Shown here: positions 1 to 64,000 of the stretch, in pieces
Numbering within the stretch: the stretch's first letter is position 1
How the letters are laid out: each line of letters opens with the position of its first letter
From: a virus
IMG/VR virus record: IMGVR_UViG_3300031949_000014
Reading direction: 5' to 3' (one strand)
Length of the DNA stretch: 64,000 bases
Position numbers and translations under genes: made by a program
The notes under the pieces: generated by a model
What the model was told of the DNA's origin: nothing
Databases searched by the model: none
Seen by the model: the letters and a program-made list of their open reading frames with translations, nothing else

Positions 1-2
1 TG

Positions 3-422
3 TCTGCGCTCAAGCGCAAAAACGGTAAGTTGATGCCTGTTGATGTGGTGAAGCGCGCTCGTTCAAAGGCGAGCGCGCTTCACCGTCACTTCGTTTGGGA
101 CGACACCAAAGCCGCGCATGAACACCGACTGTGGCAAGCACGGGAGTTGATCGTGACCGTGCAAGTCGTGTTCGAAGGGACAGAAGGGCGTGAGGTGCAA
201 AAGTACGTGTCTCTAGCACCAGACCGTCAGAAAGGAGGAGGTTACCGCGAATTGAGCGCTGTGCTCACGAGCGCGAAGCTGCGCGCGGAGTTGTTGCAGA
301 CGGCATTCCGCGAGATGGCGTATTTCCGCGCGAAGTACAAATTCTTGCGCGAGCTGGCAGAAGTCTTCGACGCGATGCTCAGGGTAGAGCAGAAGCTCTC
401 GCGCAAGCGCAAAGCAGCTTGA
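3..422 (+). CDS. Conserved phage hypothetical protein, 5'-truncated by the window edge; directly precedes the pentamer array
   Basis: Frame is open from position 3 (SALKRKNGKLMPVDVVKRARSKASALHRHFVWDDTKAAHEHRLWQARELIV). Matches the phage family pattern NGxLxPxxVVxxARxxxSxLHxxFxWDDxxAAxxxRLxQARxLI. Confidence 0.8.
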   Translation, partial: SALKRKNGKLMPVDVVKRARSKASALHRHFVWDDTKAAHEHRLWQARELIVTVQVVFEGTEGREVQKYVSLAPDRQKGGGYRELSAVLTSAKLRAELLQTAFREMAYFRAKYKFLRELAEVFDAMLRVEQKLSRKRKAA

Positions 423-430
423 GGTTTTTA

Positions 431-882
431 GGCACGGCAGCGCAAGGTTTGGCTGGGCGCGACATGGTGTGGCAGGTGTGGCATGACAAGATGAGGCATG
501 GTTCGGCACGGCAGGCTCGGTTCGGTGGGCTAGGCCTGGCATGGGTAGGCACGGCAGGTGTGGTGTGGCAGGGCGTGGTACGGGTTGGTGCGGTTTGGTC
601 CGGCGGGCGCGGCAAGGCATGGTGTGGCACGGTACGGTTGGCGCGGCAGGTTTGGCCCGACGCGGTTTGTAAAGGCAGGGCGCGGTAAGGCACGGCTCGG
701 TGCGGCAGGCTGGGTTAGGCGAGGCACGGTTAGGTGCGGTTTGGTTAGGTATGGCGCGGCAGGTTCGGCGGGGCGCGGCCAGTCATGGTTTGGTAAGGCG
801 TGGCGCGGCAGGCGTGGCGCGGCAGGCGCGGCAGGCGAGGCAAGGCCGGGTATGGTCAGGCGCGGAATGGCGAGGCCGGCAA
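431..882 (+). repeat. Degenerate GGY-NN pentamer array, segmented by GGCA tetramers; candidate guide-type ncRNA (VIPR-like)
   Basis: Manual parse: 80 pentamers (70 begin GGC/GGT) plus 13 tetramers (9 GGCA) = 452 nt. Variable NN positions, no credible ORF. Confidence 0.95.
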
Positions 883-890
883 AGGGTGTG

Positions 891-923
891 GCACCGAGCC
901 CAACATCGGTGCGTTTCTTTCTT
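891..923 (+). terminator. Rho-independent terminator closing the array
   Basis: Stem GCACCGA (891-897)/TCGGTGC (906-912), 8-nt loop, then GTTTCTTTCTT. Confidence 0.8.
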
Positions 924-964
924 GCGCAAGTGAATAGTCCCTGCTACCTCCCGGTCTACCCCTC

Positions 965-3055
965 GTGCCCGCGCCCGCTGCCGCTGTTGAGACCCGCGAA
1001 GCTGTCCTGAAGAGGATCAAATGGGAGCGCCCCGGCAACGCGTGGAAGCTCCTGCAGATGACCAATGGCCAGACCTGGAAGGGCGCCGTCGGTGACGTCC
1101 TGCCGGGTGCATTCTTGAAGGCCGAGGGCGTCGAGGTCACGGACAACTTCGGCCTCGCGTTCGAGGTCAAGACGCTCCTCAGCTCGGTCTTGAAGGGCGC
1201 CGCCGGCGTCGAGGCCTGGATGACGTACCGCATGCCAGAGATCGGCGCTGTTCGTGCCCGCGCCCTGGTCGAGCGTTTCGGCGAGGACCTCGGGGCCACC
1301 ATCTTGAACACGCCTGCGGCGTTGGCGACCGTGCCAGGCATCACGATGGAGCGCGCGACCGCCATCCAGACGGCCTACCTCGGCTACCAGGATGAGCTCG
1401 CTTGGGTGCCGAAGCTCGTCAACAACGGCCTGCAGATGGCCCACGCCCTTGCCACTTTCAAGGCCCACGGCGTCGGCCTCGAGCAGGTCTTGGACACGGA
1501 CCCGTACGTGTTGGTGGACGTCGAGGGGCTCAGTTTCGAGGTCGTGGACGCCCTGGCGCGCCGTCTGGGCATGTCCGAGAAGGACCCCCGCCGCATGCGC
1601 GCCTGGGTGCGCAACATGCTCGAAGAGGACCTCGACGAAGGCCACTGCAACCGGCCGCTGGTCGAGGTCATCGTCGCCATCGCTAAGTGGGGTTTCCCCG
1701 CCCGCGAGGTCATCGACTTGCTGAAGCCCTCGAAGCACCTCTGGATCGAGGAGAAGACCATCTCTCTCGCGCGCATCGCCTACGCCGAGCGCCGGGTCGC
1801 CGCGGGGGTCCGAGGGCTGGTTGAGCAGGGACAGCGCGAGCTGGGCGAGGTCGAGTTGCCCGAGAGCCTCGACGCGTCGCAGAAGGCCGCCGCGCTCGCT
1901 CTCCTGGTCGAGCCCATCGTCGTCATGACCGGCGGGCCGGGCGTGGGCAAGACGCATACGCTCAAGAGCGCCCTGGACGTCATCGAATCCCGCGGCGAGC
2001 GCCCGGTCCTCGCGGCGTTCACCGGCAAGGCCGCCAAGCGCATGTCGGAGGTCACGGGGCGCCCGGCGAGCACGATTCACAAGCTCATCGGTTGGACGCC
2101 GACGGGTTGGAAGTGCGGTCCGGGCGAGCCTATTGCTGCGGACGTCATCGTCATCGACGAGGCCTCGATGGTCGACGTCGAACTCGCCGCGGCGCTCCTC
2201 GACGCCATCGGCGAGGGCACCAGGCTCATTTTGGTGGGCGACGTCGACCAAATACCTCCCGTTGGTCCGGGGCAGCCCTTGGTCGACATCATTCGTTCTG
2301 CGAAGGTTCCGGTGCATACGCTCACGAAGACGCACCGACAGTCGGCGAAAAGTTGGGTCATCGACAACGCTCGACGCATCATCAACGGGGAGGTGCCGAA
2401 CCTCGAGAGCGACGGCAGCTTCGATTTCATGGCGTGCACGGATTCGGACATGATTGTGGCTGTCGTCGTCGCGATGCAGAAGAAGTTCCCGAACGTGCAG
2501 GTCTTGACGCCGGAGCACAAGAAGGGCGCCGGCACCGTTCGCCTAAACAACGAGATTCAGGCTGCCGTCAACCCGCGCTCGAAAGAACAGTGGGCCTCGT
2601 TCATCGAGTCCAACGGCTGCAGGATTTTCGCCGGCGACCGCGTCATCTACACCAGGAACCAGCTCGGCTTGGTCAACGGCGACCTCGGTCTCGTCGAGGA
2701 CGTCGAAGTCATCGGCAACAGGAAGGTCGTCACCGTCCGCTTTGTTGGCGTCGAGAATCCAGATCCTGAGAGCATCGACGGCCTCTTCAAGCTGCAGGAC
2801 GGCAACGTGCGGCCGCTGCAGCTCGCGTACGCGCTGACCGTGCACAAGTTCCAGGGGTCGGAGCACCCCGAGGTCGTGGTCGTCGCCGACGAGGCCCACT
2901 GGAGCTTCCGCCGGCAGCTTCTCTACACCGCGGTCACGCGCACGTCCGACAAGCTCGGCATCGTCGGCTCGCGCGAGGCCGTTGCGCGCGCGGTTGCGAA
3001 GCCCAGGGACACGAATCGCAGGACGAGGTTGGTGGAGAGGATTGGTGGAGCGTGA
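965..3055 (+). CDS. recD2: RecD2-like SF1B helicase
   Basis: HhH (TVPGITMERATAI), Walker A GGPGVGKT, Walker B VIDEASM, LVGDVDQIPPVG, LTKTHRQ, AYALTVHKFQGSE, LLYTAVTR. Confidence 0.93.
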   Translation: MPAPAAAVETREAVLKRIKWERPGNAWKLLQMTNGQTWKGAVGDVLPGAFLKAEGVEVTDNFGLAFEVKTLLSSVLKGAAGVEAWMTYRMPEIGAVRARALVERFGEDLGATILNTPAALATVPGITMERATAIQTAYLGYQDELAWVPKLVNNGLQMAHALATFKAHGVGLEQVLDTDPYVLVDVEGLSFEVVDALARRLGMSEKDPRRMRAWVRNMLEEDLDEGHCNRPLVEVIVAIAKWGFPAREVIDLLKPSKHLWIEEKTISLARIAYAERRVAAGVRGLVEQGQRELGEVELPESLDASQKAAALALLVEPIVVMTGGPGVGKTHTLKSALDVIESRGERPVLAAFTGKAAKRMSEVTGRPASTIHKLIGWTPTGWKCGPGEPIAADVIVIDEASMVDVELAAALLDAIGEGTRLILVGDVDQIPPVGPGQPLVDIIRSAKVPVHTLTKTHRQSAKSWVIDNARRIINGEVPNLESDGSFDFMACTDSDMIVAVVVAMQKKFPNVQVLTPEHKKGAGTVRLNNEIQAAVNPRSKEQWASFIESNGCRIFAGDRVIYTRNQLGLVNGDLGLVEDVEVIGNRKVVTVRFVGVENPDPESIDGLFKLQDGNVRPLQLAYALTVHKFQGSEHPEVVVVADEAHWSFRRQLLYTAVTRTSDKLGIVGSREAVARAVAKPRDTNRRTRLVERIGGA

Positions 3056-3267
3056 AGTATTTTGTTCGCGTACTTGGGTTAATGTACTGCGGTATCGCGC
3101 TCGGCTATTACATGCAGGGTGGGGTCTGGGGAATTTGGCTCGCCATCGCCAACTTGCACTTGTTCATCGGGGAGCTGGCTTCTAGGTTGGATGAACTCGA
3201 GAAGAAGCGCGAACGAGGCGTCGTTCGAAATGACTTGGGGACTCAGGGAGGGGCTTGGTTGTCGTGA
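3052..3267 (+). CDS. Small membrane protein
   Basis: GTGA overlap with the helicase stop; two hydrophobic segments. Confidence 0.6.
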   Translation: MKYFVRVLGLMYCGIALGYYMQGGVWGIWLAIANLHLFIGELASRLDELEKKRERGVVRNDLGTQGGAWLS

Positions 3268-3980
3268 AACCCATCTACTCCACCATCGACCCCGTGTTCT
3301 CTCTCCCGCGGCGCGTGTCGCTCGCGGACAAGCCCGCGACAGCGAGGTTGAAGTTGAGCGAGGTGCAGCCTGCCGCGAAGGTTTCTCCCATCGTCGCAGT
3401 GATTGCCAATGTCAAAGCGTCGCGCGAGGGCGTCGCATGCCTGTGCGGCGGCGATGCGTGGGTCGCCCCCTCCAACAAGGCCGCGTACACGTGCGCGGTG
3501 TGCGCGCGGATGATCAGCTATGCCGACATGTGCCAAAGGAAGGCCGCGCTCGTTTCATCTGTGCGGTGGCCGCCGACCGCGACTGGCATCGTGGAGAGCT
3601 TGCCGCCGGAAGAGCGCTGGCGCGGAGATGTGCTCTGGCTCGGCAGGTACGACCTCGCGCCGAATGAATACGGCGCGTTGCGTTTTACGCCGCACGGGGG
3701 CTTCTTGCCGAAACGCTTCCGCATCACCGCGAGCGGGCCCGGTGTTCGGGTGCAGGTAGCGATTCAAGATCGCTTTCAGTACCGGCCAGCGAACAACTAC
3801 TTCATCGCCGGGCCGGAGGGCGGTGTTCCTCAAGACCTCTTTGCGGAAGACGCCGTGAACGACGATTTAGATCCCATCCAGCGCCAGGCCAAGGTGGAGG
3901 TGTTCACGTACAACTCGTCGCACGAGCGCAGGATCGGCTATGTCTGGTTCGAGGGTGAGAAGATCAGGGAAGTATGGTGA
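3264..3980 (+). CDS. Hypothetical protein, Zn-ribbon (CLC...CAVC) plus beta-sandwich C-terminal domain
   Basis: GTGA overlap; Cys pairs; beta-rich tail GVPQDLFAEDAVN...VEVFTYN...VWFEG. Confidence 0.7.
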   Translation: MKPIYSTIDPVFSLPRRVSLADKPATARLKLSEVQPAAKVSPIVAVIANVKASREGVACLCGGDAWVAPSNKAAYTCAVCARMISYADMCQRKAALVSSVRWPPTATGIVESLPPEERWRGDVLWLGRYDLAPNEYGALRFTPHGGFLPKRFRITASGPGVRVQVAIQDRFQYRPANNYFIAGPEGGVPQDLFAEDAVNDDLDPIQRQAKVEVFTYNSSHERRIGYVWFEGEKIREVW

Positions 3981-4291
3981 CCGACGACGACATGCTCGAG
4001 CGCCTCCCCCGTCTCGACACCGTCGACCCGCGGAAGGGTTCAGGGCAAGAGCCAGACAAGGCTCCAGACCCGGAGAAGAGCCGCTTCGAGAGCTGGTTCA
4101 TCGGACAGTTTGGCAACCGCCCCGCTCAGAAGAGCGCCGGTAGGTTGTCCGACGCGGTCGCGGTCGCCAAGCAGAACCTGCGCTTGGCTGAGGAGATGTT
4201 CGAGCGCACCGTCCAGTGGGAACACCAGTACGACGCTGCGTTGAAGGCGTGGCGCGAGCGTGAGCGGATGCGCGAGGTTGAGGGGCGATGA
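3977..4291 (+). CDS. Hypothetical protein
   Basis: Coupled by stop/start overlaps in the early gene run. Confidence 0.6.
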   Translation: MTDDDMLERLPRLDTVDPRKGSGQEPDKAPDPEKSRFESWFIGQFGNRPAQKSAGRLSDAVAVAKQNLRLAEEMFERTVQWEHQYDAALKAWRERERMREVEGR

Positions 4292-4509
4292 CGCAGTCCG
4301 ACTACTACCACGAGAAGTACGACATCTCTCTCGATACGTGGCTCGCAGATCGTCGCGAAGGCCTATCGTCTTTCGCTGCGTGGTGGGAAAAGCAAAACGC
4401 GATTGATCCAACGCGCTTTCCGCTGAAGATGTTGGCGGGCGACTGGGACGAGCAGATAGAACTTTGGGGAAGCGCGGCGGTTGCTCCTGCCAAGGCTGAA
4501 GGGCGATGA
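4288..4509 (+). CDS. Hypothetical protein
   Basis: ATGA overlap with the previous gene. Confidence 0.6.
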   Translation: MTQSDYYHEKYDISLDTWLADRREGLSSFAAWWEKQNAIDPTRFPLKMLAGDWDEQIELWGSAAVAPAKAEGR

Positions 4510-4784
4510 AGTCTCCTTTGAGAACTCTGAGGCTGCTCTCTTCCCTCTTCTTGCAGGACGCACCGCCGACATACGACCGCACGGGCTACGACATCGGCCG
4601 CCGCGTGCGTTGGCTCGACAGAGAGGGGAAGACGATGCGCGGCGTAGTTTACGGGACTGACAAGCTGACGATGCCGGCGTCGGAATTCGGGGAGGAGCAG
4701 AGCATGATCTGCCTCTTGATCCGAGATGACGAGGGTCGCGAGTGGAGTGTTGGACCCGGTGTCGAACTCCAGGACGACGAATGA
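4506..4784 (+). CDS. Hypothetical protein, SH3-like beta barrel
   Basis: ATGA overlap; IGRRVRW...RGVVYG...WSVGPG. Confidence 0.6.
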   Translation: MKSPLRTLRLLSSLFLQDAPPTYDRTGYDIGRRVRWLDREGKTMRGVVYGTDKLTMPASEFGEEQSMICLLIRDDEGREWSVGPGVELQDDE

Positions 4785-5143
4785 ACACCGTTGAAGCGTT
4801 CAACATCGTCGACGAACTGCTCGTCGACAGAAAGCCGCTCGAGGTGGACCAGAGCACGTTGAATGTGCTCGCGATGCACCCCTACGCCCGCGTGCACCGC
4901 TTCGACGCGAAGCCGCCATTGGTCGCCGAGGTGCTCGTCAAAGTCGGCAACGAGGAATTCGTCGTCCGTCGGATTCCACCGCTGGCGCCGAAACCGCAGC
5001 CCGTGCAGTACGAGTTCCGCGGTCTCGTCTGCGAGACCCATGGGCAAGTGGCACACCGTCGCGTTCGCATCGACATCCGTAATCCTTCGCCGCCGGGTGT
5101 TTGGGAATGCGTCGAGTGCGTGCCGTTGCCGCCGGAGGTGTGA
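4781..5143 (+). CDS. Hypothetical protein with Cys/His Zn-binding tail
   Basis: ATGA overlap; CETHG...WECVEC. Confidence 0.6.
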   Translation: MNTVEAFNIVDELLVDRKPLEVDQSTLNVLAMHPYARVHRFDAKPPLVAEVLVKVGNEEFVVRRIPPLAPKPQPVQYEFRGLVCETHGQVAHRRVRIDIRNPSPPGVWECVECVPLPPEV

Positions 5144-5144
5144 C

Positions 5145-5426
5145 GTGGGCAACCCTTTCGACGACATCTTCTCTGCCTTCACGCAGCAGCGCACGGACTT
5201 GTTCAACGACGCCTTGGGGAAATTGCGCGTGAAGGCCGCGCAGGAGAAGGCGACTGAGGAGAGGGTGCAGACGTTGATCCGTAAGGCCCAGAACAACATC
5301 GACCGCGCACACAACAGGGCAATTCGTGCGGCCGCGGAGGTCGAGGACTTGGACTTCTTTGCCAAGAAGAAGATCCTCCGCCTCGTGAAGCCCGTGCGTC
5401 ACGCCGAGGAGTTCGGAGAGTCGTGA
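5145..5426 (+). CDS. Hypothetical coiled-coil protein
   Basis: GTG start after GGAGG; helical, charged. Confidence 0.6.
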   Translation: MGNPFDDIFSAFTQQRTDLFNDALGKLRVKAAQEKATEERVQTLIRKAQNNIDRAHNRAIRAAAEVEDLDFFAKKKILRLVKPVRHAEEFGES

Positions 5427-5674
5427 CCGACAAGCTACACACCTACGTGTTCGAGGGCACGCGGCGAGACTCTGGACCAGGGCCGTCGTGGTCGGATTTC
5501 AGAATCGAGATCGAAGCACACACCGCCGCCGATGCTCTCACGATGTTCAAGGCAAACACCAAAGCTGAAACTAAGATGTCTATCCCGGAGCGTCCGTATT
5601 CGTTGCGCCGCATGCGAGTGAAGAAGCAGGACGCTGGGCCTGCAGCCGATGCGGAGAAAGCGCGCTATGGCTGA
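5423..5674 (+). CDS. Hypothetical protein
   Basis: GTGA overlap. Confidence 0.55.
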   Translation: MTDKLHTYVFEGTRRDSGPGPSWSDFRIEIEAHTAADALTMFKANTKAETKMSIPERPYSLRRMRVKKQDAGPAADAEKARYG

Positions 5675-5879
5675 CCTCATCCGCTTCCCGACCCTCCGCG
5701 CCCGCTGCGCGTACAAGGAACTCCGCAAGATGGGCTTCGGCGCAGAGTATTCCCGCTTCGTCGTCGAGACGCTCGAGAACGCGCGCTCGAACTGGGAGAA
5801 CTTCGGTACCGTGCAGGGCCTCCTCCGCGGGGACGGAGAGAAGACCAAGGCTTGGTTGCAAGAGCGAGGGTACGCGTGA
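5667..5879 (+). CDS. Hypothetical protein
   Basis: Overlapping start in the coupled run. Confidence 0.55.
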   Translation: MADLIRFPTLRARCAYKELRKMGFGAEYSRFVVETLENARSNWENFGTVQGLLRGDGEKTKAWLQERGYA

Positions 5880-6097
5880 TGCGGTGGGTTAGCCTTACGC
5901 GCGAGACGGAGGATATTGGAGTGCGCGTGATGGAGGATTCCACCTGGGGGTTTTGGTTCGCTTGGTTTCCTGTGACATGCGGCGCTCAAACAGTTTGGCT
6001 TGAAAAGGTCGAGAGGCGTCAGGTGTTGCAGGTTAGGTATGAAGAAGAACGAGGGTGGCCTTTTACCGTGCGTGAGTACGTTTGGGAGTATCGATGA
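5876..6097 (+). CDS. Hypothetical protein (FAWFPV...VWLEKVERR phage family)
   Basis: GTGA overlap; familiar small phage protein motif. Confidence 0.6.
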   Translation: MMRWVSLTRETEDIGVRVMEDSTWGFWFAWFPVTCGAQTVWLEKVERRQVLQVRYEEERGWPFTVREYVWEYR

Positions 6098-6348
6098 CTC
6101 TCGCTCGCCGCGTCGAGGCCGTCGCCGGTGTCTTGCGGGAGAGTCTTCCGGCGGACATGGCGGAGGAGCGCGCGAGGAATATCGTGCAAGCGCTCGTCGA
6201 CGAGGATGAGTTTCACCCGAAGATTCGGAAGATCCGTCGCGAGGACGCGGTGCGCAACGCCCTGGTCTTCTGGCATTTTGCGCCTGACGGTTGGTTCGCG
6301 TCGTTGGAACTCGAGGTGCAGATCCTCAAGGCGCTGGAGGCAACGTGA
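6094..6348 (+). CDS. Hypothetical protein
   Basis: ATGA overlap. Confidence 0.55.
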   Translation: MTLARRVEAVAGVLRESLPADMAEERARNIVQALVDEDEFHPKIRKIRREDAVRNALVFWHFAPDGWFASLELEVQILKALEAT

Positions 6349-6551
6349 AGTTCAAGTTCAAAGCCGAAGTCTGTTGCAGCCACGTGAGTTCCAACGGCAT
6401 TGACTGCCCAGCTACGACTGAGGATGTGGTCGAGCTCGAAGAGTTGCCGACAGGTCAAATCACGCTCGTCGGGTTCCACGTGCCCGAAGACTGGGACATC
6501 CAGGACCCCGTCGACGGCGCTTTCACGGTCCTGTGCCCGGAGCACAAATGA
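6345..6551 (+). CDS. Small Zn-binding hypothetical protein
   Basis: GTGA overlap; CCSH...DCP...LCPEH. Confidence 0.55.
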   Translation: MKFKFKAEVCCSHVSSNGIDCPATTEDVVELEELPTGQITLVGFHVPEDWDIQDPVDGAFTVLCPEHK

Positions 6552-7066
6552 CGCGCACCTGGCACGCCTTGGACTTCAACGATCGCAGGGTCGAGGGTTC
6601 CGTGAAGCTCCACATCGTTCCCGACGAGCTCGTCGATTGCATCGTCGCGGACTTGAAGGAGCGAGGTTCGCCGTTCTTTCGCCAGAACGTCACGCCGGTC
6701 GTCGGCCTTGACTATCCAGGCATCGTTCACATGGAAGACGTCTGGTACGACTTCCAGCTTGACGGCATCATCGCGCAGTTCAGCGCGCGCTCGTTCGAAG
6801 GTATGCTGCAGCAGCTTCGAGAACTGAAGCAACGCACTGCACCGGATGGGAAGGCGTACTTCAAGATGCACGGGTTCTTGAACTGCCTCGTGCTCGCACC
6901 CGACGACTTGATGTGTCTTCGTTCTTTGATGGTGCCGAAGCTCCAGGAAGCGCTCGCGCAGGCTGAGCTTGAAGCCCAGCGCTTCAACGAGATCTTCGTC
7001 AACAACCCTCACCCGAACGTGCACGTCGAACCTCGTTTGGTGCCCCGACGTCGAGGTGTCGCGTGA
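6548..7066 (+). CDS. Hypothetical protein
   Basis: ATGA overlap; 172 aa. Confidence 0.6.
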   Translation: MTRTWHALDFNDRRVEGSVKLHIVPDELVDCIVADLKERGSPFFRQNVTPVVGLDYPGIVHMEDVWYDFQLDGIIAQFSARSFEGMLQQLRELKQRTAPDGKAYFKMHGFLNCLVLAPDDLMCLRSLMVPKLQEALAQAELEAQRFNEIFVNNPHPNVHVEPRLVPRRRGVA

Positions 7067-7272
7067 GACTCTACGACACCATCATGGCCGTCATCGTCGC
7101 CAGACCTTCCCTCTGCCTCGACGATGTCATGGATCGACACAAGCTGGTCGAGGCCCTCGCGCACGAACTCCGAACCGGTCCCTGGCGCGCGGTCAAGGCT
7201 GAAGACGTGGAGGTCTCGCGCCCGCGAGGGCTCAAGGATAGAGTCGGCGACGTGCTGAGGAGGACGAAATGA
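7063..7272 (+). CDS. Hypothetical protein
   Basis: GTGA overlap. Confidence 0.5.
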   Translation: MRLYDTIMAVIVARPSLCLDDVMDRHKLVEALAHELRTGPWRAVKAEDVEVSRPRGLKDRVGDVLRRTK

Positions 7273-7943
7273 CCACGCTCTGCTTTCGACCAAAATTCAA
7301 CACGCCCGGCAAGAAGGACGTCACAGGGGCCTTCGCGCCCGAGCTCGCGCGCTTCATGAAGACGCGCCCGGCGAAGGAATTCGTGATCGACAACTCCAAG
7401 ACGTTCGCCCAGATGCGCAACGACGTTTTGAGCTTTCTCGCCGGCGCCGCGGATAAGGCTTTTATTGGTGTGCCTGTCGACTCGATCGCGTTCTTTTGTC
7501 ACGGCTGGCAGCAAGGCCTCCAGCTCGGTTTCCGCAACCAGAACGTGCCGGAACTGGCGAAGGCCATCTTCGACTGCGTGTCGGTGAGCCCGACGGTGGC
7601 GCTCTACTGCTGTTCGACCGGTGGCGACCCGAAGACGAAGGCGACCTCGCCTGGGACTGGTGACGGGAGCTTTGCGGACCTGCTTCGAGACAAGCTCTGT
7701 CAGACAGGACTCGAGCAGAACCGTGTGTTGGGACACGATCGTGTGGGACACACGACGAAGCTGCCATACGCAAAGTTCTTCGATGGCATGGGCAGCGCTG
7801 TGGGAGGCGCAGGAGGTTTCTATCCAGTCGCACCGGGGTCGAAGCTCTGGCCGAAGTGGCGCAAAGCGCTGCGCGAGACGGACTTGAGATTCAAATTTCC
7901 GTTCATGCGGATCGATGAGATTCACGCTGAGCTTGCTGGGTGA
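7269..7943 (+). CDS. Putative clan CD (caspase-fold, DUF4347/C80-like) cysteine peptidase
   Basis: IAFFCHGWQQGLQLG (His-Gly after a beta-strand) and VALYCCSTG (Cys-Ser after a beta-strand). Confidence 0.5.
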   Translation: MTTLCFRPKFNTPGKKDVTGAFAPELARFMKTRPAKEFVIDNSKTFAQMRNDVLSFLAGAADKAFIGVPVDSIAFFCHGWQQGLQLGFRNQNVPELAKAIFDCVSVSPTVALYCCSTGGDPKTKATSPGTGDGSFADLLRDKLCQTGLEQNRVLGHDRVGHTTKLPYAKFFDGMGSAVGGAGGFYPVAPGSKLWPKWRKALRETDLRFKFPFMRIDEIHAELAG

Positions 7944-7946
7944 TTC

Positions 7947-8285
7947 GTGAACTGGCGCGACTCTGAGGCGTTCGTGAACACCATCGTCGCTCAAGGTCTC
8001 TCCGAGAGCACCGAGGAAGACATCGAGCGCTTCTGGCGCATCTGGCAAGCAGCCGCTGGCTACGGAGCCCAGGAGACGTGGGAGAGCGTGCGCGCGAACG
8101 GCGCTCCTCCAGGCACATCACGGAAGGTCGTCTTGGGCGTGCCCGAGGACGTGCTCGAGAAGGCGCGCAGGCTTCAAGCACTCGCAATGGACGAGGCCGC
8201 GGCGCCGCAGGAGCGCGAGAACGCCTGGACAGCTTTCTCGAAAATTTGGAAGGAGCACAAGCTGCCGGGAGATTTCGGCTTATGA
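7947..8285 (+). CDS. Hypothetical protein
   Basis: ORF in the coupled run. Confidence 0.55.
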   Translation: MNWRDSEAFVNTIVAQGLSESTEEDIERFWRIWQAAAGYGAQETWESVRANGAPPGTSRKVVLGVPEDVLEKARRLQALAMDEAAAPQERENAWTAFSKIWKEHKLPGDFGL

Positions 8286-8524
8286 TCACGTTTGCGAGGT
8301 TGACTGAGCATGAAGAAGAGGAGGAGGAAGCTCTGCGTCAAGCTCAAGCCAAAGAGCGCTTGAAGGTCGCGATCGAGGTTCTGGGCGACCACGCGTGGGT
8401 GAAGACCTGGGTTCACCACCAAGGGGTTGCAGCGCTGCTCGACGCGTTGGTCGCGCGCGATGCAAAGCTCACGGCACTCGAACAAAGGTTGGAGAGTTTC
8501 TACCCGATAGCAGACGATGACTGA
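8282..8524 (+). CDS. Hypothetical protein
   Basis: ATGA overlap. Confidence 0.5.
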   Translation: MITFARLTEHEEEEEEALRQAQAKERLKVAIEVLGDHAWVKTWVHHQGVAALLDALVARDAKLTALEQRLESFYPIADDD

Positions 8525-9303
8525 TCCCCTCCTCTTCCGCGTCCCCAAGCGCACGTACCTGAACTACCTTCGGGAAGCGAACCCCGCGATGCTCGAGCGC
8601 GCCGAACGCGTGCGCCTTCGCGACCAAGAAGTCTGGCGAGTCACCAAAGAGGCTCAGGTGCTCGACACCTTGATCAACAAGATCGTTCGCCTCCGCAGCG
8701 CCCGCACGACGAACGGCGGCCAACCCCGGTTGAAGGGGACACCGTTCCTGGTCATCGATGCGTGGCTCGGCCGCTTGCACGGCATCGAGCCTTTCGTGTG
8801 GAAAGGGAAGCTCTCCGTTCCCATCTTGCTGCGTCCGGAGTGGGTCAGTCTCGACACCGAGACGGAATTCGTGGTACTTGGACGACGTGGACCTAGCGTC
8901 CTTGCGCAAGCTTGCCGAGACGGCGATGGCGTGGCGGAGAGCCCGCCAGGACCTCCGCCGTAGGCAGCAGGAACTCGACCTCGCCGTCGAGACCTTGACG
9001 GCGCACGACCCGAAGCTCTCGAAGGAGAAGGCCCACGAGGTCGCGCAGGCGAAGAGCCCCGGCTTCGCGGCCGCGCGCAAGAGGTACCTCGAACTCACGG
9101 ACAAGCTGGAGCTCGTGGTGTTCGGGTTCGAGAAGGCGTTCGTGAAGGCCAAGGCCGCGGGGAAGAAGAGCCAGGTGCCGTGGCAAAAAATTGCTGGCGC
9201 CGCAGCTCGGTTCGTGAACGACCTCGGACAAGAAATGGAACGCCCGCCGGTGCCCGCTGGCATCCGTGGTAAGGTCATCGACGTGCAAGGTGAATCGGTG
9301 TGA
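8517..9303 (+). pseudogene. Probable single gene split by a 1-nt insertion near 8871 (or two overlapping genes 8517-8963 and 8878-9303)
   Basis: Removing G8871 joins ...SLDTETEF to WYLDDVDLASLRKLAE... and gives a 261-aa product; the tail of the first ORF past 8871 looks off-frame. Confidence 0.45.
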
Positions 9304-9485
9304 TGCGGTTCGACGTCCATCGCAGCACCTCGAAGGAGTGGAAGGTCGTGGGCGGAGCCAAGACCAAGAAACAGGCGATCAAAATCGCCGAGAGTTTTGC
9401 TCGCAAGGAGCCGGGGATACGCTTCGGCGTCTGGGACAACAAGAGCGAGCACTACATAGGCTTCGCGAACGCTGCGTGGCTCTGA
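9300..9485 (+). CDS. Small hypothetical protein
   Basis: GTGA overlap. Confidence 0.55.
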   Translation: MMRFDVHRSTSKEWKVVGGAKTKKQAIKIAESFARKEPGIRFGVWDNKSEHYIGFANAAWL

Positions 9486-10252
9486 TGCTCTCCCTCCACG
9501 ACCCAGCGATGTTTTCCGGCTTCGGTGTCCTCGTCGAGGTCACCGACCGCTCGGTTTTATTCCTCCAGGCCATCCTCCGGGCCCTCGGCGCCCCCGTCGG
9601 CTCCGACGGCACCTACGGCCCGACGACGTCAGGCGCCTGGGTCGTCCTCGCCAGCGCGCTGAAGCTCGACCCGCGCTTTGAGCGCATCAACGGCACGACC
9701 GCGCGCGTCTCGACGCCCACCCTGCAGCGCCTCGCCACCGAGGCCGCCGTCCGCGCGGGGCCGAAGCCCAGGGAGGCGGACCAGTTCGCGCGCTTGAACA
9801 ACGCCATCGTCCAGGCCTCGCGTCTTGGGGGAGCCTGGGACGCTCTCGCGCGCGACTGGGAAGACGGCATGGGTCCTGTCCGGCGCTCGATCTTGATGTC
9901 CGTGCCCACCGTCTGGGCCGGGGTCCTCGAGCGTTTCTGGGCCCGCTACCGCGACCTCTGGACGCCGGAGGTCTGGGACAAGGTCGTCCCGCCGGCGCTC
10001 GTCCAACCTGGCGGCCAGGTCCAGGCGTTCAAGGACCTCTGGGCTCCCGCCATGGACACTGCGCGCGGCGCGCGCGACGCGGTCGTGAATGCGGCCGCGG
10101 AGAAGTTGAAGGCCATCGCGCGCGAGGCCGGCGAGGAGTTCTCCAAGGGCGGCACGCAGGCGACCGAGGCGTGGGCCTGGGGCCTCGCCGGGGTCGGCGC
10201 GACCGTGGCACTCGGGTACCTATGGCTCCGCCGGCGACCGGCGCGAGCTTAA
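9485..10252 (+). CDS. Peptidoglycan-binding-like domain protein with C-terminal membrane anchor
   Basis: VLFLQAILRALG...DGTYGPTTSGAW...FERINGTTARV; C-terminal TM followed by RRRPARA. Confidence 0.7.
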   Translation: MLSLHDPAMFSGFGVLVEVTDRSVLFLQAILRALGAPVGSDGTYGPTTSGAWVVLASALKLDPRFERINGTTARVSTPTLQRLATEAAVRAGPKPREADQFARLNNAIVQASRLGGAWDALARDWEDGMGPVRRSILMSVPTVWAGVLERFWARYRDLWTPEVWDKVVPPALVQPGGQVQAFKDLWAPAMDTARGARDAVVNAAAEKLKAIAREAGEEFSKGGTQATEAWAWGLAGVGATVALGYLWLRRRPARA

Positions 10253-10259
10253 AGCAAGG

Positions 10260-10291
10260 CTCTCCGAACGCGAGAGCGCGTCGGGAGAGCC
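10260..10291. terminator. Hairpin between convergent genes
   Basis: GCTCTCC...GGAGAGC inverted repeat between the stops at 10252 and 10338. Confidence 0.5.
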
Positions 10292-10337
10292 TGCGACCCG
10301 TCGCCGAAGCTTCGGGTGAAGTCAGCGCGGCGCGAGC

Positions 10338-10469
10338 CTAGCGCTTGTTCTTCAGACAGCGGCCGGTCGTCTTGGAGACGCCGAACCGGCAGTGGCGCTT
10401 GCCACCCGAGCGCTTGCTGCGGCCACCGCAGTGGCGGAATCGACCCTTGGCTGTTCTGCAACGACGCAT
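10338..10469 (-). CDS. 43-aa Arg/Cys-rich basic protein (putative DNA-condensing core protein)
   Basis: AGGAG RBS; MRRCRTAKGRFRHCGGRSKRSGGKRHCRFGVSKTTGRCLKNKR. Confidence 0.65.
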   Translation of the reverse strand: MRRCRTAKGRFRHCGGRSKRSGGKRHCRFGVSKTTGRCLKNKR

Positions 10470-10537
10470 TTCATTTCTCCTGGTCAAAACCGGCCGGGAT
10501 GGCCGGGGAAATCGTTCGACTACGGATCGTCCCGCGC

Positions 10538-10714
10538 CTACCGGCGGCTGCGCTTGCGCTTGAGGCAGCGCCCCGTGCGCTTGTTCACGCCCAGGAGGCA
10601 CTTCGCGCCGGCGCGACCGTGCCTGCCACGAGGAACTCGACCGCGGCACCGCGTGAACTTCCCGCGCTGCGTGCGGCAGAGACCCTTGCGAACTCGAATC
10701 AATCCAAAACCCAT
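10538..10714 (-). CDS. 58-aa Arg/Cys-rich basic protein, paralog of 10338-10469
   Basis: MGFGLIRVRKGLCRTQRGKFTRC...KCLLGVNKRTGRCLKRKRSRR; not in the ORF track. Confidence 0.65.
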   Translation of the reverse strand: MGFGLIRVRKGLCRTQRGKFTRCRGRVPRGRHGRAGAKCLLGVNKRTGRCLKRKRSRR

Positions 10715-10762
10715 GGCGTGCCTCGCTTTCCCGCAGAGAATGGCACGGTTAGATCTCCAGGG

Positions 10763-11482
10763 TCAAGGGGTGGCCGGCACGACGGGCTTCGGGGGCGTGA
10801 AGAGCCACGCCGCGATGACGGCGACGGCCGCAAACGGCGCTGCGGCCGCGACGAAGTTGCCGAACGTCGGCGGCGGTTGGTAGGACACCGCGTCGCTCTC
10901 GGAACTAGGTCCGAGGATGCGCTCGCCGGCGGCTCCTAACCCAGGTGCGCCCCACGGGCTGTCTGGACGCCCGCGGCGCGAGCGCTCGACGACGTCGGGA
11001 GCCTTCTTCTCGAAGTACTTCGACGGCCACTTGACCTTCTTCTTGGGGTTCGGCCAGTCCGCGCAGGCTTTGGTGGCGAGCGCTTGCGCGTCATGCGCGT
11101 TCTCGACCGCGACCACGTGTCCCGGCTGCCCCTGGGTCGCGCAGAACCTAAGGTGCGGTTGGCCCCGCAGCCACACGAGCTGCACCGGGCACGACGAGCG
11201 GTCGCCGCAAGGCTTCGAGGTCGGCTTGCAGAACGTGTCGGGACGTTTGCTGTCCTTCAAGAGCCCGTTGAACTTCGTCTTCGTTTCACCCTTCTTGGTC
11301 TTGTAGGTCTCTTCCTCGCATCCGCGGGCGCGGCGCTCGTCGTTGGTGCGCGGCGGGAGTGCGGAGGGCGAGGTGTATGTGAAGGGCCGCACACCAACGC
11401 GAATCGGCGGCAACACCGCCGGCACAGACGGCCCGGCCGACTCGAACTTCTTGCTCTCGCTCTTGGTCTTGCTCTTCGCCAT
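10763..11482 (-). CDS. Basic Cys-containing protein with C-terminal membrane anchor (virion candidate)
   Basis: MAKSKTK start; PGLGA motif before the TM tail. Confidence 0.65.
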   Translation of the reverse strand: MAKSKTKSESKKFESAGPSVPAVLPPIRVGVRPFTYTSPSALPPRTNDERRARGCEEETYKTKKGETKTKFNGLLKDSKRPDTFCKPTSKPCGDRSSCPVQLVWLRGQPHLRFCATQGQPGHVVAVENAHDAQALATKACADWPNPKKKVKWPSKYFEKKAPDVVERSRRGRPDSPWGAPGLGAAGERILGPSSESDAVSYQPPPTFGNFVAAAAPFAAVAVIAAWLFTPPKPVVPATP

Positions 11483-11487
11483 GACGT

Positions 11488-12711
11488 TCAGTGCAGAGTG
11501 TAGTTCACGCGCAGGTGCGGATGCACCCAGCACGTGCGGCAGCCTTTGCTTGTGGTTGGATTGCCCTGGGCGTCTGAGCCGACCGCGTCGCGACACGATG
11601 GGCCCTTCTCAACTGCGTAGGCTTTGCAGTTCCAGTCGAAGTCTTTTCCCTCTGCAGCTTTGACTGCATCGTGGTGAAACGTGGGCGTTGCTGCGGCCCA
11701 ACCGGGTGCGCGGATGTCAGGTCCGTGTTGGCTCACGTGGTAGCCAGACGGACGCACGATGAGGTTGGTATCACGCTGGCCGTTGACCTCGGAGATGAGG
11801 TCGATCCAAGTGTCCCCCATCGCCCACATGCGCGTTGGCGCCCAGAAGACGATGGGGTGTTCGTTGCGACGCGGATGGAAGTAGTCGCACACCGCTTTCC
11901 ACGCCATAAAATAACGTGGTCCGAAAAAATCGCCGCTGTCGTGAATTCGAAAGAATTTCTTCTTGCCGCGCCACTGCGCAGGCTCGGATTCGAGCTTGAA
12001 ATCCGCGCGCTCGATGGCGTCGATCATTACCGACACAAACGAACTCTCGCGAGGGTTGTCGGTGGGGCGACCTTGCTGGTCGATCATGACGGCGTGACGT
12101 GTCCAGGCAAAGCGGACCATCTGGTGGAACTGCACGCTGCCGGTCGCGTATTGACCACCCAGAGCGTAGCATTTTTGGCAAATTGCCATCGCGAGATCAA
12201 CTTTGCGTTCGCTCTTCGGAAGCTCAGGCAGCAAAATCGGCAACAACAGCTTCGCCGCGTTGCGCCTCACGCGGTCGTCCACTGTGCTCTGCCCCGCGGC
12301 GGCTCCTGGACATGAACCACCAGAAACCGGTGCGCCGGCGGGCAAGCTGAAACTCGGCGTGCCCATCTTCGTCGTCCAGGACAGCAACGAGGTGGACCCG
12401 ACCTCGGCGAACGGATTCCAGACGGGCCCTGTCACCGGACGGTCGACGCGCAGAACGACGTCGCGGCCCTTGTAGCTCGGAAGGATGCGCGCGCCGCGAA
12501 GTTCTTCGAGGATGACCTCGCGCGTGTACACGTCCTGCATGAGGCCGGCGTGTGACTGGTCGATCACTGCCTCCGGCGTCGGGCACAGCGGGTCTTCTTC
12601 GTCCCCCATGCGCCCGAGGTCGCCGCCCGACCGCGAGTGGCACTCGAAGTACTTCTCTTCGAGCTCTGTCGTCTCGCCTTCTTCGGCCAGGTGTGGCTTC
12701 AGCGCGGCCAT
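11488..12711 (-). CDS. GP88-family protein (putative Fe-S binding)
   Basis: SCPGA...ICQKCYA, FFRIHDSGDFF, GCRTCW. Confidence 0.75.
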   Translation of the reverse strand: MAALKPHLAEEGETTELEEKYFECHSRSGGDLGRMGDEEDPLCPTPEAVIDQSHAGLMQDVYTREVILEELRGARILPSYKGRDVVLRVDRPVTGPVWNPFAEVGSTSLLSWTTKMGTPSFSLPAGAPVSGGSCPGAAAGQSTVDDRVRRNAAKLLLPILLPELPKSERKVDLAMAICQKCYALGGQYATGSVQFHQMVRFAWTRHAVMIDQQGRPTDNPRESSFVSVMIDAIERADFKLESEPAQWRGKKKFFRIHDSGDFFGPRYFMAWKAVCDYFHPRRNEHPIVFWAPTRMWAMGDTWIDLISEVNGQRDTNLIVRPSGYHVSQHGPDIRAPGWAAATPTFHHDAVKAAEGKDFDWNCKAYAVEKGPSCRDAVGSDAQGNPTTSKGCRTCWVHPHLRVNYTLH

Positions 12712-12712
12712 G

Positions 12713-12922
12713 TCACGTTGGGTAGGCAGCGTCGACGTAGGCGGCCGCCTCGGATGGCGTGAACTTGTAGAGCTTCAGCCTTTGCTCCATGCCAGTGCGA
12801 GGAGACCCAGAGTTGACCAACACGTTCACGGCCGCTTGCACCTCCGGGGCCGGCGTGTTGAGACCTTTTGCAGACCTCAACATCAAGTCCGCTTGGATTG
12901 CTTCGAGGTTCCAGAAGCACAT
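12713..12922 (-). CDS. Small hypothetical protein
   Basis: Fills the gap between coupled genes. Confidence 0.5.
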   Translation of the reverse strand: MCFWNLEAIQADLMLRSAKGLNTPAPEVQAAVNVLVNSGSPRTGMEQRLKLYKFTPSEAAAYVDAAYPT

Positions 12923-12925
12923 CTG

Positions 12926-13747
12926 TCAAAACTCTTTAGGCATGTCTTGGACCAGGCACGAAGCTTGGAACACCACTTCACCGTCCGCAGGCACGGCCGA
13001 GATAGCCACCCTCAACTTGTCCGGGTATGCGAAGCCGTGCCCGAAGCCAAACGTGGTCATGATGGGGGTCGCAGTGGCGGCCGGGACCGGCACGGCAACG
13101 TCGACCGCGATGTCACCGTCTTGCGTCTCGATGATCGAGGTGGCGGTGACCGCGGTCGTCGGGCTGTAGTTGAAGATGTAGCAGCACCTAAAGGTGCCAT
13201 CAAATGGGAAACCAGATCCGTACATGCTGCGGCCGGGGTCAGGGAACATGACGACTCTGTCGGAGGCGTCGAGCACCATCCTGGATGTGGTAACGCGGGT
13301 GTTTAAGACCTGCTTCTGCGGCCACCACCAAAAGCCGTTGCCCGCTTCGATGTTGCCGGCAGTAATCACCATCTCCATCTTCTCGCCTTCCGCGAGAACC
13401 CATCCAGCGACAACCCCTAGAAAGGTTGTCAGGAGAGGCGTGTCGGAGCCCGAGGGGAGGGGGCCTGATGTAGAAAGCATTCGCCGTCCTTGCGCATCAA
13501 CGACGTAGACTTCAACCGTGATGGCCCCTGGCGTGCGGTTGATGAGCCAGCCGAACGTGAGAGGCAGCGCGAACGCGAGGCAGACCGGCTTCTCCCCAAA
13601 CTTGCGCTCGATGAGCGTGAAGGGTGTCGAATGTATCCTGCGAATCGGCGCTCCAAAGTACGCGCTCTCGAGGCCGAATGGACTCGCTCGCGGCGCGTTA
13701 TTGCTCCCAGCGCGCTGCTGCAGAGGTACGTCGCCGCGAGCCGCCAT
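12926..13747 (-). CDS. Beta-rich virion protein of the LQxRAGxN paralog family
   Basis: N-terminal PLQQRAGSNNAP; two jelly-roll-like halves (WVLAEGEKM...; FAYPDKLRV). Confidence 0.7.
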   Translation of the reverse strand: MAARGDVPLQQRAGSNNAPRASPFGLESAYFGAPIRRIHSTPFTLIERKFGEKPVCLAFALPLTFGWLINRTPGAITVEVYVVDAQGRRMLSTSGPLPSGSDTPLLTTFLGVVAGWVLAEGEKMEMVITAGNIEAGNGFWWWPQKQVLNTRVTTSRMVLDASDRVVMFPDPGRSMYGSGFPFDGTFRCCYIFNYSPTTAVTATSIIETQDGDIAVDVAVPVPAATATPIMTTFGFGHGFAYPDKLRVAISAVPADGEVVFQASCLVQDMPKEF

Positions 13748-13761
13748 GCCGGGAGCTTATC

Positions 13762-14211
13762 CTACCCGCGAGCCTTCTGAACAGACCTGAAGGCAGAGAG
13801 CATTTCTTCGAGCAGAGCGTCCGAGGTCTCGTGCTTCTTCGCGACCTTGGCGATGGCCCCGTCATAACGCTTCCTGGCCGCCAGGAGCCGGTCGAGCGTT
13901 GCACAGCCGTCGAGCGCGGTGCAGGACTCGCGGTGAAACTGAACCTCTTGCTCTAACCCTTCGGCGATGCCGCAGGCGCGCATGTCGTAGACCCAAGCCT
14001 GCACCGCATCGGTGGCGAGCAATCGCCCTTCGTACTCACCCAAAAGCTTGGCGATCACTTGGAACGTCACAACGTCGAGGTCCACGCCGGGGGTTTTGAA
14101 CCGCTCGACGTAGAGGTCGCGAATCTCATCGACGGCCGTGTTCAACGTCTCGGCAAACTCGGCGCACAGCTCGTCTTCGGAGTCAGACGCCGGGGGCACG
14201 CTCATACCCAT
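13762..14211 (-). CDS. Hypothetical helical protein
   Basis: ORF in the minus-strand run. Confidence 0.6.
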   Translation of the reverse strand: MGMSVPPASDSEDELCAEFAETLNTAVDEIRDLYVERFKTPGVDLDVVTFQVIAKLLGEYEGRLLATDAVQAWVYDMRACGIAEGLEQEVQFHRESCTALDGCATLDRLLAARKRYDGAIAKVAKKHETSDALLEEMLSAFRSVQKARG

Positions 14212-14831
14212 TCGATGTTCAAGGTTTGAAGGATGGAAGCGACGAGATCAAGAGCACGTTCCGCGTTGTCGCGCGCTTCGCTTCGTCGAGGACCGTAGCT
14301 GCGCTCTTCGTCGGACACGGTGTCTTGGTTTTCGACGACGCACTCGATGAGCGCGTACAAGCCCTGTGGCGAGAAGCGATAGCCGTGCTTGCCGTGACGC
14401 CCTGGGAACTCCTTGAAGGGGTCGTGCTTGCCGGCGAACTTGCGCTCGACGATCATCAGGCACTCCTCGATGGCATCTGCGTCACTGCGGACGAGCTCCA
14501 TCGGGTAGGAGCCCCGAACGCGCCCCAAGATCACCTTCTTGTCAGGGAGCGTGCCGTAGGAGAGCGAGACCCAAGGGAACTCGTCGTCTTCGCCCAACCC
14601 GCGCCCGCTCACCTTCTCGAGATCGTTCGGGGAGACGCCCATCACGCCGATGTGGTCCCACTTGACGTAGAGCAGGCCACCACCAGGGCCCGGCAGGTAC
14701 GTCCTGGGCTTGAAGCCCGGCATGTACGTGACGGTGCCATCTTCACCGTGCGCTGGCGGGTTTGTGTAGCCGAACGAGTGCCCGACGAAGCGAACGCGGG
14801 TGCCCAGGCGAGTGCGAGCCGAGACGGTCAT
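14202..14831 (-). CDS. Two-domain hypothetical protein (SH3-like plus phage domain) joined by GRGLGED
   Basis: ATGA overlap; C-terminal ALDLVASILQTLNIEWV phage motif. Confidence 0.65.
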   Translation of the reverse strand: MTVSARTRLGTRVRFVGHSFGYTNPPAHGEDGTVTYMPGFKPRTYLPGPGGGLLYVKWDHIGVMGVSPNDLEKVSGRGLGEDDEFPWVSLSYGTLPDKKVILGRVRGSYPMELVRSDADAIEECLMIVERKFAGKHDPFKEFPGRHGKHGYRFSPQGLYALIECVVENQDTVSDEERSYGPRRSEARDNAERALDLVASILQTLNIEWV

Positions 14832-14995
14832 TTGGTTTGGTCGTTGTACACAAAGACCCAAGCTTGGACGTAGGAGCCGTCGGGGTCACCGCGGGAGATC
14901 TTCGCGTTGTCGTCGATCTCACATTCACCCTCGCGCTCGTACAGGCGACGAGCAGCCTCGATGTACTTCTTGTCGGTGACGCGTCGTTTCGCCAT
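14828..14995 (-). CDS. 55-aa phage hypothetical protein
   Basis: GAGGAG RBS; EGECEIDDNAKISRGDPDGSYVQAWVFV; not in the ORF track. Confidence 0.65.
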   Translation of the reverse strand: MAKRRVTDKKYIEAARRLYEREGECEIDDNAKISRGDPDGSYVQAWVFVYNDQTK

Positions 14996-15083
14996 GTTCA
15001 GTGCTCCTCTTTCGCTTCCATCGGTTGCGGGTCGAACCTACACGGTTCGAACACGACGAGTAAAGCAACGAGGATGAAGAACT

Positions 15084-15590
15084 TCACAGGCTGGTCCTCA
15101 GGCCGGTGTGCATCTCGATGACGCGCGCGAGGTTGTCCGAGTAGATGTCGTCGACCTCGTGGAGCGGTTGGCCTTTGCTGTTAAGGAAGATGACGGTGTA
15201 CGTGTCGGAGGGGTCGAGGCGGACTTTGATGTACTTCACGCGCTTGGGGTTGGCGCCGATCTGGAAGCGGAGCGAGTCTTTGTCGCCAATTGGTCCCTTG
15301 GCGCCGATCATCACGCGCGCCCGGCCGAGCTGGCGCCAGATTTCGTCCGCGACGTCGAGATCACCGAGGTTGGAGAACTTCTTCTTGAACTCGCGCTCGT
15401 AAGCCGCACGCGCAAGGTCGTGTCCTTGTGCAACGGCTTCGTGGCGGTTCCCTCGGGCGATGTGCGCGGCCCATGTCTCCCATTCAATTCGAGCGCGGTA
15501 GTCCGCAGCAGTGCGCTCTTTCCCGAAGCCCGACCGAGGGCCTGGGGGCGCGTCGTCGCGGGACTCGTAGATTCTGAACCGTGCGGCCAT
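15084..15590 (-). CDS. Hypothetical protein: leader plus common phage domain (IWRQLG...MIGAK...DTYTVIF...TGLRTSL)
   Basis: Recognisable small phage domain preceded by FSNLGD. Confidence 0.7.
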   Translation of the reverse strand: MAARFRIYESRDDAPPGPRSGFGKERTAADYRARIEWETWAAHIARGNRHEAVAQGHDLARAAYEREFKKKFSNLGDLDVADEIWRQLGRARVMIGAKGPIGDKDSLRFQIGANPKRVKYIKVRLDPSDTYTVIFLNSKGQPLHEVDDIYSDNLARVIEMHTGLRTSL

Positions 15591-15653
15591 GTCAAGCAGC
15601 ATCCTACCCTAACCCCCCTCGCCGGAGCAATCCCACGGTGATACCTTCGGCGT

Positions 15654-16058
15654 GTGCTGGGCCTAGGCCGACCTCCGAGACCGGGACCGAGACCCGGACC
15701 TCGTCCGAGACCGCCGCATCGACCGCCACGACCGGTCGTCGTGGGCTACCGCCGCGGCGGGCTCTGGCCAGCGCCTTTGACCCAAGAGGTCGTCGCCGTC
15801 GAGGTCTCGCCCGTGCACGGGGCAGAAGCGCCGTTCCGGATTCTCTCCAAGATCCGCGAAGCCGGCCGCTCCTACGCCGTCGTGGTCCATGCCTTCTACG
15901 GCCAGACGCTCCAGGAGGCCGAGGCGTATTACCGCGCGCACCTGAAGTCGGACGCGTTCCTGAAGGCCTGCTCGACCGTCGGCAAGTTCAGCAAAACCTC
16001 GTGCCGCGAGGAGCGCGTCGCCGAACGATGGGACGGTCGGAGCTGGAGGCGAGCATGA
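15654..16058 (+). CDS. Hypothetical protein with Pro/Arg-rich N-terminus
   Basis: GTG start; ATGA overlap with the next gene. Confidence 0.55.
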   Translation: MLGLGRPPRPGPRPGPRPRPPHRPPRPVVVGYRRGGLWPAPLTQEVVAVEVSPVHGAEAPFRILSKIREAGRSYAVVVHAFYGQTLQEAEAYYRAHLKSDAFLKACSTVGKFSKTSCREERVAERWDGRSWRRA

Positions 16059-16510
16059 AGACACTCTTGCTCCTCTCCGTCCTCGCCGTCGGCTGCGGCG
16101 CCTCGGCCGTCGAAGTCGCCCGCGGTACCCTCACCACGGCCGCGGTCGCGGCGACGCAGGCCGACCACCTGTTCGCGGACGCGTACGAAATCCACGCCGA
16201 CCACGCGCGAGACTCCTCCTCGACCCAAGCCGAGAAGGACCAGAAGATGGCCGGCTGGACCGAGGCCGCGGACAAGTTCGAGCGCTACTACGCTGCGGCA
16301 ACAGCGTCCCTGGTCGCCGCCGAGGTCGCGCTCGACGGCTTCGAGCGCACAGGCGAGGCGGGCTACTGGGACCAGGCCCTCGCGTGCGCGGCGCAAACCA
16401 TGCGAGACATGGCGCGCGTTCTGGAGGAACGAGGTTTGAAAATTCCGGCAGCGCTCGCCAAAGTCTTGTCCTTGAGCAAAGGATTGACGTGCGCAGGAGG
16501 GCTGAGATGA
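16055..16510 (+). CDS. Lipoprotein
   Basis: MKTLLLLSVLAVG-C lipobox; GGAGG RBS. Confidence 0.7.
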   Translation: MKTLLLLSVLAVGCGASAVEVARGTLTTAAVAATQADHLFADAYEIHADHARDSSSTQAEKDQKMAGWTEAADKFERYYAAATASLVAAEVALDGFERTGEAGYWDQALACAAQTMRDMARVLEERGLKIPAALAKVLSLSKGLTCAGGLR

Positions 16511-16686
16511 CCGCCGCCTCCGCACTCGAAGCCATCGCCGTCTTCCTCGGGTTGCTCGACCGCTTCTCGAAGGGCGACGCCCGCGCCACGCAGAAGGTGA
16601 AGGACATCCTGCCCGCGAGCATGTTCACGCGGATGGTCCGAGAGCGCGAGAAAGCTCTGGACCGGAAGAAGTTTGGAGGAGGCTGA
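16507..16686 (+). CDS. Small hypothetical protein
   Basis: ATGA overlap. Confidence 0.55.
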   Translation: MTAASALEAIAVFLGLLDRFSKGDARATQKVKDILPASMFTRMVREREKALDRKKFGGG

Positions 16687-16687
16687 C

Positions 16688-17200
16688 ATGGAGATACGCA
16701 TCGGGAAATTCCCTTGGCGGCAAATCGGCGGCGACATGAACCCCGGTGCCCACGGCGGGTTGATAGCCACCGGCGACGGCCGAGCAATCGAACTCATCGA
16801 GATTCAGCCCACCACGTCTTACCTCAGCGAAGGTGAAGCCCTCGACCAAGGCTTCCCTTTCTGGTCAAAGGAAGGCTACTTCGACCTCAGCGACCTCGAC
16901 CCGGACGGCCCGAACGCCGAAGAGGTCAAGAGCGCGATGTCCACCGTCGGCCTCACTCGCGACGAGCTTGAGAACATGGACCCGACCGTGCGCGCCGTCG
17001 CCGTCTCGGAGGCCCTCATGTCCTACGGCCGCGGCGACGAAGGTCCCGCCGGCTGGGCGAAGGACGTGATAGGTACCCGCCGCGTCGTCTGGTGGGGTTC
17101 CAAGACGCCCATCGGCTGGCGCTACCTCGAAGACGAGGACCGCGATTTCCGGCGCCTGTTGCGAGAGCGAGCGAAGGAAGAGCGAGACCGTCACCGCTGA
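16688..17200 (+). CDS. Acidic hypothetical protein
   Basis: GGAGG RBS. Confidence 0.65.
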   Translation: MEIRIGKFPWRQIGGDMNPGAHGGLIATGDGRAIELIEIQPTTSYLSEGEALDQGFPFWSKEGYFDLSDLDPDGPNAEEVKSAMSTVGLTRDELENMDPTVRAVAVSEALMSYGRGDEGPAGWAKDVIGTRRVVWWGSKTPIGWRYLEDEDRDFRRLLRERAKEERDRHR

Positions 17201-17508
17201 TGGACCAGTTCATCGAATACCTCAAGTCCGTGGGTCCGTTCACGACGCCTTTGTGCGTCGCGATGGCCGGCGCGCTTTGGTGGCTCGACAAGGACCGGGA
17301 CCGCCTACTGGCCGAACTGCGAACCATGCTTATTTCTGTCACGAGCCTGCAAGAGCGTCGCGCGGAGGATTTGGCACACGGCGTGCTTGATTACCAAGAG
17401 CACGCGACGGCCACGCAAGCGGTCATCACGAAGTTCGACGAGACTGTGAGAACGCTCACCAACGAGATCGCCAGGCTCAAGTCTATCTTCCCCAGAGGTG
17501 CGCAATGA
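17200..17508 (+). CDS. Single-TM plus coiled-coil protein (holin-like)
   Basis: N-terminal TM (PLCVAMAGALWWL) followed by a coiled coil. Confidence 0.5.
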   Translation: MDQFIEYLKSVGPFTTPLCVAMAGALWWLDKDRDRLLAELRTMLISVTSLQERRAEDLAHGVLDYQEHATATQAVITKFDETVRTLTNEIARLKSIFPRGAQ

Positions 17509-17999
17509 TGGTGAAGCCCAAGGTACTGTTCGTCGACGACGATGCGGACGTGCGCACGACCTGGAAGTACGTCTTCGAGCATCCGTACGACGTCACCGTG
17601 GTCTCTTCTGGCGCCGAGGCTCTGGACCTCCTCAAGGCTCCCGGCCGCCCGTTCGACGTCCTGGTCACCGACCACCGGATGCCGGGCATGACGGGGGTCG
17701 AGCTCTGCAGAAAAGCGCGCCTGGTGTCCCCGAAGACCGCTCGGGTCTTGGTGACAGCCTTCGAAGACCCGGAGGTCAAGCTCTGCCCTTGTCGGAAGTT
17801 GGAAAAGCCGCTCGATGATGGCAAACTTGAGGCTGTGATCCACGACATCCTCACTGGCGAGCCGTTGAGTTCCAAAGAAGCGCAGGAGCGAGAGAGCGTG
17901 GCCGAGGCAGCGCACGCAGAAGCACGCGCTTCCTTCCGTGAAGCGACGAAGAAGCTCCTTGAATGGGCTCCAGCGACGTACGAAGAAGCCGAGACCTGA
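17505..17999 (+). CDS. Stand-alone response regulator receiver (CheY-like)
   Basis: VLFVDDD, LVTD (phospho-Asp), VLVTAF, EKP. Confidence 0.88.
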   Translation: MMVKPKVLFVDDDADVRTTWKYVFEHPYDVTVVSSGAEALDLLKAPGRPFDVLVTDHRMPGMTGVELCRKARLVSPKTARVLVTAFEDPEVKLCPCRKLEKPLDDGKLEAVIHDILTGEPLSSKEAQERESVAEAAHAEARASFREATKKLLEWAPATYEEAET

Positions 18000-18009
18000 T
18001 ACCAATCCG

Positions 18010-18034
18010 CTACTGATTCGTGCAGAATCAGTAG
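18010..18034. promoter_or_regulatory. Perfect 10-bp inverted repeat immediately before the GTG at 18035
   Basis: CTACTGATTC-gtgca-GAATCAGTAG. Confidence 0.55.
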
Positions 18035-18445
18035 GTGCTCTCCCCTTCTGAACTCGGGCGCCGGCTGGAGAAGTATTTCGCGTCAAAGCGCTCTTACTGC
18101 TTGCTCGACCAACACCAAGAACTCTGCGAGGGCACCTGGACGGCAGGAGGCTGCTGGGTCGCTGCAGAGGCGCTGGCGCGCTTGCTGCCAAAGAGCGAAC
18201 TCTGGACGGTCTACGACCACGGCACACCGCACCACGTCGTGGTGAAATACCGAGGGTTCTTCTTCGATGCAGATGGCGTGTTCAACGCACTCCAAATGCT
18301 AAACAAGATGCACAAAGAGGAGGGTCTGAAAGTTCCTGTGTTGCTGCCCGGCCTCGACCGCGAACAAGCCTTCAACGTGGGCCTCGTATGCCCGACCAAA
18401 GCCGTTCGAGAACTTGAACGCGAACTACAAAAGCTGCTCCGCTGA
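18035..18445 (+). CDS. Putative papain/transglutaminase-like Cys-His-Asp domain
   Basis: AGGCWVAAEAL, PHHVVVKY, FFDADG. Confidence 0.5.
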   Translation: MLSPSELGRRLEKYFASKRSYCLLDQHQELCEGTWTAGGCWVAAEALARLLPKSELWTVYDHGTPHHVVVKYRGFFFDADGVFNALQMLNKMHKEEGLKVPVLLPGLDREQAFNVGLVCPTKAVRELERELQKLLR

Positions 18446-18855
18446 TGCTCCCTTTCGCTGTCGCGGACGAGTACGGCGTGCACTTCGAAACCGGCGTGCC
18501 GGTGCAGTTCAAGTACGTGCGCAACACGCAAGGTGCTCCGCGGCCCGGCTTCGTAGACCAGTTCCAACAACGCATCGAGCCTCGAGGTCGCTTCATGCTC
18601 CACAATCCAAACCCCGGCGACCTGCCGCGCGGTTGGGTCTCCGGGACCGTTCGCTTCGAGAACCCGCTGGTCGTCTGGTTCAACGTCAAGCGCGACGGGA
18701 CTTACGACAACCAGAGTTGGAAGATGCTCTTGCACAAGCACTACCGCCGGCAAGGGTTGGCTCTGACACGCGCTCTGCGCCGAGACGGCTACGACGGCAT
18801 CGTGACGGTGATGCCTGATACCAAAGACACTCGCGAAATCGTCGCCCTTACGTGA
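18445..18855 (+). CDS. Hypothetical protein, possible ADP-ribosyltransferase-like fold
   Basis: RFENPLVV...LRRDGYDGIVTV...REIVAL resembles the C-terminal half of ART-PolyVal domains. Confidence 0.35.
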   Translation: MLPFAVADEYGVHFETGVPVQFKYVRNTQGAPRPGFVDQFQQRIEPRGRFMLHNPNPGDLPRGWVSGTVRFENPLVVWFNVKRDGTYDNQSWKMLLHKHYRRQGLALTRALRRDGYDGIVTVMPDTKDTREIVALT

Positions 18856-19229
18856 CCGAGCTCGAAGCCAGCCTGCAGTCTCGCGTAATCTCGACGTTGA
18901 CTTTGTACCTAGGCAACGGCGCGCGCGGCTACGTGGACCGTCGCGACGCGGGCGCGGTTTCACGGCGGTATCGCCAGAAGCGCGCAGCAGGGACGCCCGA
19001 CCTCCAGGTCGTACTCGCACACGGTCTCATCTGCTGGATTGAATTGAAGCGCCCAGGTCGCGCGACAAAGAAGCGTGCGGACCAAGAGGCACAGGCGGCC
19101 TGGCAAGCGCGCGCTCGTCGTCTCGGGCACAAGTTCGTCGTGGCGGACAGCGTGGAGGGCGCGATAGCGTTCGTGCGGAGGGTGGAGAGTGGTGCGCCTT
19201 GCAAGCAAGCTAGCAAGCTAGTAAGCTAA
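18852..19229 (+). CDS. VRR-NUC (PD-(D/E)xK) nuclease
   Basis: ELEASLQ...GTPDLQV...WIELKRPG...QAAW. Confidence 0.85.
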   Translation: MTELEASLQSRVISTLTLYLGNGARGYVDRRDAGAVSRRYRQKRAAGTPDLQVVLAHGLICWIELKRPGRATKKRADQEAQAAWQARARRLGHKFVVADSVEGAIAFVRRVESGAPCKQASKLVS

Positions 19230-19235
19230 GCCTAG
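19199..19235 (+). promoter_or_regulatory. Sigma70-like promoter overlaid by tetramer repeats (operator)
   Basis: TTGCAA(19199)-N17-TAAGCT(19222); GCAA/GCTA/GTAA x7 at 19201-19228. Confidence 0.6.
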
Positions 19236-19394
19236 ATGGAAGATCGAGTGCTCTTGGCCGTCCGGCTTCCTGCGGAAGTGCGTACAGATTTGCGTGTGCT
19301 TGCGCTCCGAAAAGGCAAGACAGTGCAAGACTTCGTAGTCGATCTCGTGCTTTCCGAGCTAAGGCGCGAACATCAAAAGGTAAAACGTGTTTGA
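19236..19394 (+). CDS. Ribbon-helix-helix regulator (52 aa)
   Basis: MEDRVLLAVRLPAEVRTDLRVLALRKGKTVQDFVVDLVLSEL; not in the ORF track. Confidence 0.75.
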   Translation: MEDRVLLAVRLPAEVRTDLRVLALRKGKTVQDFVVDLVLSELRREHQKVKRV

Positions 19395-19650
19395 ATCGCC
19401 AGAAGTAGTTTACCGAGACCCAAACAGTCCGCTGTCTTACCGGATGTTCTTCAACGAAGGCAACGAGCCTCCGCACGTTCACGTCGTGCATCGAAACAAA
19501 TCCGCGGCTAAGTTCTGGTTAGAGCCTGTGGAACTCTGTTTCAATTACGGATTCAACCCGTCCCAGTTGCGTCAAATTCGAGAGAAACTTCGATCTAACA
19601 TCGAATTCTTTAAGGAGCAGTGGCATGCCACCCAAGCTAAAAAGAAATAG
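19387..19650 (+). CDS. DUF4160-family protein (putative TA toxin)
   Basis: YRMFFNEGNEPPHVHV...AKFWLEPVELCFNYGF. Confidence 0.85.
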   Translation: MFESPEVVYRDPNSPLSYRMFFNEGNEPPHVHVVHRNKSAAKFWLEPVELCFNYGFNPSQLRQIREKLRSNIEFFKEQWHATQAKKK

Positions 19651-19903
19651 CTGCGCTGAGTATCCGATGGCGCGGAAGGTACGTGTTGTCGGAGACCTGC
19701 TTCAAGTTCACCTTCGTGACGGCCGAGCGTTCGAGTTGCCGCTCAAGTTGTTTCCGAGCGTCAACCTTGCGCCTGAGCCTGCCAGGAGCCAAGTGAGAGT
19801 TATTGCCCCCGGCATCGGGATCAAGTGGCCCTTCATCGGATACGAGCTGGGTGTCGGCGGCCTTCTACATCAGCACATGTTGCGCGCGCGACGCGCATCT
19901 TAA
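19625..19903 (+). CDS. DUF2442-family protein (putative antitoxin)
   Basis: VHLRDGRAFELPLKLFPS...GIGIKWP...ELGVGGLL. Confidence 0.8.
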   Translation: MPPKLKRNSCAEYPMARKVRVVGDLLQVHLRDGRAFELPLKLFPSVNLAPEPARSQVRVIAPGIGIKWPFIGYELGVGGLLHQHMLRARRAS

Positions 19904-20245
19904 TCATCTGAAGATCTTCGAGAGCACCCGTCCCAGCTCCCGATTCAGCGGCCTCGCCGCCAAGCGCAAAAGCTTCTTCTCGGTCTGCGCGCGATGCTTC
20001 CGGTGCTGGCGCTTCGAGTTGCAACTCAAGCACGCGGTGACGAGGTTCGTCGGCTCGTGCGTCCCGCCGCGCGAGCGCGAGACGATGTGGTCGAGCGTGA
20101 GCCCGAGACCGTTGTACGCCAGCGGGAAGACGCTGCGGCAGTACACGCAGTCAAAGCCGTCGCGGGCGTAGACGGCCAGGCGGGTGGAGCGACGGATCCA
20201 GGACGAGCTCCTCCCCGGTCTCTTGTGCCACTCGGCGCGCTTCAA
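19904..20245 (-). CDS. HNH endonuclease
   Basis: YARDGFDCVYC...TLDHIVSRSRGG...NLVTACLSCN. Confidence 0.9.
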   Translation of the reverse strand: MKRAEWHKRPGRSSSWIRRSTRLAVYARDGFDCVYCRSVFPLAYNGLGLTLDHIVSRSRGGTHEPTNLVTACLSCNSKRQHRKHRAQTEKKLLRLAARPLNRELGRVLSKIFR

Positions 20246-20514
20246 TTGAGGTCCCGAGACTTCGCACCGAACGCCCGCTCGTACCCTTCGCGGAACGCTC
20301 GGTTGTTCGCCCGCGTGGGCCTTCCGAGGTGCGTCACGTTCGTGATCTTCCCACCCTCCACACGCAAGACCGCCAAGGCCCCGTCCAGAGGCTTTTCTTC
20401 CTGCACCGGCCTGCTCTGGAACGTCCCCACCGACCCGTCGGGCTTGACCACGGTCGTCAGGCCGTCACTGTAGAACGCCGCATCCCCTGACTCCGGAACG
20501 AATTCGTCTGCCAT
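20242..20514 (-). CDS. Hypothetical protein
   Basis: GGAGG RBS; ATGA-type overlap. Confidence 0.55.
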   Translation of the reverse strand: MADEFVPESGDAAFYSDGLTTVVKPDGSVGTFQSRPVQEEKPLDGALAVLRVEGGKITNVTHLGRPTRANNRAFREGYERAFGAKSRDLN

Positions 20515-20565
20515 CTCGAACCTCCATCCTCTGGACGCCCCAACCCTACAGCGTATTCTGACCTC

Positions 20566-20784
20566 GTGAAGACCCAGACCGTGCGCTTCCTCGACGTTGC
20601 TCTCGTCGGGCCGCTGATGGTCTGGGGCGGCGCCCGCACCATCGAAGAACGCCCCCTGGCCGGCATCTTGCTCACGTTCCTGGGCCTCGCCACCGTTGCC
20701 TACAACGGGGTCAACTACGGCCGGGTCGCCCGCCGCCCCTTGCCGCGCCGGCGCTACTTGTCCAGCCGCCCGCGGCCGGTGTAG
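20566..20784 (+). CDS. Small two-TM viral membrane protein
   Basis: KTQTVRFLDVALVGPLM...LGLATVAYNGVNY. Confidence 0.65.
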   Translation: MKTQTVRFLDVALVGPLMVWGGARTIEERPLAGILLTFLGLATVAYNGVNYGRVARRPLPRRRYLSSRPRPV

Positions 20785-20820
20785 GATGAAGACCCGACAC
20801 CGGCACAGGAGGCGCTGAGC

Positions 20821-21207
20821 ATGAGAATTCCTCGATGGTTGTGGTGGACTGCCGGCGCTGCGGGCCTCGTGGCGCTCGCGACCAGGAGCCAGGCGCAGGC
20901 CGCACGCGTCGGGGACCTCGTCGTCCGCGTGGCGATGAAGCCCGGCACGGTCAGCATGCCGGCCGTCAACGCCATCCTCAACGGCCTCCTGGGGGTCCGC
21001 AGCACCGTCTGCCCGACGTTCCCACAGGTCGTCTCGGCCTCCGGCACCCCCGCCGTGGCCGGTGACGGCATCCAGGCCACCTTCTCAGCCACGTGGACCC
21101 ACGACCGCCTCGGCGCCATCAAGAGCGACGCCGCGGCGTGCGCCTTGAAGTACCTGCAGGGCCTGAACCCGAACGTCCTGGCCTTCTCCGCCGAGCGCGT
21201 CTCGTAG
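20821..21207 (+). CDS. Membrane-anchored protein (MRIPRW-type anchor)
   Basis: MRIPRWLWWTAGAAGLVALA. Confidence 0.65.
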   Translation: MRIPRWLWWTAGAAGLVALATRSQAQAARVGDLVVRVAMKPGTVSMPAVNAILNGLLGVRSTVCPTFPQVVSASGTPAVAGDGIQATFSATWTHDRLGAIKSDAAACALKYLQGLNPNVLAFSAERVS

Positions 21208-21217
21208 GACCCCTTTC

Positions 21218-21526
21218 GTGCGAATTCCAAGATGGGTGTGGTGGGCAGTCGGCACAGGAGGCTTACTCTATGCGCTGGCGCCGCCGGAATTCGGAATTAA
21301 AACTGCGGCCGCTCCTCTTTCTTGGTCCCCAACACCGGACGGCGGCGCGCGAACAAACACCATCAAGAAGGGCCAATACTTCCTGGTGTTGAAGAAACCC
21401 AACGGCGTTTTTGAAGCACAGCTTGTGACGGACACTGATCTTCTCAAAATAGTCGGGGCTTCTTACACCCTCCCCTTAGCTAAAGCTCAAGCCGAAGCAG
21501 CCTACCTTCGCGGTGCAGTGTACTGA
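21218..21526 (+). CDS. Membrane-anchored protein (MRIPRW-type anchor)
   Basis: MRIPRWVWWAVGTGGLLYAL. Confidence 0.65.
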   Translation: MRIPRWVWWAVGTGGLLYALAPPEFGIKTAAAPLSWSPTPDGGARTNTIKKGQYFLVLKKPNGVFEAQLVTDTDLLKIVGASYTLPLAKAQAEAAYLRGAVY

Positions 21527-21529
21527 GCC

Positions 21530-22075
21530 GTGCGCCTGAACCCCTGGGCGGTTGGAGGGGGCCTCCTGGCTCTCCTCGTGCTCTCCTCCAGGTCCAAAGC
21601 CGCTCTCGCGCCTTCTGGTGGCACGTTCTGGTCCTCCGAGCAGGACCTCGACGCCTTGGCGAGCATGCTCATCGTCGAGACGGGCTTCGTCAGGGACAAG
21701 AACGAGATGGCGCAGATAGTGTTCGTGGCGCTGAACCGCTCCCGAAACCACGGCAAGCCCGTCCGCGACATCGTCGCGCCGTGGCAGCGTAACCCTCTCT
21801 GGAACTCCGGCGCGGACTACAAGAGGCTCTTTGAAGCAGCCAGGAACAACGCTCGCTGGGACGCCGCGCGGGACTTCGCGCAAGCTGTGCTCACTGGAGC
21901 GTACAAGAACCTGGGCGCGACGGCCTTCGTGCACCCCGGCCGCATGCCGGTCCCGCCGTGCGCTGCCTGCACGCCGAAGAGGTGCCTGGTAGCGACATCG
22001 ACCAGCGCGGGAACGAAGTGCATCCCAGACTGGGCTGTAAACGGCCGCGTAATCGGCGGAGCGATGTTCGCGTGA
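21530..22075 (+). CDS. Membrane-anchored SleB/Hydrolase_2-like cell wall hydrolase
   Basis: DLDALASMLIVE...AQIVFVALNR...GATAFVHP. Confidence 0.55.
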   Translation: MRLNPWAVGGGLLALLVLSSRSKAALAPSGGTFWSSEQDLDALASMLIVETGFVRDKNEMAQIVFVALNRSRNHGKPVRDIVAPWQRNPLWNSGADYKRLFEAARNNARWDAARDFAQAVLTGAYKNLGATAFVHPGRMPVPPCAACTPKRCLVATSTSAGTKCIPDWAVNGRVIGGAMFA

Positions 22076-23121
22076 CTTTTCGAATCCCCCTCGCCGCGCC
22101 TGCGCTCCTCGGCAACGAACGCGCGTACGTCGAAGACGCTCTGACCAAGAATCAACTCTCCGGCGGGGAATACGTGAGCCGGTTCGAGACCGCCTTCGCC
22201 GCAAAACTCAAGACGCAGCACGCTATCGCCGTGTCGAGCGGCACGACAGCGCTACATCTGGCACTGCTGGCTCTCGGGGTGAACGCCAAAAGCCGCGTGC
22301 GCGTTCCGACGCTCACCTACGTGGCAACAGCCAACGCAGTGAAGTACTGCGGTGCCGAGGTCGTCTTTGAAGACGTCGACCCGAAAACCTGGGGCATGAT
22401 CGTCAACGGGAAGCAAGCCGAGTTCGCGATCCCGGTGCACCTCTACGGAGTCCCAACGGAAATGCGAAGCCACGAAGGCGGCGTCGTGGAAGATGCAGCC
22501 GAGGCTCTGGGGGCTTCAGATGCTGGCGGAAGAGCAGCCGGGACGATCGGCGAGCTGGGCGTCTTCTCGTTCTACGGCAACAAGATTCTCACCACCGGCG
22601 AGGGCGGCATGGTCGTGACAAACAACGACGAGCTCGCCGCGCGCGTGCGTTTTCTACGCGGGCAAGCCATGGATCCTGAGCGTCGCTACTGGCACACCGA
22701 GGTCGGATACAACTACCGGATGACCAACTTGCAGGCAGCAATCGGCTTGGGCCAGCTTGAGCGCCTCGACGAGCACCTCGGACGACGTCAGGCCATCATC
22801 GACCTGTACCAAGATTGCCTGGGAGGGGTTTTGGAACTGCAGTGTCCGACGTTCGGAACAATCGCGGCGCCTTGGTTGTTCGTCGGGCTCTTGCCTCGCG
22901 GCATCGACCGCGACCTGGTGATGCAAAAGCTCGCGGCGGAAGGCATCGAGAGCCGCCCCGCGTTCCCGTGCGTGCATCAGATGCCGATGTTCAACGTCTC
23001 TGGCTCTTTCCCCGTTGCAGAAGACATCAGCCGCCGCGGCATCTGCCTGCCGACGTTCGCCACGATGTCTGGGGCCCAGGTGGAAGAAGTGTGCGACGCG
23101 CTTGTGAAGAGCCTTCTGTGA
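22072..23121 (+). CDS. DegT/DnrJ/EryC1/StrS sugar aminotransferase (perosamine synthase-like)
   Basis: VSSGTTALHLAL, VVEDAAEALG, FSFYGNKILTTGEGG (PLP Lys), GYNYRMTNLQAAIG. Confidence 0.93.
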   Translation: MTFRIPLAAPALLGNERAYVEDALTKNQLSGGEYVSRFETAFAAKLKTQHAIAVSSGTTALHLALLALGVNAKSRVRVPTLTYVATANAVKYCGAEVVFEDVDPKTWGMIVNGKQAEFAIPVHLYGVPTEMRSHEGGVVEDAAEALGASDAGGRAAGTIGELGVFSFYGNKILTTGEGGMVVTNNDELAARVRFLRGQAMDPERRYWHTEVGYNYRMTNLQAAIGLGQLERLDEHLGRRQAIIDLYQDCLGGVLELQCPTFGTIAAPWLFVGLLPRGIDRDLVMQKLAAEGIESRPAFPCVHQMPMFNVSGSFPVAEDISRRGICLPTFATMSGAQVEEVCDALVKSLL

Positions 23122-24182
23122 GCAACAAGCAGAACAGAATTCTGTGGCTCTTCAACCACGAGACACTGACGTCTTTCGAAGTCCCTTTGCTGCGCAAGCT
23201 GGGCTTCGAGGTGTTCGTCCCTAAAATCTACCCGAAGACGGAAGAGTGGGGCTCTGGAGCCACCACCTGGGAGCACGACATCTCGCTTACGATCCCACAC
23301 GAAGCTCTGACATTGCTGAACAAGTGCGATTTCTACTCTTCTCTCCCGCTGACGGCCGAGGTGCTGGCCAACATCAACAGCCATTTCGCCGCTGTTTTTT
23401 TCAACCACCCCCCTCGGTTGACCCAACTGTTGAAGCGTTTTTCTGGCGCAGTTTTCTACCGTGTCTTTGGGCGAGAAGCGCCAAACAACTATGGCGCGTT
23501 CTTCACACCTGCTGACAAACGACAACTGCTCCGCCGAAGGGAACACTTCTTTTTTGCGCAGGCCCTCCCGTACATATCTGAGATTGAGGACAGATTCCTA
23601 ACGGACAGAGCGATCACCCTGCCTTTTGGCATCCCGGAACACGTGATGCAAAAGACCAACTCTTGGCGAGGTGGAAACCGAAAATTGCTCTTCGTCTGCC
23701 CAAGAATCTCAACCTCTCCGTACTACAAAAACATCTACGCCGCTTTCAAAGAGAACTTCTCCGACGTTCCGCATCTCATTGCAGGTAAACAGTTTCAGCG
23801 ATCGCAAGACACTGCGATCTTGGGCAACCTGCCTCGAGACAAATATGATGCTGTTCTGACAGCGTCTGAAGTCCTGTTCTACCACTCTGAAGAGCCCAGA
23901 CACATTCACTACCACCCACTTGAAGCTATGGTCTTCGGTGTGCCGATGATCTACATGCACAAGGGTGTGCTCGGCCGTCGCGCCGACCAAAAACTTCCAG
24001 GAGCGTGCGACACGATCAACAAAGCCAAAGAGAAGGTGCTACAGGTCCTCCGCGGCGACATAGCGTTCACCAACGAGGTTCTCGAATCACAAAAGAGCCT
24101 GCTCGCAAAGCTGTACTCTCCTGTGCATTGCGAACGTGCTTGGGAAAAGCTGCCCGAACTCATCCGCAAAGCCCTCAGATAG
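23118..24182 (+). CDS. Putative GT-B glycosyltransferase
   Basis: Cluster context; HIHYHPLEAMVFGVP resembles the GT-B nucleotide-binding motif. Confidence 0.6.
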   Translation: MSNKQNRILWLFNHETLTSFEVPLLRKLGFEVFVPKIYPKTEEWGSGATTWEHDISLTIPHEALTLLNKCDFYSSLPLTAEVLANINSHFAAVFFNHPPRLTQLLKRFSGAVFYRVFGREAPNNYGAFFTPADKRQLLRRREHFFFAQALPYISEIEDRFLTDRAITLPFGIPEHVMQKTNSWRGGNRKLLFVCPRISTSPYYKNIYAAFKENFSDVPHLIAGKQFQRSQDTAILGNLPRDKYDAVLTASEVLFYHSEEPRHIHYHPLEAMVFGVPMIYMHKGVLGRRADQKLPGACDTINKAKEKVLQVLRGDIAFTNEVLESQKSLLAKLYSPVHCERAWEKLPELIRKALR

Positions 24183-24193
24183 GAGAGCTTTAG

Positions 24194-24730
24194 GTGAACC
24201 TTACAAGCAGCCAACGTGCACTCGTCAAGACGAGCTACCAGCGGGCTCTCGTCGAGCAGTATGCAGAATACCCGCGCTGGCTTGAGCGGGATCCTGCGCA
24301 GAAGTTTGAACCGCAGATCATACTCGCTCCAGAACGCGTCTTCGTGCACCCGAGCGCCCGCATCGATTCCTTCGTCAAGATCGAAGGCGGTGAAGGTGTA
24401 TACATCGGCCCCAACGTGCACGTCGCGAGCTTCTGTCACCTCAACATCGGCGGTGGGGTCTTGATCATCGAAGAAGGTGCAAGGTGTAGCAGCGGCTCGA
24501 AGTTCGTCAGCGGGTCGCACGTTCAAGAGCGCGAGAAGCAAAGCCAGAACATCGAGCGCTCCTTCGTCCACATCGGGCGCAACGCCCTCGTGTTTACCAA
24601 CGCGGTCGTTCTGCCAGGCTGCAGCGTGGGTAGGAACTCGGTCGTTGGTGCGGGCTCGGTGTTGATCAAAGACGTTCCCTCGGGTGAGGTTTGGGCTGGA
24701 AACCCAGCGAGGAAGATCGGGGAGATGTGA
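24194..24730 (+). CDS. Hexapeptide-repeat (LbH) acyltransferase
   Basis: VHIGRNALVFTNAVVLPGCSVGRNSVVGAGSV...WAGNPARKI. Confidence 0.9.
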   Translation: MNLTSSQRALVKTSYQRALVEQYAEYPRWLERDPAQKFEPQIILAPERVFVHPSARIDSFVKIEGGEGVYIGPNVHVASFCHLNIGGGVLIIEEGARCSSGSKFVSGSHVQEREKQSQNIERSFVHIGRNALVFTNAVVLPGCSVGRNSVVGAGSVLIKDVPSGEVWAGNPARKIGEM

Positions 24731-24731
24731 G

Positions 24732-25355
24732 GTGAGGGTTTCGCACAAGCATAAGTTCTTGTTCTTAGCTAACCTAAAGACAGGTTCTGCAGGTCTCCGA
24801 AATATGCTCGATCCATATTCTGAGCCTCTAAAAAACACTTGGCCTTTGCTTCCAACATCGTATTTAGAGTTGAAACATGAGCACTTACGAGCGCAAGAAG
24901 TCAAGGAATTTTTCGTGTGCAACGGGTGGGATTTTGACAGCTACATGAAGTTCATTGTTGTGCGTAATCCGTGGGCACGGCTTGTTTCGTGCCATGCTGC
25001 TTATGCAAACAGAGGTCAACCTAACCCACCGCGCTTTAGGGAGTGGTTATACAATGTGAAGGTAGATGGTGATCCTGTTCACCCCTCAGGTTATTTTTCG
25101 TGCATGTCTTTGCAACACGTGGCTGGTGATGGATCCGGGCGCTTGTTGGTTGATCACGTATTGAAACTAGAAACGCTGACAACAACACTCCCTCCGCTGC
25201 TCGCCACTGTCGGCATTGCCAATGTCTCAATGCCGCACACCAACAAAACGCCGCACAAACACTATACAAAATTCTACCGTCCACGCGATGTCCAGCACGT
25301 CGCCAATCTGTATGCTGAGGAGATTGAACGCTTCGGCTATGCTTTTGGCCAATGA
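24732..25355 (+). CDS. Sulfotransferase family 2 protein
   Basis: FLFLANLKTGSAGL (5'-PSB), FIVVRNPWARLVS (3'-PB). Confidence 0.85.
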   Translation: MRVSHKHKFLFLANLKTGSAGLRNMLDPYSEPLKNTWPLLPTSYLELKHEHLRAQEVKEFFVCNGWDFDSYMKFIVVRNPWARLVSCHAAYANRGQPNPPRFREWLYNVKVDGDPVHPSGYFSCMSLQHVAGDGSGRLLVDHVLKLETLTTTLPPLLATVGIANVSMPHTNKTPHKHYTKFYRPRDVQHVANLYAEEIERFGYAFGQ

Positions 25356-26089
25356 GTAAAAGGATCATATTAGCATCGGCTTTCAGAAACCTCTCCGGCA
25401 AACGGCTGGTGCGATATCTGTCGCAGGTCTCGGCCTTCATCGCGGAGGGGGGGTTCGAGAGCTACCATCTCATCTGGGCAGAAGGGGATTCGACCGACAC
25501 CACGCTCGAAGAACTTCGAGCGGCTCGAACGACGTTCCAAGACCTCCCCGGCAACGTCACGGTAGACCTCATCGACGTTACGCACGGACGACCTAACTAC
25601 GGCTCCTGCGAGAACCCCGACCGTCTGCGATGCCTATCGCTCGTACTCAACAAGATACTGGACGCCGTTCCGGCCGACGCTGATGCGGTCGTCTATGTAG
25701 AGTCGGACTTGAAGTGGGTGCCGGAGGTCCTCCAGCGCCTGATTTCTCAGTTGCAGTCGCCGATAGACGTGATCAGTCCGCCCACGTTCCATAGACACCC
25801 AAGACGCCCTTCCGACTCGAAACTCCTCTACGACACCTGGGGCTTCCGCACGCTTGAAGGCCGCCGCTACGACCGGCACATGACGCGCCGTTCCTTGCAG
25901 CAAAAAGGACTCAAAGAAATGGGCTCAGTTGGCTCCTGCGTCGCGATGCGCGGCGACGTCGCTCGGCAGTGTCGCGTGTCGAACAACCTAGCTCTCGTTG
26001 GGTGGTGCGAAGCTGTTCGAGGACAAGGCTACCGCATCTGGAGTGATTGGCGTATACACATCAACCATCCAACAACAGCGAGTCCATGA
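25352..26089 (+). CDS. GT-A (GT2-like) glycosyltransferase
   Basis: EGDSTDTT, VVYVESDL (DxD-like), LYDTWGFR. Confidence 0.7.
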   Translation: MSKRIILASAFRNLSGKRLVRYLSQVSAFIAEGGFESYHLIWAEGDSTDTTLEELRAARTTFQDLPGNVTVDLIDVTHGRPNYGSCENPDRLRCLSLVLNKILDAVPADADAVVYVESDLKWVPEVLQRLISQLQSPIDVISPPTFHRHPRRPSDSKLLYDTWGFRTLEGRRYDRHMTRRSLQQKGLKEMGSVGSCVAMRGDVARQCRVSNNLALVGWCEAVRGQGYRIWSDWRIHINHPTTASP

Positions 26090-26619
26090 TAGCCCCGTAC
26101 GGAATTCGACACCCCTACACATCGCTCCTACCTGAGGTGCTTTGTAAATACATGGCAGAAGTCTTTATCGAGACTGGTACAAACCTAGGACACGCAACCC
26201 AGCTCGCGCTCGATGTCGGATTTTCCCGCGTCGTCACCGTAGAGCGCGACCACAGCCTCGCCCGAGCAGCCAAGCGGAGGTTCGCTAAGCGTCCCGTCAA
26301 AGTCATACGCGGGGCGTCAGCGAAGGCCCTTCTAGGGGTTGTCTCGAAGGTGGGTGTGAGGGCAACGGTCTACTTAGACGCCCACGGCCCGGAGAACCAC
26401 ACGCCGTTGCTCCAAGAGATAGCCGCGCTACTTCACGGTGCACGGCGCGACCATACGATCCTCATCGACGACGTGAGGATGTTCGGAAGTGAAGCCTGGG
26501 GCGGAGTAACAGAGACAGAGGCCCTAGCCTCTCTCCTTCTCGTCAACGACAAGTACGTGTTCAGCTACGAGGACACAACCAACAAACCAAACGACCTACT
26601 CGTAGCAAGCGTTGGCTGA
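26086..26619 (+). CDS. SAM-dependent methyltransferase-like protein
   Basis: VFIETGTNLG, VTVE, VYLDAH, ILIDDVRMF. Confidence 0.75.
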   Translation: MIAPYGIRHPYTSLLPEVLCKYMAEVFIETGTNLGHATQLALDVGFSRVVTVERDHSLARAAKRRFAKRPVKVIRGASAKALLGVVSKVGVRATVYLDAHGPENHTPLLQEIAALLHGARRDHTILIDDVRMFGSEAWGGVTETEALASLLLVNDKYVFSYEDTTNKPNDLLVASVG

Positions 26620-26622
26620 ACA

Positions 26623-27198
26623 ATGAGGTTCTCTCCGCGTCACAACTTCATCTTCTTCGCCAACCCAAAGACCGGCTCGACCAGTGTCGAGAAGCTCCTT
26701 CGCCCTCACAGCCGGTGCTTGCTTGTCTACAAGCATGTTCGAGTCGTCGAAGCCCGCGCACTGTTTGCAAGGAGACGCGTGCTCCGGTTCTTCGAAGGCG
26801 CGCACAAGTTCACGTTCACGCGAAACCCCTGGGACAGGACCGTGTCCCTCTATGAGTACTCACGCAAAACCCACGGTTTGACCAAGCCTTTCGCTTCGTG
26901 GGTTTTCGAACTGCGCGCGACGCCGGACGCCAAAAGCAAGATTACCTCCGCCTGTTCGTTTGAAGCCTTCGCTGGCGACGAACAAGGACATATCCTCGTG
27001 GACGAGGTGTTGAAGCTCGAAGAGATTACCGAGAAGCTTCCACCACTCCTTGAGCGTCTCGGCGTCCCGTGCGTTGTCATTCCCCGTGAGAACGTAATCC
27101 CAAGGAAGCACTACCGGGAGTACTACGACGAAGCGACGCGCGTGCACGTCGCGCAGCTCTACGCCGCCGACATCGAAAGGTTTGGGTACTCCTTCTGA
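26623..27198 (+). CDS. Sulfotransferase family 2 protein
   Basis: FFANPKTGSTS, FTFTRNPWDRTVSLY. Confidence 0.85.
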   Translation: MRFSPRHNFIFFANPKTGSTSVEKLLRPHSRCLLVYKHVRVVEARALFARRRVLRFFEGAHKFTFTRNPWDRTVSLYEYSRKTHGLTKPFASWVFELRATPDAKSKITSACSFEAFAGDEQGHILVDEVLKLEEITEKLPPLLERLGVPCVVIPRENVIPRKHYREYYDEATRVHVAQLYAADIERFGYSF

Positions 27199-27863
27199 AA
27201 CTTCACGTTTGTTGGCTCTTAGACCCTTGGAGGGAGACTCGTAACCAGTACCTCGAAGCGTGGGTAAAAAAAGGCTTCGAGGTGCTTCTTTGGCACGGGG
27301 GGCAATTCACGTTCCCGCCCGTGTCTGGCGTCGAGCTCCGACACGCGCGGGGGCTCTTGGACGGCTCGCCCATCTCCCCCGCGTTCGAGTACCAGAAGAG
27401 CTTCATGGTCCACGCCGCGTGCGCGGACCTGTTTCGCTACGAGGTCCTCTTGCAGCACGGGGGCGCGTACGCCGACCTCGACGTGATGCCGCTCCGACTT
27501 CCTGTCGAGGTCCCCCCGGAGCCGCGGTTCGAGCAGGACCGACGCAGGAGCCTCGAGATACGCTTCCTGGCCGCCCCTGCCGGCCACGAGCTTATGCGCG
27601 CCCTGCGAGACGAGGCCGTGCGCCAGGAGGCAGCCTTCGTGGCGCAGGGGGGCTACAGGACCATCCTCGACCTGAAGAACGTGCTGGAGCGCACGGGTCC
27701 ACGCATGGCCGCACGCGTCGCGCGCGCCTGGGCCAAGGAACGTGGGGTGCCTTACGGGCGCCTGCTCCTGCCCAGGGTCGTCAACGCGAACACGCGCGAG
27801 AACCGGCGGGAGCATTACTCCCGCCGGTGGGCTGACGTTCACTCTCGGCTTACGCCGAAGTGA
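27195..27863 (+). CDS. DXD-type (GT32/Gly_transf_sug) glycosyltransferase, likely CTG start
   Basis: KLHVCWL...ADLFRYEVLLQHGGAYADLDV. Confidence 0.8.
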   Translation: MKLHVCWLLDPWRETRNQYLEAWVKKGFEVLLWHGGQFTFPPVSGVELRHARGLLDGSPISPAFEYQKSFMVHAACADLFRYEVLLQHGGAYADLDVMPLRLPVEVPPEPRFEQDRRRSLEIRFLAAPAGHELMRALRDEAVRQEAAFVAQGGYRTILDLKNVLERTGPRMAARVARAWAKERGVPYGRLLLPRVVNANTRENRREHYSRRWADVHSRLTPK

Positions 27864-28856
27864 TCAGCCAATCGTTCCGGTCGTAATCTCGACGACGCTC
27901 GCGTTCTCGAATTCCTCGTCGCCGATGTGCGCCTGGTTCGTCTCGGCCACGACAGCGCAGAAAAGCACGTCATCGCCGGCCGTCGCGAGGGAAGCCTTGA
28001 TCGAGTGCCCGGCCGGCAGGAACAGCGCGTTGTCACCTTCACCGCCGGCAACAGCGGCCAATGGGATCGGCGTGAACACACCAGCCGTGCACCCGACCAC
28101 CGCGAAGCGGATGTCTGCCGCGCCACTACCCGGGTTGATGTACACGTTGACGTTGTGTCCGACCGCGTCGAGGTTCAGGATGCCAAAGCTGCGGTAGGCC
28201 GCGGCCAGAGGCACGAACGATGACTCCGCGAGGTCATCCACGCCCGCGGGCGTGTACCAGCACTTGCCGGGCGGCACGAGCATCACAGTCTGCTTCGCGA
28301 CCGTGAGTTCGGTGCGGTGGTTGATGAGGTCGCCATCGATGAAGTTCGGCACGAACAGGCCGGTGCCCGTCAAGACGACGGTCGTGTCGGGAATGAAGAC
28401 GATGTCTTCGCCCGGCGCGAGGCAGAAATAGCTGCCGATGGAACCGTCATACTCGGCTGGATTGGCTTGGTCGACGCCCGTCGGAGCGATGCTGCCGATC
28501 AAGATGGCCTTGCCGTCCGGTCGCACGAGCGCGACGTCGCCGGCGATGCCCGTCACCCCGCCGTCGCCGGTGATGCCGAACAAGTTGCCCAGGTTCGCAC
28601 TGGAGGCGAGCACGATGCGCGAGCGGGCGCCCATGTAGCGCTCTTGCCCGAGGTCGAACTGACCGGCGGTGTCCTGTGCGCGCGGGGGCGTGTTCTTGGA
28701 GCCGCTGCCGGGCAACGGGGGGCCGGGGATGAGGATCTGGTGGCCACCAGCCTGATTGAGCACGTAGCTCCGGTGAGTTCCGTACGCCGCGAGCGCGCCC
28801 GCGAAGGGCTTAAGCGCCGCGTTCTTGCCAGCTCGGTCTTGCAATCCTGTCGACAT
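27864..28856 (-). CDS. Beta-rich virion protein, LQxRAGxN family
   Basis: MSTGLQDRAGKNAA; halves with FCLAPGEDIV and LFLPAGHSIK. Confidence 0.7.
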   Translation of the reverse strand: MSTGLQDRAGKNAALKPFAGALAAYGTHRSYVLNQAGGHQILIPGPPLPGSGSKNTPPRAQDTAGQFDLGQERYMGARSRIVLASSANLGNLFGITGDGGVTGIAGDVALVRPDGKAILIGSIAPTGVDQANPAEYDGSIGSYFCLAPGEDIVFIPDTTVVLTGTGLFVPNFIDGDLINHRTELTVAKQTVMLVPPGKCWYTPAGVDDLAESSFVPLAAAYRSFGILNLDAVGHNVNVYINPGSGAADIRFAVVGCTAGVFTPIPLAAVAGGEGDNALFLPAGHSIKASLATAGDDVLFCAVVAETNQAHIGDEEFENASVVEITTGTIG

Positions 28857-28925
28857 GGTTTTTCTCTCCTACAGGGGAAAGGGGTAGGGTTAGAATCTAC
28901 GCCTTCTCCAACGCGCAGGTCAACG

Positions 28926-29315
28926 GTGAGTCGTAAGTACGAGTGTAAGATTACGGTGCACGACCTTGGAAGCGCGACCTGGCGCATCTCCGCAACCGCA
29001 CCCGGCGCCTCCGGGCACCTCGTGCTCGCGGTCGAGAAGCTGTACTTGCGCACGCGGGTGTTCTCCGTCGCGCCGCCGCGCGCGGGCATCGGCGAGGTCC
29101 TGCACCGGCGAGCCTGGGCGCTCGCGCGTGAGTTGGAGCTGGAATTCGCGAGCGCGTACTTCAAGGAGATGAACGCGGCCGGCATCGCGTTCGCGAGGAA
29201 CAGGTTCGAGCGTGGGTACGCCGAGGACCTAGGGACGTTCTACGTGTACCGATACGACGTCAGCAGCTTGACGTCTTCGCCCAACCGCGGCGAAGGCACA
29301 ACAGAGCGTCCTTGA
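28926..29315 (+). CDS. GNAT-like acetyltransferase, inserted in opposite orientation
   Basis: RAGIGEVLHRRAWALARE...MNAAGIAF; TAGAAT at 28891. Confidence 0.5.
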   Translation: MSRKYECKITVHDLGSATWRISATAPGASGHLVLAVEKLYLRTRVFSVAPPRAGIGEVLHRRAWALARELELEFASAYFKEMNAAGIAFARNRFERGYAEDLGTFYVYRYDVSSLTSSPNRGEGTTERP

Positions 29316-29387
29316 GGTCTGCTTTGCAGTCCGGACAAAGGTCCGCAGGCTTCTCTGTCTTCGGCTCAGGCTCGGTCTTCGACGCGT

Positions 29388-30212
29388 TCACGCAGTGTCT
29401 TCGACGTTGTAGTACTGGAATACGGAACGGACCTTGAGGCTCGCTGCGGCGCCGACGCGCTGGGCTCGCAGGGATTGACCAGGGGAGAGAAGTAACGGTG
29501 CCGTGCCAAAACTGGCGCCAAGAGCATCCAGAGTATTAGGGCTTGAAGCAAAACCAGCGATAATTCTGTAGTCCACGCCCTCATCATTCAAGAAGAGGTC
29601 CAACGTGGTCCCGACATCTGTCGTAGTGGTGATCGAACAGCCGGAGCTGCCCGGCGGAGCATCGAAACCGAACGGCACCAACTGAATGCCTTTTCCTGGA
29701 GGGGCTTCAAAGAGCGTCTTGACAGCACCGTCAGCCAAGTCCACGACGGACTGCTGCACGCCGCCAGGGCCGGGGTCCGTGTAGTACAACTCCAGCGCCA
29801 AGAACCCTTTGCCGACGGTCGCCGCGACCGGCCGGTAGATGAACTTCTCTCCGGGCGACAACGCGAAGGCCCCGAAAATCACACCTTGGTAATCCAAAGG
29901 CGCCAAAGCAGGGCCTGGTGCAACAACAGGCGCAATGCCTGTCTCTTCGCCTTGGGCGTTAACCAAGAAGACCTTTCCCGCGAGACCCGCCCCGCTGGTC
30001 CCCAAAGCCATGCCGAAGTCCTGGGTTACCAATCCGGGGCCCGACGTGAACAGGAGTTCTCCTGGAGGGCACTCGGCAACAAGCTGGTCTCCGAGAGAGT
30101 CGTCGAGGAGCACGCGCGGCACCTGCGCGCGGACCAACGCGCTGTTGTAGAAACGCGAAGGAACGTTCGCGCCGGCGCGGTTCTGAAGCTGTCGGTTGTT
30201 GCCTGCGGACAT
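29388..30212 (-). CDS. Beta-rich virion protein, LQxRAGxN family
   Basis: RQLQNRAGANVPSRF; FALSPGEKF and LLLSPGQSL halves. Confidence 0.7.
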   Translation of the reverse strand: MSAGNNRQLQNRAGANVPSRFYNSALVRAQVPRVLLDDSLGDQLVAECPPGELLFTSGPGLVTQDFGMALGTSGAGLAGKVFLVNAQGEETGIAPVVAPGPALAPLDYQGVIFGAFALSPGEKFIYRPVAATVGKGFLALELYYTDPGPGGVQQSVVDLADGAVKTLFEAPPGKGIQLVPFGFDAPPGSSGCSITTTTDVGTTLDLFLNDEGVDYRIIAGFASSPNTLDALGASFGTAPLLLSPGQSLRAQRVGAAASLKVRSVFQYYNVEDTA

Positions 30213-30226
30213 GTTTCTACAGCAGC

Positions 30227-31069
30227 CTACTCCCCTTCGGCGTTGTACTCAACAAAGGTCGCGAGCACGCCCAGGAACGCGCCGGCTTGGAACGCACCGG
30301 CTTGGCGCCGGGCCTTGAGGGTCCAACCCGATGGGATCACGAACCTCCCGTTGGACATGAGAGGCGCCGTGAGAATCGCCAGGTTCGCGAACCCCGGCGC
30401 AGCGGTCCCGATCGGCGCCGAAGCCCCGCACGGCAGCACCCCGAAGTCAGGATGCGACAAGAAGAACTCCACGCTCTGGGCATTCGCGCTGTCCGTGTTC
30501 TCGCCCAAGACCGTGTAAGGCAAGATGACCGTGCCCAAAGCCTCGATGTCGGCCAAGACCTTGCCCGGCGCTGCCGTCGCGACGTCCACCAAACCCCCGC
30601 CGGACAAGTCCGCGCGGTACGGCTTCGGGCGCGACGGCTCGGCCTTGTCGAGGACATGGACACGAGAGAAGAAAACCGAGTCTCCACCGCCTGTTGGGGC
30701 GACAACGACGATCTTCTCACCTTCATCGAGCACGAAGTAGGTCTGCGAGAGGGTCGTGAAGACGTGCGTGAGCACTCCCACGTTCGACGCATAGGCTCCG
30801 AGAGCCGCGAGCTTCCCAAGCTTGTCCTGCAAGTAAAGCGCCCCGCTCACGGTAGCCAACGCGGACCGTTCGACCACGTACCCGATGTCGCCGGTAAGCG
30901 AGTCGCACACGGCCTCGAGCCCTGTGCCGATCACGATGTCGTGGTCCGCACCATCACCCGGCACGCTCTTCACGCCGCCTTGGATACCCAAGGACGCACG
31001 ACCAGCAGCCCAACGCGAAGGCGCGTTCTGGCCCGCACGCTGCTGAAGAGACCTGTTGCCTGCGGCCAC
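30227..31069 (-). CDS. Beta-rich virion protein, LQxRAGxN family
   Basis: RSLQQRAGQNAPSRW; FVLDEGEKI and FVIPSGWTL halves. Confidence 0.7.
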   Translation of the reverse strand: MAAGNRSLQQRAGQNAPSRWAAGRASLGIQGGVKSVPGDGADHDIVIGTGLEAVCDSLTGDIGYVVERSALATVSGALYLQDKLGKLAALGAYASNVGVLTHVFTTLSQTYFVLDEGEKIVVVAPTGGGDSVFFSRVHVLDKAEPSRPKPYRADLSGGGLVDVATAAPGKVLADIEALGTVILPYTVLGENTDSANAQSVEFFLSHPDFGVLPCGASAPIGTAAPGFANLAILTAPLMSNGRFVIPSGWTLKARRQAGAFQAGAFLGVLATFVEYNAEGE

Positions 31070-31079
31070 AACCTACCTA

Positions 31080-31199
31080 CTAGGCTGGCTTGTTCGAGAC
31101 GATTTTGCCCTTGCGTCCCCAGCAGACTTTTCGCTTGCGCCCGCCGCGCATGCGAACGATCTTGCAGTGTGGGCCCTTCGGCTGATGCTTCCTTCGCAT
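31080..31199 (-). CDS. 39-aa basic Cys-containing protein
   Basis: GAGG RBS; MRRKHQPKGPHCKIVRMRGGRKRKVCWGRKGKIVSNKPA; not in the ORF track. Confidence 0.5.
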   Translation of the reverse strand: MRRKHQPKGPHCKIVRMRGGRKRKVCWGRKGKIVSNKPA

Positions 31200-31221
31200 G
31201 ACGTGCACCTCGAAGGAGAGG

Positions 31222-31524
31222 CTACTCCTCTTCAGTCAGCTCTGGCAAGTTCGGGGGCAACCTCAACGGCTCGGTGAGTTTGCGCAGGACCAGGAGCGCC
31301 ACCGCGAACCCCGGCGCCGCGGCCGCAAGCGCCAACCCCCCGTCGAAATGGAAGGTGGCAGAGGTCAACAAGAACGTGCTCCAGAAAGACATGCAAACGT
31401 CGCACGCCCAGGGCTTCTTCTGCTCCCGGACGAGCCTCTGAACGAGCGGGAGCGCGCGCAAGAAGACAACGAGACCAGCAGCGGAAAGGCCGACGAGGAT
31501 GACGCGGAAAAACAAGTCGGTCAT
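31222..31524 (-). CDS. DUF1360-like membrane protein
   Basis: TM segments flanking WACDVCMSFW. Confidence 0.65.
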   Translation of the reverse strand: MTDLFFRVILVGLSAAGLVVFLRALPLVQRLVREQKKPWACDVCMSFWSTFLLTSATFHFDGGLALAAAAPGFAVALLVLRKLTEPLRLPPNLPELTEEE

Positions 31525-31910
31525 TCAAATCTCCGACCAGCGCGTTCCTCGGCCTCGACCCAGTCGCCCCAGCTTGTGGCCCAGACGCGCCCGCGATCGA
31601 GGTCGAGGAGAATTGTCGGCTCGTAGGTCTCCCCCTTGTTCACATAGTACGCGCCGTGCGCTCCGTGCTGGTCATCGTCGTCTGAGCGGATGTACTCGAC
31701 GCCGCTTCCGTCGAGAATCTTGTCCGCTTGTTCCAACATCGCGCGCGTCTTCAACTGCCGGTCGCGCCAGGCGAGAAGCAGCTTACGGAGCTGGGAGATC
31801 TTCAGCGCAACGAATTCGTCGCTCGGGATGCGCCCAGGGAACGACAGATCCTTGCGAATCGTTGAAGAGAGCATGCGCCTGAGCATCTCTTTGCTGGGTA
31901 TGCTGCGCAT
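31521..31910 (-). CDS. Conserved phage hypothetical protein
   Basis: GVEYI...YVNKGETYEPTILLD...TSWGDWVE. Confidence 0.7.
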   Translation of the reverse strand: MRSIPSKEMLRRMLSSTIRKDLSFPGRIPSDEFVALKISQLRKLLLAWRDRQLKTRAMLEQADKILDGSGVEYIRSDDDDQHGAHGAYYVNKGETYEPTILLDLDRGRVWATSWGDWVEAEERAGRRFE

Positions 31911-32158
31911 CAGCTTTCCTCCACCTGAAAGTACTTCAAACCACGTCCGAGGCGCCAGTGCTCGATCACTCTCCCGTTGTAGAAGACGGCGATCTCGGGC
32001 CAGGTGAACATCGTCCCCGGCACGGCCATTTTCTTCATCCGGCGCACCAGGTCCGCGGCTTCCTTCTTCGTCCCGACCGCCTTCTTTCCCGACGCGTTGT
32101 CGGGTTGAAGTTCACGATGGAGCTTGTGGTCCCGCCAGACGGCGACGACGTAGGTCAC
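31910..32158 (-). CDS. Hypothetical protein
   Basis: Coupled stop/start. Confidence 0.55.
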   Translation of the reverse strand: MTYVVAVWRDHKLHRELQPDNASGKKAVGTKKEAADLVRRMKKMAVPGTMFTWPEIAVFYNGRVIEHWRLGRGLKYFQVEES

Positions 32159-32454
32159 AACCCTGCCCGCCTCAACTTGTCGTAGTACCTCGGGTCCTCG
32201 GTGAGGTGGTCCATGGCGATTTCGCGAGCGAGCTTCTTGCTCCGCGTGTGCTCCATCTCGACGCGTGTACCGATCTTCAACTGCTTCGCGCTGAAATCCG
32301 ACGGCCGCATGCCAGAAGCCCGCCCCCCAGGAATGCGTTCGCGGTATGCGGATGAAAACCCACTTCGCGCCGGTCTCGCCACGGCAGCGACCGTGAACAA
32401 GCCGATGGCCGCGGCGAGAGCAAGAGGAACAGCGCCTGGAGGAGCTTCAGCCAT
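32155..32454 (-). CDS. Membrane-anchored DUF5661-like protein
   Basis: GTRVEMEHT...AREIAMDHLTEDPRYYDKL after a TM leader. Confidence 0.75.
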   Translation of the reverse strand: MAEAPPGAVPLALAAAIGLFTVAAVARPARSGFSSAYRERIPGGRASGMRPSDFSAKQLKIGTRVEMEHTRSKKLAREIAMDHLTEDPRYYDKLRRAGL

Positions 32455-32457
32455 CGA

Positions 32458-32853
32458 TCACCTGTAGAAGTGCGCGTTCGGGTACTTCTCCAACACTTTG
32501 CGCTTCGCCTCAGCACGCGAACTCGCGCGCAGCATGGCGTCCACCGTGCCTTCGTCGTTGGCGTACCAGTAGAGCGGCGCACCCCAACCGAAGTACGTGC
32601 CGTTTGGGTCATAGCCGCCGGAGTTGAGCCGGATGCGCTGCAGCGAGAGCTTCATCGACTCCGTCGCCGGTGCTTCGTGAATCGTCCTGCGGCCGAGCGC
32701 CGCGCCTCGCCGCGGGTCGCCGCCCCAACCTCGTGGGTCGTTCCGCTTGTAGCTGGGCCCCGCGAGACCGCTGCGACGCGGACGCGCAACGACGGACACA
32801 GTGAACAACCCGATGGCCGCGGCGAGCGCGAGAGGAACTGAACCCGGAGTCAT
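32458..32853 (-). CDS. Membrane-anchored phage hypothetical protein sharing its leader with 32155-32454
   Basis: VPLALAAAIGLFTV leader; RIRLNSGGYD...YFG.GAPLY cargo. Confidence 0.7.
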   Translation of the reverse strand: MTPGSVPLALAAAIGLFTVSVVARPRRSGLAGPSYKRNDPRGWGGDPRRGAALGRRTIHEAPATESMKLSLQRIRLNSGGYDPNGTYFGWGAPLYWYANDEGTVDAMLRASSRAEAKRKVLEKYPNAHFYR

Positions 32854-33365
32854 CGACGGGCGCCTTTCCTGTACCTGTGCCTGTGCCTGAAGGCACGCAC
32901 CCCACCAAGCCCGGCGCGACGCCGGCGAGCAACGATGGCGGCCACCGAGATGGCGAGGACACCGAACGTGAGCCCCCACCAGTTTGCATGCCCGGTGATG
33001 TTCTCTTCTGGTAGCGTGACGGCTTTAGAAGGGTCGCTCACCACGAGTTCAACTCGCTGCAAGCCGGTTGTCGCCACAGCGAGCGCGCCGATTGCGCGTT
33101 GCAATTCAGCCTGCCGCGCCGCGAGGTCCTCCTTCGTACGACACCACACCCCAGAACCAAAACCGTCGTCGTACCACTGCACAGCAGACTGGAATGTCGT
33201 CCACAGAGCATCCTTCACGCTCTTTGTCAGCTTGGGGTAACGGAGAGCCTCGTCCCAGAGCGCTCCCCAATCCGCATTCAACTTCTGGGCCGCGTTGAAG
33301 TTCGCCGTGCACGCGACAACAGCGCCGAAGCCAGAGAAGGAGCGATTCTGTTGGGTCTCGAACAT
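32850..33365 (-). CDS. Hypothetical protein with C-terminal TM and basic tail
   Basis: FSGFG near the N-terminus; RAGLGG after the TM. Confidence 0.65.
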   Translation of the reverse strand: MFETQQNRSFSGFGAVVACTANFNAAQKLNADWGALWDEALRYPKLTKSVKDALWTTFQSAVQWYDDGFGSGVWCRTKEDLAARQAELQRAIGALAVATTGLQRVELVVSDPSKAVTLPEENITGHANWWGLTFGVLAISVAAIVARRRRAGLGGVRAFRHRHRYRKGARR

Positions 33366-33559
33366 CAACGGCCCTTGCGGTATCGACTGACGCACTTGAC
33401 CATCTGCCAGCGGCCACTCGGAAGCCTCTTATGAACGCAGCTCCGCATGTTGCCCATCGCGATGGCGTAACGGGCTTGCTCAATCGCCGCCCTCTTCGTC
33501 GTAAAGGTGGAGAAGTGGCGCGTCGAACTGTAGGTGGTCTTGTAGAGCTGCTTTTTCAT
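33365..33559 (-). CDS. Small basic protein
   Basis: MKKQLYK start; coupled. Confidence 0.55.
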   Translation of the reverse strand: MKKQLYKTTYSSTRHFSTFTTKRAAIEQARYAIAMGNMRSCVHKRLPSGRWQMVKCVSRYRKGR

Positions 33560-33560
33560 G

Positions 33561-33761
33561 TCAGTGGTCATAAGTGCACGGACAGTCCGCCGTGAACTCC
33601 AACTCCATCTTGGCACCCTTCCGGCGCGCGGTGATGTACTTCTGCAAAGGGCGCGAGAAGTACACGTGGCGCTTCGCGTTGGAGTACTCCGGCAACGGTT
33701 CACCTTGGTAGCCTTGGATGTGGGTGTGGTAGTCGCCCAGCGGTACGGAGACCCGGGTCAT
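33561..33761 (-). CDS. Small hypothetical protein
   Basis: ATGA overlap. Confidence 0.55.
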   Translation of the reverse strand: MTRVSVPLGDYHTHIQGYQGEPLPEYSNAKRHVYFSRPLQKYITARRKGAKMELEFTADCPCTYDH

Positions 33762-35593
33762 ACGTACCTCGCCGTCATTCTCAACGCCGAAGGTATCACA
33801 GCCGGACGCGCGGCGGAACGCACGCAGGCAGTCTGGACGACCTGGAACATCTGGCGAGTTGCCTCCACCACGGTCATCCTCTTCAACCCGTGCGCTTGGT
33901 AGCAGAGGTCGAGCATGCGAGCCTTGTCATTCGAAGTAAGACACCCCGCCTGCACTGGATTTCCTGCCACCCAGTCGTCGAGGAGTTTCTTGCAGAACGC
34001 CTGCGCGACGTCGACTTTCGGTGCTTTTGGAATCGCTGGCACGAAGGGCCTCGCGGGTGCTTTGAACAACCCCGGCTGTCCCGGCACCGACGTCGGCACT
34101 TGTGCCGATGGTGCGCCGCCTTGGAGCTGTTTCAAGCGCGCGCAGGAAGCCTGGTCACCGATGACGCACCCGGCGCGAGCGGTCTTGATTTCGGCGGCGC
34201 GCGGGTCCGCTTGAATCTGCTTCTGCCCGTACGCCTGATGTCGCGCCTGGTCCGCCCGCATCGCTTTCAACCGCGTCTCCTCGGCTTGGATGATGCGGTT
34301 CATGACGTCGAACGTGAACTTGAGCCACTGCTGTGTCGCGGGCGTCTGCGCAGCCTGGAACGCGACGGCGGCCTTGGTGAACTCTGTCACCGCTTGAAAA
34401 CGTCCAACTAACCCGCGCTGCGCGGCAGCGGCGTACTTCTGCAATTCCGCCTGCCTCGCCTGAAGCTGGCTCACGAGTGTTGGGTAATCCCCGAACCTCT
34501 TCCAGTTACCGAAGACGTCGAGGTTCTCGGGCAACTTGTTGAACTCGTCGAGCGTGGCCGACACGGCCCAGAGCCCCATTGTTGCCGGCGTGCCCAACGA
34601 GAAGCTGATCGCTTCGCCACGGAGTTGTCGCAGGTATGTCGAGCACGCGACGGCTTCTCCGAGCCCACAACGTGCTCCAGACACAGCCCAAGACGTTCCA
34701 CCACCGAACGTCCCGCCAATTTCCTGCCTGAGTGCTCGCGCCTGCGGACTGTCTAACTGCCGTGTGGTCCAGGGGATGAGGCCCAAGGCGTCGATGCCTG
34801 CGGGCACGCTCGGACAAGACCATGGCGTCTTGCACTTGACCTGCGCCGGCGGCGGCTCTGCGGCGAAGAGCTTCGAGAACGGCTTCAGGATTGCCTTGGC
34901 GGCCGACAAGCTCAAACCAAGCGGCGTGAACTTCACGACGGTCGCGATGGCCTTGAACACCGGACTCTTCCGGATCAGGTTCTTGAGCACGTTGACGCCC
35001 AACGCGACGCCGATGCCGATGACAGTACCGAGCCCCGGCACGACAGAGCCCGCGGCCGCGCCGACGACGAGCGAGGTGAGCGCGCTCGCGGCAGCTTGTG
35101 CACCGACGGTCAACGCCGTGTCGAGCGCACCTTCGACGGACGTCGGCACGAGGCTGCCGAGGGTCTTGCCTATTTCTTTGGCGTTGAACTTCTTCGGGAA
35201 CGTGATGGGGATACCGATTTCAGCTTGAACAGCTTTCTCTCCGAGCTGCCTCGCAGTGTCGTACCCGGCCTGCGCGATGCCTTTGGCGCTGAAATCAGTC
35301 GGAACCGTGAAAGGGACTCCCGTAGCCTTCGATGCCTCTCGGACGCCATACGCGGCCGCGCTGCGTGCCGCACCGCCGACGGAGGTCGGCACCTGCCCAG
35401 GTAGACCTGTTCGCTGCCACGCCTGCTGTGCGCCGTACGCGGCCGCGCTCTTCACGGCGCCCTTCGCGCCGCCGGAGGCCGCACCTTGAGCTACCGCGAC
35501 GAGTGGCGCCGGCAGAGACGGGAAAGCCGGCAGCGCCGCGAAGCCGCCGCAGCTCCCGCACCCGCAACCGCTGCCGCAGCTTTCGAGGGCCAC
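33758..35593 (-). CDS. Large Ala/Gly-rich protein with hydrophobic glycine-zipper hairpin (candidate DNA-delivery/membrane protein)
   Basis: AGGAGG RBS; SAAAYG repeats; LVVGAAAGSVVPGLGTVIGIGVALG. Confidence 0.65.
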   Translation of the reverse strand: MALESCGSGCGCGSCGGFAALPAFPSLPAPLVAVAQGAASGGAKGAVKSAAAYGAQQAWQRTGLPGQVPTSVGGAARSAAAYGVREASKATGVPFTVPTDFSAKGIAQAGYDTARQLGEKAVQAEIGIPITFPKKFNAKEIGKTLGSLVPTSVEGALDTALTVGAQAAASALTSLVVGAAAGSVVPGLGTVIGIGVALGVNVLKNLIRKSPVFKAIATVVKFTPLGLSLSAAKAILKPFSKLFAAEPPPAQVKCKTPWSCPSVPAGIDALGLIPWTTRQLDSPQARALRQEIGGTFGGGTSWAVSGARCGLGEAVACSTYLRQLRGEAISFSLGTPATMGLWAVSATLDEFNKLPENLDVFGNWKRFGDYPTLVSQLQARQAELQKYAAAAQRGLVGRFQAVTEFTKAAVAFQAAQTPATQQWLKFTFDVMNRIIQAEETRLKAMRADQARHQAYGQKQIQADPRAAEIKTARAGCVIGDQASCARLKQLQGGAPSAQVPTSVPGQPGLFKAPARPFVPAIPKAPKVDVAQAFCKKLLDDWVAGNPVQAGCLTSNDKARMLDLCYQAHGLKRMTVVEATRQMFQVVQTACVRSAARPAVIPSALRMTARYV

Positions 35594-35602
35594 AAGGGCC
35601 TC

Positions 35603-37123
35603 CTACGCCGCAGCGATCGTTCGCATCGGCCTCATCATCGGTGCGACGCGGTTGCCGAGCAACGCCCGACGCACCATACGTGCGCGCGACAGAGCGACGC
35701 TCGCCGCCTGAGCCTTCTGCAAAGCCCGAGCACGCTGTGGCCACGACATCGCCGACACCGCACTGCGCGCGGCCGCGACGCCTTGCGCCTTCAACGCCTG
35801 GAGCTTGTTCTTGCCAGCGACGCGCGTGAACGCACCGACCTGGTTCGCGAACAACTTGCGCGTGAACGCGTTGTCGGAGACCGCGTCGAGCATGTCGGCG
35901 ACCGAGAGTTCTGCCAAACCCACCGTGCTGGGCAAGAGCGGCATGCGCGGCGCGTAGTTCGAGCCCCCGCCGTAGTTCGCGCCCTCGGAGGGGTCGATGA
36001 CGTTCGTGCGCGCCGTGCTGAACGGCGTCAGGTACCTCGACGGCGAGCTGCGGCCGGTGCCGGGGCCCGTCGGCGTCATGCTCGAGCCCGCGGCTTCGAA
36101 GTACGCGTCGAGCGACGCGAAGTCGCCGTACGTGTCCGCGCGGCCGGTCGGGATCGGTCCACCCGAGAGGCCGTGGAAGTCGGCGTACGTGTCGGCGCGA
36201 CCGGTCGGGAGTCCGCCAGCAAGACCAGCGTTCGAAGGCGTGAGCGGCATGCCGCCAGTCCACGACGAGCCGCCCGAGTACAGAGCGCCGCCGGAAGGGT
36301 CGATGACGTTCGTGCGCGGCGGCAGAACGCCGGTCGCGATGCTGCGCAGGTCTGCGTCGGCGAAGTCGCCGGCGAGGCCGACTGCACTGGGCATCACGGG
36401 CATACCCGGCGCCCAATTCGAACCGCCGCCGTAGTTCCCTCCTTCGGAAGGATCGATGACGTTGCGGCGCACCGTGGAGAACGGAGCGACGTAGCGGGAG
36501 GGGGAGCTGCGTCCGGTCGCCGGACCCGTCGGCGTCATGCTCATAGCATCGCCGTCGAGCGCCGCAAAGTCAACGTACGTGTCTGCGCGACCTGTTGGGA
36601 GGGGACCTCCGGCAAGACCGGAAAGAGGCATCTGCATCTGCTGAATCCACGATTGAACTCTGGCCCTCGGCAGAGTGGCGGGCCAAACATCCAAGACTTG
36701 CCCCGTTTTTGCGAGATAGACAAAGCTGTCTTCATACACGTCGTGGTGTTGCCCAGGTGTCGCTTGAGCAGCTTGCGTGGCTTTGATCAATTCGCGAAAG
36801 ATGCCCTGCGCTCTACCACGACCGTTCGTGCGCTGAACGCTCGTTGGTTGTTCTCCCCCGAGCACTTGAACCACCACGTACGGAGACACGGCTCCAAGAC
36901 CCCCCGCGAGGCCGATGCTGCTGGGCAACAACGGCATGCGCGGCGCGTAGTTTGACCCGCCGCCGTAGTTCGCACCTTCGGACGGGTCGATGACGCCGCT
37001 GCGCGCCGTCGAAAACGGCGTGAGATAGCGCGAGGGGGAGCTTCGCCCTGTCGAGAGGCCCGTCGGCGTCATGCCGTCCAAGCCGTCGAGTACGGCGATT
37101 TCGTCTCCCAAGTGCCTGCTCAT
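35603..37123 (-). CDS. Repeat-rich protein (putative polyprotein), 506 aa
   Basis: GGAGG RBS and ATGA overlap at 37123; VIDPSxG repeat x4, PTGRADTY repeat x3. Confidence 0.8.
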   Translation of the reverse strand: MSRHLGDEIAVLDGLDGMTPTGLSTGRSSPSRYLTPFSTARSGVIDPSEGANYGGGSNYAPRMPLLPSSIGLAGGLGAVSPYVVVQVLGGEQPTSVQRTNGRGRAQGIFRELIKATQAAQATPGQHHDVYEDSFVYLAKTGQVLDVWPATLPRARVQSWIQQMQMPLSGLAGGPLPTGRADTYVDFAALDGDAMSMTPTGPATGRSSPSRYVAPFSTVRRNVIDPSEGGNYGGGSNWAPGMPVMPSAVGLAGDFADADLRSIATGVLPPRTNVIDPSGGALYSGGSSWTGGMPLTPSNAGLAGGLPTGRADTYADFHGLSGGPIPTGRADTYGDFASLDAYFEAAGSSMTPTGPGTGRSSPSRYLTPFSTARTNVIDPSEGANYGGGSNYAPRMPLLPSTVGLAELSVADMLDAVSDNAFTRKLFANQVGAFTRVAGKNKLQALKAQGVAAARSAVSAMSWPQRARALQKAQAASVALSRARMVRRALLGNRVAPMMRPMRTIAAA

Positions 37124-37881
37124 GATGTCCTCCAGTTGCGTTTGTAGCGCTTTTTCGAGAATTTTCCTAGCCCCGCCAAGGCGGTCTTTCGTCGGTTCAA
37201 CCAGATGGCGAGCGCGCCGAGGCCGATGCCGCCCCAAATGACGGCGCTCTTCCAATCGGTGGGTCTCTCGGGTTCGAGCGCCTTGCACTCTTCGACCGTG
37301 AGCTTCTTCTCGAGGCACAGCTTCCGGAGCTTCTCCACGGAGCCGTAGTAGGTCTCCACCTCACCGTTGAGGACGTTGTCCAACCCCTGCGCGGCGACCG
37401 CGGCACCGCCCGCCACGGCGACCGCGGGAGTCCTCAAGAGCATGACGAGCCCTTCCCAGAGGGGTCCGGCAAAGCGCGCGGCCCAAGAGGCAACTTGCTC
37501 AAGGTCGCCGAAGCCTTGAAGCAGTCCCATGACACGTGCCGACCCCGCCGGGATGTCCGGCAACGGGGTCAACAACAAGTCGACAACCCGTTTTACGTTC
37601 GATGTTACCTCGGCGAAGTACGCCTCGAGCTCGCCGACGCGACCGAAGCCGGAGAAACCGACACCAGCGGTCTCGATGACACCTTGAAGCTTCGAATCCT
37701 TCTCGATGATGTCCGCGGCGCGCTGCTTCAAGCGCTCGGCCGCACGGAGCCAGTCCGCGTACGCCTCCAGCACCTCCGGACGAAGCGTGCCTCCGGCCAA
37801 GATCGCGGCATCGATGGCGGCGGAGAGCGGCCCGACGCTCTTGCCGAAGGACTGCAAGGTCGAGACAAGCTTTGTCCACAT
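37120..37881 (-). CDS. Helical protein with C-terminal TM and basic tail (start may be GTG 37923)
   Basis: Contains FSGFG, QGFGD and AGLGK; TM VIWGGIGLGALAIWL. Confidence 0.65.
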   Translation of the reverse strand: MWTKLVSTLQSFGKSVGPLSAAIDAAILAGGTLRPEVLEAYADWLRAAERLKQRAADIIEKDSKLQGVIETAGVGFSGFGRVGELEAYFAEVTSNVKRVVDLLLTPLPDIPAGSARVMGLLQGFGDLEQVASWAARFAGPLWEGLVMLLRTPAVAVAGGAAVAAQGLDNVLNGEVETYYGSVEKLRKLCLEKKLTVEECKALEPERPTDWKSAVIWGGIGLGALAIWLNRRKTALAGLGKFSKKRYKRNWRTS

Positions 37882-37909
37882 CGGCGAAGAAGCCGTCGTC
37901 TGCGGGAGT

Positions 37910-40510
37910 TCAGCGGCGAACACTGGATCGTCCCTTCGCCTTGAACTTCGGGGACACGCGCGACGTCCGCGCGGTCGACGTCGGGGGTTTGCTCTTCGAG
38001 AACGCAAGCGCGAGGCCGCCGGCGGCGGCGAGGCCCAGGAAGATCGCTCCAGCACCCATGCCGCCCTCTTCGGTGGCAGGGGGCGCGGGAGGAACGTCTG
38101 GCGGAGGAGCAACCGGACCATCGACCGGTGGCGCATCAGGAGGCGGCTGGTACGGAGGCGGCGCAATCGGAGGCGGAACGTCCGGCGGAAGCGGCTGGTA
38201 CGGAGGCGGCGCAATCGGAGGTGGTGGTTGCGGTTGCTCACCGCCTCCGTTGATCGGGGGCTTCTGGTCGAACAAGCCGAACTTCTGAGCTTGTTCAAAC
38301 TCTTGAGGATCGAGCTGCTCGCCCGCGGAGATCTTCCCCTGCAAGCACCCGCGCAAGTCGCCTCCTCGAGAGAAGCAGCTTCCACCGATTGGCGGATTCC
38401 CTCCGTACTGCTTCTCCAGCCAGATCTGCTCACCCTTCGCGACGACTTTACCTTGCGCCGCTGGCAACAAAATCGTCCGCGCATCCGACGACAAGAGGCG
38501 AGGCAACGCGCGCACGGTGATCTCGCGAAGCGTCGGAGTCATCTGAAACAGATCGAAGTAGGCCGCCTGCGTCGCATCGTCCCACGTGCCGCTCGCCACG
38601 ACCTTCGGGTACTTGTTCGTCACCATCAACGTGTGCTGCAGCGCGAGTACCGGTGTCGGCACAGTAGAGAGCTTGACGACAGCGTTGACCTCCGCATCTC
38701 CGGTCGGCTTCGACGGCTTCTTCGGCTCGACGATGCCGCCCGCTGCGGCCTTCAATGCCTCGTACGTGGCGGGGTTCACCGCCATCGTCACACCGTCGAC
38801 GCGCGAGACCCCCTGGTCGAGCTTGCGCCTGCGCGCTTGATCTTCCCACGCGCGCTTGGTGTCCGGACCCCACTTGCCGTCCGAGATCTTCCCTTTGGAA
38901 CCGAGCTTTCGAACGATGCCCTGACCCTCGGTCACCGAAATGTTGATGCTCCCAGCCGGCGTCGGCACAGGCTTCTTTCTGTCGTCCGGCACCGGTGCAC
39001 GCGCTGCCTCGTCCTTCAACCGAGCGTACGCGTCGGCATCCACGGCCATCGTCTTGCCGTCGATGCGCACGGCGTTCTGCGCGAGGCCGCGAGCCTTCGA
39101 TGCGCGCTGCCACGCGCCCTGCGTGTTCGCGCCGAACAGACCGTCGACGACCAGCGGTTTGCCGTTGTTCCCTGGAACACCGAGGGCCTTCAAGATGGTC
39201 TGAGCCTCGAAGACCGCGACTGGAACACCCGCGACAGTTGGCGGGAGCTTCTTCGGTTGGTCTGGCACCGGCGGCTTGTCTGCCTCGGTCTTCAAGCGGG
39301 CGAGCGTGTCGGCCGACACGGCCATCGTCTTGCCGTCGATGCGCGAGACACCGGAATTCAAACCGCGCTGCTTGGCTGCGGTCTCCCACGCAAACTGCGT
39401 GTTCTGACCGAAGAGCCCGTCGGTCTTCAGCGTCTTTTTGTCCTTCCCCTTCACCCCGAGTTTCACCAAGAGGATCTGAGCCTCGAATACAGAAGTCGCC
39501 ACAGCTCCAGCCGGCAAGCCTTTCGGCGCAGGCTTCGGTCCCTCAGGTGTCGTAGGCTTCTCGGGCGTGGGCGGCGCGGCCTTGGCGCCGTCGGCTTGGA
39601 TCTTGTCGTACGTCGCCTGACTCACTCGCGCGGTGCGCCCATCCACGCGCTCGAACGTCTGCGGCAGCCCACGGAGCTTCGCGGAGAACGCCCATGCAGT
39701 CTTGGTCTGCGGACCGTAGAGGCCGTCCTTCGTCAACTTCTTCGACGTCCAGCCCACGCCGTACAAGAGCTCTTGCAGCTCGAGCACCGGGCGTTCGACG
39801 GTGCCCGCGCGCGGCGCGGTCGCGGTCTCCTTCGGGATGCTCGGAGCCAGAGCCTTTGGTTGAGGCGTGCTCTTCGCGACGGCCTCGAGCGCGGCCAACG
39901 TCTGTTGGTTCACCGTGGCGGTCTTGCCGTCGACGCGCTCGAAGAGAGGCGAGAGGCCGCGCTTGGTGGCGGATTGAATCCAAGCTCCGCGCGTCGCAGG
40001 ACCGAACTTGCTGTCGGGGTTCACCTGCTTGGTCGTCCAGCCGAGGCGGTTCAAGAGGCGCTGCAGGTCGAGCACGGGGCGACGGACGGTGCCTGGAGCA
40101 CTGGGGGTGCCGGAAGGAAGCGCTGTAGGCGTTGACGTCGGCGATGCGGCCGACCACGCCGGGACCTGGTCGGTGTACGCCGGGCGCAAGTTCTGCACCG
40201 TGACCGGATGCACCCACGCCGTCTGCGGCCCTGCGCGGTCGAACGCCGGGTTCAGACCCTTCGAGATTGCCAGCTTCTGCCACGCCGCGCGCGTGTTCGG
40301 GCCGTAGAGTCCGGCACCGCCCGCGGTCAACAGAGTGCCGCTCGGGCTCTTCGTCACGCCGTTGGCTTCGAGAAGTTGCTGCGCCTCAAGCACGCTGAGC
40401 TGCGTGAGTCCCGACGACGCGGGCACGACGGTCGCCGAGAGCGCGTCGCCCGCGGAGAACTCGTCGAGGTAGCTCGACAGTCCCTGTAGGTCGTCGTAGC
40501 CGCGCATCAC
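37910..40510 (-). CDS. Seven-repeat peptidoglycan-binding-like protein with Pro-rich stalk and C-terminal TM
   Basis: Repeats such as VLELQELL...DGLYGPQTKTAW...FERVDGRTARV. Confidence 0.8.
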   Translation of the reverse strand: MMRGYDDLQGLSSYLDEFSAGDALSATVVPASSGLTQLSVLEAQQLLEANGVTKSPSGTLLTAGGAGLYGPNTRAAWQKLAISKGLNPAFDRAGPQTAWVHPVTVQNLRPAYTDQVPAWSAASPTSTPTALPSGTPSAPGTVRRPVLDLQRLLNRLGWTTKQVNPDSKFGPATRGAWIQSATKRGLSPLFERVDGKTATVNQQTLAALEAVAKSTPQPKALAPSIPKETATAPRAGTVERPVLELQELLYGVGWTSKKLTKDGLYGPQTKTAWAFSAKLRGLPQTFERVDGRTARVSQATYDKIQADGAKAAPPTPEKPTTPEGPKPAPKGLPAGAVATSVFEAQILLVKLGVKGKDKKTLKTDGLFGQNTQFAWETAAKQRGLNSGVSRIDGKTMAVSADTLARLKTEADKPPVPDQPKKLPPTVAGVPVAVFEAQTILKALGVPGNNGKPLVVDGLFGANTQGAWQRASKARGLAQNAVRIDGKTMAVDADAYARLKDEAARAPVPDDRKKPVPTPAGSINISVTEGQGIVRKLGSKGKISDGKWGPDTKRAWEDQARRRKLDQGVSRVDGVTMAVNPATYEALKAAAGGIVEPKKPSKPTGDAEVNAVVKLSTVPTPVLALQHTLMVTNKYPKVVASGTWDDATQAAYFDLFQMTPTLREITVRALPRLLSSDARTILLPAAQGKVVAKGEQIWLEKQYGGNPPIGGSCFSRGGDLRGCLQGKISAGEQLDPQEFEQAQKFGLFDQKPPINGGGEQPQPPPPIAPPPYQPLPPDVPPPIAPPPYQPPPDAPPVDGPVAPPPDVPPAPPATEEGGMGAGAIFLGLAAAGGLALAFSKSKPPTSTARTSRVSPKFKAKGRSSVRR

Positions 40511-40845
40511 GCCGCTTCCTTCTTCACGCTGAGCACGCCTTTACGCTTCTTCAACGCCGCGAGGCTCGCCACACGGTCAGGAAGCGTGTCGTACGCCTCA
40601 CGCGTCACCTTGGAATCGGCCCAACCCGTCTTCTTCAAGCGGGTGTTTTCCCAGCCGATGGTGCAACCCGAAGAGGAGCAACCCCCTTCTTTCTGAGCCC
40701 ACGGGCCTTTGCCCTTCGGGCGCGTCGAAGTCGACACGGGTTTCATCTTCCACGTCGGTGCCGGCGCAGATGCGGCCGCGCGCGACGGGCGCAACGCGTA
40801 GTACGCACCGCCTCCGAGCAACAGAAGAGCGAGCAACTCCTTCAT
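40507..40845 (-). CDS. Small membrane-anchored protein
   Basis: MKELLALLLLGGGAYYAL; TGATG overlap. Confidence 0.65.
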   Translation of the reverse strand: MKELLALLLLGGGAYYALRPSRAAASAPAPTWKMKPVSTSTRPKGKGPWAQKEGGCSSSGCTIGWENTRLKKTGWADSKVTREAYDTLPDRVASLAALKKRKGVLSVKKEAA

Positions 40846-41327
40846 CAGAACGACACCTTGGCGACGATAACCGGGATCGGCGTCGGCGGCGCGATGGCCG
40901 GCGTGAAGTCGTTCGCGCTCAGGGCCTGCGCGTAGAGTTGCTCGCCGGGCAAGAGCACGCACGAGTAGCGCAGGGTGTGCGTGGTGCCCAAGAGCTCGAC
41001 GACGCCGGTGGTGCCGACGCCCTCGCCGCCGCTGAAGCGCACGAGCGCCGTCGCGGGCGGGTCCGCATCCTCGGACTGCGGCACCCAGACCTCGACGTAC
41101 ATCGCTTCCTGCCCGTTGGGCTGGTTGGTGGCCAGCAGCACCGAGTCCGTGAATGGGACCTGCTTGGTCGCGCGGTTGCCGTGCGCGATGCGACGCGGGC
41201 CGAGCACGGCTGCGACATAGGCGCGCAGGTTGAGGTTCCCGCGGCCGGGGTCCTTGTTGAGGTCGAAGTTGAACCCCATCAACCGGTCGAGCCGGTCGAC
41301 CAAGGCGGCGAGCGTTTGTTCGAGCAT
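40845..41327 (-). CDS. Single jelly-roll-like minor capsid/penton candidate
   Basis: Beta-rich; VLLPGEQLYA. Confidence 0.5.
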   Translation of the reverse strand: MLEQTLAALVDRLDRLMGFNFDLNKDPGRGNLNLRAYVAAVLGPRRIAHGNRATKQVPFTDSVLLATNQPNGQEAMYVEVWVPQSEDADPPATALVRFSGGEGVGTTGVVELLGTTHTLRYSCVLLPGEQLYAQALSANDFTPAIAPPTPIPVIVAKVSF

Positions 41328-41346
41328 GGGGAGTCAGCCTCCCCGA

Positions 41347-41952
41347 CTACGTATTCCGCGGGGTGCAGGCGACGAGGTCGCCGACGATTTGGATGCCCAG
41401 CTCCTTCGTCGTTCCGACGAGAGCGGGCCAGCGTGCGGTGTCGACGAACCACGCGACATCGAGGTCCGTGCCTGGCACGGTGATGTACACGCCGTCGAAC
41501 TCGGTCGGCACGACGCCGCCCGGAGACAGCGTCGACTGCATCGACACCGGGCGCTTGAAGACGTCGAAGTTGCGGCCATTCTCGCGGATGTTGAAGTCGA
41601 CGAGGAAGGGTGAAGCGCCGGCGAGGTCCGGGTCCATCATGAAGCCGATGACCTTCCGGATGGCGAAGTTGTAACGCGAGACCAACGTCACCGCGTTGGT
41701 CTGGCGGACGATGTTGCCGGCGGGGTCGATCTGAACCGTGAACTTCAGGTCGTCGACGCGCATGTCCTCCGGCGCCAAGATGCCAGAAGCGAGGTCCGAG
41801 TAGAGCTGGACGAGCTGGCCGGGCGGGACCGGGACCCCGCGCAGGATGGGCATGCCCGCGGTCGGCACCTGCCCAGGAACGCCCATCTGAGGAGAACCTG
41901 CCGGCGCAATGCCGGGCGTGTCTCCGAACCCTCTCCGCATCGGCCAGTTCAT
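41347..41952 (-). CDS. Single jelly-roll-like capsid protein candidate
   Basis: YNFAIRKV...VDFNIRENGR...VFKRPV...ITVPGTDLDV...IQIVG. Confidence 0.55.
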   Translation of the reverse strand: MNWPMRRGFGDTPGIAPAGSPQMGVPGQVPTAGMPILRGVPVPPGQLVQLYSDLASGILAPEDMRVDDLKFTVQIDPAGNIVRQTNAVTLVSRYNFAIRKVIGFMMDPDLAGASPFLVDFNIRENGRNFDVFKRPVSMQSTLSPGGVVPTEFDGVYITVPGTDLDVAWFVDTARWPALVGTTKELGIQIVGDLVACTPRNT

Positions 41953-41983
41953 CGTGCTCCGGCAGGCTCACGAGGGGGGAGAC

Positions 41984-42021
41984 CGCCTTCCCCGGCCGGA
42001 GCCGAAAGCCCGGGGAAGGCG
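41984..42021 (-). terminator. 12-bp hairpin after the putative major capsid gene
   Basis: CGCCTTCCCCGG (41984-41995)/CCGGGGAAGGCG (42010-42021). Confidence 0.65.
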
Positions 42022-42036
42022 AGGTAACTGCCGCTA

Positions 42037-42702
42037 CTACTTCGAGACAGCCGCGCGGACGAGGCCGTGCAAGAAGTTCGTCGCGATGACGGGCTGCTCG
42101 ATGTCGGGGTTCGCGTAGGTGAGACCCACCGAAGCCAGTTGCGTCACGAGCCACTGACGCGCGTCGTAGGTGATGGTCCCGTCCAGTTCGTGGTTCTGGT
42201 TCAGGAGCTGCTTCTTCACCAAGCGAGCGGCCGAGGCCGTCGCCGGCACGCCGACGGAGATGATGCCCGAGTCCACTTCGGTCGACTGACCGTAGAGGCC
42301 ATAGCCCGAAGGGAACTTCACGATCGGACCTTCGTCCTGCAAAATTCCGTTGATGGCGAGACGGTAGAAACCGTTCTCGACGATCTTCTTGACGTCGCGC
42401 GGCACGGTCACCACGTCGCCGGTGGCGAGGCGGAAGTACAGGCCGATGCGATCGAGCACCATCGACTCGCCCGCGGACAGCTTGCGGGGGGTCTTGATGT
42501 TCGTGTCGACGTTGCGCTTGCCCTGCACGTCGTTGAAGAAAGTGAACTCGGTGCCCGCCGTGATTACTCCCGGCAAGACCACGATCGAGTCGTACTTGTC
42601 CGACTCGCGGAAGTCGCGGATGTTGACGATCTCACCGCTCTGGTCGTTCCGGTAGAGACCGGGCTGACCTTCGATCGGCTGCAAAACGGGCACCTGATTC
42701 AT
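42037..42702 (-). CDS. Putative major capsid protein (single jelly-roll)
   Basis: YDS...FTFF...GK..DTN...LSAGESMVLDRIG pattern; strong RBS, double stop, downstream hairpin. Confidence 0.55.
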   Translation of the reverse strand: MNQVPVLQPIEGQPGLYRNDQSGEIVNIRDFRESDKYDSIVVLPGVITAGTEFTFFNDVQGKRNVDTNIKTPRKLSAGESMVLDRIGLYFRLATGDVVTVPRDVKKIVENGFYRLAINGILQDEGPIVKFPSGYGLYGQSTEVDSGIISVGVPATASAARLVKKQLLNQNHELDGTITYDARQWLVTQLASVGLTYANPDIEQPVIATNFLHGLVRAAVSK

Positions 42703-42808
42703 CGGGCTTTCTCCTCTGTACCTATTCCCCTCTTTCGGAGGGTGAATGGCTTTGGTTGCGTGTCTTCAGTCAGAAATCGTTGTCTCTCAAACCTCAGACG
42801 TTCTTCTC

Positions 42809-43393
42809 TCAGGCCATCCAGGGGCCGTAGCCCCCGAGCGTCTCTTGCTGCGTCACGACGCCGCCGAAGCCCATCAAGGCCTCGGGCGTCACGGTCGGGT
42901 CAGCGAACTGTCCGCGCGCGAACGCGCCGGGTGAGCCCTGCACGTTCACCGCTTCGAGGGCCGAGAGCGCGCCGCCGTTGTACGCGCCCAAGAGCGCGAG
43001 GTCACCGGCCGACAGCTCGGACGAGTCCGGCATCTGGCCGAGCGGGTTGCCGCCACCGAGCAGATTCGCATCGACGTAGGAGTCGATGAGCTGCGCGAGG
43101 GCGAGACCGCCGACGCCGCCGATGACGGCGATCGCCGCATCGCGGTTGTAGTCCCACAACATGCGAGCCGCGAGGCCCGCTCCGACCAGCGCGAGGCCCG
43201 CGCGCAAGCGGTGCTGGTTCGGCTCCGACCACGTCGAAGGAGTCGGCAGCTTCGGCATCGCCCAAGCGGCCAACAGAATCGCGCCGGCGCCTGCGCCCGC
43301 GGCGATCACTTGCTCCTGCAACATCGCAGGAGTCATGAACGCGCCCATGTCGTCGTAGAGGCCCATGCCCATGTCGTCGTAGTCGCGAAGCAT
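42809..43393 (-). CDS. Multi-TM membrane protein upstream of the putative MCP
   Basis: GGAGG RBS; three hydrophobic helices. Confidence 0.7.
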   Translation of the reverse strand: MLRDYDDMGMGLYDDMGAFMTPAMLQEQVIAAGAGAGAILLAAWAMPKLPTPSTWSEPNQHRLRAGLALVGAGLAARMLWDYNRDAAIAVIGGVGGLALAQLIDSYVDANLLGGGNPLGQMPDSSELSAGDLALLGAYNGGALSALEAVNVQGSPGAFARGQFADPTVTPEALMGFGGVVTQQETLGGYGPWMA

Positions 43394-43466
43394 CGTGATC
43401 CTCCGTGGAGTGTTGCGAACCGTGAGTCGAGTTGAAGATACGTCGAAGCGTTCTTCGATGTCAACC

Positions 43467-45149
43467 TCAAGTCGGAAAGATTCGCGACGCGTCGACCATC
43501 GCCTTCGGAGCTTCCCAACCCACAGGCATGTTGACGGAAGCGTCGAACGAAATCCACTTCTTCGGATTCCTACGCGGGTGACCGACCTGCGCGTAGATGT
43601 GATTCCACTCCGGCGAACCCTTCGTCCTGATGACCTTGAACCGACAAGGTAAACCCAGAGTCGCGGCCGAAGCGCAGGTCAAAACAGAGTAATCATCGCA
43701 GTTGTGAACGATGACATCTTGCTCGGGCAAGTAGAACCTGTGGCTGTCGGTTTCGATGTCGTACACAGGCACGTAGTCGCCCTCGGAAATGCTGCGCACC
43801 TTAGCCCACGGACGAGAGAAATTATCCACCCGAACCGTGACCCGATAGATCGGGTTGAGCCCAAACCCACCGTGCTCAGTCACACGCTTTATGGACGTAC
43901 TTCTGCCGCAGATGCGTTGGAGGATCCTGTACTGGACCGCGAGCAACTTCGACGTCGTAGAGAACACGAAATTCTTACCGCTGGTCGAAAACCCACCGTC
44001 CGCGCTCAAGCCTTCGAGCAGCTTCTCCGCGGTCTGTTTTGACCATCGCGTGTGAGGTAACTGCTTGTGGACAGCCGTGGTGCCGCAACCGGAGAAGAGC
44101 TTTGCTACCGCACCTGGGCCCGCGTCTCCATCTGACAAGTAGATCTCGCGCTCGTGCTCCCGCACAGTGAACCCGAGACTCTTGGCGTGCTTTGCCGCCT
44201 TCTCGCGGATGCCTTTGCCGTTGCATACCCCCGCGATTCCGACGCACGCGAGCGCACCATCCACACGAAACCGACGACGACTTCCCTCGGCCAAATAGGC
44301 CCCTAGAAGAAAAGCCTCGTCGTCGGACAGCTCTTGTGTGTCGGAGAAAGCTGTCTCGCGAGGCTGCAACAAATCGTTGCCCGGCCGCACAGCACTGGCC
44401 AGCACCTCTTCAACCTGTGCGAACCCTCCTGCCCTCCCACTCTGTTGAGGAACGCGGAATAGCTTGTGGCCTTCAGTGCAACGCAACACCGAGCCGTTGT
44501 TCAGTTCCAAATCCAGAGTTGACTGGATTCCCTTGTCCCACCAGTTCGTGACCTTCGCCCAACCTGTGCCGTCGAAGATGACCTCGCCGACCTTGATGTC
44601 TTCGATGGCGACCAAGAGGCCGTCCGCGCGCAAGAGCTGCGTTCCCTCCGGCAAGCAATCCCCAGTGCGCAGCTTCAACGTGTGCCTGGGCGCCTGGTAG
44701 GAATCGATGCCGGCGATGTCGGACGTGTACCGGACGTTCCCGCGGATGGCTTGGAAGAGGGCTTTGATCTCGGCGAGGTTGTCCTTCTCCGGGACACACC
44801 AGTTGGAGCCGCATTTCTTGTTCACCGCGCGGCGCGCGAACTCGTAGACGACGGGGTCTCGCTTGCCTTGCTCGACGAGCTTGCGGAGGTACTCGATGCG
44901 CTCGTCCAAGTTCTTGATCTGGTGGGTCTTCAGCCGAATGTCCCCTGACGGCGTCTTCGCGTGTTGCCCTTCGAAACCTCTGACGTAAGTGCTGGACGAA
45001 GACCGCGCCGAACCTCGTCCCGAAGTACGGCTAGCACGTTGACTCCGTGTCGTGTTTGACGGGGAGCTTAGGTGCCGGGCCCCGACGGAAAGCTGCCGGA
45101 GGCCGAGCACCACGGACGCCAAACCCAGCACGACGTTACCGAGCGCCAC
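43467..45149 (-). CDS. Transglutaminase-like Cys protease interrupted by an intein
   Basis: Spliced RTGD-CDDY; NHIY; FDAS; N-terminal hydrophobic anchor. Confidence 0.85.
   Translation of the reverse strand: MALGNVVLGLASVVLGLRQLSVGARHLSSPSNTTRSQRASRTSGRGSARSSSSTYVRGFEGQHAKTPSGDIRLKTHQIKNLDERIEYLRKLVEQGKRDPVVYEFARRAVNKKCGSNWCVPEKDNLAEIKALFQAIRGNVRYTSDIAGIDSYQAPRHTLKLRTGDCLPEGTQLLRADGLLVAIEDIKVGEVIFDGTGWAKVTNWWDKGIQSTLDLELNNGSVLRCTEGHKLFRVPQQSGRAGGFAQVEEVLASAVRPGNDLLQPRETAFSDTQELSDDEAFLLGAYLAEGSRRRFRVDGALACVGIAGVCNGKGIREKAAKHAKSLGFTVREHEREIYLSDGDAGPGAVAKLFSGCGTTAVHKQLPHTRWSKQTAEKLLEGLSADGGFSTSGKNFVFSTTSKLLAVQYRILQRICGRSTSIKRVTEHGGFGLNPIYRVTVRVDNFSRPWAKVRSISEGDYVPVYDIETDSHRFYLPEQDVIVHNCDDYSVLTCASAATLGLPCRFKVIRTKGSPEWNHIYAQVGHPRRNPKKWISFDASVNMPVGWEAPKAMVDASRIFPT
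43701..44657 (-). mobile_element. 319-aa intein with LAGLIDADG homing endonuclease
   Basis: C1-LPEGTQL, CTEGHKLF (block B), LLGAYLAEGS, LLEGLSADGG, VYDIET, VIVHN then C+1. Confidence 0.93.
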
Positions 45150-45176
45150 GCTTTTCTAGTACCGGAAACGGTCGCA

Positions 45177-47318
45177 CTACGCAACGGTGCCGTCATCCGC
45201 GCCTTCCGCGTCGGACGCGGGCGGAGAGATCTCGTTCTCGTCTTCGGGTGTCTCTTGTTCTTCGGCATCCGCTCGCGCCTCGGCGAGCTGTTGCACGTGC
45301 GTGACGAGCTCTTCGAAGTGCGCGTCGACTGCGGCAAACGCCCGTTCCGCGACTTCGTTCTGCAAGAGGTTGCTCTTCACGAGACCGCCGACGAGCTGAC
45401 GCACGTAGCGCAGAGCCACTTCCTTGTTGCCTGTGCTGATCGCGTCGAGCGTCGTGTTCCCGACGCCGCTCCACGGCTCGTAGATGCTCGACAGGTAGAG
45501 CAAGAACTCAACCGTCGCCTCGACAAGCGCGCCGTCGTCTTGCGCGATGATGAAGCCGTTGATGTGCTCGACGATGTTTGGTGGAAGGCCCGGCGTCGCG
45601 GGCGGCTGCATCTTCGCAGCGGCCTCTGGTGTTGCCGTCGCGGGCGGAGGCGTGACGACGGCTGTCGGCGCGGCTGCAACGGTCGCAGGCGGTGTGCCAG
45701 CGGTGAGCCCGAGGCGTGCTTCTTCCTCGGCGAGCTTTCGCTCTTCGATGGCGAGCCTGCGACGCGCAACGTCTGCTGCTCGTGCCTGCACGTCAGCCGG
45801 AATCTGTTGGGGTTGTTGCTGTTGCGGCTGAGGTTGTGACTGCACAACCTTCGCCGTCGCCGTTTGTCCCGACTTCGCGCGGATGAGCCCGGCGACCGAA
45901 CCGACGAGCTCGCGGTTCGAGAGGGCGCCGCCCAAGATGTCGCCCCACATGCTGCCAGCAGAAGGCTCGGTCTGCTGTCGCATCGTGGAGACCGCCTGCA
46001 TGATGCCGGTGAAGTTGTCCATCGACTTCTTGAAATCGTCGGTGCCTTTTTCCCCGCGGAGCTGGTTCACCAGGCCGATGATGTCGGCGGTGGACATGCG
46101 GTCTCGGTTCATCTGCTCGAGCAGAATCGGCGTGAGATTGTCGGCGGGCTTCAAGGCCACGAGCACGGCTGCGATGCCTTGGAGCTGGGCCATCGGGTCC
46201 GGCGGCGTGACCATCGGCGGCATTGGAGCGCTCGAACCTTTGTCGTCGAGCAACTTCGCGAGCAACGTCATCATGACGGGGTCGGCTTCCTTGCGTCCAA
46301 GGATCGACATGAGTTGCATCATGCGTTCTTCGGACTTCTGCTGCTGCTGGGTCATCACCTGCAGCATCGTGGCGGTCTGCTGTCCCATCGCCTGGACCAT
46401 CGCGACGACGGTGTCGCCTTTGCCGGAGCCACCGGAGAGCTTCTCGCTGAAGTCGTGAATCTTGGTGAGCTGCTCGATCGGGTCCGTCGGGTCGTTCTTC
46501 TTCTCCATAATTTCGCGCAGCTCTCGGTCGCGGCGTTGGCCGTCGCGTTCGATCTGCCGCATGAGTAAGTCCCCGAGGCCGCCTTCGCCGCGGCCCCCAC
46601 CGCCGCTATGTCCTCCGTCGGTCGGTTCCACGGTGCCCAGAATGCGGACGACGCCTGCATCCAGACGCTTGCCGTCGGAAGTGATGCCGAAGATTTGATA
46701 GTCCCCCGCCCCGTACTGTGGCTTGGCGTAGCGGTTGAGGAACGAGGCCATGCCCTGCGACTGCGCGAGGTCAGCGGCGTTGTAGTCGCCGACGTAGCCG
46801 AGCTGGCCATTGTCGGAGCGCTTCCAGACTTCGAAGTGCTCGGCGCCGGGGATCTTGTTCCCAAGAATCGTCCCGAGCTTCTTCAACGCCTGTGTCGTGG
46901 CCGGGCGTAGCTCTCGAAGCTCCGGCACTTGCGGAAGCTCTTCTTCCTCCGACGCAGCTACCGCTGCTTTCTGTCCGCGCGGCTTGCGTGTTCTCGGTTG
47001 CGTCTGTGGCGGCGTTGCGGGTCGCGCGAGAGGCGAGGGCGCGGCTGGCGCGGGCGTTTCGTCCGAGAGATCTTCCGACGGCGCTTCTTCGCCCGTCGAC
47101 GACGGCTGCTCGTCTTCACCTTCACCTCGGACCTCCTCTTCGTCAGACGGATCTTCCGCCGGCGCCTCTTCGACCACTGCCGCACGAGCGACACGACGCG
47201 CGCTCCCGCGCTCTTCGAGCTCGCTGAGGTCGAGATTCGGCGGCGCGGCGGGCGCCTTCTTCGTGCGCGTGCGGGTGCGAGGGGCCTCGGTCGTCACGGT
47301 GTCGGCTTCAAGCGTCAT
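45177..47318 (-). CDS. Large low-complexity hypothetical protein (713 aa)
   Basis: AGGAG RBS inside the recombinase 3' end; acidic/Pro-rich N-terminus and Gln/Met-rich middle. Confidence 0.75.
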   Translation of the reverse strand: MTLEADTVTTEAPRTRTRTKKAPAAPPNLDLSELEERGSARRVARAAVVEEAPAEDPSDEEEVRGEGEDEQPSSTGEEAPSEDLSDETPAPAAPSPLARPATPPQTQPRTRKPRGQKAAVAASEEEELPQVPELRELRPATTQALKKLGTILGNKIPGAEHFEVWKRSDNGQLGYVGDYNAADLAQSQGMASFLNRYAKPQYGAGDYQIFGITSDGKRLDAGVVRILGTVEPTDGGHSGGGGRGEGGLGDLLMRQIERDGQRRDRELREIMEKKNDPTDPIEQLTKIHDFSEKLSGGSGKGDTVVAMVQAMGQQTATMLQVMTQQQQKSEERMMQLMSILGRKEADPVMMTLLAKLLDDKGSSAPMPPMVTPPDPMAQLQGIAAVLVALKPADNLTPILLEQMNRDRMSTADIIGLVNQLRGEKGTDDFKKSMDNFTGIMQAVSTMRQQTEPSAGSMWGDILGGALSNRELVGSVAGLIRAKSGQTATAKVVQSQPQPQQQQPQQIPADVQARAADVARRRLAIEERKLAEEEARLGLTAGTPPATVAAAPTAVVTPPPATATPEAAAKMQPPATPGLPPNIVEHINGFIIAQDDGALVEATVEFLLYLSSIYEPWSGVGNTTLDAISTGNKEVALRYVRQLVGGLVKSNLLQNEVAERAFAAVDAHFEELVTHVQQLAEARADAEEQETPEDENEISPPASDAEGADDGTVA

Positions 47319-48189
47319 CGGTCTCTCCTTGGGCTCTGCCCACTGCGGCAACGATTTCGTCTTCACCGATTGCCAGGTAGTGCCGCATCAGCGTGCTGAC
47401 GTCGGCGTGCCCGGCGAGCTTGGCGAGGACGATCGGGTCCACGCCCTTCTTGTAGAGGTTAGTGAGGTAAGTCCGCCTGAACGTGTGCGGAGTGAACTCC
47501 TGCCCATCGTCGCGCAGGCTCGAGACAGCAACGCGCAGCGTGTGCCCCGCTATGTGGCCCTTTTGGCGCCCAGGGAAGAGCCAGCGCTTGTCTGGGAGCT
47601 TCTTTCGCCAGCCGAGGTACTCGTGCAAGACTTCGATGCCCTCGAGCAGGGGGACCACGCGCTGGTGCCCGCCTTTACCTTCGACCTTCAGGCAGTACAC
47701 CTCGCGCCGTCCGTCTTTGAACTTCACCGGCACGCGCTTGAGACAGTGGTACGAGAGCGTCACGACCTCGCCGGAGCGCAGGCCCGTGTACGGCAAGAGC
47801 ATCGCCGCGGTGCGCGTTGGCTCGCCGAGGCGGTCTTCCGCGGCCTCCAGATACGCCTCGAGGTCCTCGTCGCTCAAGACCTCGCGCACGCGGCGCACGA
47901 CGCGCAGCTTCTCCGGCGCGTGTAGCTCCGGCACGTCGATGCCCTGGAGCTTGAGCCAGCGCACGTAGCGCCGCACGCCCGCGACTTTCACATTCACGGT
48001 CGAGGGCGAGCATCCGTCGGCCAGGAGCATCGAGCAGTAGTCCGACAGCACGTTGGGCGAGACCTTCGTGATGTCGCGCACGTCGGTCTCTTCGAGCCAG
48101 CGATAGAAGCGCCCTACCGCGTAGTAATACTGGTACGCGGTCTCCTCGCGACGCACGGACTTCATGTGCTCTAGAAACTTCGTGCTCAT
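47308..48189 (-). CDS. Tyrosine recombinase/integrase (XerC/D-like)
   Basis: YTGLRSGEV, KGKGGHQR, TPHTFRRT, LAGHADVSTLMRHY. Confidence 0.92.
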   Translation of the reverse strand: MSTKFLEHMKSVRREETAYQYYYAVGRFYRWLEETDVRDITKVSPNVLSDYCSMLLADGCSPSTVNVKVAGVRRYVRWLKLQGIDVPELHAPEKLRVVRRVREVLSDEDLEAYLEAAEDRLGEPTRTAAMLLPYTGLRSGEVVTLSYHCLKRVPVKFKDGRREVYCLKVEGKGGHQRVVPLLEGIEVLHEYLGWRKKLPDKRWLFPGRQKGHIAGHTLRVAVSSLRDDGQEFTPHTFRRTYLTNLYKKGVDPIVLAKLAGHADVSTLMRHYLAIGEDEIVAAVGRAQGETDDA

Positions 48190-48643
48190 TACTGCCGAAG
48201 TTGCACTCGTCGTTACGCTCTGCACGAAGAGGACTTTTGCCGAAAAAAACGCAGATGTCGATCTCGGAAGTTACGTTGTACTTACGTCTTAGGTTCACGC
48301 TCGGTTTCTCAACGTACTGGTTCTTCTGCGGACGTTGAGCGGCGAAAGTACGGACAGAAGTGCAACGGCGACGGCGAAAACGGACCGGCGTTGACGTTCT
48401 CGCGCGTTCGTGTTATCGCGATAGCGCTACGCGCACGACGCGGTTCACTGCACCGCAAGTGGTGGCAATGCGCGCCACGGTGCCGCCGACGGTGACGACG
48501 AAGCGCGCGCCGGGCTCGCGCGGAAGTGTTGGTGGTGTTCAGTGACGGTGCGCGCCGTCGTTTTCGCGCCGCGACTCTTGAAGGATCGCGCAGGTAAGCG
48601 TAGGGTTTGACTCAGCGACGCCCACCGTCGCGGAAGAGGCGAG

Positions 48644-49477
48644 ATGAGCCAGAAGATCCCCTTGTTCAACGGCGTGATCGGCTCGCTGGAAGCCGCGGTA
48701 GCCCCAGGCGCCACCCTCGCGGTCTTCACGCCGCCCGACGCAGACTCCGACGCACCTAACATCTACGAGGTGCACCTGTTCATGTCGCCTCGGCGCGTCA
48801 ATGGTGGAGCCGGCGATGAAGTCAAAATGTTCGTGCGCGCTTACGAGGACGTCTCCACACCGTTCACTGTGTGGAGAGCCCCAACGACAAACATTGCGAT
48901 CGACCGAAGCCCTGTCGTGAAAATGCTCGACGGCTACCCTGTACGCGGCGACGTCACGCTCGACTTCTTGGCCGAAGGTTCAGATCAACCCAGTGATGCA
49001 ATCTTCCTCTGGGGTTACTACCACCGTGTCGGCCAAGGACCGCTCAAAGAAGCAGAGCGCAGACCGATCGGCCAAAACCTCACATCCTTCAACGCTGGCG
49101 TACCCTTCGAGCTCGCTCCTGGTGCGAGTGCAATCGTTCACGTCTTCCAACAGAACCGGATCGACGAGATCTCTCTCGCGGTCGTGTTCAGCGACGACCC
49201 GGCCACCACCGACACTGTCTCTCTTCTATTCGAAGACGCGAGCAACGTGCCGGTGTCCGCCATCGCCACGTTCCGCCCCGCCCCTGCTGTCGAATACGAC
49301 GCTCTCGCCTCTGGGATCGTCCTCCCTCCGGCGGCTTCATTCTTCCCGCCGAGCCCCTACTTCATCCACCAGTGCCCGTTCGGCGGAGGGGCCATCCCAA
49401 CGCTCCACCATCTGCGCGTGACAAACAACGCCCCTGCCTTGTCAGCGTCCATACACGGCTACTTCACCCGGAGGTAG
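48644..49477 (+). CDS. Beta-rich, internally duplicated virion protein candidate
   Basis: Halves end in LWGYYHR and IHGYFTRR. Confidence 0.6.
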   Translation: MSQKIPLFNGVIGSLEAAVAPGATLAVFTPPDADSDAPNIYEVHLFMSPRRVNGGAGDEVKMFVRAYEDVSTPFTVWRAPTTNIAIDRSPVVKMLDGYPVRGDVTLDFLAEGSDQPSDAIFLWGYYHRVGQGPLKEAERRPIGQNLTSFNAGVPFELAPGASAIVHVFQQNRIDEISLAVVFSDDPATTDTVSLLFEDASNVPVSAIATFRPAPAVEYDALASGIVLPPAASFFPPSPYFIHQCPFGGGAIPTLHHLRVTNNAPALSASIHGYFTRR

Positions 49478-49480
49478 TTC

Positions 49481-49849
49481 ATGGACTTCTTCCTGCCCGA
49501 CAGCTTGCAGTACGCACCAGGCGACGTCTGGGGTGAGCTCGACATCGTCATCTCCCCGAAGGACGGCGCGATGGTCGTCGTTCCCAAGAACGAGCAAGGC
49601 ATGCACTACTGCCAACGCTGCTCCGAGGTCTTCATCCCCGGCCATCCGAAGAAGAGCGGCGTCGAGGTCGCGTTCGGCGGCACGCGCATCATGCTCCACC
49701 CGAACTGCGTCGAAGGCATGCCGCTCGAGAAGCGCATCTGGAAAGCCATCTCGCTGCACCAGATGCGCCGGCGCTTCACGCGCGCGGTCAAGGGCTCCGT
49801 CGCCGTGAAGGAAGCAGCGGACGAGAGCAAAGGGAAGATCGTCGCCTAA
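49481..49849 (+). CDS. Hypothetical protein with CxxC...HxxC Zn site
   Basis: YCQRC...LHPNC. Confidence 0.65.
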   Translation: MDFFLPDSLQYAPGDVWGELDIVISPKDGAMVVVPKNEQGMHYCQRCSEVFIPGHPKKSGVEVAFGGTRIMLHPNCVEGMPLEKRIWKAISLHQMRRRFTRAVKGSVAVKEAADESKGKIVA

Positions 49850-50632
49850 ATGATCGGCGAAATCCCAGACCTCTACACCGCCGAAGCCGACGCCGCGCAA
49901 GCGATGCCGTCGATCGACGACTACGGCAAGGACAACAGCGGTCCCTACCAAATCGTCCAGCCGGCCTACCCCGCGCCCGTCTGGCTCAACCAGTTCGTCT
50001 CGCTCAACCAAGCGCTGCGCGAGTGCTCCACGCTGTGCACGCTGCAAGGCAAACCGTTCCGCGTCATGTCCTGGAACCGCGAAGGTGCGGGCCGCGCCGG
50101 CGGTGTTCCGTGCGGCCCCTGCGGCACCCGCGCTCGCATCCCCCGTTGGCCCCGCCGCGTGCCGCTGCTGCCCGGCGTGTCGGGCATGTCGGGCGCGAAG
50201 GGTCCTGGCTGCCTCAACGGCTTCGAAGACGCGCTGCCCGTCGCCGAGGCCCGCCCAGGCGGTCAATGGATCGTCTACGACTGCCGCGGCAACGAAACCG
50301 TCGTCGGCTCTCCGAACTACGTCGTGAGCCACACGCCGTTCCCACGGCTCTACGAGAAGGAGGTCTACCCACAGCGGTACCTCCAAGCCGTCAAGACCGC
50401 GCAGTTCCTCGCGAGCACGAACGGCCGTCGCACCTTCGTCTGCTCTGACTTCGGCGCCAAGTGCAACGGCGGCCGCGGCACCCCCGTCGTCTACGTCGAC
50501 CCCGGCGGCTACCGCCAGCGCTACGACGAGATCCCGATGGGCACCGTGAGCGTGAAAGCGGTCTCACCGGGCTACTTCAAGGAACTCGTGATGCAGAGCG
50601 CGGGCGGGACGTACCTCGGACAGGGGGCGTGA
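49850..50632 (+). CDS. Hypothetical protein with internal duplication
   Basis: SLNQAL...LPVAEARPGG versus RYLQAV...TPVVYVDPGG. Confidence 0.65.
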   Translation: MIGEIPDLYTAEADAAQAMPSIDDYGKDNSGPYQIVQPAYPAPVWLNQFVSLNQALRECSTLCTLQGKPFRVMSWNREGAGRAGGVPCGPCGTRARIPRWPRRVPLLPGVSGMSGAKGPGCLNGFEDALPVAEARPGGQWIVYDCRGNETVVGSPNYVVSHTPFPRLYEKEVYPQRYLQAVKTAQFLASTNGRRTFVCSDFGAKCNGGRGTPVVYVDPGGYRQRYDEIPMGTVSVKAVSPGYFKELVMQSAGGTYLGQGA

Positions 50633-50633
50633 C

Positions 50634-51011
50634 ATGACCTCTCCCGACCCCGAAGCTCCTCCGCCGCTCCCGCCGGCCGTGAAGGTCGTGTGCCGTCTTG
50701 GGCGCGCGTCGAGCCCGAACGGGGTCGCGATCGACGCCTCCAAGGCGATTCACAACTCCTCGCGCTGGGTGTTCGACGTCGAGCACGACACGCACCGCGA
50801 GCCTGCGTTCGACCTCGACCTATTGAGCTTCAGGATGGGGAAGAAAATCTCCGGCGTCGAACTCTCCCCCACGTGCGCGCCGATGAACCGCGAGGCCGCG
50901 AAGGCGAACATCAGGTTCCCAGACCTGAACCGCCTGCGCATCGAGGCCGACGACGTCGGCATCGCGCGGTACCGCATCACCGTGGACTCTTCAGCGGGGC
51001 TGGGCGTATGA
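50634..51011 (+). CDS. Hypothetical protein
   Basis: Coupled ORF. Confidence 0.55.
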   Translation: MTSPDPEAPPPLPPAVKVVCRLGRASSPNGVAIDASKAIHNSSRWVFDVEHDTHREPAFDLDLLSFRMGKKISGVELSPTCAPMNREAAKANIRFPDLNRLRIEADDVGIARYRITVDSSAGLGV

Positions 51012-51439
51012 AAACAGGAACGCGCGTCCAAACGGCGCACGGACCAGGGACCGTCACGGACGTCTCCCACGGCGAAGTCAGCGTCCAACTCGACAAAGAA
51101 ATCCCCGGATGGGGGAGACACAGAGGGGCACGTATTCCGATCGACGACGTGCGGGCCATCGAATTCGACACCCCAAAACTTGAAGAACACATCCGCGTCC
51201 TGCGCGAACTCGAAGCCGACAACCAACACTCTGACTGGCTAGTCTACTACGCCACACACCTGACACGAGACCGAAGGCTCGCGAGAGCCGCTGAAGGAGT
51301 GCTGGAGCTACACCTCTACTTCGGCGAGCTGACTCGACCCCTTCGAGAAATTAGAGACAAGCTCTACGACAGCGCAAAGTACCTCTTCGAACAGCGCGAC
51401 CCCGAGGGTTTCAAATACGCTCGAGCGCGAGGTGTCTGA
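51008..51439 (+). CDS. Hypothetical protein, SH3-like plus helical domain
   Basis: ATGA overlap. Confidence 0.6.
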   Translation: MKTGTRVQTAHGPGTVTDVSHGEVSVQLDKEIPGWGRHRGARIPIDDVRAIEFDTPKLEEHIRVLRELEADNQHSDWLVYYATHLTRDRRLARAAEGVLELHLYFGELTRPLREIRDKLYDSAKYLFEQRDPEGFKYARARGV

Positions 51440-51702
51440 TGCCCGCCGCCTGGAGCCGACGAGACGAGCGCCAGTACGGCCACATCCTCGCGAGCTGCAA
51501 GAGGAGCCGGAAGACGTGCAAGCGCATCGCCGCGGCGACGGTTAATAAGCGCCGGCGTTTTGAAGGCCGCACGCTCTCCGGCATCCCGGCGCTCTCGCAG
51601 GCCCAGAGCAAGCGCCGCATCGCCGCACTCCGTAAGCGCGGCTGCAAAATCACAACGCAAGAGACACCCTACGGTACGGTGGTCTACAAGAAGTGCCCGT
51701 GA
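51439..51702 (+). CDS. Basic protein
   Basis: ERQYGHILAS...RIAAATVNKRR motif. Confidence 0.6.
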   Translation: MPAAWSRRDERQYGHILASCKRSRKTCKRIAAATVNKRRRFEGRTLSGIPALSQAQSKRRIAALRKRGCKITTQETPYGTVVYKKCP

Positions 51703-52256
51703 AGCGCTGGGTCCCCTGGGCCGCGGCCGCCGGCTTCCTCGCGTTCCTGTTCAAGCCCAGCCGCGTTCTCGCCCGCGGCCCCGGAGCAGGACTCGTAGCA
51801 GAGGGGCGGGTCTCCTCCCCCTACGGCCCGCGACAGCTCTCTGGTGAGGACGTGAAGATGCACCAAGGCATCGACATCAAAGCCGAACCAGGGACGGAAA
51901 TTCGCGCCGTACAGGCTGGCGTCGTCGCTGACGTGTCGCCGAACGGGCAACGTTCCGGCTACGGCAACACAGTCCTCGTCGAGCATCCGAGCGGGCAGTT
52001 GACGTTGTACGCGCACATGCAGAAGTTTGGGCCGGGCGTCCGCATCGGACTGCCAGTCGACGCAGGGACGGTGCTCGGCTACGTCGGCACGACGCACGCG
52101 CCGAGCACGGCCTACATGGCGCCGCACCTGCACTTCGAGGTGCTCAAGGGGAAGGTGATTGCTACGGCGACGGGGAAGATCATCGTCAACCCCAACACGC
52201 CTGTTCGCCTCGAACCGCAAACTTGGTTGAGGCAGCGTGGCGTATCGGTGGCGTGA
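51699..52256 (+). CDS. Membrane-anchored M23 peptidase (lysis/entry enzyme)
   Basis: HQGID, YGNTVLVEH, LYAHM, PHLHFEV. Confidence 0.92.
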   Translation: MKRWVPWAAAAGFLAFLFKPSRVLARGPGAGLVAEGRVSSPYGPRQLSGEDVKMHQGIDIKAEPGTEIRAVQAGVVADVSPNGQRSGYGNTVLVEHPSGQLTLYAHMQKFGPGVRIGLPVDAGTVLGYVGTTHAPSTAYMAPHLHFEVLKGKVIATATGKIIVNPNTPVRLEPQTWLRQRGVSVA

Positions 52257-52323
52257 GGGTTGAGAGAGACGGACGGTTCTCGGACCAAGACATGAGACAC
52301 GTGCATGGTGGTCTAGGGGCGCG

Positions 52324-52352
52324 TTGTCATGCATCGCGACGCGAGCTAGAAT
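52324..52352 (+). promoter_or_regulatory. Sigma70-like promoter of a leaderless transcript
   Basis: TTGTCA-N17-TAGAAT, 6 nt before ATG 52359. Confidence 0.7.
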
Positions 52353-52358
52353 CTGAAC

Positions 52359-52646
52359 ATGCCCGCGAGGACGAAGAACATCATCTGGCCGAACTGGGTT
52401 GAGGCTCTCGAAGACCCTTGCCTCTTGGCGTCAGTGAAAGAAGCTCTCGTCGCGCGCGAGTTCGCCCTGGACAACGGAGCTAAACAGCACAAGGCGTGCC
52501 GCGCCGTCCTTCGAGCAGCCGACACGACCCTGGAACAGGTCGAATTCGGTCTCGTGAAAGGTAAGGATGCATGCCGCAAAGCGGCCTCGGCGATCCGAAA
52601 GTTCAACACCGCGGGCGAGTGTTCGCGTCCCACAGCGCGACGCTAA
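52359..52646 (+). CDS. Hypothetical protein
   Basis: Follows the promoter directly. Confidence 0.6.
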   Translation: MPARTKNIIWPNWVEALEDPCLLASVKEALVAREFALDNGAKQHKACRAVLRAADTTLEQVEFGLVKGKDACRKAASAIRKFNTAGECSRPTARR

Positions 52647-53056
52647 CGTTTGGCGCGCATCCTTCGCATGCGCTCCTTCGCCGTCATGGGCTCGGAACCA
52701 ACCAGCGGGCGCCCAATGCGCGCGGGCGCCGCGAATAGTCCTCTACTGCAGACACACTCGCGCGCCGCGTAGTCGTGGAAGCCGTGCGCTAGAATTTCGA
52801 GGGCCCGCAGCGCCTTCGTCCTCTTCGACCCCCTCACCTTCCCGACGCCCACGCACGACGCTACCGGCGTTCGAAGATGCTCCGTGCCAGCGTGCAAGAT
52901 GACCTTGTGCCACGACGCCATCGTGACCTTCAGAGGAATCCCCGCGCGGGAGCACAGCTCCGGGACCGTCGTGTAGGACACCGACTTCAAGTCTCGCGCA
53001 ACGCGGACGTTGCGCGGAGACGAGATACAAGGATCGAGAACGATGGGACGCATCAC
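52643..53056 (-). CDS. Hypothetical protein with basic DNA-binding tail
   Basis: GRPLVGSEPMTAKERMRRMR. Confidence 0.6.
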   Translation of the reverse strand: MMRPIVLDPCISSPRNVRVARDLKSVSYTTVPELCSRAGIPLKVTMASWHKVILHAGTEHLRTPVASCVGVGKVRGSKRTKALRALEILAHGFHDYAARECVCSRGLFAAPARIGRPLVGSEPMTAKERMRRMRAKR

Positions 53057-53712
53057 CGTCTCCTGCTTGGCGAAGAAAGAACGGAGGCGACAGCCTCCAC
53101 CGTGACATGGAACGCCTCACGCAGCTTCTTTGCCTCGTGTGCGTTCTTTCGGCACAGCTCGAAGAACTGGCTCGAACGCTCCACTGAGCGAAGAAGTTCT
53201 AACATTGCTTCAGTTAGGTAGGGCTCCAAGAGCTTCCGATCCACCCCGGACGACAGCAGAAATCCGAGTCGAATGACGTCGGTCTCGTCCTTCTCCCCTT
53301 TGCGGCTCCCGCGCCGGTTCTGGTAAGCATCGAGCTTCAAGAGCAAGAGGTGTTCGAGGCTCGCGACCCTCACACCGTCGATGACGACCGACGCAGCCTC
53401 GATGTCCTCGTACCGCACGCGCAAGCTATTGTTGCGCTCCACGTAGACGTCGAAGTCAATGCCGTCCTTGATGACTTGATGCTTGCCAAGCCTCTTGTTC
53501 GAGACCACCTCCTCGGCGTCGCGCAGCTCCGCGAAGTCCTCCAACGAGATGTAGAAATCCCCATCGTGGCTGTACCCGATGAACGCCTTCCGCTTCCCCT
53601 TGACGTGGAGGTAGACCGCGACCCCGCCGATGAAAATGATTCTCTCGCCAAACTGGTCGGACAGATCCCGAACACCTTTCCAAACGCGCTGCCATTCTTC
53701 AGGGGCTTCCAT
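53053..53712 (-). CDS. Pol-beta-superfamily nucleotidyltransferase (AbiEii/type IV TA toxin-like)
   Basis: IFIGGVAV, SHDGDFY, DVY, ASLEHLLLLKL, KDETD. Confidence 0.75.
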   Translation of the reverse strand: MEAPEEWQRVWKGVRDLSDQFGERIIFIGGVAVYLHVKGKRKAFIGYSHDGDFYISLEDFAELRDAEEVVSNKRLGKHQVIKDGIDFDVYVERNNSLRVRYEDIEAASVVIDGVRVASLEHLLLLKLDAYQNRRGSRKGEKDETDVIRLGFLLSSGVDRKLLEPYLTEAMLELLRSVERSSQFFELCRKNAHEAKKLREAFHVTVEAVASVLSSPSRRR

Positions 53713-53715
53713 GCA

Positions 53716-53742
53716 GACTTTCGTAACACGGTTACGAAAGTC
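53716..53742. promoter_or_regulatory. Perfect 12-bp inverted repeat over the NTase promoter
   Basis: GACTTTCGTAAC-acg-GTTACGAAAGTC; minus strand TTGCAC-N17-TACGAA. Confidence 0.7.
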
Positions 53743-53805
53743 GTGCAAGCAAAACGCGTTCAGGAGCGCGACGCCGAGCGAGCGGGCGACGATGGTCGCC
53801 TAGCT

Positions 53806-54252
53806 TCACCGACGCCGAGCGCGGATAGCGCGTTGGACGCGTGTACTCGCAGACGCAACGACGGCCTCGTGCGTCATCTTCTGCACCGCATCGAGCATCC
53901 CGAAGAGCTCGTGCGACGAGGGGCACGAATCCCCGTGGAAGCACTCGCCGTGCAGAGCGAGCCTCGCGTTTGCGAAGGCATTCAAGAGAGTGCCGTTCTT
54001 CATGCGGGCGAGCTTTTCGAGGTCTTCGAGCACATCCTTCCGGCCTGTAGCTCCTCCAGGCGCCTTCCTCCCCATGTTCTTGGCCGCGACGTCCGCCGCG
54101 GAGGAGGCGGCGAGCCACGCCTTGTTCGCCGCCTGGCGGACCCCTAAGTCGTCTCGCTCGCGAAAGGCGCGCTTCGCCTCCGCGATCGCGCGAGCGGCAA
54201 TCTCCACCGGGTTGTCCGTCGCCGCTTCGAAGCCGTTCTTACGCTTCTTCAT
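53806..54252 (-). CDS. HEPN-like (PaREP1-type) protein
   Basis: RQAANKAWLAASSA...NARLALHGECFHG. Confidence 0.6.
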   Translation of the reverse strand: MKKRKNGFEAATDNPVEIAARAIAEAKRAFRERDDLGVRQAANKAWLAASSAADVAAKNMGRKAPGGATGRKDVLEDLEKLARMKNGTLLNAFANARLALHGECFHGDSCPSSHELFGMLDAVQKMTHEAVVASASTRVQRAIRARRR

Positions 54253-54300
54253 GTTGCCCATCCTAGCAGCCCGCATCAAGGCCCGCACGGAAAGCGCTCT

Positions 54301-54957
54301 TCACAACTTCTCTTCGCAAACGTAGGCATGAAGCTCCGAGCAGTCTACCGGCATCGTGCCGTCCGCCGTCAGCACGTTGCAGAGCATCGTGTACGGAGGG
54401 GTCGTTGAACCCAAGGTACCAAGCATCCACACGACCTCGCCGCTCCAGTCTCGGATGAAATTGTACTTAGCTGGGTTTTGGTTGGGGAGGTCTATGTTCC
54501 CGATCAAAACCAACCCCGCGATACTGAAGCAAGACGCAACCGCTCCTGCCTTGTCCAACGGGCCTGGGCAGAAGAAATATGCTCTGGTCTCGAACCCCGC
54601 GCACCGACAGTCTGAGTTCGGAAGCTCGAGGCCTTCGCACTCAGGGTCGAGGCCCGGACCAGCATCGACGAGCGCTCCGTCGAGCACACCCCCGTCCACC
54701 ATCTGGGCGTCTGGACCCCCGTCCTCGGCAGCCTCTCCCCCCGCGCCCGCGCCTGTTCCGGACGAACCCCCAGTGCCGGCCGCGCCGCCGCCGCCGTCGA
54801 GGAGCACGAGGCCGTCCGAGCCGCCGCGGCCGCCGGTGAAGAGGCCGGACATGTCGTCACCGGCAGCGCCGCCGGCGCCAGAGGCCGAGGTCGAGGCGAC
54901 GTGGGGGGAGGAGGAGGAGCAAGCGAGGAGGAAGAGGAACAGGATTGCGTGTTTCAT
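54301..54957 (-). CDS. Lipoprotein with Gly-rich linker and C-type-lectin-like domain
   Basis: LLAC lipobox; GGAAG/DGG/DAG linker; YFFC...ASC...VWMLG...AYVCE. Confidence 0.7.
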   Translation of the reverse strand: MKHAILFLFLLACSSSSPHVASTSASGAGGAAGDDMSGLFTGGRGGSDGLVLLDGGGGAAGTGGSSGTGAGAGGEAAEDGGPDAQMVDGGVLDGALVDAGPGLDPECEGLELPNSDCRCAGFETRAYFFCPGPLDKAGAVASCFSIAGLVLIGNIDLPNQNPAKYNFIRDWSGEVVWMLGTLGSTTPPYTMLCNVLTADGTMPVDCSELHAYVCEEKL

Positions 54958-55484
54958 CGTGGCCACCTTCCGTATTTTGCAAACTCCGCCCAGGGTTCGA
55001 GAACCTTACGGGCGGCCTTGACGTTGTCGCGATCTTTCCACCAACGATCACTCGGGCGAGGAAGCGCGATGGTACGCGACGGGTAATCCGTCTTCACCTC
55101 CGAGAGCGGTCCCAACCCAAGCATCCCGCCAACACGTCCGAGAAGGATGACGCCGCCAGCTTCGAAACGGAGATGGTTCCATTCACGCTTTGCCGACCGC
55201 ATCAGGAACAAAACCTCGCCCGTCTTCGCCCGCCCAGTCCAACACAGCAGGAGGTTGAGCGCATCGACGTTCTCGAGCAGCTCGTCGCGGTCTTTGAAGC
55301 CGAAGAGATCCGCGAGCTTCTCACCTTTTGCGCCGCCGAGGACCTTCTGGCCTATGCGCGAGGGGGACTCGTCGACGACGACGAGCAAGCGCTCCGGCGA
55401 GCCGACATGCACGACGCCCGTCTTCGTGACGACGTGCCAGTTCTCGACGTGCGCGAAGCGCTTCTGGTAGTCAATGGGTTTCAT
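54954..55484 (-). CDS. Divergent uracil-DNA glycosylase-superfamily-like protein
   Basis: LLVVVDESP...GGAKGEKL...NLL...VILLGR...LPRPS. Confidence 0.45.
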   Translation of the reverse strand: MKPIDYQKRFAHVENWHVVTKTGVVHVGSPERLLVVVDESPSRIGQKVLGGAKGEKLADLFGFKDRDELLENVDALNLLLCWTGRAKTGEVLFLMRSAKREWNHLRFEAGGVILLGRVGGMLGLGPLSEVKTDYPSRTIALPRPSDRWWKDRDNVKAARKVLEPWAEFAKYGRWPR

Positions 55485-55678
55485 CAGTGATGAAACCTGT
55501 CGCGAAAAGAACTCACCTTGACACGTACCTTGCGCACAGGACCAGAAACACAGTGCTCGTGCCCGAAAGCGTAATCACTACCTGTTCGTCGAAGATAGAC
55601 GTCCGACACCCACTTCTCACAAACTTCGCACGGGCCGAATTTTTCACTGCTGCTCCCTGTGCTCTTAGCGCCGCTCAT
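55484..55678 (-). CDS. Small Zn-binding phage protein
   Basis: GPCEVCEK...FGHEHC. Confidence 0.6.
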   Translation of the reverse strand: MSGAKSTGSSSEKFGPCEVCEKWVSDVYLRRTGSDYAFGHEHCVSGPVRKVRVKVSSFRDRFHH

Positions 55679-55715
55679 CTCGCACCTCCACCCCTAAGAC
55701 GCTTGCGCAAGCGCG

Positions 55716-56252
55716 TTATTCTCTCCGGTCTTCTTCCCACGGCGCCGCCGGCCCACCTCGCCTGGACAGCACGAAATCCCGCCAGCCGCACCGCATCTTC
55801 GTCTCTCGATCCCAGAAATGCCACCCCTTCCTGGTCTTGGGCCCGACCAGGAACAGCGACCAGGCATCTTCTTCGAACAGATCTACGCGGTGAAACGTAC
55901 TCGCCCAGAGGAAGTTGAGGTGGCCGGGCCGGACGTCTCGGCGCACGACGCGGTCCCCGACCCTGCGTTCCTCGCTGTAGCCGCCCACCAGGACGAAAGC
56001 GACCGCCCAGTGCCATGGGTGAGAGTGCAAGGCAGAGTCGTCGTCCGAGCGGTGGAAGCGGTGGAGGAATAACTTCGGGAGCCATTCCGGCGTCGACTCT
56101 TGACGGGCGTCGAAGAGGTCGGGGTCGACTTCGCCTTGGGATGACGAGAGATAGTAGCGGCTGAGGTAGGGGCGGCCGCCCTCGCGATCGAAGATGACGC
56201 GCGGGCGTGGGAGGAGAGCAGAGGCGATGATGAGAGCGCGGCGGACCTTCAC
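55716..56252 (-). CDS. Cupin-like phage protein
   Basis: PYLSRYYL...FLHRFHRSDDD.ALHSHPW...GGYSE...FHRV. Confidence 0.7.
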   Translation of the reverse strand: MKVRRALIIASALLPRPRVIFDREGGRPYLSRYYLSSSQGEVDPDLFDARQESTPEWLPKLFLHRFHRSDDDSALHSHPWHWAVAFVLVGGYSEERRVGDRVVRRDVRPGHLNFLWASTFHRVDLFEEDAWSLFLVGPKTRKGWHFWDRETKMRCGWRDFVLSRRGGPAAPWEEDRRE

Positions 56253-56446
56253 TTGATGTACACCGTGGAGTAGCTCGAGATGTCCCAGGCGATTTCGTGC
56301 TTCGGATCGTGCGCGAACCCCACGCGAAGCGCGACGGCTTTTCGTCCCGCATCGTCGCCCCAGAACGTCTCTCTCACGACCTCGACCTTGCAGTCGTGGC
56401 AGTAGCCGCTCACGGTTGAAGAGTCTCGGTCGTCGTGCTTCTTCAT
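56249..56446 (-). CDS. Small hypothetical protein
   Basis: Coupled; CHDC. Confidence 0.5.
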   Translation of the reverse strand: MKKHDDRDSSTVSGYCHDCKVEVVRETFWGDDAGRKAVALRVGFAHDPKHEIAWDISSYSTVYIK

Positions 56447-56853
56447 CGCTTCTTCTTGAGAGCTTCGATGACGAGCTTGACTGCCCCGAGCGCGTCTCCG
56501 GCAGCGGCTTTCTCTTCAGCCTCGACGAGGGCATTGGAGAGGATGTTGGAGTTTCGCGCTACTTTCAACTCTTGGCGTTTGGAGATCTCGCTCGCTAGCT
56601 GGCGCTTACGCGCGACCATGTGCGTCAATGCACGTCGGGCTGCGTGTCGGCGCTCGGGGTCTCGATTCACGTCTCCGACATGTTCGTTCACGCGAACGAC
56701 AGCGGCTTTGATCTCGAGGAAGAGCGCTTCGAGTCGCTCTCGGTCCATCTCAGAAATCTTCTTCGCGAACTCCTCGATCGTCTCGGACTGCCACCAAGCG
56801 CGGCCTTCGGGCGAACGCGCCCCCATGCCGGGATACAAGATGTTGTCTGTCAT
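56443..56853 (-). CDS. Hypothetical coiled-coil protein
   Basis: ATGA overlaps. Confidence 0.55.
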   Translation of the reverse strand: MTDNILYPGMGARSPEGRAWWQSETIEEFAKKISEMDRERLEALFLEIKAAVVRVNEHVGDVNRDPERRHAARRALTHMVARKRQLASEISKRQELKVARNSNILSNALVEAEEKAAAGDALGAVKLVIEALKKKR

Positions 56854-57194
56854 TCCCCGAGTCTCCTGACAGGTTTCTTGAAGGTGCCGTCTTTACGGAT
56901 CTGCTCCGCAAGCTTGAGCAACGCCTTACCGTTCTTCTTCCCCTTGGAGTTGCCACGCCGCCGCTTGGAGACGATCGTGCGTTTTGCTTTTTTCAAGGCA
57001 TCGAACGTGAGCCCGTCGCACATACTGGGTTTCTCGCTCAACTCCGCGCCGCACCACGGGCAGAACCGGACGATCGCTAGGAACTTCTCGGTCTTGCGCT
57101 CGACGAGCTTCCACGGGCCGCCATCTTCGTGGCCGATAGACTGAAGGCCGAGGCCGTCGGAAACGCAGGGATGGGATTCAGCGCGCTTGGGCAT
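56850..57194 (-). CDS. Hypothetical protein with FCPWCG Zn site and basic tail
   Basis: HPC...FCPWCG. Confidence 0.55.
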   Translation of the reverse strand: MPKRAESHPCVSDGLGLQSIGHEDGGPWKLVERKTEKFLAIVRFCPWCGAELSEKPSMCDGLTFDALKKAKRTIVSKRRRGNSKGKKNGKALLKLAEQIRKDGTFKKPVRRLGE

Positions 57195-57280
57195 CTACCA
57201 ACCCCCCACGAAAACAGACCACGCGAGTTCGGCGCCAACAACGAACGCCCAGCATTGCATGAAGTTGTCGAGCTCTGCGG

Positions 57281-58243
57281 TCATCGCGACCTGTGTCCAC
57301 CGTCGGGCGCCCACGCCGGCGCAGGCATCTTCCATGCTCGGCCTTTGTCGGGCCGGAGCCTGGCGCTGAAGATGTTCTTGATCCTGTTGAGACACGGAGA
57401 GCGGTCTCGGTCACTGAGGTTCCGCCCGACGAGCCAGGAGTTGTAGTCGACATCCGCACTCAGCGACATGAGGCACTGCTTGAACTGCTCGAGCGTGATC
57501 GGCTCGCTTCGCGAGTTCGAGTGCAAGAGGGAGACCTTTCCAGGCCCTGAAACGATGCGGCGGTAGAGCCACATACAGATCGTCATGTTCAACGCCGACC
57601 ACAAACGGTAGTACTCCGGGTCTCTCCCCCAGGCTGAGTAGGCCTGCTTCAAGAAACGCAAGAGCTCGGTGGTGTCGTCCTCCGTCAGGTTCTGCGCGAT
57701 GTCGAGCGCCGGCTTGCTCGACGCCGGAATATCGGACGCCGAGGCGTGCCAACACCGCAAAAGCGCAGACAACGAGAGGATGGGGGTCTTGTCCCCCCTC
57801 CGAACCATGTCGTAGCCGACGTACGGACACTCCACGCGAATCTTCCCGAGCATCGGCAGCGAATCCTCGATGCCGCGCAGGATGTCGTCTGGGCGCAACG
57901 TCACGAGCCTCGAGTTGAGGTTCACGAACTCCCTGCCCATGTCGGCCATCGTCTCGAAGTCGTGGATGCGGATGTCCGCCATGCCTTCCCCCAACCCCGA
58001 CATGAGGAAGGCTTCCCTCCGGTGCTGCCCATCAATTAGGTAGCGCTTCTTGCCGAGCACGCCGAACGTCAACATCCCCGGCAGGACGCCGCCTTCTGCC
58101 TTGATAGTCTCCGCCAGCGTTGTCACCTTGGCGTTCACACGGAGAGGGCGTTGAAACGGCGGCAAGAGCCACGACCGCGCCTCCTGCGGGGTGAAGACGA
58201 TTGTGTCAACCGTTGCCTTGGATTTCGCTTTCGTCACAGTCAA
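57281..58243 (-). CDS. ParB/Srx-like DGQHR-domain protein
   Basis: FQRPL...YLIDGQHRREA...EFVNLN. Confidence 0.8.
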   Translation of the reverse strand: MTVTKAKSKATVDTIVFTPQEARSWLLPPFQRPLRVNAKVTTLAETIKAEGGVLPGMLTFGVLGKKRYLIDGQHRREAFLMSGLGEGMADIRIHDFETMADMGREFVNLNSRLVTLRPDDILRGIEDSLPMLGKIRVECPYVGYDMVRRGDKTPILSLSALLRCWHASASDIPASSKPALDIAQNLTEDDTTELLRFLKQAYSAWGRDPEYYRLWSALNMTICMWLYRRIVSGPGKVSLLHSNSRSEPITLEQFKQCLMSLSADVDYNSWLVGRNLSDRDRSPCLNRIKNIFSARLRPDKGRAWKMPAPAWAPDGGHRSR

Positions 58244-58752
58244 TCCCCCTCTGACGGCGCTGACTTCTCTGTCTCCAGCTTGAACGGCGACACGACGATG
58301 CGCGGTTCGACGTAGACAGGTCGCGCTTCTTTGCCGTCAGGGTCGCTGCACATCACCCACGTTCCTTCGGCCGCTGCTGGTGAGAAGAGGCCGTTCGGAT
58401 CTGCTTGCGGGATCGTGACTACAGTGCCTCCCGAACTGTAGTCGATCTTCTCAGGATTCGTGAACTGCGTCGCATACGGAAGCCCGTAGCCCACCGAGGC
58501 GCACAGGAACGTGAACTGCCCCGTCATCTCGGCAAAGACGTAGGTGTACGTTGCAAGGCCTGTCTGATCGCGCAATTCGATGATGTCCTTCAAGAGCTTA
58601 CGCTCGCGGAAGTTCTTGATCGCGGGCATACCGACCTGCGACGTACCCTCCGCAAGAACGCGCTCCTGCTGGTCGCGCTGGATGTCGTCGCTCGAAGGTT
58701 CGCAGTTGCGCGAAGCCATCAACAACGGGATCAAGATCAACAGCTTCTTCAT
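58240..58752 (-). CDS. Conserved secreted/lipo phage protein
   Basis: GYGLPYATQFTNP...PQADPNGLFSP...EGTWVMC. Confidence 0.75.
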   Translation of the reverse strand: MKKLLILIPLLMASRNCEPSSDDIQRDQQERVLAEGTSQVGMPAIKNFRERKLLKDIIELRDQTGLATYTYVFAEMTGQFTFLCASVGYGLPYATQFTNPEKIDYSSGGTVVTIPQADPNGLFSPAAAEGTWVMCSDPDGKEARPVYVEPRIVVSPFKLETEKSAPSEGD

Positions 58753-59081
58753 GGCTCGGTCCTCCGGTTTCGCAGGTTGGAAATGAACACTCTCAAGTCC
58801 GAGGGCAACTTGTTCTCGTCGTAGTCCGCAGCGCGGTGCAAGATGATCGAGGCGAGCGCAGCCTTGTGCTCCGGCGCGGCTTTCTCGTACTCGAACTGCA
58901 TGTTCTGCAGCTCCTGGATCACTCCCTGGTTGTACGCCTTCGACTGCTCGAAGACCTCGCGGCGCACCTGCTCCTGCTTTGAGGCGAAGTACTTGTAGAG
59001 AAAAAAGTGGTTACCTTGCAGCACCCAAGTGAGCGCCAACAAAGCGATGACGGCCGCAATTCCGAGTCCGAGCTCTCTCAT
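58749..59081 (-). CDS. Membrane-anchored partner of 58240-58752
   Basis: N-terminal TM; VRREVFEQSKAYNQG. Confidence 0.7.
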   Translation of the reverse strand: MRELGLGIAAVIALLALTWVLQGNHFFLYKYFASKQEQVRREVFEQSKAYNQGVIQELQNMQFEYEKAAPEHKAALASIILHRAADYDENKLPSDLRVFISNLRNRRTEP

Positions 59082-59761
59082 GCTGTCCTCCTGTTCAAAG
59101 TTTCCAACCTCGTCCTCGTGTGCTCCATCGCCTCTGCTTGGATGTCGCAGCCAAGGAAATTTCGCTGGAGCCTCAAAGCCGCAACGCCAACGCTCCCGCT
59201 CCCGCAGAAGGGGTCTACAACCGTCTCCCCTGGCTGACTACTCTGCGCGATGAGCACCTCGCTCACCTCGACAGGCTTCTCGGTCGGATACCCGTTGCGA
59301 ACACGCTTGCACGGAATGACGTCCGCGATGCCCAGGTTGTTGAGCTTTCGCTTGCCCTTCTCGAAGAAGAGGATGAACTCGTAGCGACAACGGTAGTGGT
59401 ATCCCATGCCAACGGAAAGTTTGTCCCACACGATAGGCTTCCAGAACTTGAACCCGACCTTCTCAGCGACAGGCTTGGCGACGAACATCGTCTCCTGGTC
59501 GCAGAAGAAGTAGAAGTGCGCATTCTTCTGCAGCACGCGGTAGACCTCGACGAAGAGCTCCTCGAAGCGCTCGTTCTTGAAGATGGGGAACCAGTCGTTC
59601 GAGGAGGCTTTCGAGTGCTTGAGGCGGGTCGTGGTGCCGATGGCGCGGTGCTTCTCGAGCGACTCATAGGCGACATCGGTGATGCAGAGATCTACCTCGC
59701 CGTCCGGCAATCTCTTGAGATACTTGACGGCGTCTGCTTGCTCGACGTTGAAGACGGTCAC
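59078..59761 (-). CDS. Beta-class N6-A/N4-C DNA methyltransferase
   Basis: TDVAY (DPPY-like), YPTEKP, VVDPFCGSGS. Confidence 0.88.
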   Translation of the reverse strand: MTVFNVEQADAVKYLKRLPDGEVDLCITDVAYESLEKHRAIGTTTRLKHSKASSNDWFPIFKNERFEELFVEVYRVLQKNAHFYFFCDQETMFVAKPVAEKVGFKFWKPIVWDKLSVGMGYHYRCRYEFILFFEKGKRKLNNLGIADVIPCKRVRNGYPTEKPVEVSEVLIAQSSQPGETVVDPFCGSGSVGVAALRLQRNFLGCDIQAEAMEHTRTRLETLNRRTA

Positions 59762-60048
59762 TCTTTGTTCCCCTCTTCGAGCGCCCGACCTTCGGCGTAC
59801 TCACGGAGCTTCGTCAACCCAGCGACGAGGTCGCCGAACGCATTCTGCACTTGAAGCTCCGGGTCTTCGAGCAGGCGGTCTACGATAGAAATTTCGTTGC
59901 CGAGGTGCGTCCATAGTTCGCGGGAGACCTCGACGCCGCCCAGAATCAAGCGCAGCTGCTCGGCAATCTCTTTGAAAGACGGACAGCACGGGCATCTGCC
60001 GAGAGCATCGAGCTTGTTGGCGCAAAACACACAGTGTGTTGCGGTCAC
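59758..60048 (-). CDS. Hypothetical protein, N-terminal Cys cluster
   Basis: HCVFC...CPCCP. Confidence 0.5.
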   Translation of the reverse strand: MTATHCVFCANKLDALGRCPCCPSFKEIAEQLRLILGGVEVSRELWTHLGNEISIVDRLLEDPELQVQNAFGDLVAGLTKLREYAEGRALEEGNKE

Positions 60049-60202
60049 GGCGACTTCTCAACTTCCTCAAGCATTTCCTGCCCGAGAGCAAGGATGCGCC
60101 GCAGCGTGGCCTTGATCCCTTCCTTGTTCCCTTGAAGGTAAGCCGTATCGACAGCGTCGACCTCGTGCCAGAGCGCGCGCAGGTTCTGGCGTGGCGTCTT
60201 CT

Positions 60203-60583
60203 TCACATCGCCCTCCAAGCCAAGTTTGCGAGCGCAGCAAGCGCGACGTCGATGCGCGGAACGTCTCCAGCCAAGAACGCCGTCCTGGCTTCCTGGCACA
60301 CCGCAGCGATGCGAGCCTCAAGGTCAGGCGCGAGCGCTCCGTGCGCGAGGTCGGCTTGGCCTTTGGCGCGGTCGTGGGCGGCGTCCCAGGGCGTTACGTG
60401 CCAGCTCGTGGATCCTCCGCCGCTGACCTTCGGGAACGCCGCCATAGCCGCGGGCAGGGCCGCGCGGTAGGTCGCCCACCAGGCGTCGTGCCGCGCGGCT
60501 TCGGCATTCTCGCGTTGCCTTTGTTCGTGGAGTTTGCTGATGAGACGAATATGTTCAACGTCCTTCTCTAAAGTCGACATCAT
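60203..60583 (-). CDS. Hypothetical protein
   Basis: Coupled ORF. Confidence 0.55.
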   Translation of the reverse strand: MMSTLEKDVEHIRLISKLHEQRQRENAEAARHDAWWATYRAALPAAMAAFPKVSGGGSTSWHVTPWDAAHDRAKGQADLAHGALAPDLEARIAAVCQEARTAFLAGDVPRIDVALAALANLAWRAM

Positions 60584-61419
60584 CGCTTCTCCAACGTCGG
60601 GTCGCCTTCGGTAGCAATCCGCATGGCGACCACCGCCACCTGCACGGCCTCTTCCTGAACGCGCTCCGGCGTCTCACGCAAGAACGCGGTCGCGACCTCG
60701 CCGACCTCGGAGACCAAGGCTGCGAAACGCCGGCGAGGGTCCGGGTACTTGACCTTGGCGCGGGAGAGCTCGACGACGACGCTCTCGAGGAAGGCTAGTT
60801 CGGCGTCGGACAGACCCGACAGCGCGAGGTCTATCTTCGAGGCTTTTTGCGTTGCTTCCCGCAAAGCCTCTCGGTGCTTCTTCTGTATTTCCACGATGCT
60901 TTGAGCCGCAAGCTCAGTAGGGACCGCGCCTGCGAGAGTTGTCGCAACAGCCTGTTCCACGAACGCCGCCACGCTCTCCGGCGTCGGCAACTTTCCGGGC
61001 GCCCAGAGCTCCGCGCGGACCTTGGCGACGAGCGGGTGTTCGACGGGCGCGGCGGGCGCGGGTTCAGCGGCGCAAGGCAACATCGACAAGAGCTTGACCA
61101 AGTGTCCCCCGGCCGCGACGAGCTCGACCGCGAAGTCAAGATTTGGCTTGAATCTTGGTCTCGCCGTCTCCCTCTCGAAAGCCAACGCTCTTCCGTTCCA
61201 GCGATTGATAAGGTGCAGCACGTCCTCGGCGCGCAAGTCCTTCCTGTTCTTGAGCAGGTCGCAGATGGCACTCCCGGTGTGCACGAGGTTCATCGCCGCG
61301 GAACGAAACTCGACACCGTAGCCCGTGCACTTGAACGAGATGTCGGCCGAGACGCGGAGCCACCGACCGACGGCGCGGTCGACGATCCCGGAGAGGTCTT
61401 CTTCGGTGAGGTCGGTCAT
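60580..61419 (-). CDS. Protein with C-terminal MazG-like dNTP pyrophosphatase domain
   Basis: ALVSEVGEVA...VQEEAVQVAVVAMR. Confidence 0.65.
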   Translation of the reverse strand: MTDLTEEDLSGIVDRAVGRWLRVSADISFKCTGYGVEFRSAAMNLVHTGSAICDLLKNRKDLRAEDVLHLINRWNGRALAFERETARPRFKPNLDFAVELVAAGGHLVKLLSMLPCAAEPAPAAPVEHPLVAKVRAELWAPGKLPTPESVAAFVEQAVATTLAGAVPTELAAQSIVEIQKKHREALREATQKASKIDLALSGLSDAELAFLESVVVELSRAKVKYPDPRRRFAALVSEVGEVATAFLRETPERVQEEAVQVAVVAMRIATEGDPTLEKR

Positions 61420-61751
61420 CGGGTCTCGATCGGCTTCGAAGGGTGCGGCCTCTCCGCGAGTTCGGCCGCCTCCGAGAGCCACTCAGAGACCTTCTCCATG
61501 TTCAGGCGCGCATCGAGGGCTAACTGTCGCTGCACAGCTTCCACGAGCGCTCGAATGCGCTTCTCGTGCCACACCCACGCGGGCTCGACGCCAAGAGGAG
61601 GCGCAGGAAGAACTGGCCGAAGCTCAGCGGGGTTCTCGCCGGTCTCTCCCGGAACGCACGGGTCAAGATAGTCCGTCTTCGAGCAGTTCGGCTTCGGCAC
61701 CCCATCACCAAAGCTGAACAACTGCTCGCAGACCCTGCAGCGCGCCCGCAT
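61416..61751 (-). CDS. Hypothetical protein
   Basis: Coupled; CRVC. Confidence 0.5.
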   Translation of the reverse strand: MRARCRVCEQLFSFGDGVPKPNCSKTDYLDPCVPGETGENPAELRPVLPAPPLGVEPAWVWHEKRIRALVEAVQRQLALDARLNMEKVSEWLSEAAELAERPHPSKPIETR

Positions 61752-61978
61752 CACGTCACAACCGCGATCGTCGTCTCCGCTGGCTTCCTGGGCTTCGTCG
61801 CCTTGTAGCAGCCGGGACTCACGCGCTCGGCGTCGCCGCGCTTGACCAGGCGCGGGAGCATGCCGCGGAGCGTGTTTGCATTGATGCCGAGCTTCTCTCC
61901 GATGCTCGGAAGGAACTGCGCCGTCGGGTAGATGTCCTGCAGGAAGGCCAGGACGCGGTCTGTCTTGTGGTCGGACAT
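61751..61978 (-). CDS. Winged-HTH protein
   Basis: AGGAG RBS; IGEKLGINANTLRGMLPRLVKRGDAERVSPGCY. Confidence 0.7.
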   Translation of the reverse strand: MSDHKTDRVLAFLQDIYPTAQFLPSIGEKLGINANTLRGMLPRLVKRGDAERVSPGCYKATKPRKPAETTIAVVT

Positions 61979-62023
61979 CGGACTCCTTGGGGAAAGAGAA
62001 GAGGGTTCTACGTTGAGACGCGC

Positions 62024-62041
62024 AGATGCGCAAGTGCATTC
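62024..62041. repeat. 18-bp direct repeat, copy 1 (promoter/operator)
   Basis: AGATGCGCAAGTGCATTC; minus strand TTGCGC-N17-TAGAAC. Confidence 0.85.
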
Positions 62042-62973
62042 TACAACTTCACGCGAGCCGAGACTGGAGCGTCTTCTGGGCCGCGCCAGTACGGCTCGAC
62101 GTGCACGAGCTTCCGCAGCTCGCGGCCTTTGCCGTGCGCCTGCATCTTCCAGTGTCCGCGGACCAAGGTCTGCACCTTCGGGTGACGACCGCCGTGCTCG
62201 ACGTAGGCACGGACGGCGTCGCGGACGTCGACCTGGACGGCGCGGCGGAGTTCGAAGCGATCGTAGGACGGTAAGGCCGTCCTCTTGCCGTCGACGTTCT
62301 TGAAGCCACCGCCAGAGGAGCCTTGGCTGGAGTCGGCAAGGGTGCGGGGGTCCGAGAGTTCGAGGCAGACGCCGGCGAGGAGGTTGAGAATGAGGTGCAC
62401 TGTCCGCAGTCGCTGTCCGTCCACCACCGGCGCCCATTCTCCGGGTGGAAGTGTTCGTTCAAGCAGAACTCGAGACTCCTCCGACGGGGGTTCATGGTGA
62501 TACAACCCGCTGAAATTCGCGCTTTGATTCCAAAGGTTGAGTTCGTTGCGCTCCGACGCCACCCATAAATGTAGAGCGTCCAAATACTGCATCATACCTA
62601 TCAGAGTGACAGGGTACTCCCCTGACTCAATTGGACTTTCCACGCTCAACAATCCTGTCGGAATTCGGATCATGAAAGCCGGCCACGGCAGCACAACGAG
62701 CGTGTCTAACGCATCAACACTCAAGCCTGTCGCCATAAGAGACGCGGCAAGTCGTTGTCCAACATCCACAGTGGGAAAACCGCAAGCCCCCCACTTCCCA
62801 GCCAGACCTCGCCCTTTGGTTTTAACAACAGAGAACACTTCTTGTTCCGGAAGCCCATGCTCCAACAGAAACAAACCGGACTCTTTTAAAGCAAGACGAT
62901 CGTCCGCGAGCCAAGCTTGACTGGCAACGAGCATGTCCAAACCCAGCACACGCATTTTGTCGAAAACACCCAC
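62041..62973 (-). CDS. Hypothetical protein, lower GC (start uncertain)
   Basis: Long ORF between the two repeats; C-terminal VRGHWK motif. Confidence 0.65.
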   Translation of the reverse strand: MGVFDKMRVLGLDMLVASQAWLADDRLALKESGLFLLEHGLPEQEVFSVVKTKGRGLAGKWGACGFPTVDVGQRLAASLMATGLSVDALDTLVVLPWPAFMIRIPTGLLSVESPIESGEYPVTLIGMMQYLDALHLWVASERNELNLWNQSANFSGLYHHEPPSEESRVLLERTLPPGEWAPVVDGQRLRTVHLILNLLAGVCLELSDPRTLADSSQGSSGGGFKNVDGKRTALPSYDRFELRRAVQVDVRDAVRAYVEHGGRHPKVQTLVRGHWKMQAHGKGRELRKLVHVEPYWRGPEDAPVSARVKL

Positions 62974-63001
62974 GCTCGCTCCCTTACAGACTCTGACTCT
63001 A

Positions 63002-63019
63002 AGATGCGCAAGTGCATTC
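63002..63019. repeat. 18-bp direct repeat, copy 2
   Basis: AGATGCGCAAGTGCATTC. Confidence 0.85.
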
Positions 63020-63067
63020 ATCCCACGTTCGTCTGTCAGACTTCGCGTTCTGCCGCGTCTAACGGGC

Positions 63068-63505
63068 ATGCTCAACATCAACCGTCTCTCTCACCTCGAC
63101 CACGCCCTCACGCTCGGACACGTCCGATTCATCCTCGAGAGCTTCGGCGACCGCTCGGATTTCTTCACCGCGACCGTAGACCTGCCGCCCGAACTCGCGG
63201 ACCTGCCGTGCGGCCTGCATGGGCCGTCCACCGGGCAGCCCGACGTCGGCGACGACGAGGTCCAGATGGTCGTCAGGCCCGGCCGCAGCTACCCGTCCAG
63301 GGTGCTGCTCAACCCCAAGGTGGGGGCGCTGCCCAGCCGGCTCCTGACCGTCATCGCCGGACCACACGGCGACCTACCATGCCTCCTGTACACCGCGCAT
63401 GGCGGGCCGCTGGCGCCACGGGAGCCTGGAGACCCGTCGCTGTCCGAGACCGAGCGGGAGGCCTCGGTTGCGTTCTGGAAGGTGCATGCGCTGGCGCAGA
63501 CGTGA
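63068..63505 (+). CDS. Conserved phage hypothetical protein
   Basis: TVIAGP...LYTAHGGPLAPREPGDP...FW..HAL. Confidence 0.7.
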   Translation: MLNINRLSHLDHALTLGHVRFILESFGDRSDFFTATVDLPPELADLPCGLHGPSTGQPDVGDDEVQMVVRPGRSYPSRVLLNPKVGALPSRLLTVIAGPHGDLPCLLYTAHGGPLAPREPGDPSLSETEREASVAFWKVHALAQT

Positions 63506-63788
63506 CTTTTTTCCCGCTACCTCGCGTTTTCCACCCAGCCAGGGTTTGATGGTCTCAAACACTTTTTACGTTTTCGTGAATAAAAACATAAAGTTAAGTT
63601 CTCGGGGCTCTCAGGGACACTCTCCAATTTATTACTTAAGAGAGAGTAGGTTTTTTCAATCCTACCTTGTCTTAAGGGTGTAATGTGGTACCAAACAAGA
63701 AAGCGAAAAAAACCGGAAGCATGTATTCGTAATTGTTTATGAAAGGGATGAAAATTTGGGTGCTCGTGTAAGTGCCCTGGAGGATCGC

Positions 63789-64000
63789 ATGCCTTTCAAC
63801 GGTCCAGAGGTTGAGCGTTTTTGGGTTGCGGTGCGCGAGTCAACCACGCATCTCGATTGTGCCTGCTGCAAGAAGCGCAAGTCGGTCGACGAATTTGATA
63901 AGAGCAACATCACGCTCACTCGGCGAGAGCCGCGTTGTAAGGATTGTCGTCGAGAGGTTCAGCAGAAGTCCTCTGCGCAACCTTCGAAGCGTATGTCTAT
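63789..64000 (+). CDS. Zn-finger protein typical of HNH/endonuclease N-termini, 3'-truncated
   Basis: GGAGG RBS; CACCKKRKSVDEF...RCKDC; open to the window end. Confidence 0.6.
   Translation, partial: MPFNGPEVERFWVAVRESTTHLDCACCKKRKSVDEFDKSNITLTRREPRCKDCRREVQQKSSAQPSKRMS

Follow-up and report, generated by a model that had tools for sequence, protein, structure and literature searches.

A candidate single-jelly-roll capsid module in a lineage of large, presumably tailless viruses of bacteria

Described tailless viruses and the locus

In the Halopanivirales, formerly treated as Sphaerolipoviridae and including P23-77, IN93, SH1, HHIV-2 and HCIV-1, two adjacent small capsid genes lie beside genes for membrane proteins, which resembles the arrangement of the candidate genes described here. 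The two genes encode single-jelly-roll major capsid proteins, and the virion has an internal lipid membrane with a major membrane protein. The genome of P23-77 comprises 17 kb, compared with 70-108 kb in the present lineage, and that of SH1 about 31 kb. In the annotation of P23-77 the packaging ATPase gene adjoins the capsid genes, and the conserved core of the Halopanivirales includes an FtsK/HerA-type ATPase in this position (PMC5332951).

SPV1 (Portogloboviridae) has a hyperthermophilic archaeal host (Sulfolobales) and a circular genome of about 20 kb without replication genes. Two small jelly-roll proteins, VP4 as hexamers and VP10 as pentamers, make up its shell; beneath it lie a lipid layer and a condensed nucleoprotein core. 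According to the ICTV profile of its family no packaging ATPase is among the assigned gene functions. Mini-CRISPR arrays that serve conflict between viruses are also present in SPV1 (PMC8459092).

SSIP-1 infects bacteria, has no tail and contains a membrane; two capsid protein types have been reported for it (PMC6356626, PMC5332951). Structural genes for proteins of 130-260 aa (gp44-gp48) follow one another in its genome, and gp40, a structural protein bearing a Walker A motif, is read here as the likely packaging ATPase. PRD1 (Tectiviridae) also lacks a tail, possesses an internal membrane and carries enzymes in its virion that degrade the cell wall, and may be likened to the present lineage in these respects; however, its linear, protein-primed genome of 15 kb encodes the P9 ATPase and, as its one capsid protein, the double-jelly-roll protein P3, neither of which was found in the lineage. 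To our knowledge all cultured bacterial viruses with genomes of 70-108 kb are tailed phages that pump their DNA into a preformed HK97-fold head.

The stretch analysed here (the window) comprises 64,000 nucleotides of viral DNA (IMG/VR record IMGVR_UViG_3300031949_000014). Three complete relatives (G001-G003) have 83-102 kb and terminal repeats, and the contigs of the lineage as a whole range from 70 to 108 kb. No published description of it was found, in line with the original prediction of an uncharacterised and unusually large lineage. We consider it probable (roughly 0.6) that three adjacent genes of the window, encoding P221, P201 and P160, specify shell proteins of the single-jelly-roll type, and that the lineage consists of large bacterial viruses which contain a membrane but have neither a tail nor a known motor.

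The conserved gene block

The genes of P221, P201 and P160 are part of a block which extends from an integrase gene to the gene of a 100-aa protein with two TM segments and represents the only syntenic set common to the window and the three complete relatives. Its features are, in minus-strand order:

47308..48225, minus strand: tyrosine recombinase/integrase at the head of the block (Pfam Phage_integrase, E 1.7e-23; 39-41% identity and syntenic in G001-G003)
45177..47366, minus strand: 729-aa acidic core protein (30-48% identity in G001-G003)
43467..45149, minus strand: transglutaminase-like enzyme of the papain fold, anchored in the membrane and split by an intein (Pfam Transglut_core, 7.8e-8; Intein_splicing; LAGLIDADG_3)
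42809..43393, minus strand: 194-aa acidic multi-pass membrane protein (2-3 TM segments; TM at 29-47 and 85-103)
42703..42808, minus strand: intergenic leader of the P221 gene with a strong Shine-Dalgarno sequence (GAGGAG 8 nt before the ATG at 42702)
42037..42702, minus strand: P221, predicted jelly-roll protein of 221 aa (GC3 0.88; 280 homologues)
41984..42036, minus strand: additional stop codon of the P221 gene, then a GC-rich hairpin resembling a terminator or attenuator
41347..41952, minus strand: P201, candidate second shell protein of 201 aa (168 homologues; jelly-roll core at residues 65-195)
40845..41327, minus strand: P160, beta-rich core protein of 160 aa (31-43% in G001-G003)
40507..40845, minus strand: small basic membrane protein (starts MKELLALLLLGGGAYYAL...; coordinates derived from the ORF table)
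37910..40510, minus strand: 866-aa protein in which peptidoglycan-binding domains recur, anchored by a C-terminal TM segment (Pfam PG_binding_1, 1.2e-13; PHROG endolysin families)
35603..37318, minus strand: 571-aa basic repeat protein (31-45% in G001-G003; pI 10.2)
31222..35593, minus strand: remaining block genes, namely a 611-aa TM protein, a 66-aa protein, several small TM proteins and the 100-aa two-TM protein (TM scan)

The original prediction had read from the window the order protease, multi-TM protein, beta proteins of 221, 201 and 160 aa, and many anchored proteins. This order was reproduced on the minus strand, where the transglutaminase-like enzyme is followed by the multi-pass membrane protein, by P221, P201 and P160, and by membrane-anchored proteins, and a hydropathy scan places most of the TM proteins of the window at 31-45 kb. 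The succession of transglutaminase-like enzyme, TM protein, P221-like and P201-sized genes is kept even in a distant relative (E 3e-12); in the distant relative L029 a 218-aa gene occupies the position of the 194-aa membrane protein.

The ORFs of P221, P201 and P160 show the highest third-position GC content in the window (0.88-0.93). This coding signal, together with the many homologues in a 90%-identity protein-cluster database (those listed above and 12 of P160), indicates real genes rather than chance ORFs. No gene of the lineage is better conserved than that of P221 (65-68% to the three complete relatives), and the homologues of P221 form 232 clusters at 50% identity. The strong ribosome-binding site, double stop and 12-bp hairpin attributed to it beforehand are all present: GAGGAG lies in the upstream gap of 106 nt, the gene stops with TAG TAG (42039-42034), and 3' of it a GC-rich stem of 11-13 bp (GCCTTCCCCGG / CCGGGGAAGGC, about 41984-42022) reaches -41.6 kcal/mol within an 88-nt stretch. 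A strong stem-loop follows the P221 gene in nine of nine genomes (the window and the eight relatives examined), and in several of them T runs come next.

The homologues of P160 have 134-144 aa; as the conserved part begins near residue 20, the true start of P160 may be Met17. Its stop codon overlaps the ATG of the small basic membrane protein by one base (TGATG). The 194-aa membrane protein, encoded directly upstream of the capsid candidates and kept in G002 (51%) and partly in G003, is a candidate for the major virion membrane protein. The transglutaminase-like enzyme bears an N-terminal TM segment according to the hydropathy scan, and its intein carries a LAGLIDADG nuclease. No Pfam or PHROG family matched the 729-aa protein, which has a disordered N-terminus and a long Met/Gln-rich region, helical-looking by eye, and is possibly a scaffold or core protein; nor did any match the 571-aa basic repeat protein. 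The TM segment of the 866-aa protein (819-837) lies in a protein conserved in all three complete relatives, as are the 66-aa and the 100-aa two-TM proteins. Several small, very basic proteins are also encoded. Other genes specify LQxRAG paralogues of 273-330 aa and a 277-aa beta protein.

Predicted folds and sequence links

The AlphaFold models of P221 (AF2, pLDDT 71.5) and P201 (pLDDT 69.4 overall and about 90 in the core) are both of moderate confidence, mostly beta and predicted as jelly rolls, the N-terminal 45 aa of P201 being variable and poorly modelled. Chains of SPV1 are the best well-covering solved matches of both P201 (6oj0_A, Z 9.2 over 128 aa) and P221 (6oj0_Z, Z 6.9 over 127 aa, rmsd 3.8); the fold scores are middling (Z 6-9) and all lie in a range which, according to the aligner's own note, is common for unrelated jelly rolls. 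The chain matched by P201 is presumably VP4, and SPV1 is also the top match of P201 in Foldseek (probability 1.0), while its BFVD matches include SPV1 VP4. P201 furthermore aligns to the capsid proteins of SH1 (Z 7.0), HHIV-2 (6.8), HCIV-1 (6.7) and P23-77 (VP17, 7.1; VP16, 6.0), so that the comparison with the major capsid proteins of P23-77 and SH1 lies at Z 6.0-7.1. The rest of the P221 match list consists mostly of viral jelly-roll capsid proteins; those of P23-77, SH1, HHIV-2 and HCIV-1 are not among the matches listed. In agreement with the single-jelly-roll module that had been suggested, both models show a jelly roll, and where the alignment covers well, the best solved matches belong to capsid proteins with a single jelly roll from icosahedral viruses that contain a membrane. 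As modelled, P221 appears to be the strongest candidate for the main component of the shell.

Jelly rolls occur widely in proteins other than those of capsids, and by rmsd the top matches of P201 are the cores of nucleoplasmin-type pentameric jelly rolls (Z 8-9.3 over 90-97 aa, rmsd 2.3-2.9). P221, P201 and P160 might be other abundant beta-sandwich proteins, for example spikes, membrane-proximal matrix proteins or a pentameric chaperone of the nucleoplasmin kind for basic DNA-condensing proteins. The virus would then have no icosahedral shell of jelly rolls and could be enveloped or pleomorphic, to which the small, very basic proteins, the many TM proteins and the lack of a packaging motor would be suited. 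We regard this as unlikely, since the nucleoplasmins cover 90-97 residues whereas SPV1 covers 128-132 of the roughly 135-residue P201 core, and since P221 and P201 both match chains of one solved virus shell. Moreover, the annotations of known membrane-containing icosahedral phages show a matching layout, in which small structural genes adjoin one another in the neighbourhood of genes for membrane proteins and lytic enzymes.

At the sequence level, neither hhalign profiles nor a profile search of all PDB sequences revealed similarity of P221, P201 or P160 to known capsid proteins, and P221 and P201 show no detectable relationship to each other. The hhalign probabilities stayed below 2% against VP16 and VP17 of P23-77 and reached 2.5% at best against 29 SSIP-1 proteins including gp44-gp48. 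The profile of P160 aligned weakly with P31, the penton protein of PRD1 (score 23.6, E 0.003, 81 columns; 0 of 120 shuffles reached the score), a weak lead by which P160 could be a vertex or penton protein. Pfam PRD1_P5_spike_N (PF08948) was not matched.

The sole sequence link to a cultured virus is that between the transglutaminase-like enzyme and the structural protein gp34 of SSIP-1. In a tblastn search of 50,697 phage records gp34 was the only match of the intein-less enzyme homologue of G001 (locus L001; E 3e-4), and in local tblastn searches gp34 gave E values of 2e-11 (G003), 3e-10 (G002), 5e-8 (G001) and 7e-7 (window).

Missing tail genes and packaging motor

The absence of terminase, portal and tail genes from the 64 kb, as stated in the original prediction, agrees with PHROG and Pfam scans of about 90 window ORFs. 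A 187-aa protein (51693-52256) accounts for the single "tape measure" label in the window through its M23 peptidase domain. Likewise, an HK97 major capsid protein, terminase and tail genes, which the original prediction had named as counter-evidence, were found neither in the three complete relatives nor in the regions flanking the module on sibling contigs.

It could be envisaged that the virus is tailed, that its genes for head, portal, terminase and tail have diverged beyond recognition, and that the beta proteins are cement or decoration proteins or parts of a baseplate or fibre, in view of fold matches to the phage cement protein KHP40 (Z 7.1 for P201), Pam1 (6.4), the KP1 baseplate (6.6) and the 7-7-1 fibre (6.9). 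Terminally repetitive double-stranded DNA genomes of 80-100 kb are characteristic of tailed phages, and the automatic taxonomy of related Atlas clusters is Uroviricota. This explanation nevertheless seems improbable. The Pfam families Terminase_6N, TerL_ATPase, Phage_capsid, Phage_portal and FtsK_SpoIIIE are all absent from the three complete genomes, and no head or tail family occurred in the best 25 of the 106 PHROG families matched by 91 G002 ORFs or in a direct scan of ten unassigned G002 ORFs. The G002 ORFs of at least 400 aa encode replication and modification enzymes or else the peptidoglycan-binding protein, the 729-aa homologue and a GP88-like protein, and besides the 729-aa homologue and the peptidoglycan-binding protein no unassigned ORF of terminase, portal or tape-measure size is common to all genomes. 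In addition, accessory proteins are seldom the most conserved genes of a lineage.

A packaging ATPase had been expected outside the window; this expectation was not borne out, as no FtsK/HerA-type ATPase was detected in the three complete relatives. Sequence searches of these genomes also yielded no ATPase of the PRD1 P9, P23-77 or SSIP-1 gp40 type, although a strongly diverged ATPase that lacks the canonical Walker A motif could escape them. Canonical Walker A motifs are confined to the RecD2 and D5 helicases. The P23-77 ATPase gave no tblastn match, and no gp40 homologue was matched by tblastn in the window or the complete relatives.

That the element is a non-viral plasmid or integrative element with surface or secreted beta proteins is very improbable: a conserved tyrosine recombinase heads the block and related contigs occur in MAG bins of several phyla, but these contigs, from five unrelated phyla, are as long as the entire element (73-96 kb), in keeping with free genomes assigned to the wrong bins, phage-type replication genes and lysins are carried, and no conjugation genes were found among the ORFs scanned.

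The suggested Halopanivirales-like plan holds in part. The jelly-roll matches of P201 to P23-77, SH1, HHIV-2 and HCIV-1 are compatible with it. The nearest structural match is SPV1, and with no packaging ATPase recognised in sequence searches one defining feature of the Halopanivirales is missing. None is listed for SPV1 in its profile either. Unlike SPV1, the lineage has genomes of 70-108 kb that encode PolA, D5 primase, helicases and lysins, with genes for peptidoglycan-binding and M23 lysin proteins. The PG_binding_1 repeats and the M23 peptidase of the 187-aa protein point to hosts with peptidoglycan, i.e. bacterial ones. The genome of SSIP-1 has half the size.

From the syntenic core status of the module, its gene order, the expression signals, the predicted SPV1-like folds, the lack of other particle genes, the clustering of TM proteins and the gp34 link we infer a capsid role of P221, P201 and P160 and a membrane in the particle. 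P221 would be the main capsid protein, produced in excess, with the conserved hairpin after its gene proposed to limit read-through. P201 would serve as second single-jelly-roll shell protein, and P160 might form the vertices. The 194-aa membrane protein, the anchored transglutaminase-like enzyme and the downstream peptidoglycan-binding and TM proteins would populate the internal membrane and help the virus to enter or leave the cell across the bacterial wall. The genome of 70-108 kb would be enclosed without a terminase or FtsK/HerA-type motor; perhaps the DNA is condensed first and the shell then assembled around it, as proposed for SPV1. In the absence of tail genes, a tailed-phage capsid gene and a recognisable motor, the particles seem to be built and filled unlike those of known large bacterial viruses.

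Only tentatively, and at somewhat less than even odds, we suggest that the genomes represent an undescribed bacterial lineage of high rank with a jelly-roll shell over a membrane, dsDNA of 70-108 kb and no NTP-driven packaging motor, a five-fold larger counterpart of the SPV1 plan; in this view the cultured SSIP-1 would be distantly related to the lineage and still possess an ATPase.

The lineage is widespread in soil and sediment, where its genomes are now labelled as tailed phages or binned into MAGs of unrelated phyla, and P221, with its 232 clusters at 50% identity and high conservation, would be usable as its marker gene. If the proposed reading is true, the size range of tailless membrane viruses would be extended several-fold, the motor-less enclosure of DNA would not be confined to archaeal viruses, and the evolutionary link between single- and double-jelly-roll capsids would gain a bacterial anchor.

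Conservation and layout of the putative capsid gene block

We favour the reading (probability roughly 0.6) that the three beta-rich proteins P221, P201 and P160 (221, 201 and 160 aa) are structural proteins of a large, tailless virus that has an internal membrane and belongs to a lineage without a recognisable packaging motor. P221 and P201 would be its single-jelly-roll shell proteins, and P160 would either join the shell or form the vertices. The window represents 64 kb of the 91.6-kb contig of this uncultured high-GC virus, and the three proteins are encoded in a tightly packed minus-strand block at about 31 to 48 kb:

47308-48225, minus strand: tyrosine recombinase at the head of the block
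45177-47366, minus strand: 729-aa acidic protein, helical in appearance by eye
43467-45149, minus strand: transglutaminase-like enzyme with a membrane anchor and an interrupting intein
42809-43393, minus strand: 194-aa multi-pass membrane protein
42037-42702, minus strand: P221, small, without transmembrane segments
41347-41952, minus strand: P201, small, without transmembrane segments
40845-41327, minus strand: P160, small, without transmembrane segments
start overlapping the stop of P160, minus strand: small transmembrane protein
minus strand: 866-aa protein carrying peptidoglycan-binding repeats and, at its C-terminus, a transmembrane anchor
rest of the block, minus strand: 571-aa basic repeat protein, 611-aa transmembrane protein and several small transmembrane proteins

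No Pfam or PHROG family was found for P221, P201, P160, the 194-aa membrane protein or the 729-aa protein. The third-position GC content of the three beta-rich proteins (0.88-0.93) is at the top of the window. The sequence details originally noted for P221 were recovered, namely a Shine-Dalgarno sequence (GAGGAG, 8 nt before the start and behind a 106-nt gap) and a double stop (TAG TAG) followed by a GC stem of 11-13 bp. The window and each of the eight relatives inspected have a strong GC-rich stem-loop directly 3' of the P221-like gene; the stem-loops differ in sequence, and several are followed by T runs. We infer that this element is a conserved terminator or attenuator which would raise the dose of P221 over that of the downstream genes, as is often seen with major capsid genes.

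A 90%-identity protein-cluster database contains 280 homologues of P221. Apart from the window's own protein, 119 of them were listed (62-78% identity, 209-227 aa), many of which lie on contigs of 70-108 kb. Among 1.8 billion representatives, a profile search assigned 232 clusters at 50% identity to this family. For P201 and P160 there are 168 and 12 homologues, respectively, the conserved part of P160 comprising about 136-144 aa. No description of this lineage was found in the literature.

Three complete relatives with direct terminal repeats are available: G001 (101.9 kb), G002 (82.7 kb) and G003 (88.8 kb). According to a tblastn comparison of all window proteins with these genomes, essentially the only syntenic set common to all four is one block in the order recombinase, 729-aa protein, transglutaminase-like enzyme, membrane protein, P221, P201, P160, peptidoglycan-binding protein, repeat protein, 66-aa protein and 100-aa transmembrane protein. 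P221 is its most conserved member (65-68% in the three relatives). A locus from another relative (E 3e-12) follows the same order with the enzyme, a 218-aa protein, the P221-like protein, proteins of 197, 237 and 430 aa and a lytic transglycosylase, and further carries PolA and sugar-modifying genes. The ends of the G002 record form an exact direct terminal repeat of 123 bp, which could stem from genome circularity, overlapping assembly ends or genuine terminal redundancy.

Inteins with LAGLIDADG nucleases reside in different genes in sibling viruses. In the window the intein splits the transglutaminase-like enzyme (43467-45149) and the RecD2 helicase is intein-free; in G002 it is found in the RecD2 helicase (77357-80641; L010:1357-4641 in the extracted locus), and the enzyme matches of all three complete relatives seemingly lack an intein (241 aa in G001). 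The recombinase adjoins a divergently transcribed trio (48644-50632, plus strand) for which no families were found. It encodes a beta-rich 277-aa protein with two seemingly similar halves, a 122-aa protein kept in G001, G002 and G003 and a 260-aa protein kept in the latter two, and may specify further particle proteins.

Predicted folds of P221, P201 and P160

The AF2 model of P221, built on a 31-row alignment, is mostly beta (pLDDT 71.5), and that of P201 (pLDDT 69.4) contains a core (residues 65-195) near 90 and 45 poorly modelled N-terminal residues. In a Foldseek search against the PDB the top match of P201 was Sulfolobus polyhedral virus 1 (SPV1, Portogloboviridae; probability 1.0, E 3e-3), followed by HHIV-2 and HCIV-1 capsid chains (probability 0.96), with nothing at E <= 0.001 for either model. 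SPV1 VP4 was also among the P201 matches in a viral model library.

By VIA-align, whose own calibration means that the following Z scores do not prove kinship, P201 matched SPV1 chain 6oj0_A (Z 9.2, 128 aa, rmsd 3.7) as well as SH1 (7.0), HHIV-2 (6.8), HCIV-1 (6.7) and P23-77 VP17 (7.1) and VP16 (6.0); nucleoplasmin-type pentameric jelly rolls reached Z 8-9.3 with only 90-97 aa covered, and phage cement proteins about 7; P221 matched best, in both VIA searches, a second SPV1 chain (6oj0_Z, Z 6.9, 127 aa), followed at Z 5-6 by capsid jelly rolls of satellite viruses, nanoviruses, nodaviruses, PRD1, PBCV-1 and iridoviruses. With moderate confidence, the models thus point to a jelly-roll-type fold of both proteins, leaning towards viral shell proteins. 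In this respect the single jelly rolls of the original prediction are supported for P221 and P201 at the level of predicted fold, and kinship with known capsid proteins is not established by the scores.

Among Swiss-Prot models only generic beta-sandwiches (BcsB, C1q, FlhE) were matched, and the ESM Atlas matches were confined to unnamed clusters of the family itself. When the P221 and P201 family alignments were searched as profiles against all PDB sequences, only chance-level matches emerged. The two alignments are unrelated to each other by sequence (hhalign), and P221 had no tblastn match among 50,697 phage records, which do not include SPV1. A complex prediction for P221 and P201 (residues 45-201; score 0.00, no control runs) is uninformative either way. 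The generic matches would suit a non-icosahedral virion in which P221, P201 and P160 are other abundant beta-sandwich proteins, and the SPV1 and other capsid matches speak for shell proteins; we regard the former as a rather unlikely alternative.

The P160 profile gave an 81-column alignment with P31, the penton protein of PRD1 (score 23.6, E 0.003; 120 shuffled controls: best 20.4, mean 11.7, sd 2.5), a match which is borderline after correction for about 40 targets tried and for which Pfam gave no confirmation. A vertex function of P160 is hence a lead only. A feature-based link to PRD1_P5_spike_N (0.76-0.87) likewise found no support in Pfam and was discarded.

Search for packaging and tail genes

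The Pfam families Terminase_6N, TerL_ATPase, Phage_capsid (HK97), Phage_portal and FtsK_SpoIIIE had no match in the three complete relatives, and control genomes were matched. Most G002 ORFs of at least 400 aa encode replication or modification enzymes (D5-type primase-helicase, PD-(D/E)XK nuclease, SNF2/DEAD helicase, family-A DNA polymerase, C5 methylase and the intein-bearing RecD2 helicase), the remainder being the peptidoglycan-binding protein, the counterpart of the 729-aa protein and a GP88-like protein. When 91 ORFs of G002 were scanned against PHROG, 106 families matched; no head or tail family was present among the best 25 (E down to about 3e-23), nor did one turn up when ten mid-size ORFs without assignment were scanned directly. 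About 90 window ORFs likewise gave none, one "tail length tape measure" label aside. This label is due to the M23 peptidase domain of a stand-alone 187-aa metallo-endopeptidase (51693-52256, plus strand), which also draws a "minor head protein" label and is probably a lysin.

The contig outside the window was viewed via sibling contigs. Besides small genes, one flank encodes an HTH protein and a further recombinase, and the other carries D5, nuclease and helicase replication genes. Canonical Walker A motifs are confined to the RecD2 and D5 helicases, and no counterpart was found of the packaging ATPases of PRD1 and P23-77 or of the Walker-A structural protein gp40 of the cultured membrane phage SSIP-1. 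The expectation of a packaging ATPase outside the window is not borne out by these sequence searches of the sibling flanks and complete relatives. The HK97 capsid, terminase and tail genes that would have spoken against the original prediction were found in neither the complete relatives nor the sibling flanks, so its test for refutation was negative. A tailed phage would have to be very divergent to fit these absences, and we consider it improbable.

The block-heading recombinase (47308-48225) is kept in every relative, and a sibling contig has a second one upstream of the window. In a terminase-less virus, the block-heading enzyme might serve to resolve replication products, either instead of integration or in addition to it. 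A 407-aa protein (11488-12711, minus strand; Pfam GP88, E 5e-18) is 48% identical in G002 and was not found in G001 or G003. In a close sibling contig an AcrVA2-like gene (anti-CRISPR family) adjoins the D5 primase gene and may belong to a rich arsenal for conflict in the lineage.

Hosts and relation to known viruses

Among species-representative genomes, six related contigs were met, each a virus-sized MAG contig (73-96 kb), in bins of five phyla (with Gemmatimonadota, Armatimonadota, Actinomycetota and Chloroflexota among them, and including Fimbriimonadaceae, Acidimicrobiia and Anaerolineae). Since they are virus-sized and spread over bins of several phyla, their placement, which singles out no host, is likely a binning error which would mislead host assignment. 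A non-viral element is highly improbable despite this placement in cellular bins. The peptidoglycan-binding repeats and the M23 peptidase indicate bacterial hosts. In a cellular-protein library, the AlphaFold DB cluster entry A0A0F6YGY4, an uncharacterised 165-aa protein, shares 46% identity with the P201 core (E 2e-13, TM 0.63/0.76); it may derive from a provirus of some sequenced organism and would then indicate a host.

Among the 50,697 phage records the intein-less enzyme of G001 matched one virus, SSIP-1, through gp34 (E 3e-4), which is annotated as a structural protein and matches all four genomes in a local tblastn (2e-11 to 7e-7). SSIP-1 is a tailless, membrane-containing virus of a halophilic bacterium with two reported capsid protein types, and is structurally grouped with sphaerolipoviruses (PMC6356626, PMC5332951). 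The P221, P201 and P160 family alignments showed no profile similarity (hhalign) to 29 SSIP-1 proteins including the structural proteins gp44-gp48, and nothing beyond the weak P160-P31 match to PRD1 P3/P5/P9/P31 or P23-77 VP11/VP16/VP17/ATPase. The lineage thus has one virion enzyme of the gp34 type in common with SSIP-1 and, having no recognisable packaging ATPase, departs from Halopanivirales in that feature.

Candidates for DNA condensation in a motor-less virus are an 87-aa protein (51439-51702, plus strand; 26% Arg+Lys, 65% identical in G002) and a 72-aa protein with two transmembrane segments and an Arg-rich tail (20566-20784, plus strand; GC3 0.93, kept in G002 and G003). If P221 and P201 form the shell of a tailless virus with an internal membrane, SPV1 would be the system that this lineage works most like.

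Follow-up and report, generated by a model that had tools for sequence, protein, structure and literature searches.

An open reading frame of 560 aa on the minus strand (positions 43467-45149) of a 64,000-nt viral DNA, the whole stretch analysed here and hereafter called the window, encodes a transglutaminase-like protein interrupted by an intein. The locus raises the question of whether the intein controls the enzyme that it splits or is a mobile element that has settled in a conserved site. The reading frame was present as the original prediction had described it, with the junctions LRTGD↓CLPEG and VIVHN↓CDDYSV (arrows mark splice junctions or insertion points). The features of the locus were as follows.

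43467..45149, minus strand: whole precursor gene, 560 aa, with a GTG start and the stop codon at 43467-43469.
44658..45149, minus strand: N-extein, residues 1-164, placed from alignments A1 and A4 and the AF2 model of an intein-free homolog.
45078..45134, minus strand: predicted membrane-anchor helix, residues 6-24, from a hydropathy scan and the AF2 helix; kept in homologs.
44796..44798, minus strand: codon of the invariant C118 (CGxxW↓CxPEKD), a second insertion site of the family, empty in the window and occupied in homologs.
43701..44657, minus strand: intein, residues 165-483, 319 aa (957 bp), of class-1 type with a nested two-motif LAGLIDADG homing endonuclease.
44655..44657, minus strand: codon of intein Cys1 (Cys165) in block A, CLPEGT, aligned to residue 1 of solved Prp8 inteins.
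44466..44477, minus strand: block B, TEGH (TxxH), residues 225-228, from conservation in related inteins.
44280..44309, minus strand: LAGLIDADG motif 1, LLGAYLAEGS, residues 281-290, with catalytic acidic E288, from conservation; a Pfam LAGLIDADG_3 match below cutoff lies nearby.
43992..44021, minus strand: LAGLIDADG motif 2, LLEGLSADGG, residues 377-386, with catalytic acidic D384; LAGLIDADG_3 matched over residues 382-443.
43701..43766, minus strand: blocks F and G, VYDIETDSHRFYLPEQDVIVHN, residues 462-483, ending in His482-Asn483, from conservation in related inteins.
43470..43700, minus strand: C-extein, residues 484-560, the second half of the transglutaminase-like core, from Pfam and alignment A1.
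43698..43700, minus strand: TGC codon of C484, the +1 nucleophile and predicted catalytic Cys (GD-C-DD), invariant and aligned to the GVCRDF Cys of 3isr.
43599..43601, minus strand: codon of H517 (WNHIY), the predicted catalytic His, invariant in A1 and nearly so in A4, aligned to 3isr and SSIP-1 gp34.
43542..43544, minus strand: codon of D536 (FDAS), the predicted catalytic Asp, invariant and aligned to 3isr and SSIP-1 gp34.

Alignment with intein-free homologs revealed a single, clean 319-residue insertion between the invariant D164 and the invariant C484, and the intein boundaries first proposed proved exact. The 241-aa intein-free alleles, which are at most 84% identical, run through D↓CDD without a gap, bearing out the earlier claim that splicing would restore GDCDD. 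At the DNA level, exactly 957 bp lie between GAT and TGC when the intein-free locus L006 is taken as the reference, and the 319-aa/957-bp indel relative to P0002/L006 is in frame. The intein had also been described as lower in GC than its exteins, which was not borne out: GC content is 58.8% in the intein, compared with 62.8% in the N-extein and 56.7% in the C-extein, and there is no meaningful contrast with the two exteins joined (60.9%). Lower intein GC as a sign of foreign origin was thus rejected, because the intein value falls between those of the two exteins.

The intein was found to be full-length, with the LAGLIDADG blocks originally described and with all splicing motifs and both acidic endonuclease residues intact. 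Among 137 related inteins, Cys1 is Cys in 136, block B has His and Thr/Ser in all 137, and the block F Asp is likewise present in all 137. The acidic position is Asp or Glu in LAGLIDADG motif 1 and Asp in motif 2, each in 136 of the 137, and the two motifs here are ~96 residues apart, within the two-motif spacing of about 90-120. The terminal residue is Asn in 122 related inteins and Gln in 15, and the penultimate residue is His in 69, Ser in 56, and Arg in 10; in the present intein, VIVHN↓C at residues 479-484 provides the C-terminal His-Asn followed by the +1 Cys. The N-terminus matched solved Prp8 inteins at E 9e-5, and Pfam searches of the precursor gave Intein_splicing, LAGLIDADG_3, and Hint matches alongside Transglut_core. 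The curated intein models scored below their cutoffs (Intein_splicing, 30-32 vs 35.8 bits; Hint, 14.4 vs 29.7; TIGR01445, 16.9 vs 24.5), as did LAGLIDADG_3 relative to the Pfam gathering cutoff (18.5-20.4 vs 22.5 bits). Judged from the motifs, all of which are present, these sub-threshold scores are those of a divergent sequence.

We then characterized the host protein. The N-extein consists of an N-terminal hydrophobic helix, a disordered basic and Ser-rich linker, and a first half-core that ends in the invariant D164. In the AF2 model of an intein-free homolog (pLDDT 82.9), residues 7-26 form a helix, residues 27-60 have low pLDDT, and the chain is folded from residue 61. Transglut_core (PF01841; cutoff 23 bits) matched the split precursor in two stretches with 33 bits, of which the stretch at residues 483-537 in the C-extein corresponds to model positions 53-108, and it matched the intein-free P0002 with 52.1 bits. 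The putative triad C484, H517, and D536 is in the canonical order, with spacings of 33 and 19. Foldseek searches with the AF2 model returned 3isr (3.5e-6), PNGase (3.6e-5), the transglutaminase 4xz7, LapG, and PeiP, with a probability of 1.0; further structural neighbors included TgpA, PeiW, the transglutaminase 3s3j, and, in the viral library, the psiM2 phage enzyme. The host protein thus belongs, by sequence and model, to the transglutaminase-like superfamily, with a predicted catalytic Cys-His-Asp triad and a papain-like transglutaminase fold. The alignment with 3isr, the Transglut_core match of the intein-free protein, and the fold agree with the earlier claim that the +1 nucleophile is also the catalytic Cys of this core. 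The fold and the Cys-His-Asp layout are shared with bacterial cysteine proteinases of the transglutaminase-like type and their relatives (PDB 3isr; LapG, 4fgo/4u65; PNGase, 2f4m; PeiP/PeiW, 8z4f/8jx4), but these proteins are just 11-20% identical to the host protein and all lack an intein. Their activities range over protease, N-glycanase, isopeptidase, and transglutaminase, and the function of the host protein therefore does not follow from its fold.

The closest characterized relative of the host protein, by sequence, is gp34 of the Salisaeta phage SSIP-1, which was matched by tblastn across 88% of the core (E 4e-11) and by pairwise BLASTP at E 2e-17. The two proteins are 27% identical with the Cys, His, and Asp aligned, and gp34 itself scores 29.6 bits with Transglut_core. 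The best BFVD fold match, I1ZBG7 (E 9e-12), is an unnamed protein of 304 aa, the length of gp34. The GenBank annotation of gp34 is "structural protein", and this homology therefore makes a role in the virion plausible for the host protein. SSIP-1 is a tailless internal-membrane phage that has been described as having two types of major capsid protein (PMC6356626). In gp34, the intein is absent, as are the long anchor and linker at the N-terminus, and a C-terminal region of ~130 aa is added; the SSIP-1 genome is 43.8 kb, compared with ~69 kb for the intein-bearing virus, and the neighboring proteins of the two genes have no detectable similarity.

The host gene lies within a conserved block next to a gene for a jelly-roll-like protein, an order kept across the virus group, and it is part of the conserved core of genes of the group. 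The neighboring 221-aa protein has a jelly-roll-like sandwich fold according to weak matches only (Foldseek E of at least 1.3e-3; VIA Z of up to 7.1, a range common for this tool); it matched only unnamed viral clusters in an Atlas search and had no meaningful tblastn match among known phages. The listing of the 25 top families across the window's 74 open reading frames contained no terminase, portal, or HK97 capsid, and a RecD2-like helicase was the only clear P-loop ATPase match in a search for the Walker A pattern. The virus is an uncultured, apparently tailless soil virus; taillessness is suggested by fold matches that are weak (Z of 7.1 at best, E ~1e-3 with Foldseek) and by the missing hallmarks of tailed phages.

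Intein-free alleles, the search for which had been proposed with the original prediction, turned out to be the rule: the intein was present in 7 of the 81 family members found and absent from the other 74 (~91%). The intein-bearing alleles are scattered over the extein tree, and at least six gains or losses are needed to explain their positions. In one pair, P0078 and P0052, the exteins are 99% identical and the intein is the sole difference. The empty site is represented by the sequences of loci L004, L005, L006, and L008. Loci L007 and L008 differ by a 933-bp indel between flanks that are about 90-93% identical, and contigs of ~90% identity from sediment runs lack exactly 957 nt net; one such run contained the intein-free form of the contig together with a 100%-identical intein fragment. 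Between alleles, inteins are 53-83% and exteins 58-77% identical. As the two have diverged alike, repeated homing is indistinguishable from vertical inheritance over long periods combined with repeated, precise losses. The one clear exception is P0077, whose intein is more similar to those from a distant clade of exteins (68-72% vs 58-59%). Overall, the distribution points to the behavior of a homing-type, selfish element.

The related inteins were found to favor one site. About 120 of 130 representative relatives are inserted at xD↓C(D/E)(D/E), in transglutaminase-like hosts of diverse kinds. In eight representative homologs, a related intein sits at the second site, W↓CVPEKD (W↓C...HN↓CVP(E/Q)K), and P0204 carries inteins at both family sites.

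Together, we conclude with considerable confidence that a class-1 LAGLIDADG intein has invaded a membrane-anchored, virion-type transglutaminase-like enzyme of a soil virus, and that it is a selfish mobile element and not a required regulator. In the proposed sequence of events, the precursor would be translated as a single 560-aa chain, presumably inactive with its catalytic core split by 319 residues. The intein would then excise itself by means of Cys165, Asn483, and the +1 Cys484, and ligation of the exteins would yield the 241-aa enzyme with its GDCDD site intact. During co-infection, the predicted endonuclease would cut alleles that lack the intein at their conserved target, GAT↓TGCGATGA, and the intein would be copied in. 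The intein would thereby exploit a catalytic codon block that is immutable.

Could the intein instead have been co-opted as a switch? The original prediction held that splicing times virion maturation, and a virion-anchored cysteine protease or transglutaminase might indeed be held in an inactive state until splicing is triggered by redox conditions, a metal, or assembly. With the core split and the catalytic Cys serving as the +1 nucleophile, the precursor would necessarily be inactive, and conditional protein splicing has been documented for other inteins (PMC6195587, PMC5238726, PMC7360933, PMC5790916). The two separate insertion sites of the family, each at a conserved Cys, and the variable penultimate residue of the related inteins (His, Ser, or Arg) also fit a switch; in mycobacteriophage inteins, the penultimate residue modulates the splicing rate (PMC5050341). 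The population data contradict the timing claim, because ~91% of the family members work without the intein, its presence is scattered, near-identical genomes differ by the intein alone, and both forms occur in one sediment sample. The conserved endonuclease residues are those expected of a mobile parasite, and no redox-trap motif (CPGC-like) is present in the sequence at the N-terminal junction. We therefore consider such a switch very unlikely. A broader version seems to us just as improbable: in membrane-containing viruses, the intein would be kept at the two conserved-Cys sites as a natural zymogen switch, and splicing, perhaps aided by the catalytic His and Asp of the extein or set off by redox or assembly, would free the enzyme only when morphogenesis or entry has reached the proper stage. 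The sequences indicate no regulatory role for the intein. The sub-threshold scores of the curated intein models could also mean that the Hint insert is degenerate and non-splicing and that the present genome carries a disabled, pseudogene-like copy of the host gene. We give this explanation hardly any credence: Cys1, TxxH, the block F Asp, His-Asn, and the +1 Cys are all present, the reading frame runs uninterrupted through 560 codons, and the exteins, which retain every invariant residue, are 84% identical to one intein-free allele. The gene is, moreover, a conserved core gene among these viruses, and the identical precursor gene was found in two assemblies, ENA contig ERZ27256953 k141_3507869 and one Logan contig.

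The selfish-element reading is the same whatever the host enzyme does, and the biochemical activity of that enzyme is something we infer from sequence and model. The original prediction named it a putative maturation protease, a reading that is unsupported; this is just one of several activities in the superfamily. No maturation-protease family (adenain C5, HK97-type S78/U9/U35, ClpP/S49-type, or assemblin) was matched by the host protein in Pfam or PHROG, none appeared in the top-25 family listing for the window's 74 open reading frames, and a PHROGs search with the host protein gave no match. Rather than a capsid-maturation protease, the enzyme may be a peptidase or isopeptidase carried in the virion that acts on the cell wall during entry or exit, or else a transglutaminase cross-linking the proteins of the virion; we put this forward tentatively, at slightly less than even weight. 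Consistent with it, the fold neighbors include the pseudomurein endoisopeptidases PeiP and PeiW, the psiM2 phage enzyme, periplasmic LapG and TgpA, and the true transglutaminases 4xz7 and 3s3j, and the homolog gp34 is annotated as structural. Lytic enzymes associated with the virion, such as P7 and P15 of PRD1, also occur in tailless membrane phages. Against this alternative, a strongly basic segment follows the membrane helix, and by the positive-inside rule the catalytic domain would be cytoplasmic and not periplasmic; in addition, an M23 peptidase is already encoded in the genome, as is a large PG_binding protein. As to the activity itself, we consider that of a peptidase or amidase on viral or cell-wall peptides more likely than protein cross-linking.

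We next compared the intein with known ones. It shares Cys1, TxxH, the block F Asp, His-Asn, and the +1 Cys with class-1 LAGLIDADG inteins such as PI-SceI in VMA1, those of RecA/DnaB, and fungal Prp8 inteins. These are also inserted in the most conserved active-site motif of their hosts and are likewise sporadic, with intein-free alleles. Intein surveys describe insertion at catalytic residues as rare. The present intein differs from the known class-1 inteins in that its host is a viral transglutaminase-like Cys-His-Asp protein and not an ATPase, polymerase, RNR, or terminase, in that its +1 nucleophile is predicted to be the host's own catalytic nucleophile, and in its divergent sequence, which falls below the Pfam and NCBIfam thresholds. 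With mycobacteriophage inteins, as surveyed by Kelley et al. 2016, the present lineage has in common a viral reservoir, insertion at active centers, a variable penultimate His, and evidence of horizontal movement (PMC5050341). The hosts named in that text are TerL, a RecB/Cas4-like nuclease, RDF, TOPRIM, nucleotidyltransferase, ThyX, helicase, and DNMT, and the words "peptidase" and "transglutaminase" are absent from the main text of this survey of 13 groups. A literature search for natural inteins in transglutaminase-like or cysteine-protease hosts found just bioconjugation and technology papers. The intein is thus ordinary in kind, and a transglutaminase-like enzyme is not a reported intein host. 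The earlier description of the host as unusual therefore stands against the literature but not in sequence space, where a lineage is specialized on exactly the xD↓C(D/E)(D/E) site.

These results point to a new, apparently large class of intein hosts, the viral transglutaminase-like cysteine enzymes, in which the insertion falls precisely at the predicted catalytic nucleophile. This class comprises at least about 120 representative clusters. The natural population of intein-bearing and intein-free alleles is material for studying homing between viral genomes. As the splicing nucleophile and the enzyme nucleophile would be the same atom, the system may be useful for studying cross-talk between intein and extein and for engineering proteases or transglutaminases that are activated by splicing. 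A widespread group of uncultured viruses from soils and sediments is also linked by sequence to an isolate, phage SSIP-1, and this link would provide a tractable system for the role of the virion enzyme.

The intein-split transglutaminase-like gene was examined by homology searches of its parts. Pfam detected Transglut_core (33 bits, cutoff 23) in two separate pieces of the 560-aa precursor, of which the second spans residues 483-537 (model positions 53-108); Intein_splicing, LAGLIDADG_3, Hint and Hom_end_hint lie between them. A search with the N-extein alone recovered 74 homologs of 169-282 aa, all with Transglut_core and two of them 241 aa, the exact length predicted for the spliced product; these supplied the intein-free alleles that the original prediction had proposed to look for. 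Protein alignment showed 319 residues inserted cleanly, as a single block, between D164 and C484, both of them invariant; at that point the other aligned family sequences read D-CDD ungapped. At the DNA level, the window carried exactly 957 bp more than the intein-free locus L006, between GAT and TGC, which sets the intein at 43701-44657. The insertion directly before the Cys, and the same bounds, had been predicted from sequence, and both comparisons confirmed them. The intein had also been thought lower in GC than its exteins; at 58.8%, it falls between them (62.8% and 56.7%), and the supposed contrast is discounted. An identical gene call was present on a 68,966-bp ENA soil-metagenome contig and on a Logan contig. 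Features of the gene are as follows.

43467-45149, minus strand: open reading frame of the intein-split transglutaminase-like gene (560 aa)
43701-44657, minus strand: intein, from the indel against L006 and alignment; class-1 elements complete
In CLPEGT, minus strand: intein Cys1, class-1 element
Residues 225-228, minus strand: intein block B (TEGH), class-1 element
Residues 462-483, minus strand: intein block F/G, ending His-Asn, class-1 element
First C-extein residue, minus strand: +1 Cys (C484), class-1 element
Residues 281-290, minus strand: LAGLIDADG motif 1, acidic residue kept
Residues 377-386, minus strand: LAGLIDADG motif 2, acidic residue kept
44811-44813, minus strand: codon of C113, (nearly) invariant cysteine
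44796-44798, minus strand: codon of C118, (nearly) invariant cysteine; second intein site, empty in the window
43674-43676, minus strand: codon of C492, (nearly) invariant cysteine
43644-43646, minus strand: codon of C502, (nearly) invariant cysteine

Residues 165-243 matched solved Prp8 inteins starting at their residue 1 (E 9e-5). Curated intein and LAGLIDADG profiles scored the intein under their own thresholds, indicating a divergent sequence; the motif and indel evidence is independent of those profiles. Among 137 related inteins, the residues that catalyse splicing and DNA cleavage were almost perfectly conserved, with His (69), Ser (56) or Arg (10) as the penultimate residue and Asn (122) or Gln (15) as the terminal one. 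Many of the relatives P0202-P0350 terminate with Ser-Asn, Arg-Asn, Arg-Gln or Ser-Gln in place of His-Asn, and such non-canonical termini may alter splicing rates.

The host enzyme was investigated through its intein-free homolog P0002 (Transglut_core, 52.1 bits). Its ADCDDFS aligned with GVCRDFAH of PDB 3isr, a transglutaminase-like putative cysteine protease, and its WNHIY and FDAS with the His and Asp of 3isr. The AlphaFold model of P0002 (pLDDT 82.9, built on a 48-sequence alignment) began with a helix (7-26), which a disordered basic linker (27-60) joined to a compact domain. Foldseek assigned this domain to the transglutaminase-like superfamily with probability 1.0, matching it to 3isr, PNGase, TGase 4xz7, LapG, TglA, CPR-C4, TgpA and the pseudomurein endoisopeptidases PeiP and PeiW. 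C484, H517 and D536 were (nearly) invariant family-wide. Alignment and predicted fold therefore uphold the putative Cys-His-Asp triad and support the +1 Cys, C484, as the predicted catalytic Cys. Four non-catalytic cysteines (C113, C118, C492 and C502) were also (nearly) invariant, and could either pair in disulfides or bind a structural zinc ion, as in PNGase. The label "maturation protease" was not supported, as superfamily activities are diverse: proteases, cell-wall-cutting isopeptidases (one from a phage), N-glycanases and cross-linking transglutaminases.

A search limited to long proteins found six further intein-bearing alleles with homologous inteins at the same site, giving seven, against 74 of 81 alleles that are intein-free. 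In the extein tree (69 sequences), these seven alleles were scattered, requiring at least six gains or losses, and the nearest relative was intein-free for all except the pair P0079/P0080. The exteins of intein-bearing P0078 were 99% identical to intein-free P0052, and their contigs (L007 and L008) differed by a precise 933-bp indel between flanks ~90-93% identical. When public contigs were compared with the window, ~90%-identical relatives in two sediment metagenomes skipped a net 957 nt (997 minus 40; 978 minus 21). Over 42800-45800, one of these samples, sediment run X2, contained a ~90%-identical intein-free relative (depth ~8) as well as fragments matching the window virus at 100% identity (depth ~2.4), part of the intein among them; since both forms are present, donor and recipient alleles for homing co-occur. 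Between alleles, inteins were 53-83% and exteins 58-77% identical, and this similar divergence indicates that the intein is old in this virus group. P0077 was nearer to a distant extein clade in its intein than in its exteins, a hint of transfer; for the other intein-bearing alleles, vertical descent with precise loss may be the explanation instead.

Very probably, the element is a selfish intein of canonical type whose homing endonuclease is active, and it occupies an immutable block of catalytic codons in a virion-type enzyme. With its catalytic core split, the precursor would be inactive, and splicing would restore GDCDD. That inactivity underlay the original proposal that splicing times virion maturation, which is now improbable, given that the intein is absent from 74 of 81 alleles and that near-identical genomes differ solely in its presence. 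A dead, non-splicing insert is less probable still, as the motifs are intact and the exteins conserved.

To follow the intein lineage, the intein alone was searched against 1.84 billion representative proteins, yielding 544 matches at E up to 1e-3 (88 below 1e-30). Among 130 representatives with a full intein from the best 150 of these matches, ~120 carried it between xD and C(D/E)(D/E/G/N), in exteins totaling ~150 to ~680 aa; the window protein's close relatives stood at one end of this host range and sequences undetected by its family profile at the other. Of 61 of the more remote hosts, 13 reached Transglut_core despite being split, with no variation in the Cys and His columns. The lineage is thus specialised on this site. 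In eight representatives from the same best 150, a related intein occupied a second site, W|C...HN|CVP(E/Q)K, at the conserved motif CGxxW-C118-xPEKD in the window protein's own family, and the 938-aa homolog P0204 contained inteins at both sites. Two remote hosts lay on unannotated, virus-like contigs; on one contig, L011, the gene (4669-7785, 1038 aa) adjoining the remote intein-bearing transglutaminase-like gene also contained a LAGLIDADG intein, and viral contigs of this type may be intein-rich.

The window proved to be circularly permuted relative to the 68,966-bp contig ERZ27256953 k141_3507869 (loci L001 and L003; window x = contig 47416 - x, continuing around the end of the contig), which suggests a complete circular genome of ~69 kb. 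Genes in the window include those for a RecD2/Dda-like helicase, tyrosine integrases, methyltransferases, HNH nucleases and an M23 peptidase, along with a sugar-modification cluster. Its listed family matches included no terminase, portal, HK97 capsid or maturation protease, and the helicase was the only clear Walker A P-loop ATPase in the window.

965-3055: RecD2-like helicase, Walker A match
37910-40510, minus strand: 866-aa protein, PG_binding_1 domain, endolysin-like PHROG matches
42037-42702, minus strand: 221-aa protein, very conserved, predicted jelly-roll-like fold
47308-48225: tyrosine integrase 1
~62760-63605 (L003 2810-3655): tyrosine integrase 2

The transglutaminase-like gene lies in a block conserved across distant relatives (contigs of 20-108 kb), in this order:

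1: integrase
2: protein of ~700-780 aa
3: transglutaminase-like protein
4: ~190-aa protein with hydrophobic segments
5: ~220-aa protein
6: ~180-208-aa protein
7: ~140-160-aa protein
8: large protein with a peptidoglycan-binding domain

Homologs of the 221-aa protein numbered 280 (E up to 1e-3), with 62-78% identity throughout the 120 that were listed. Its predicted jelly-roll-like sandwich best matched viral capsid proteins, with weak scores (SPV1, Z 7.1; P23-77 VP17, Z 5.2; satellite panicum mosaic virus), making it a candidate for the major capsid protein in a tailless virus. Related contigs have a conserved counterpart of the 866-aa protein (865-1203 aa) downstream from the putative capsid genes; it is a candidate cell-wall enzyme, either virion-associated or for lysis.

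The best match of the transglutaminase-like enzyme in a viral structure library was an unnamed 304-aa protein (E 9e-12). [quoted passage not shown] SSIP-1 is a tailless phage with an internal membrane, to which two types of major capsid protein are attributed (PMC6356626). No counterpart of its gp40, a structural protein with an AAA_25 ATPase domain, was seen in the window, and the enzyme itself is the strongest link of the window virus to a characterised virus. Homology to gp34 supports a virion-associated role for the enzyme.

In the intein surveys consulted, no peptidase or transglutaminase was among the hosts given, and a full-text literature search found no natural intein in a transglutaminase-like or peptidase host. 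The intein is ordinary; its host class is unreported and apparently large. The second insertion site and the double-intein allele in the window protein's family add to this.
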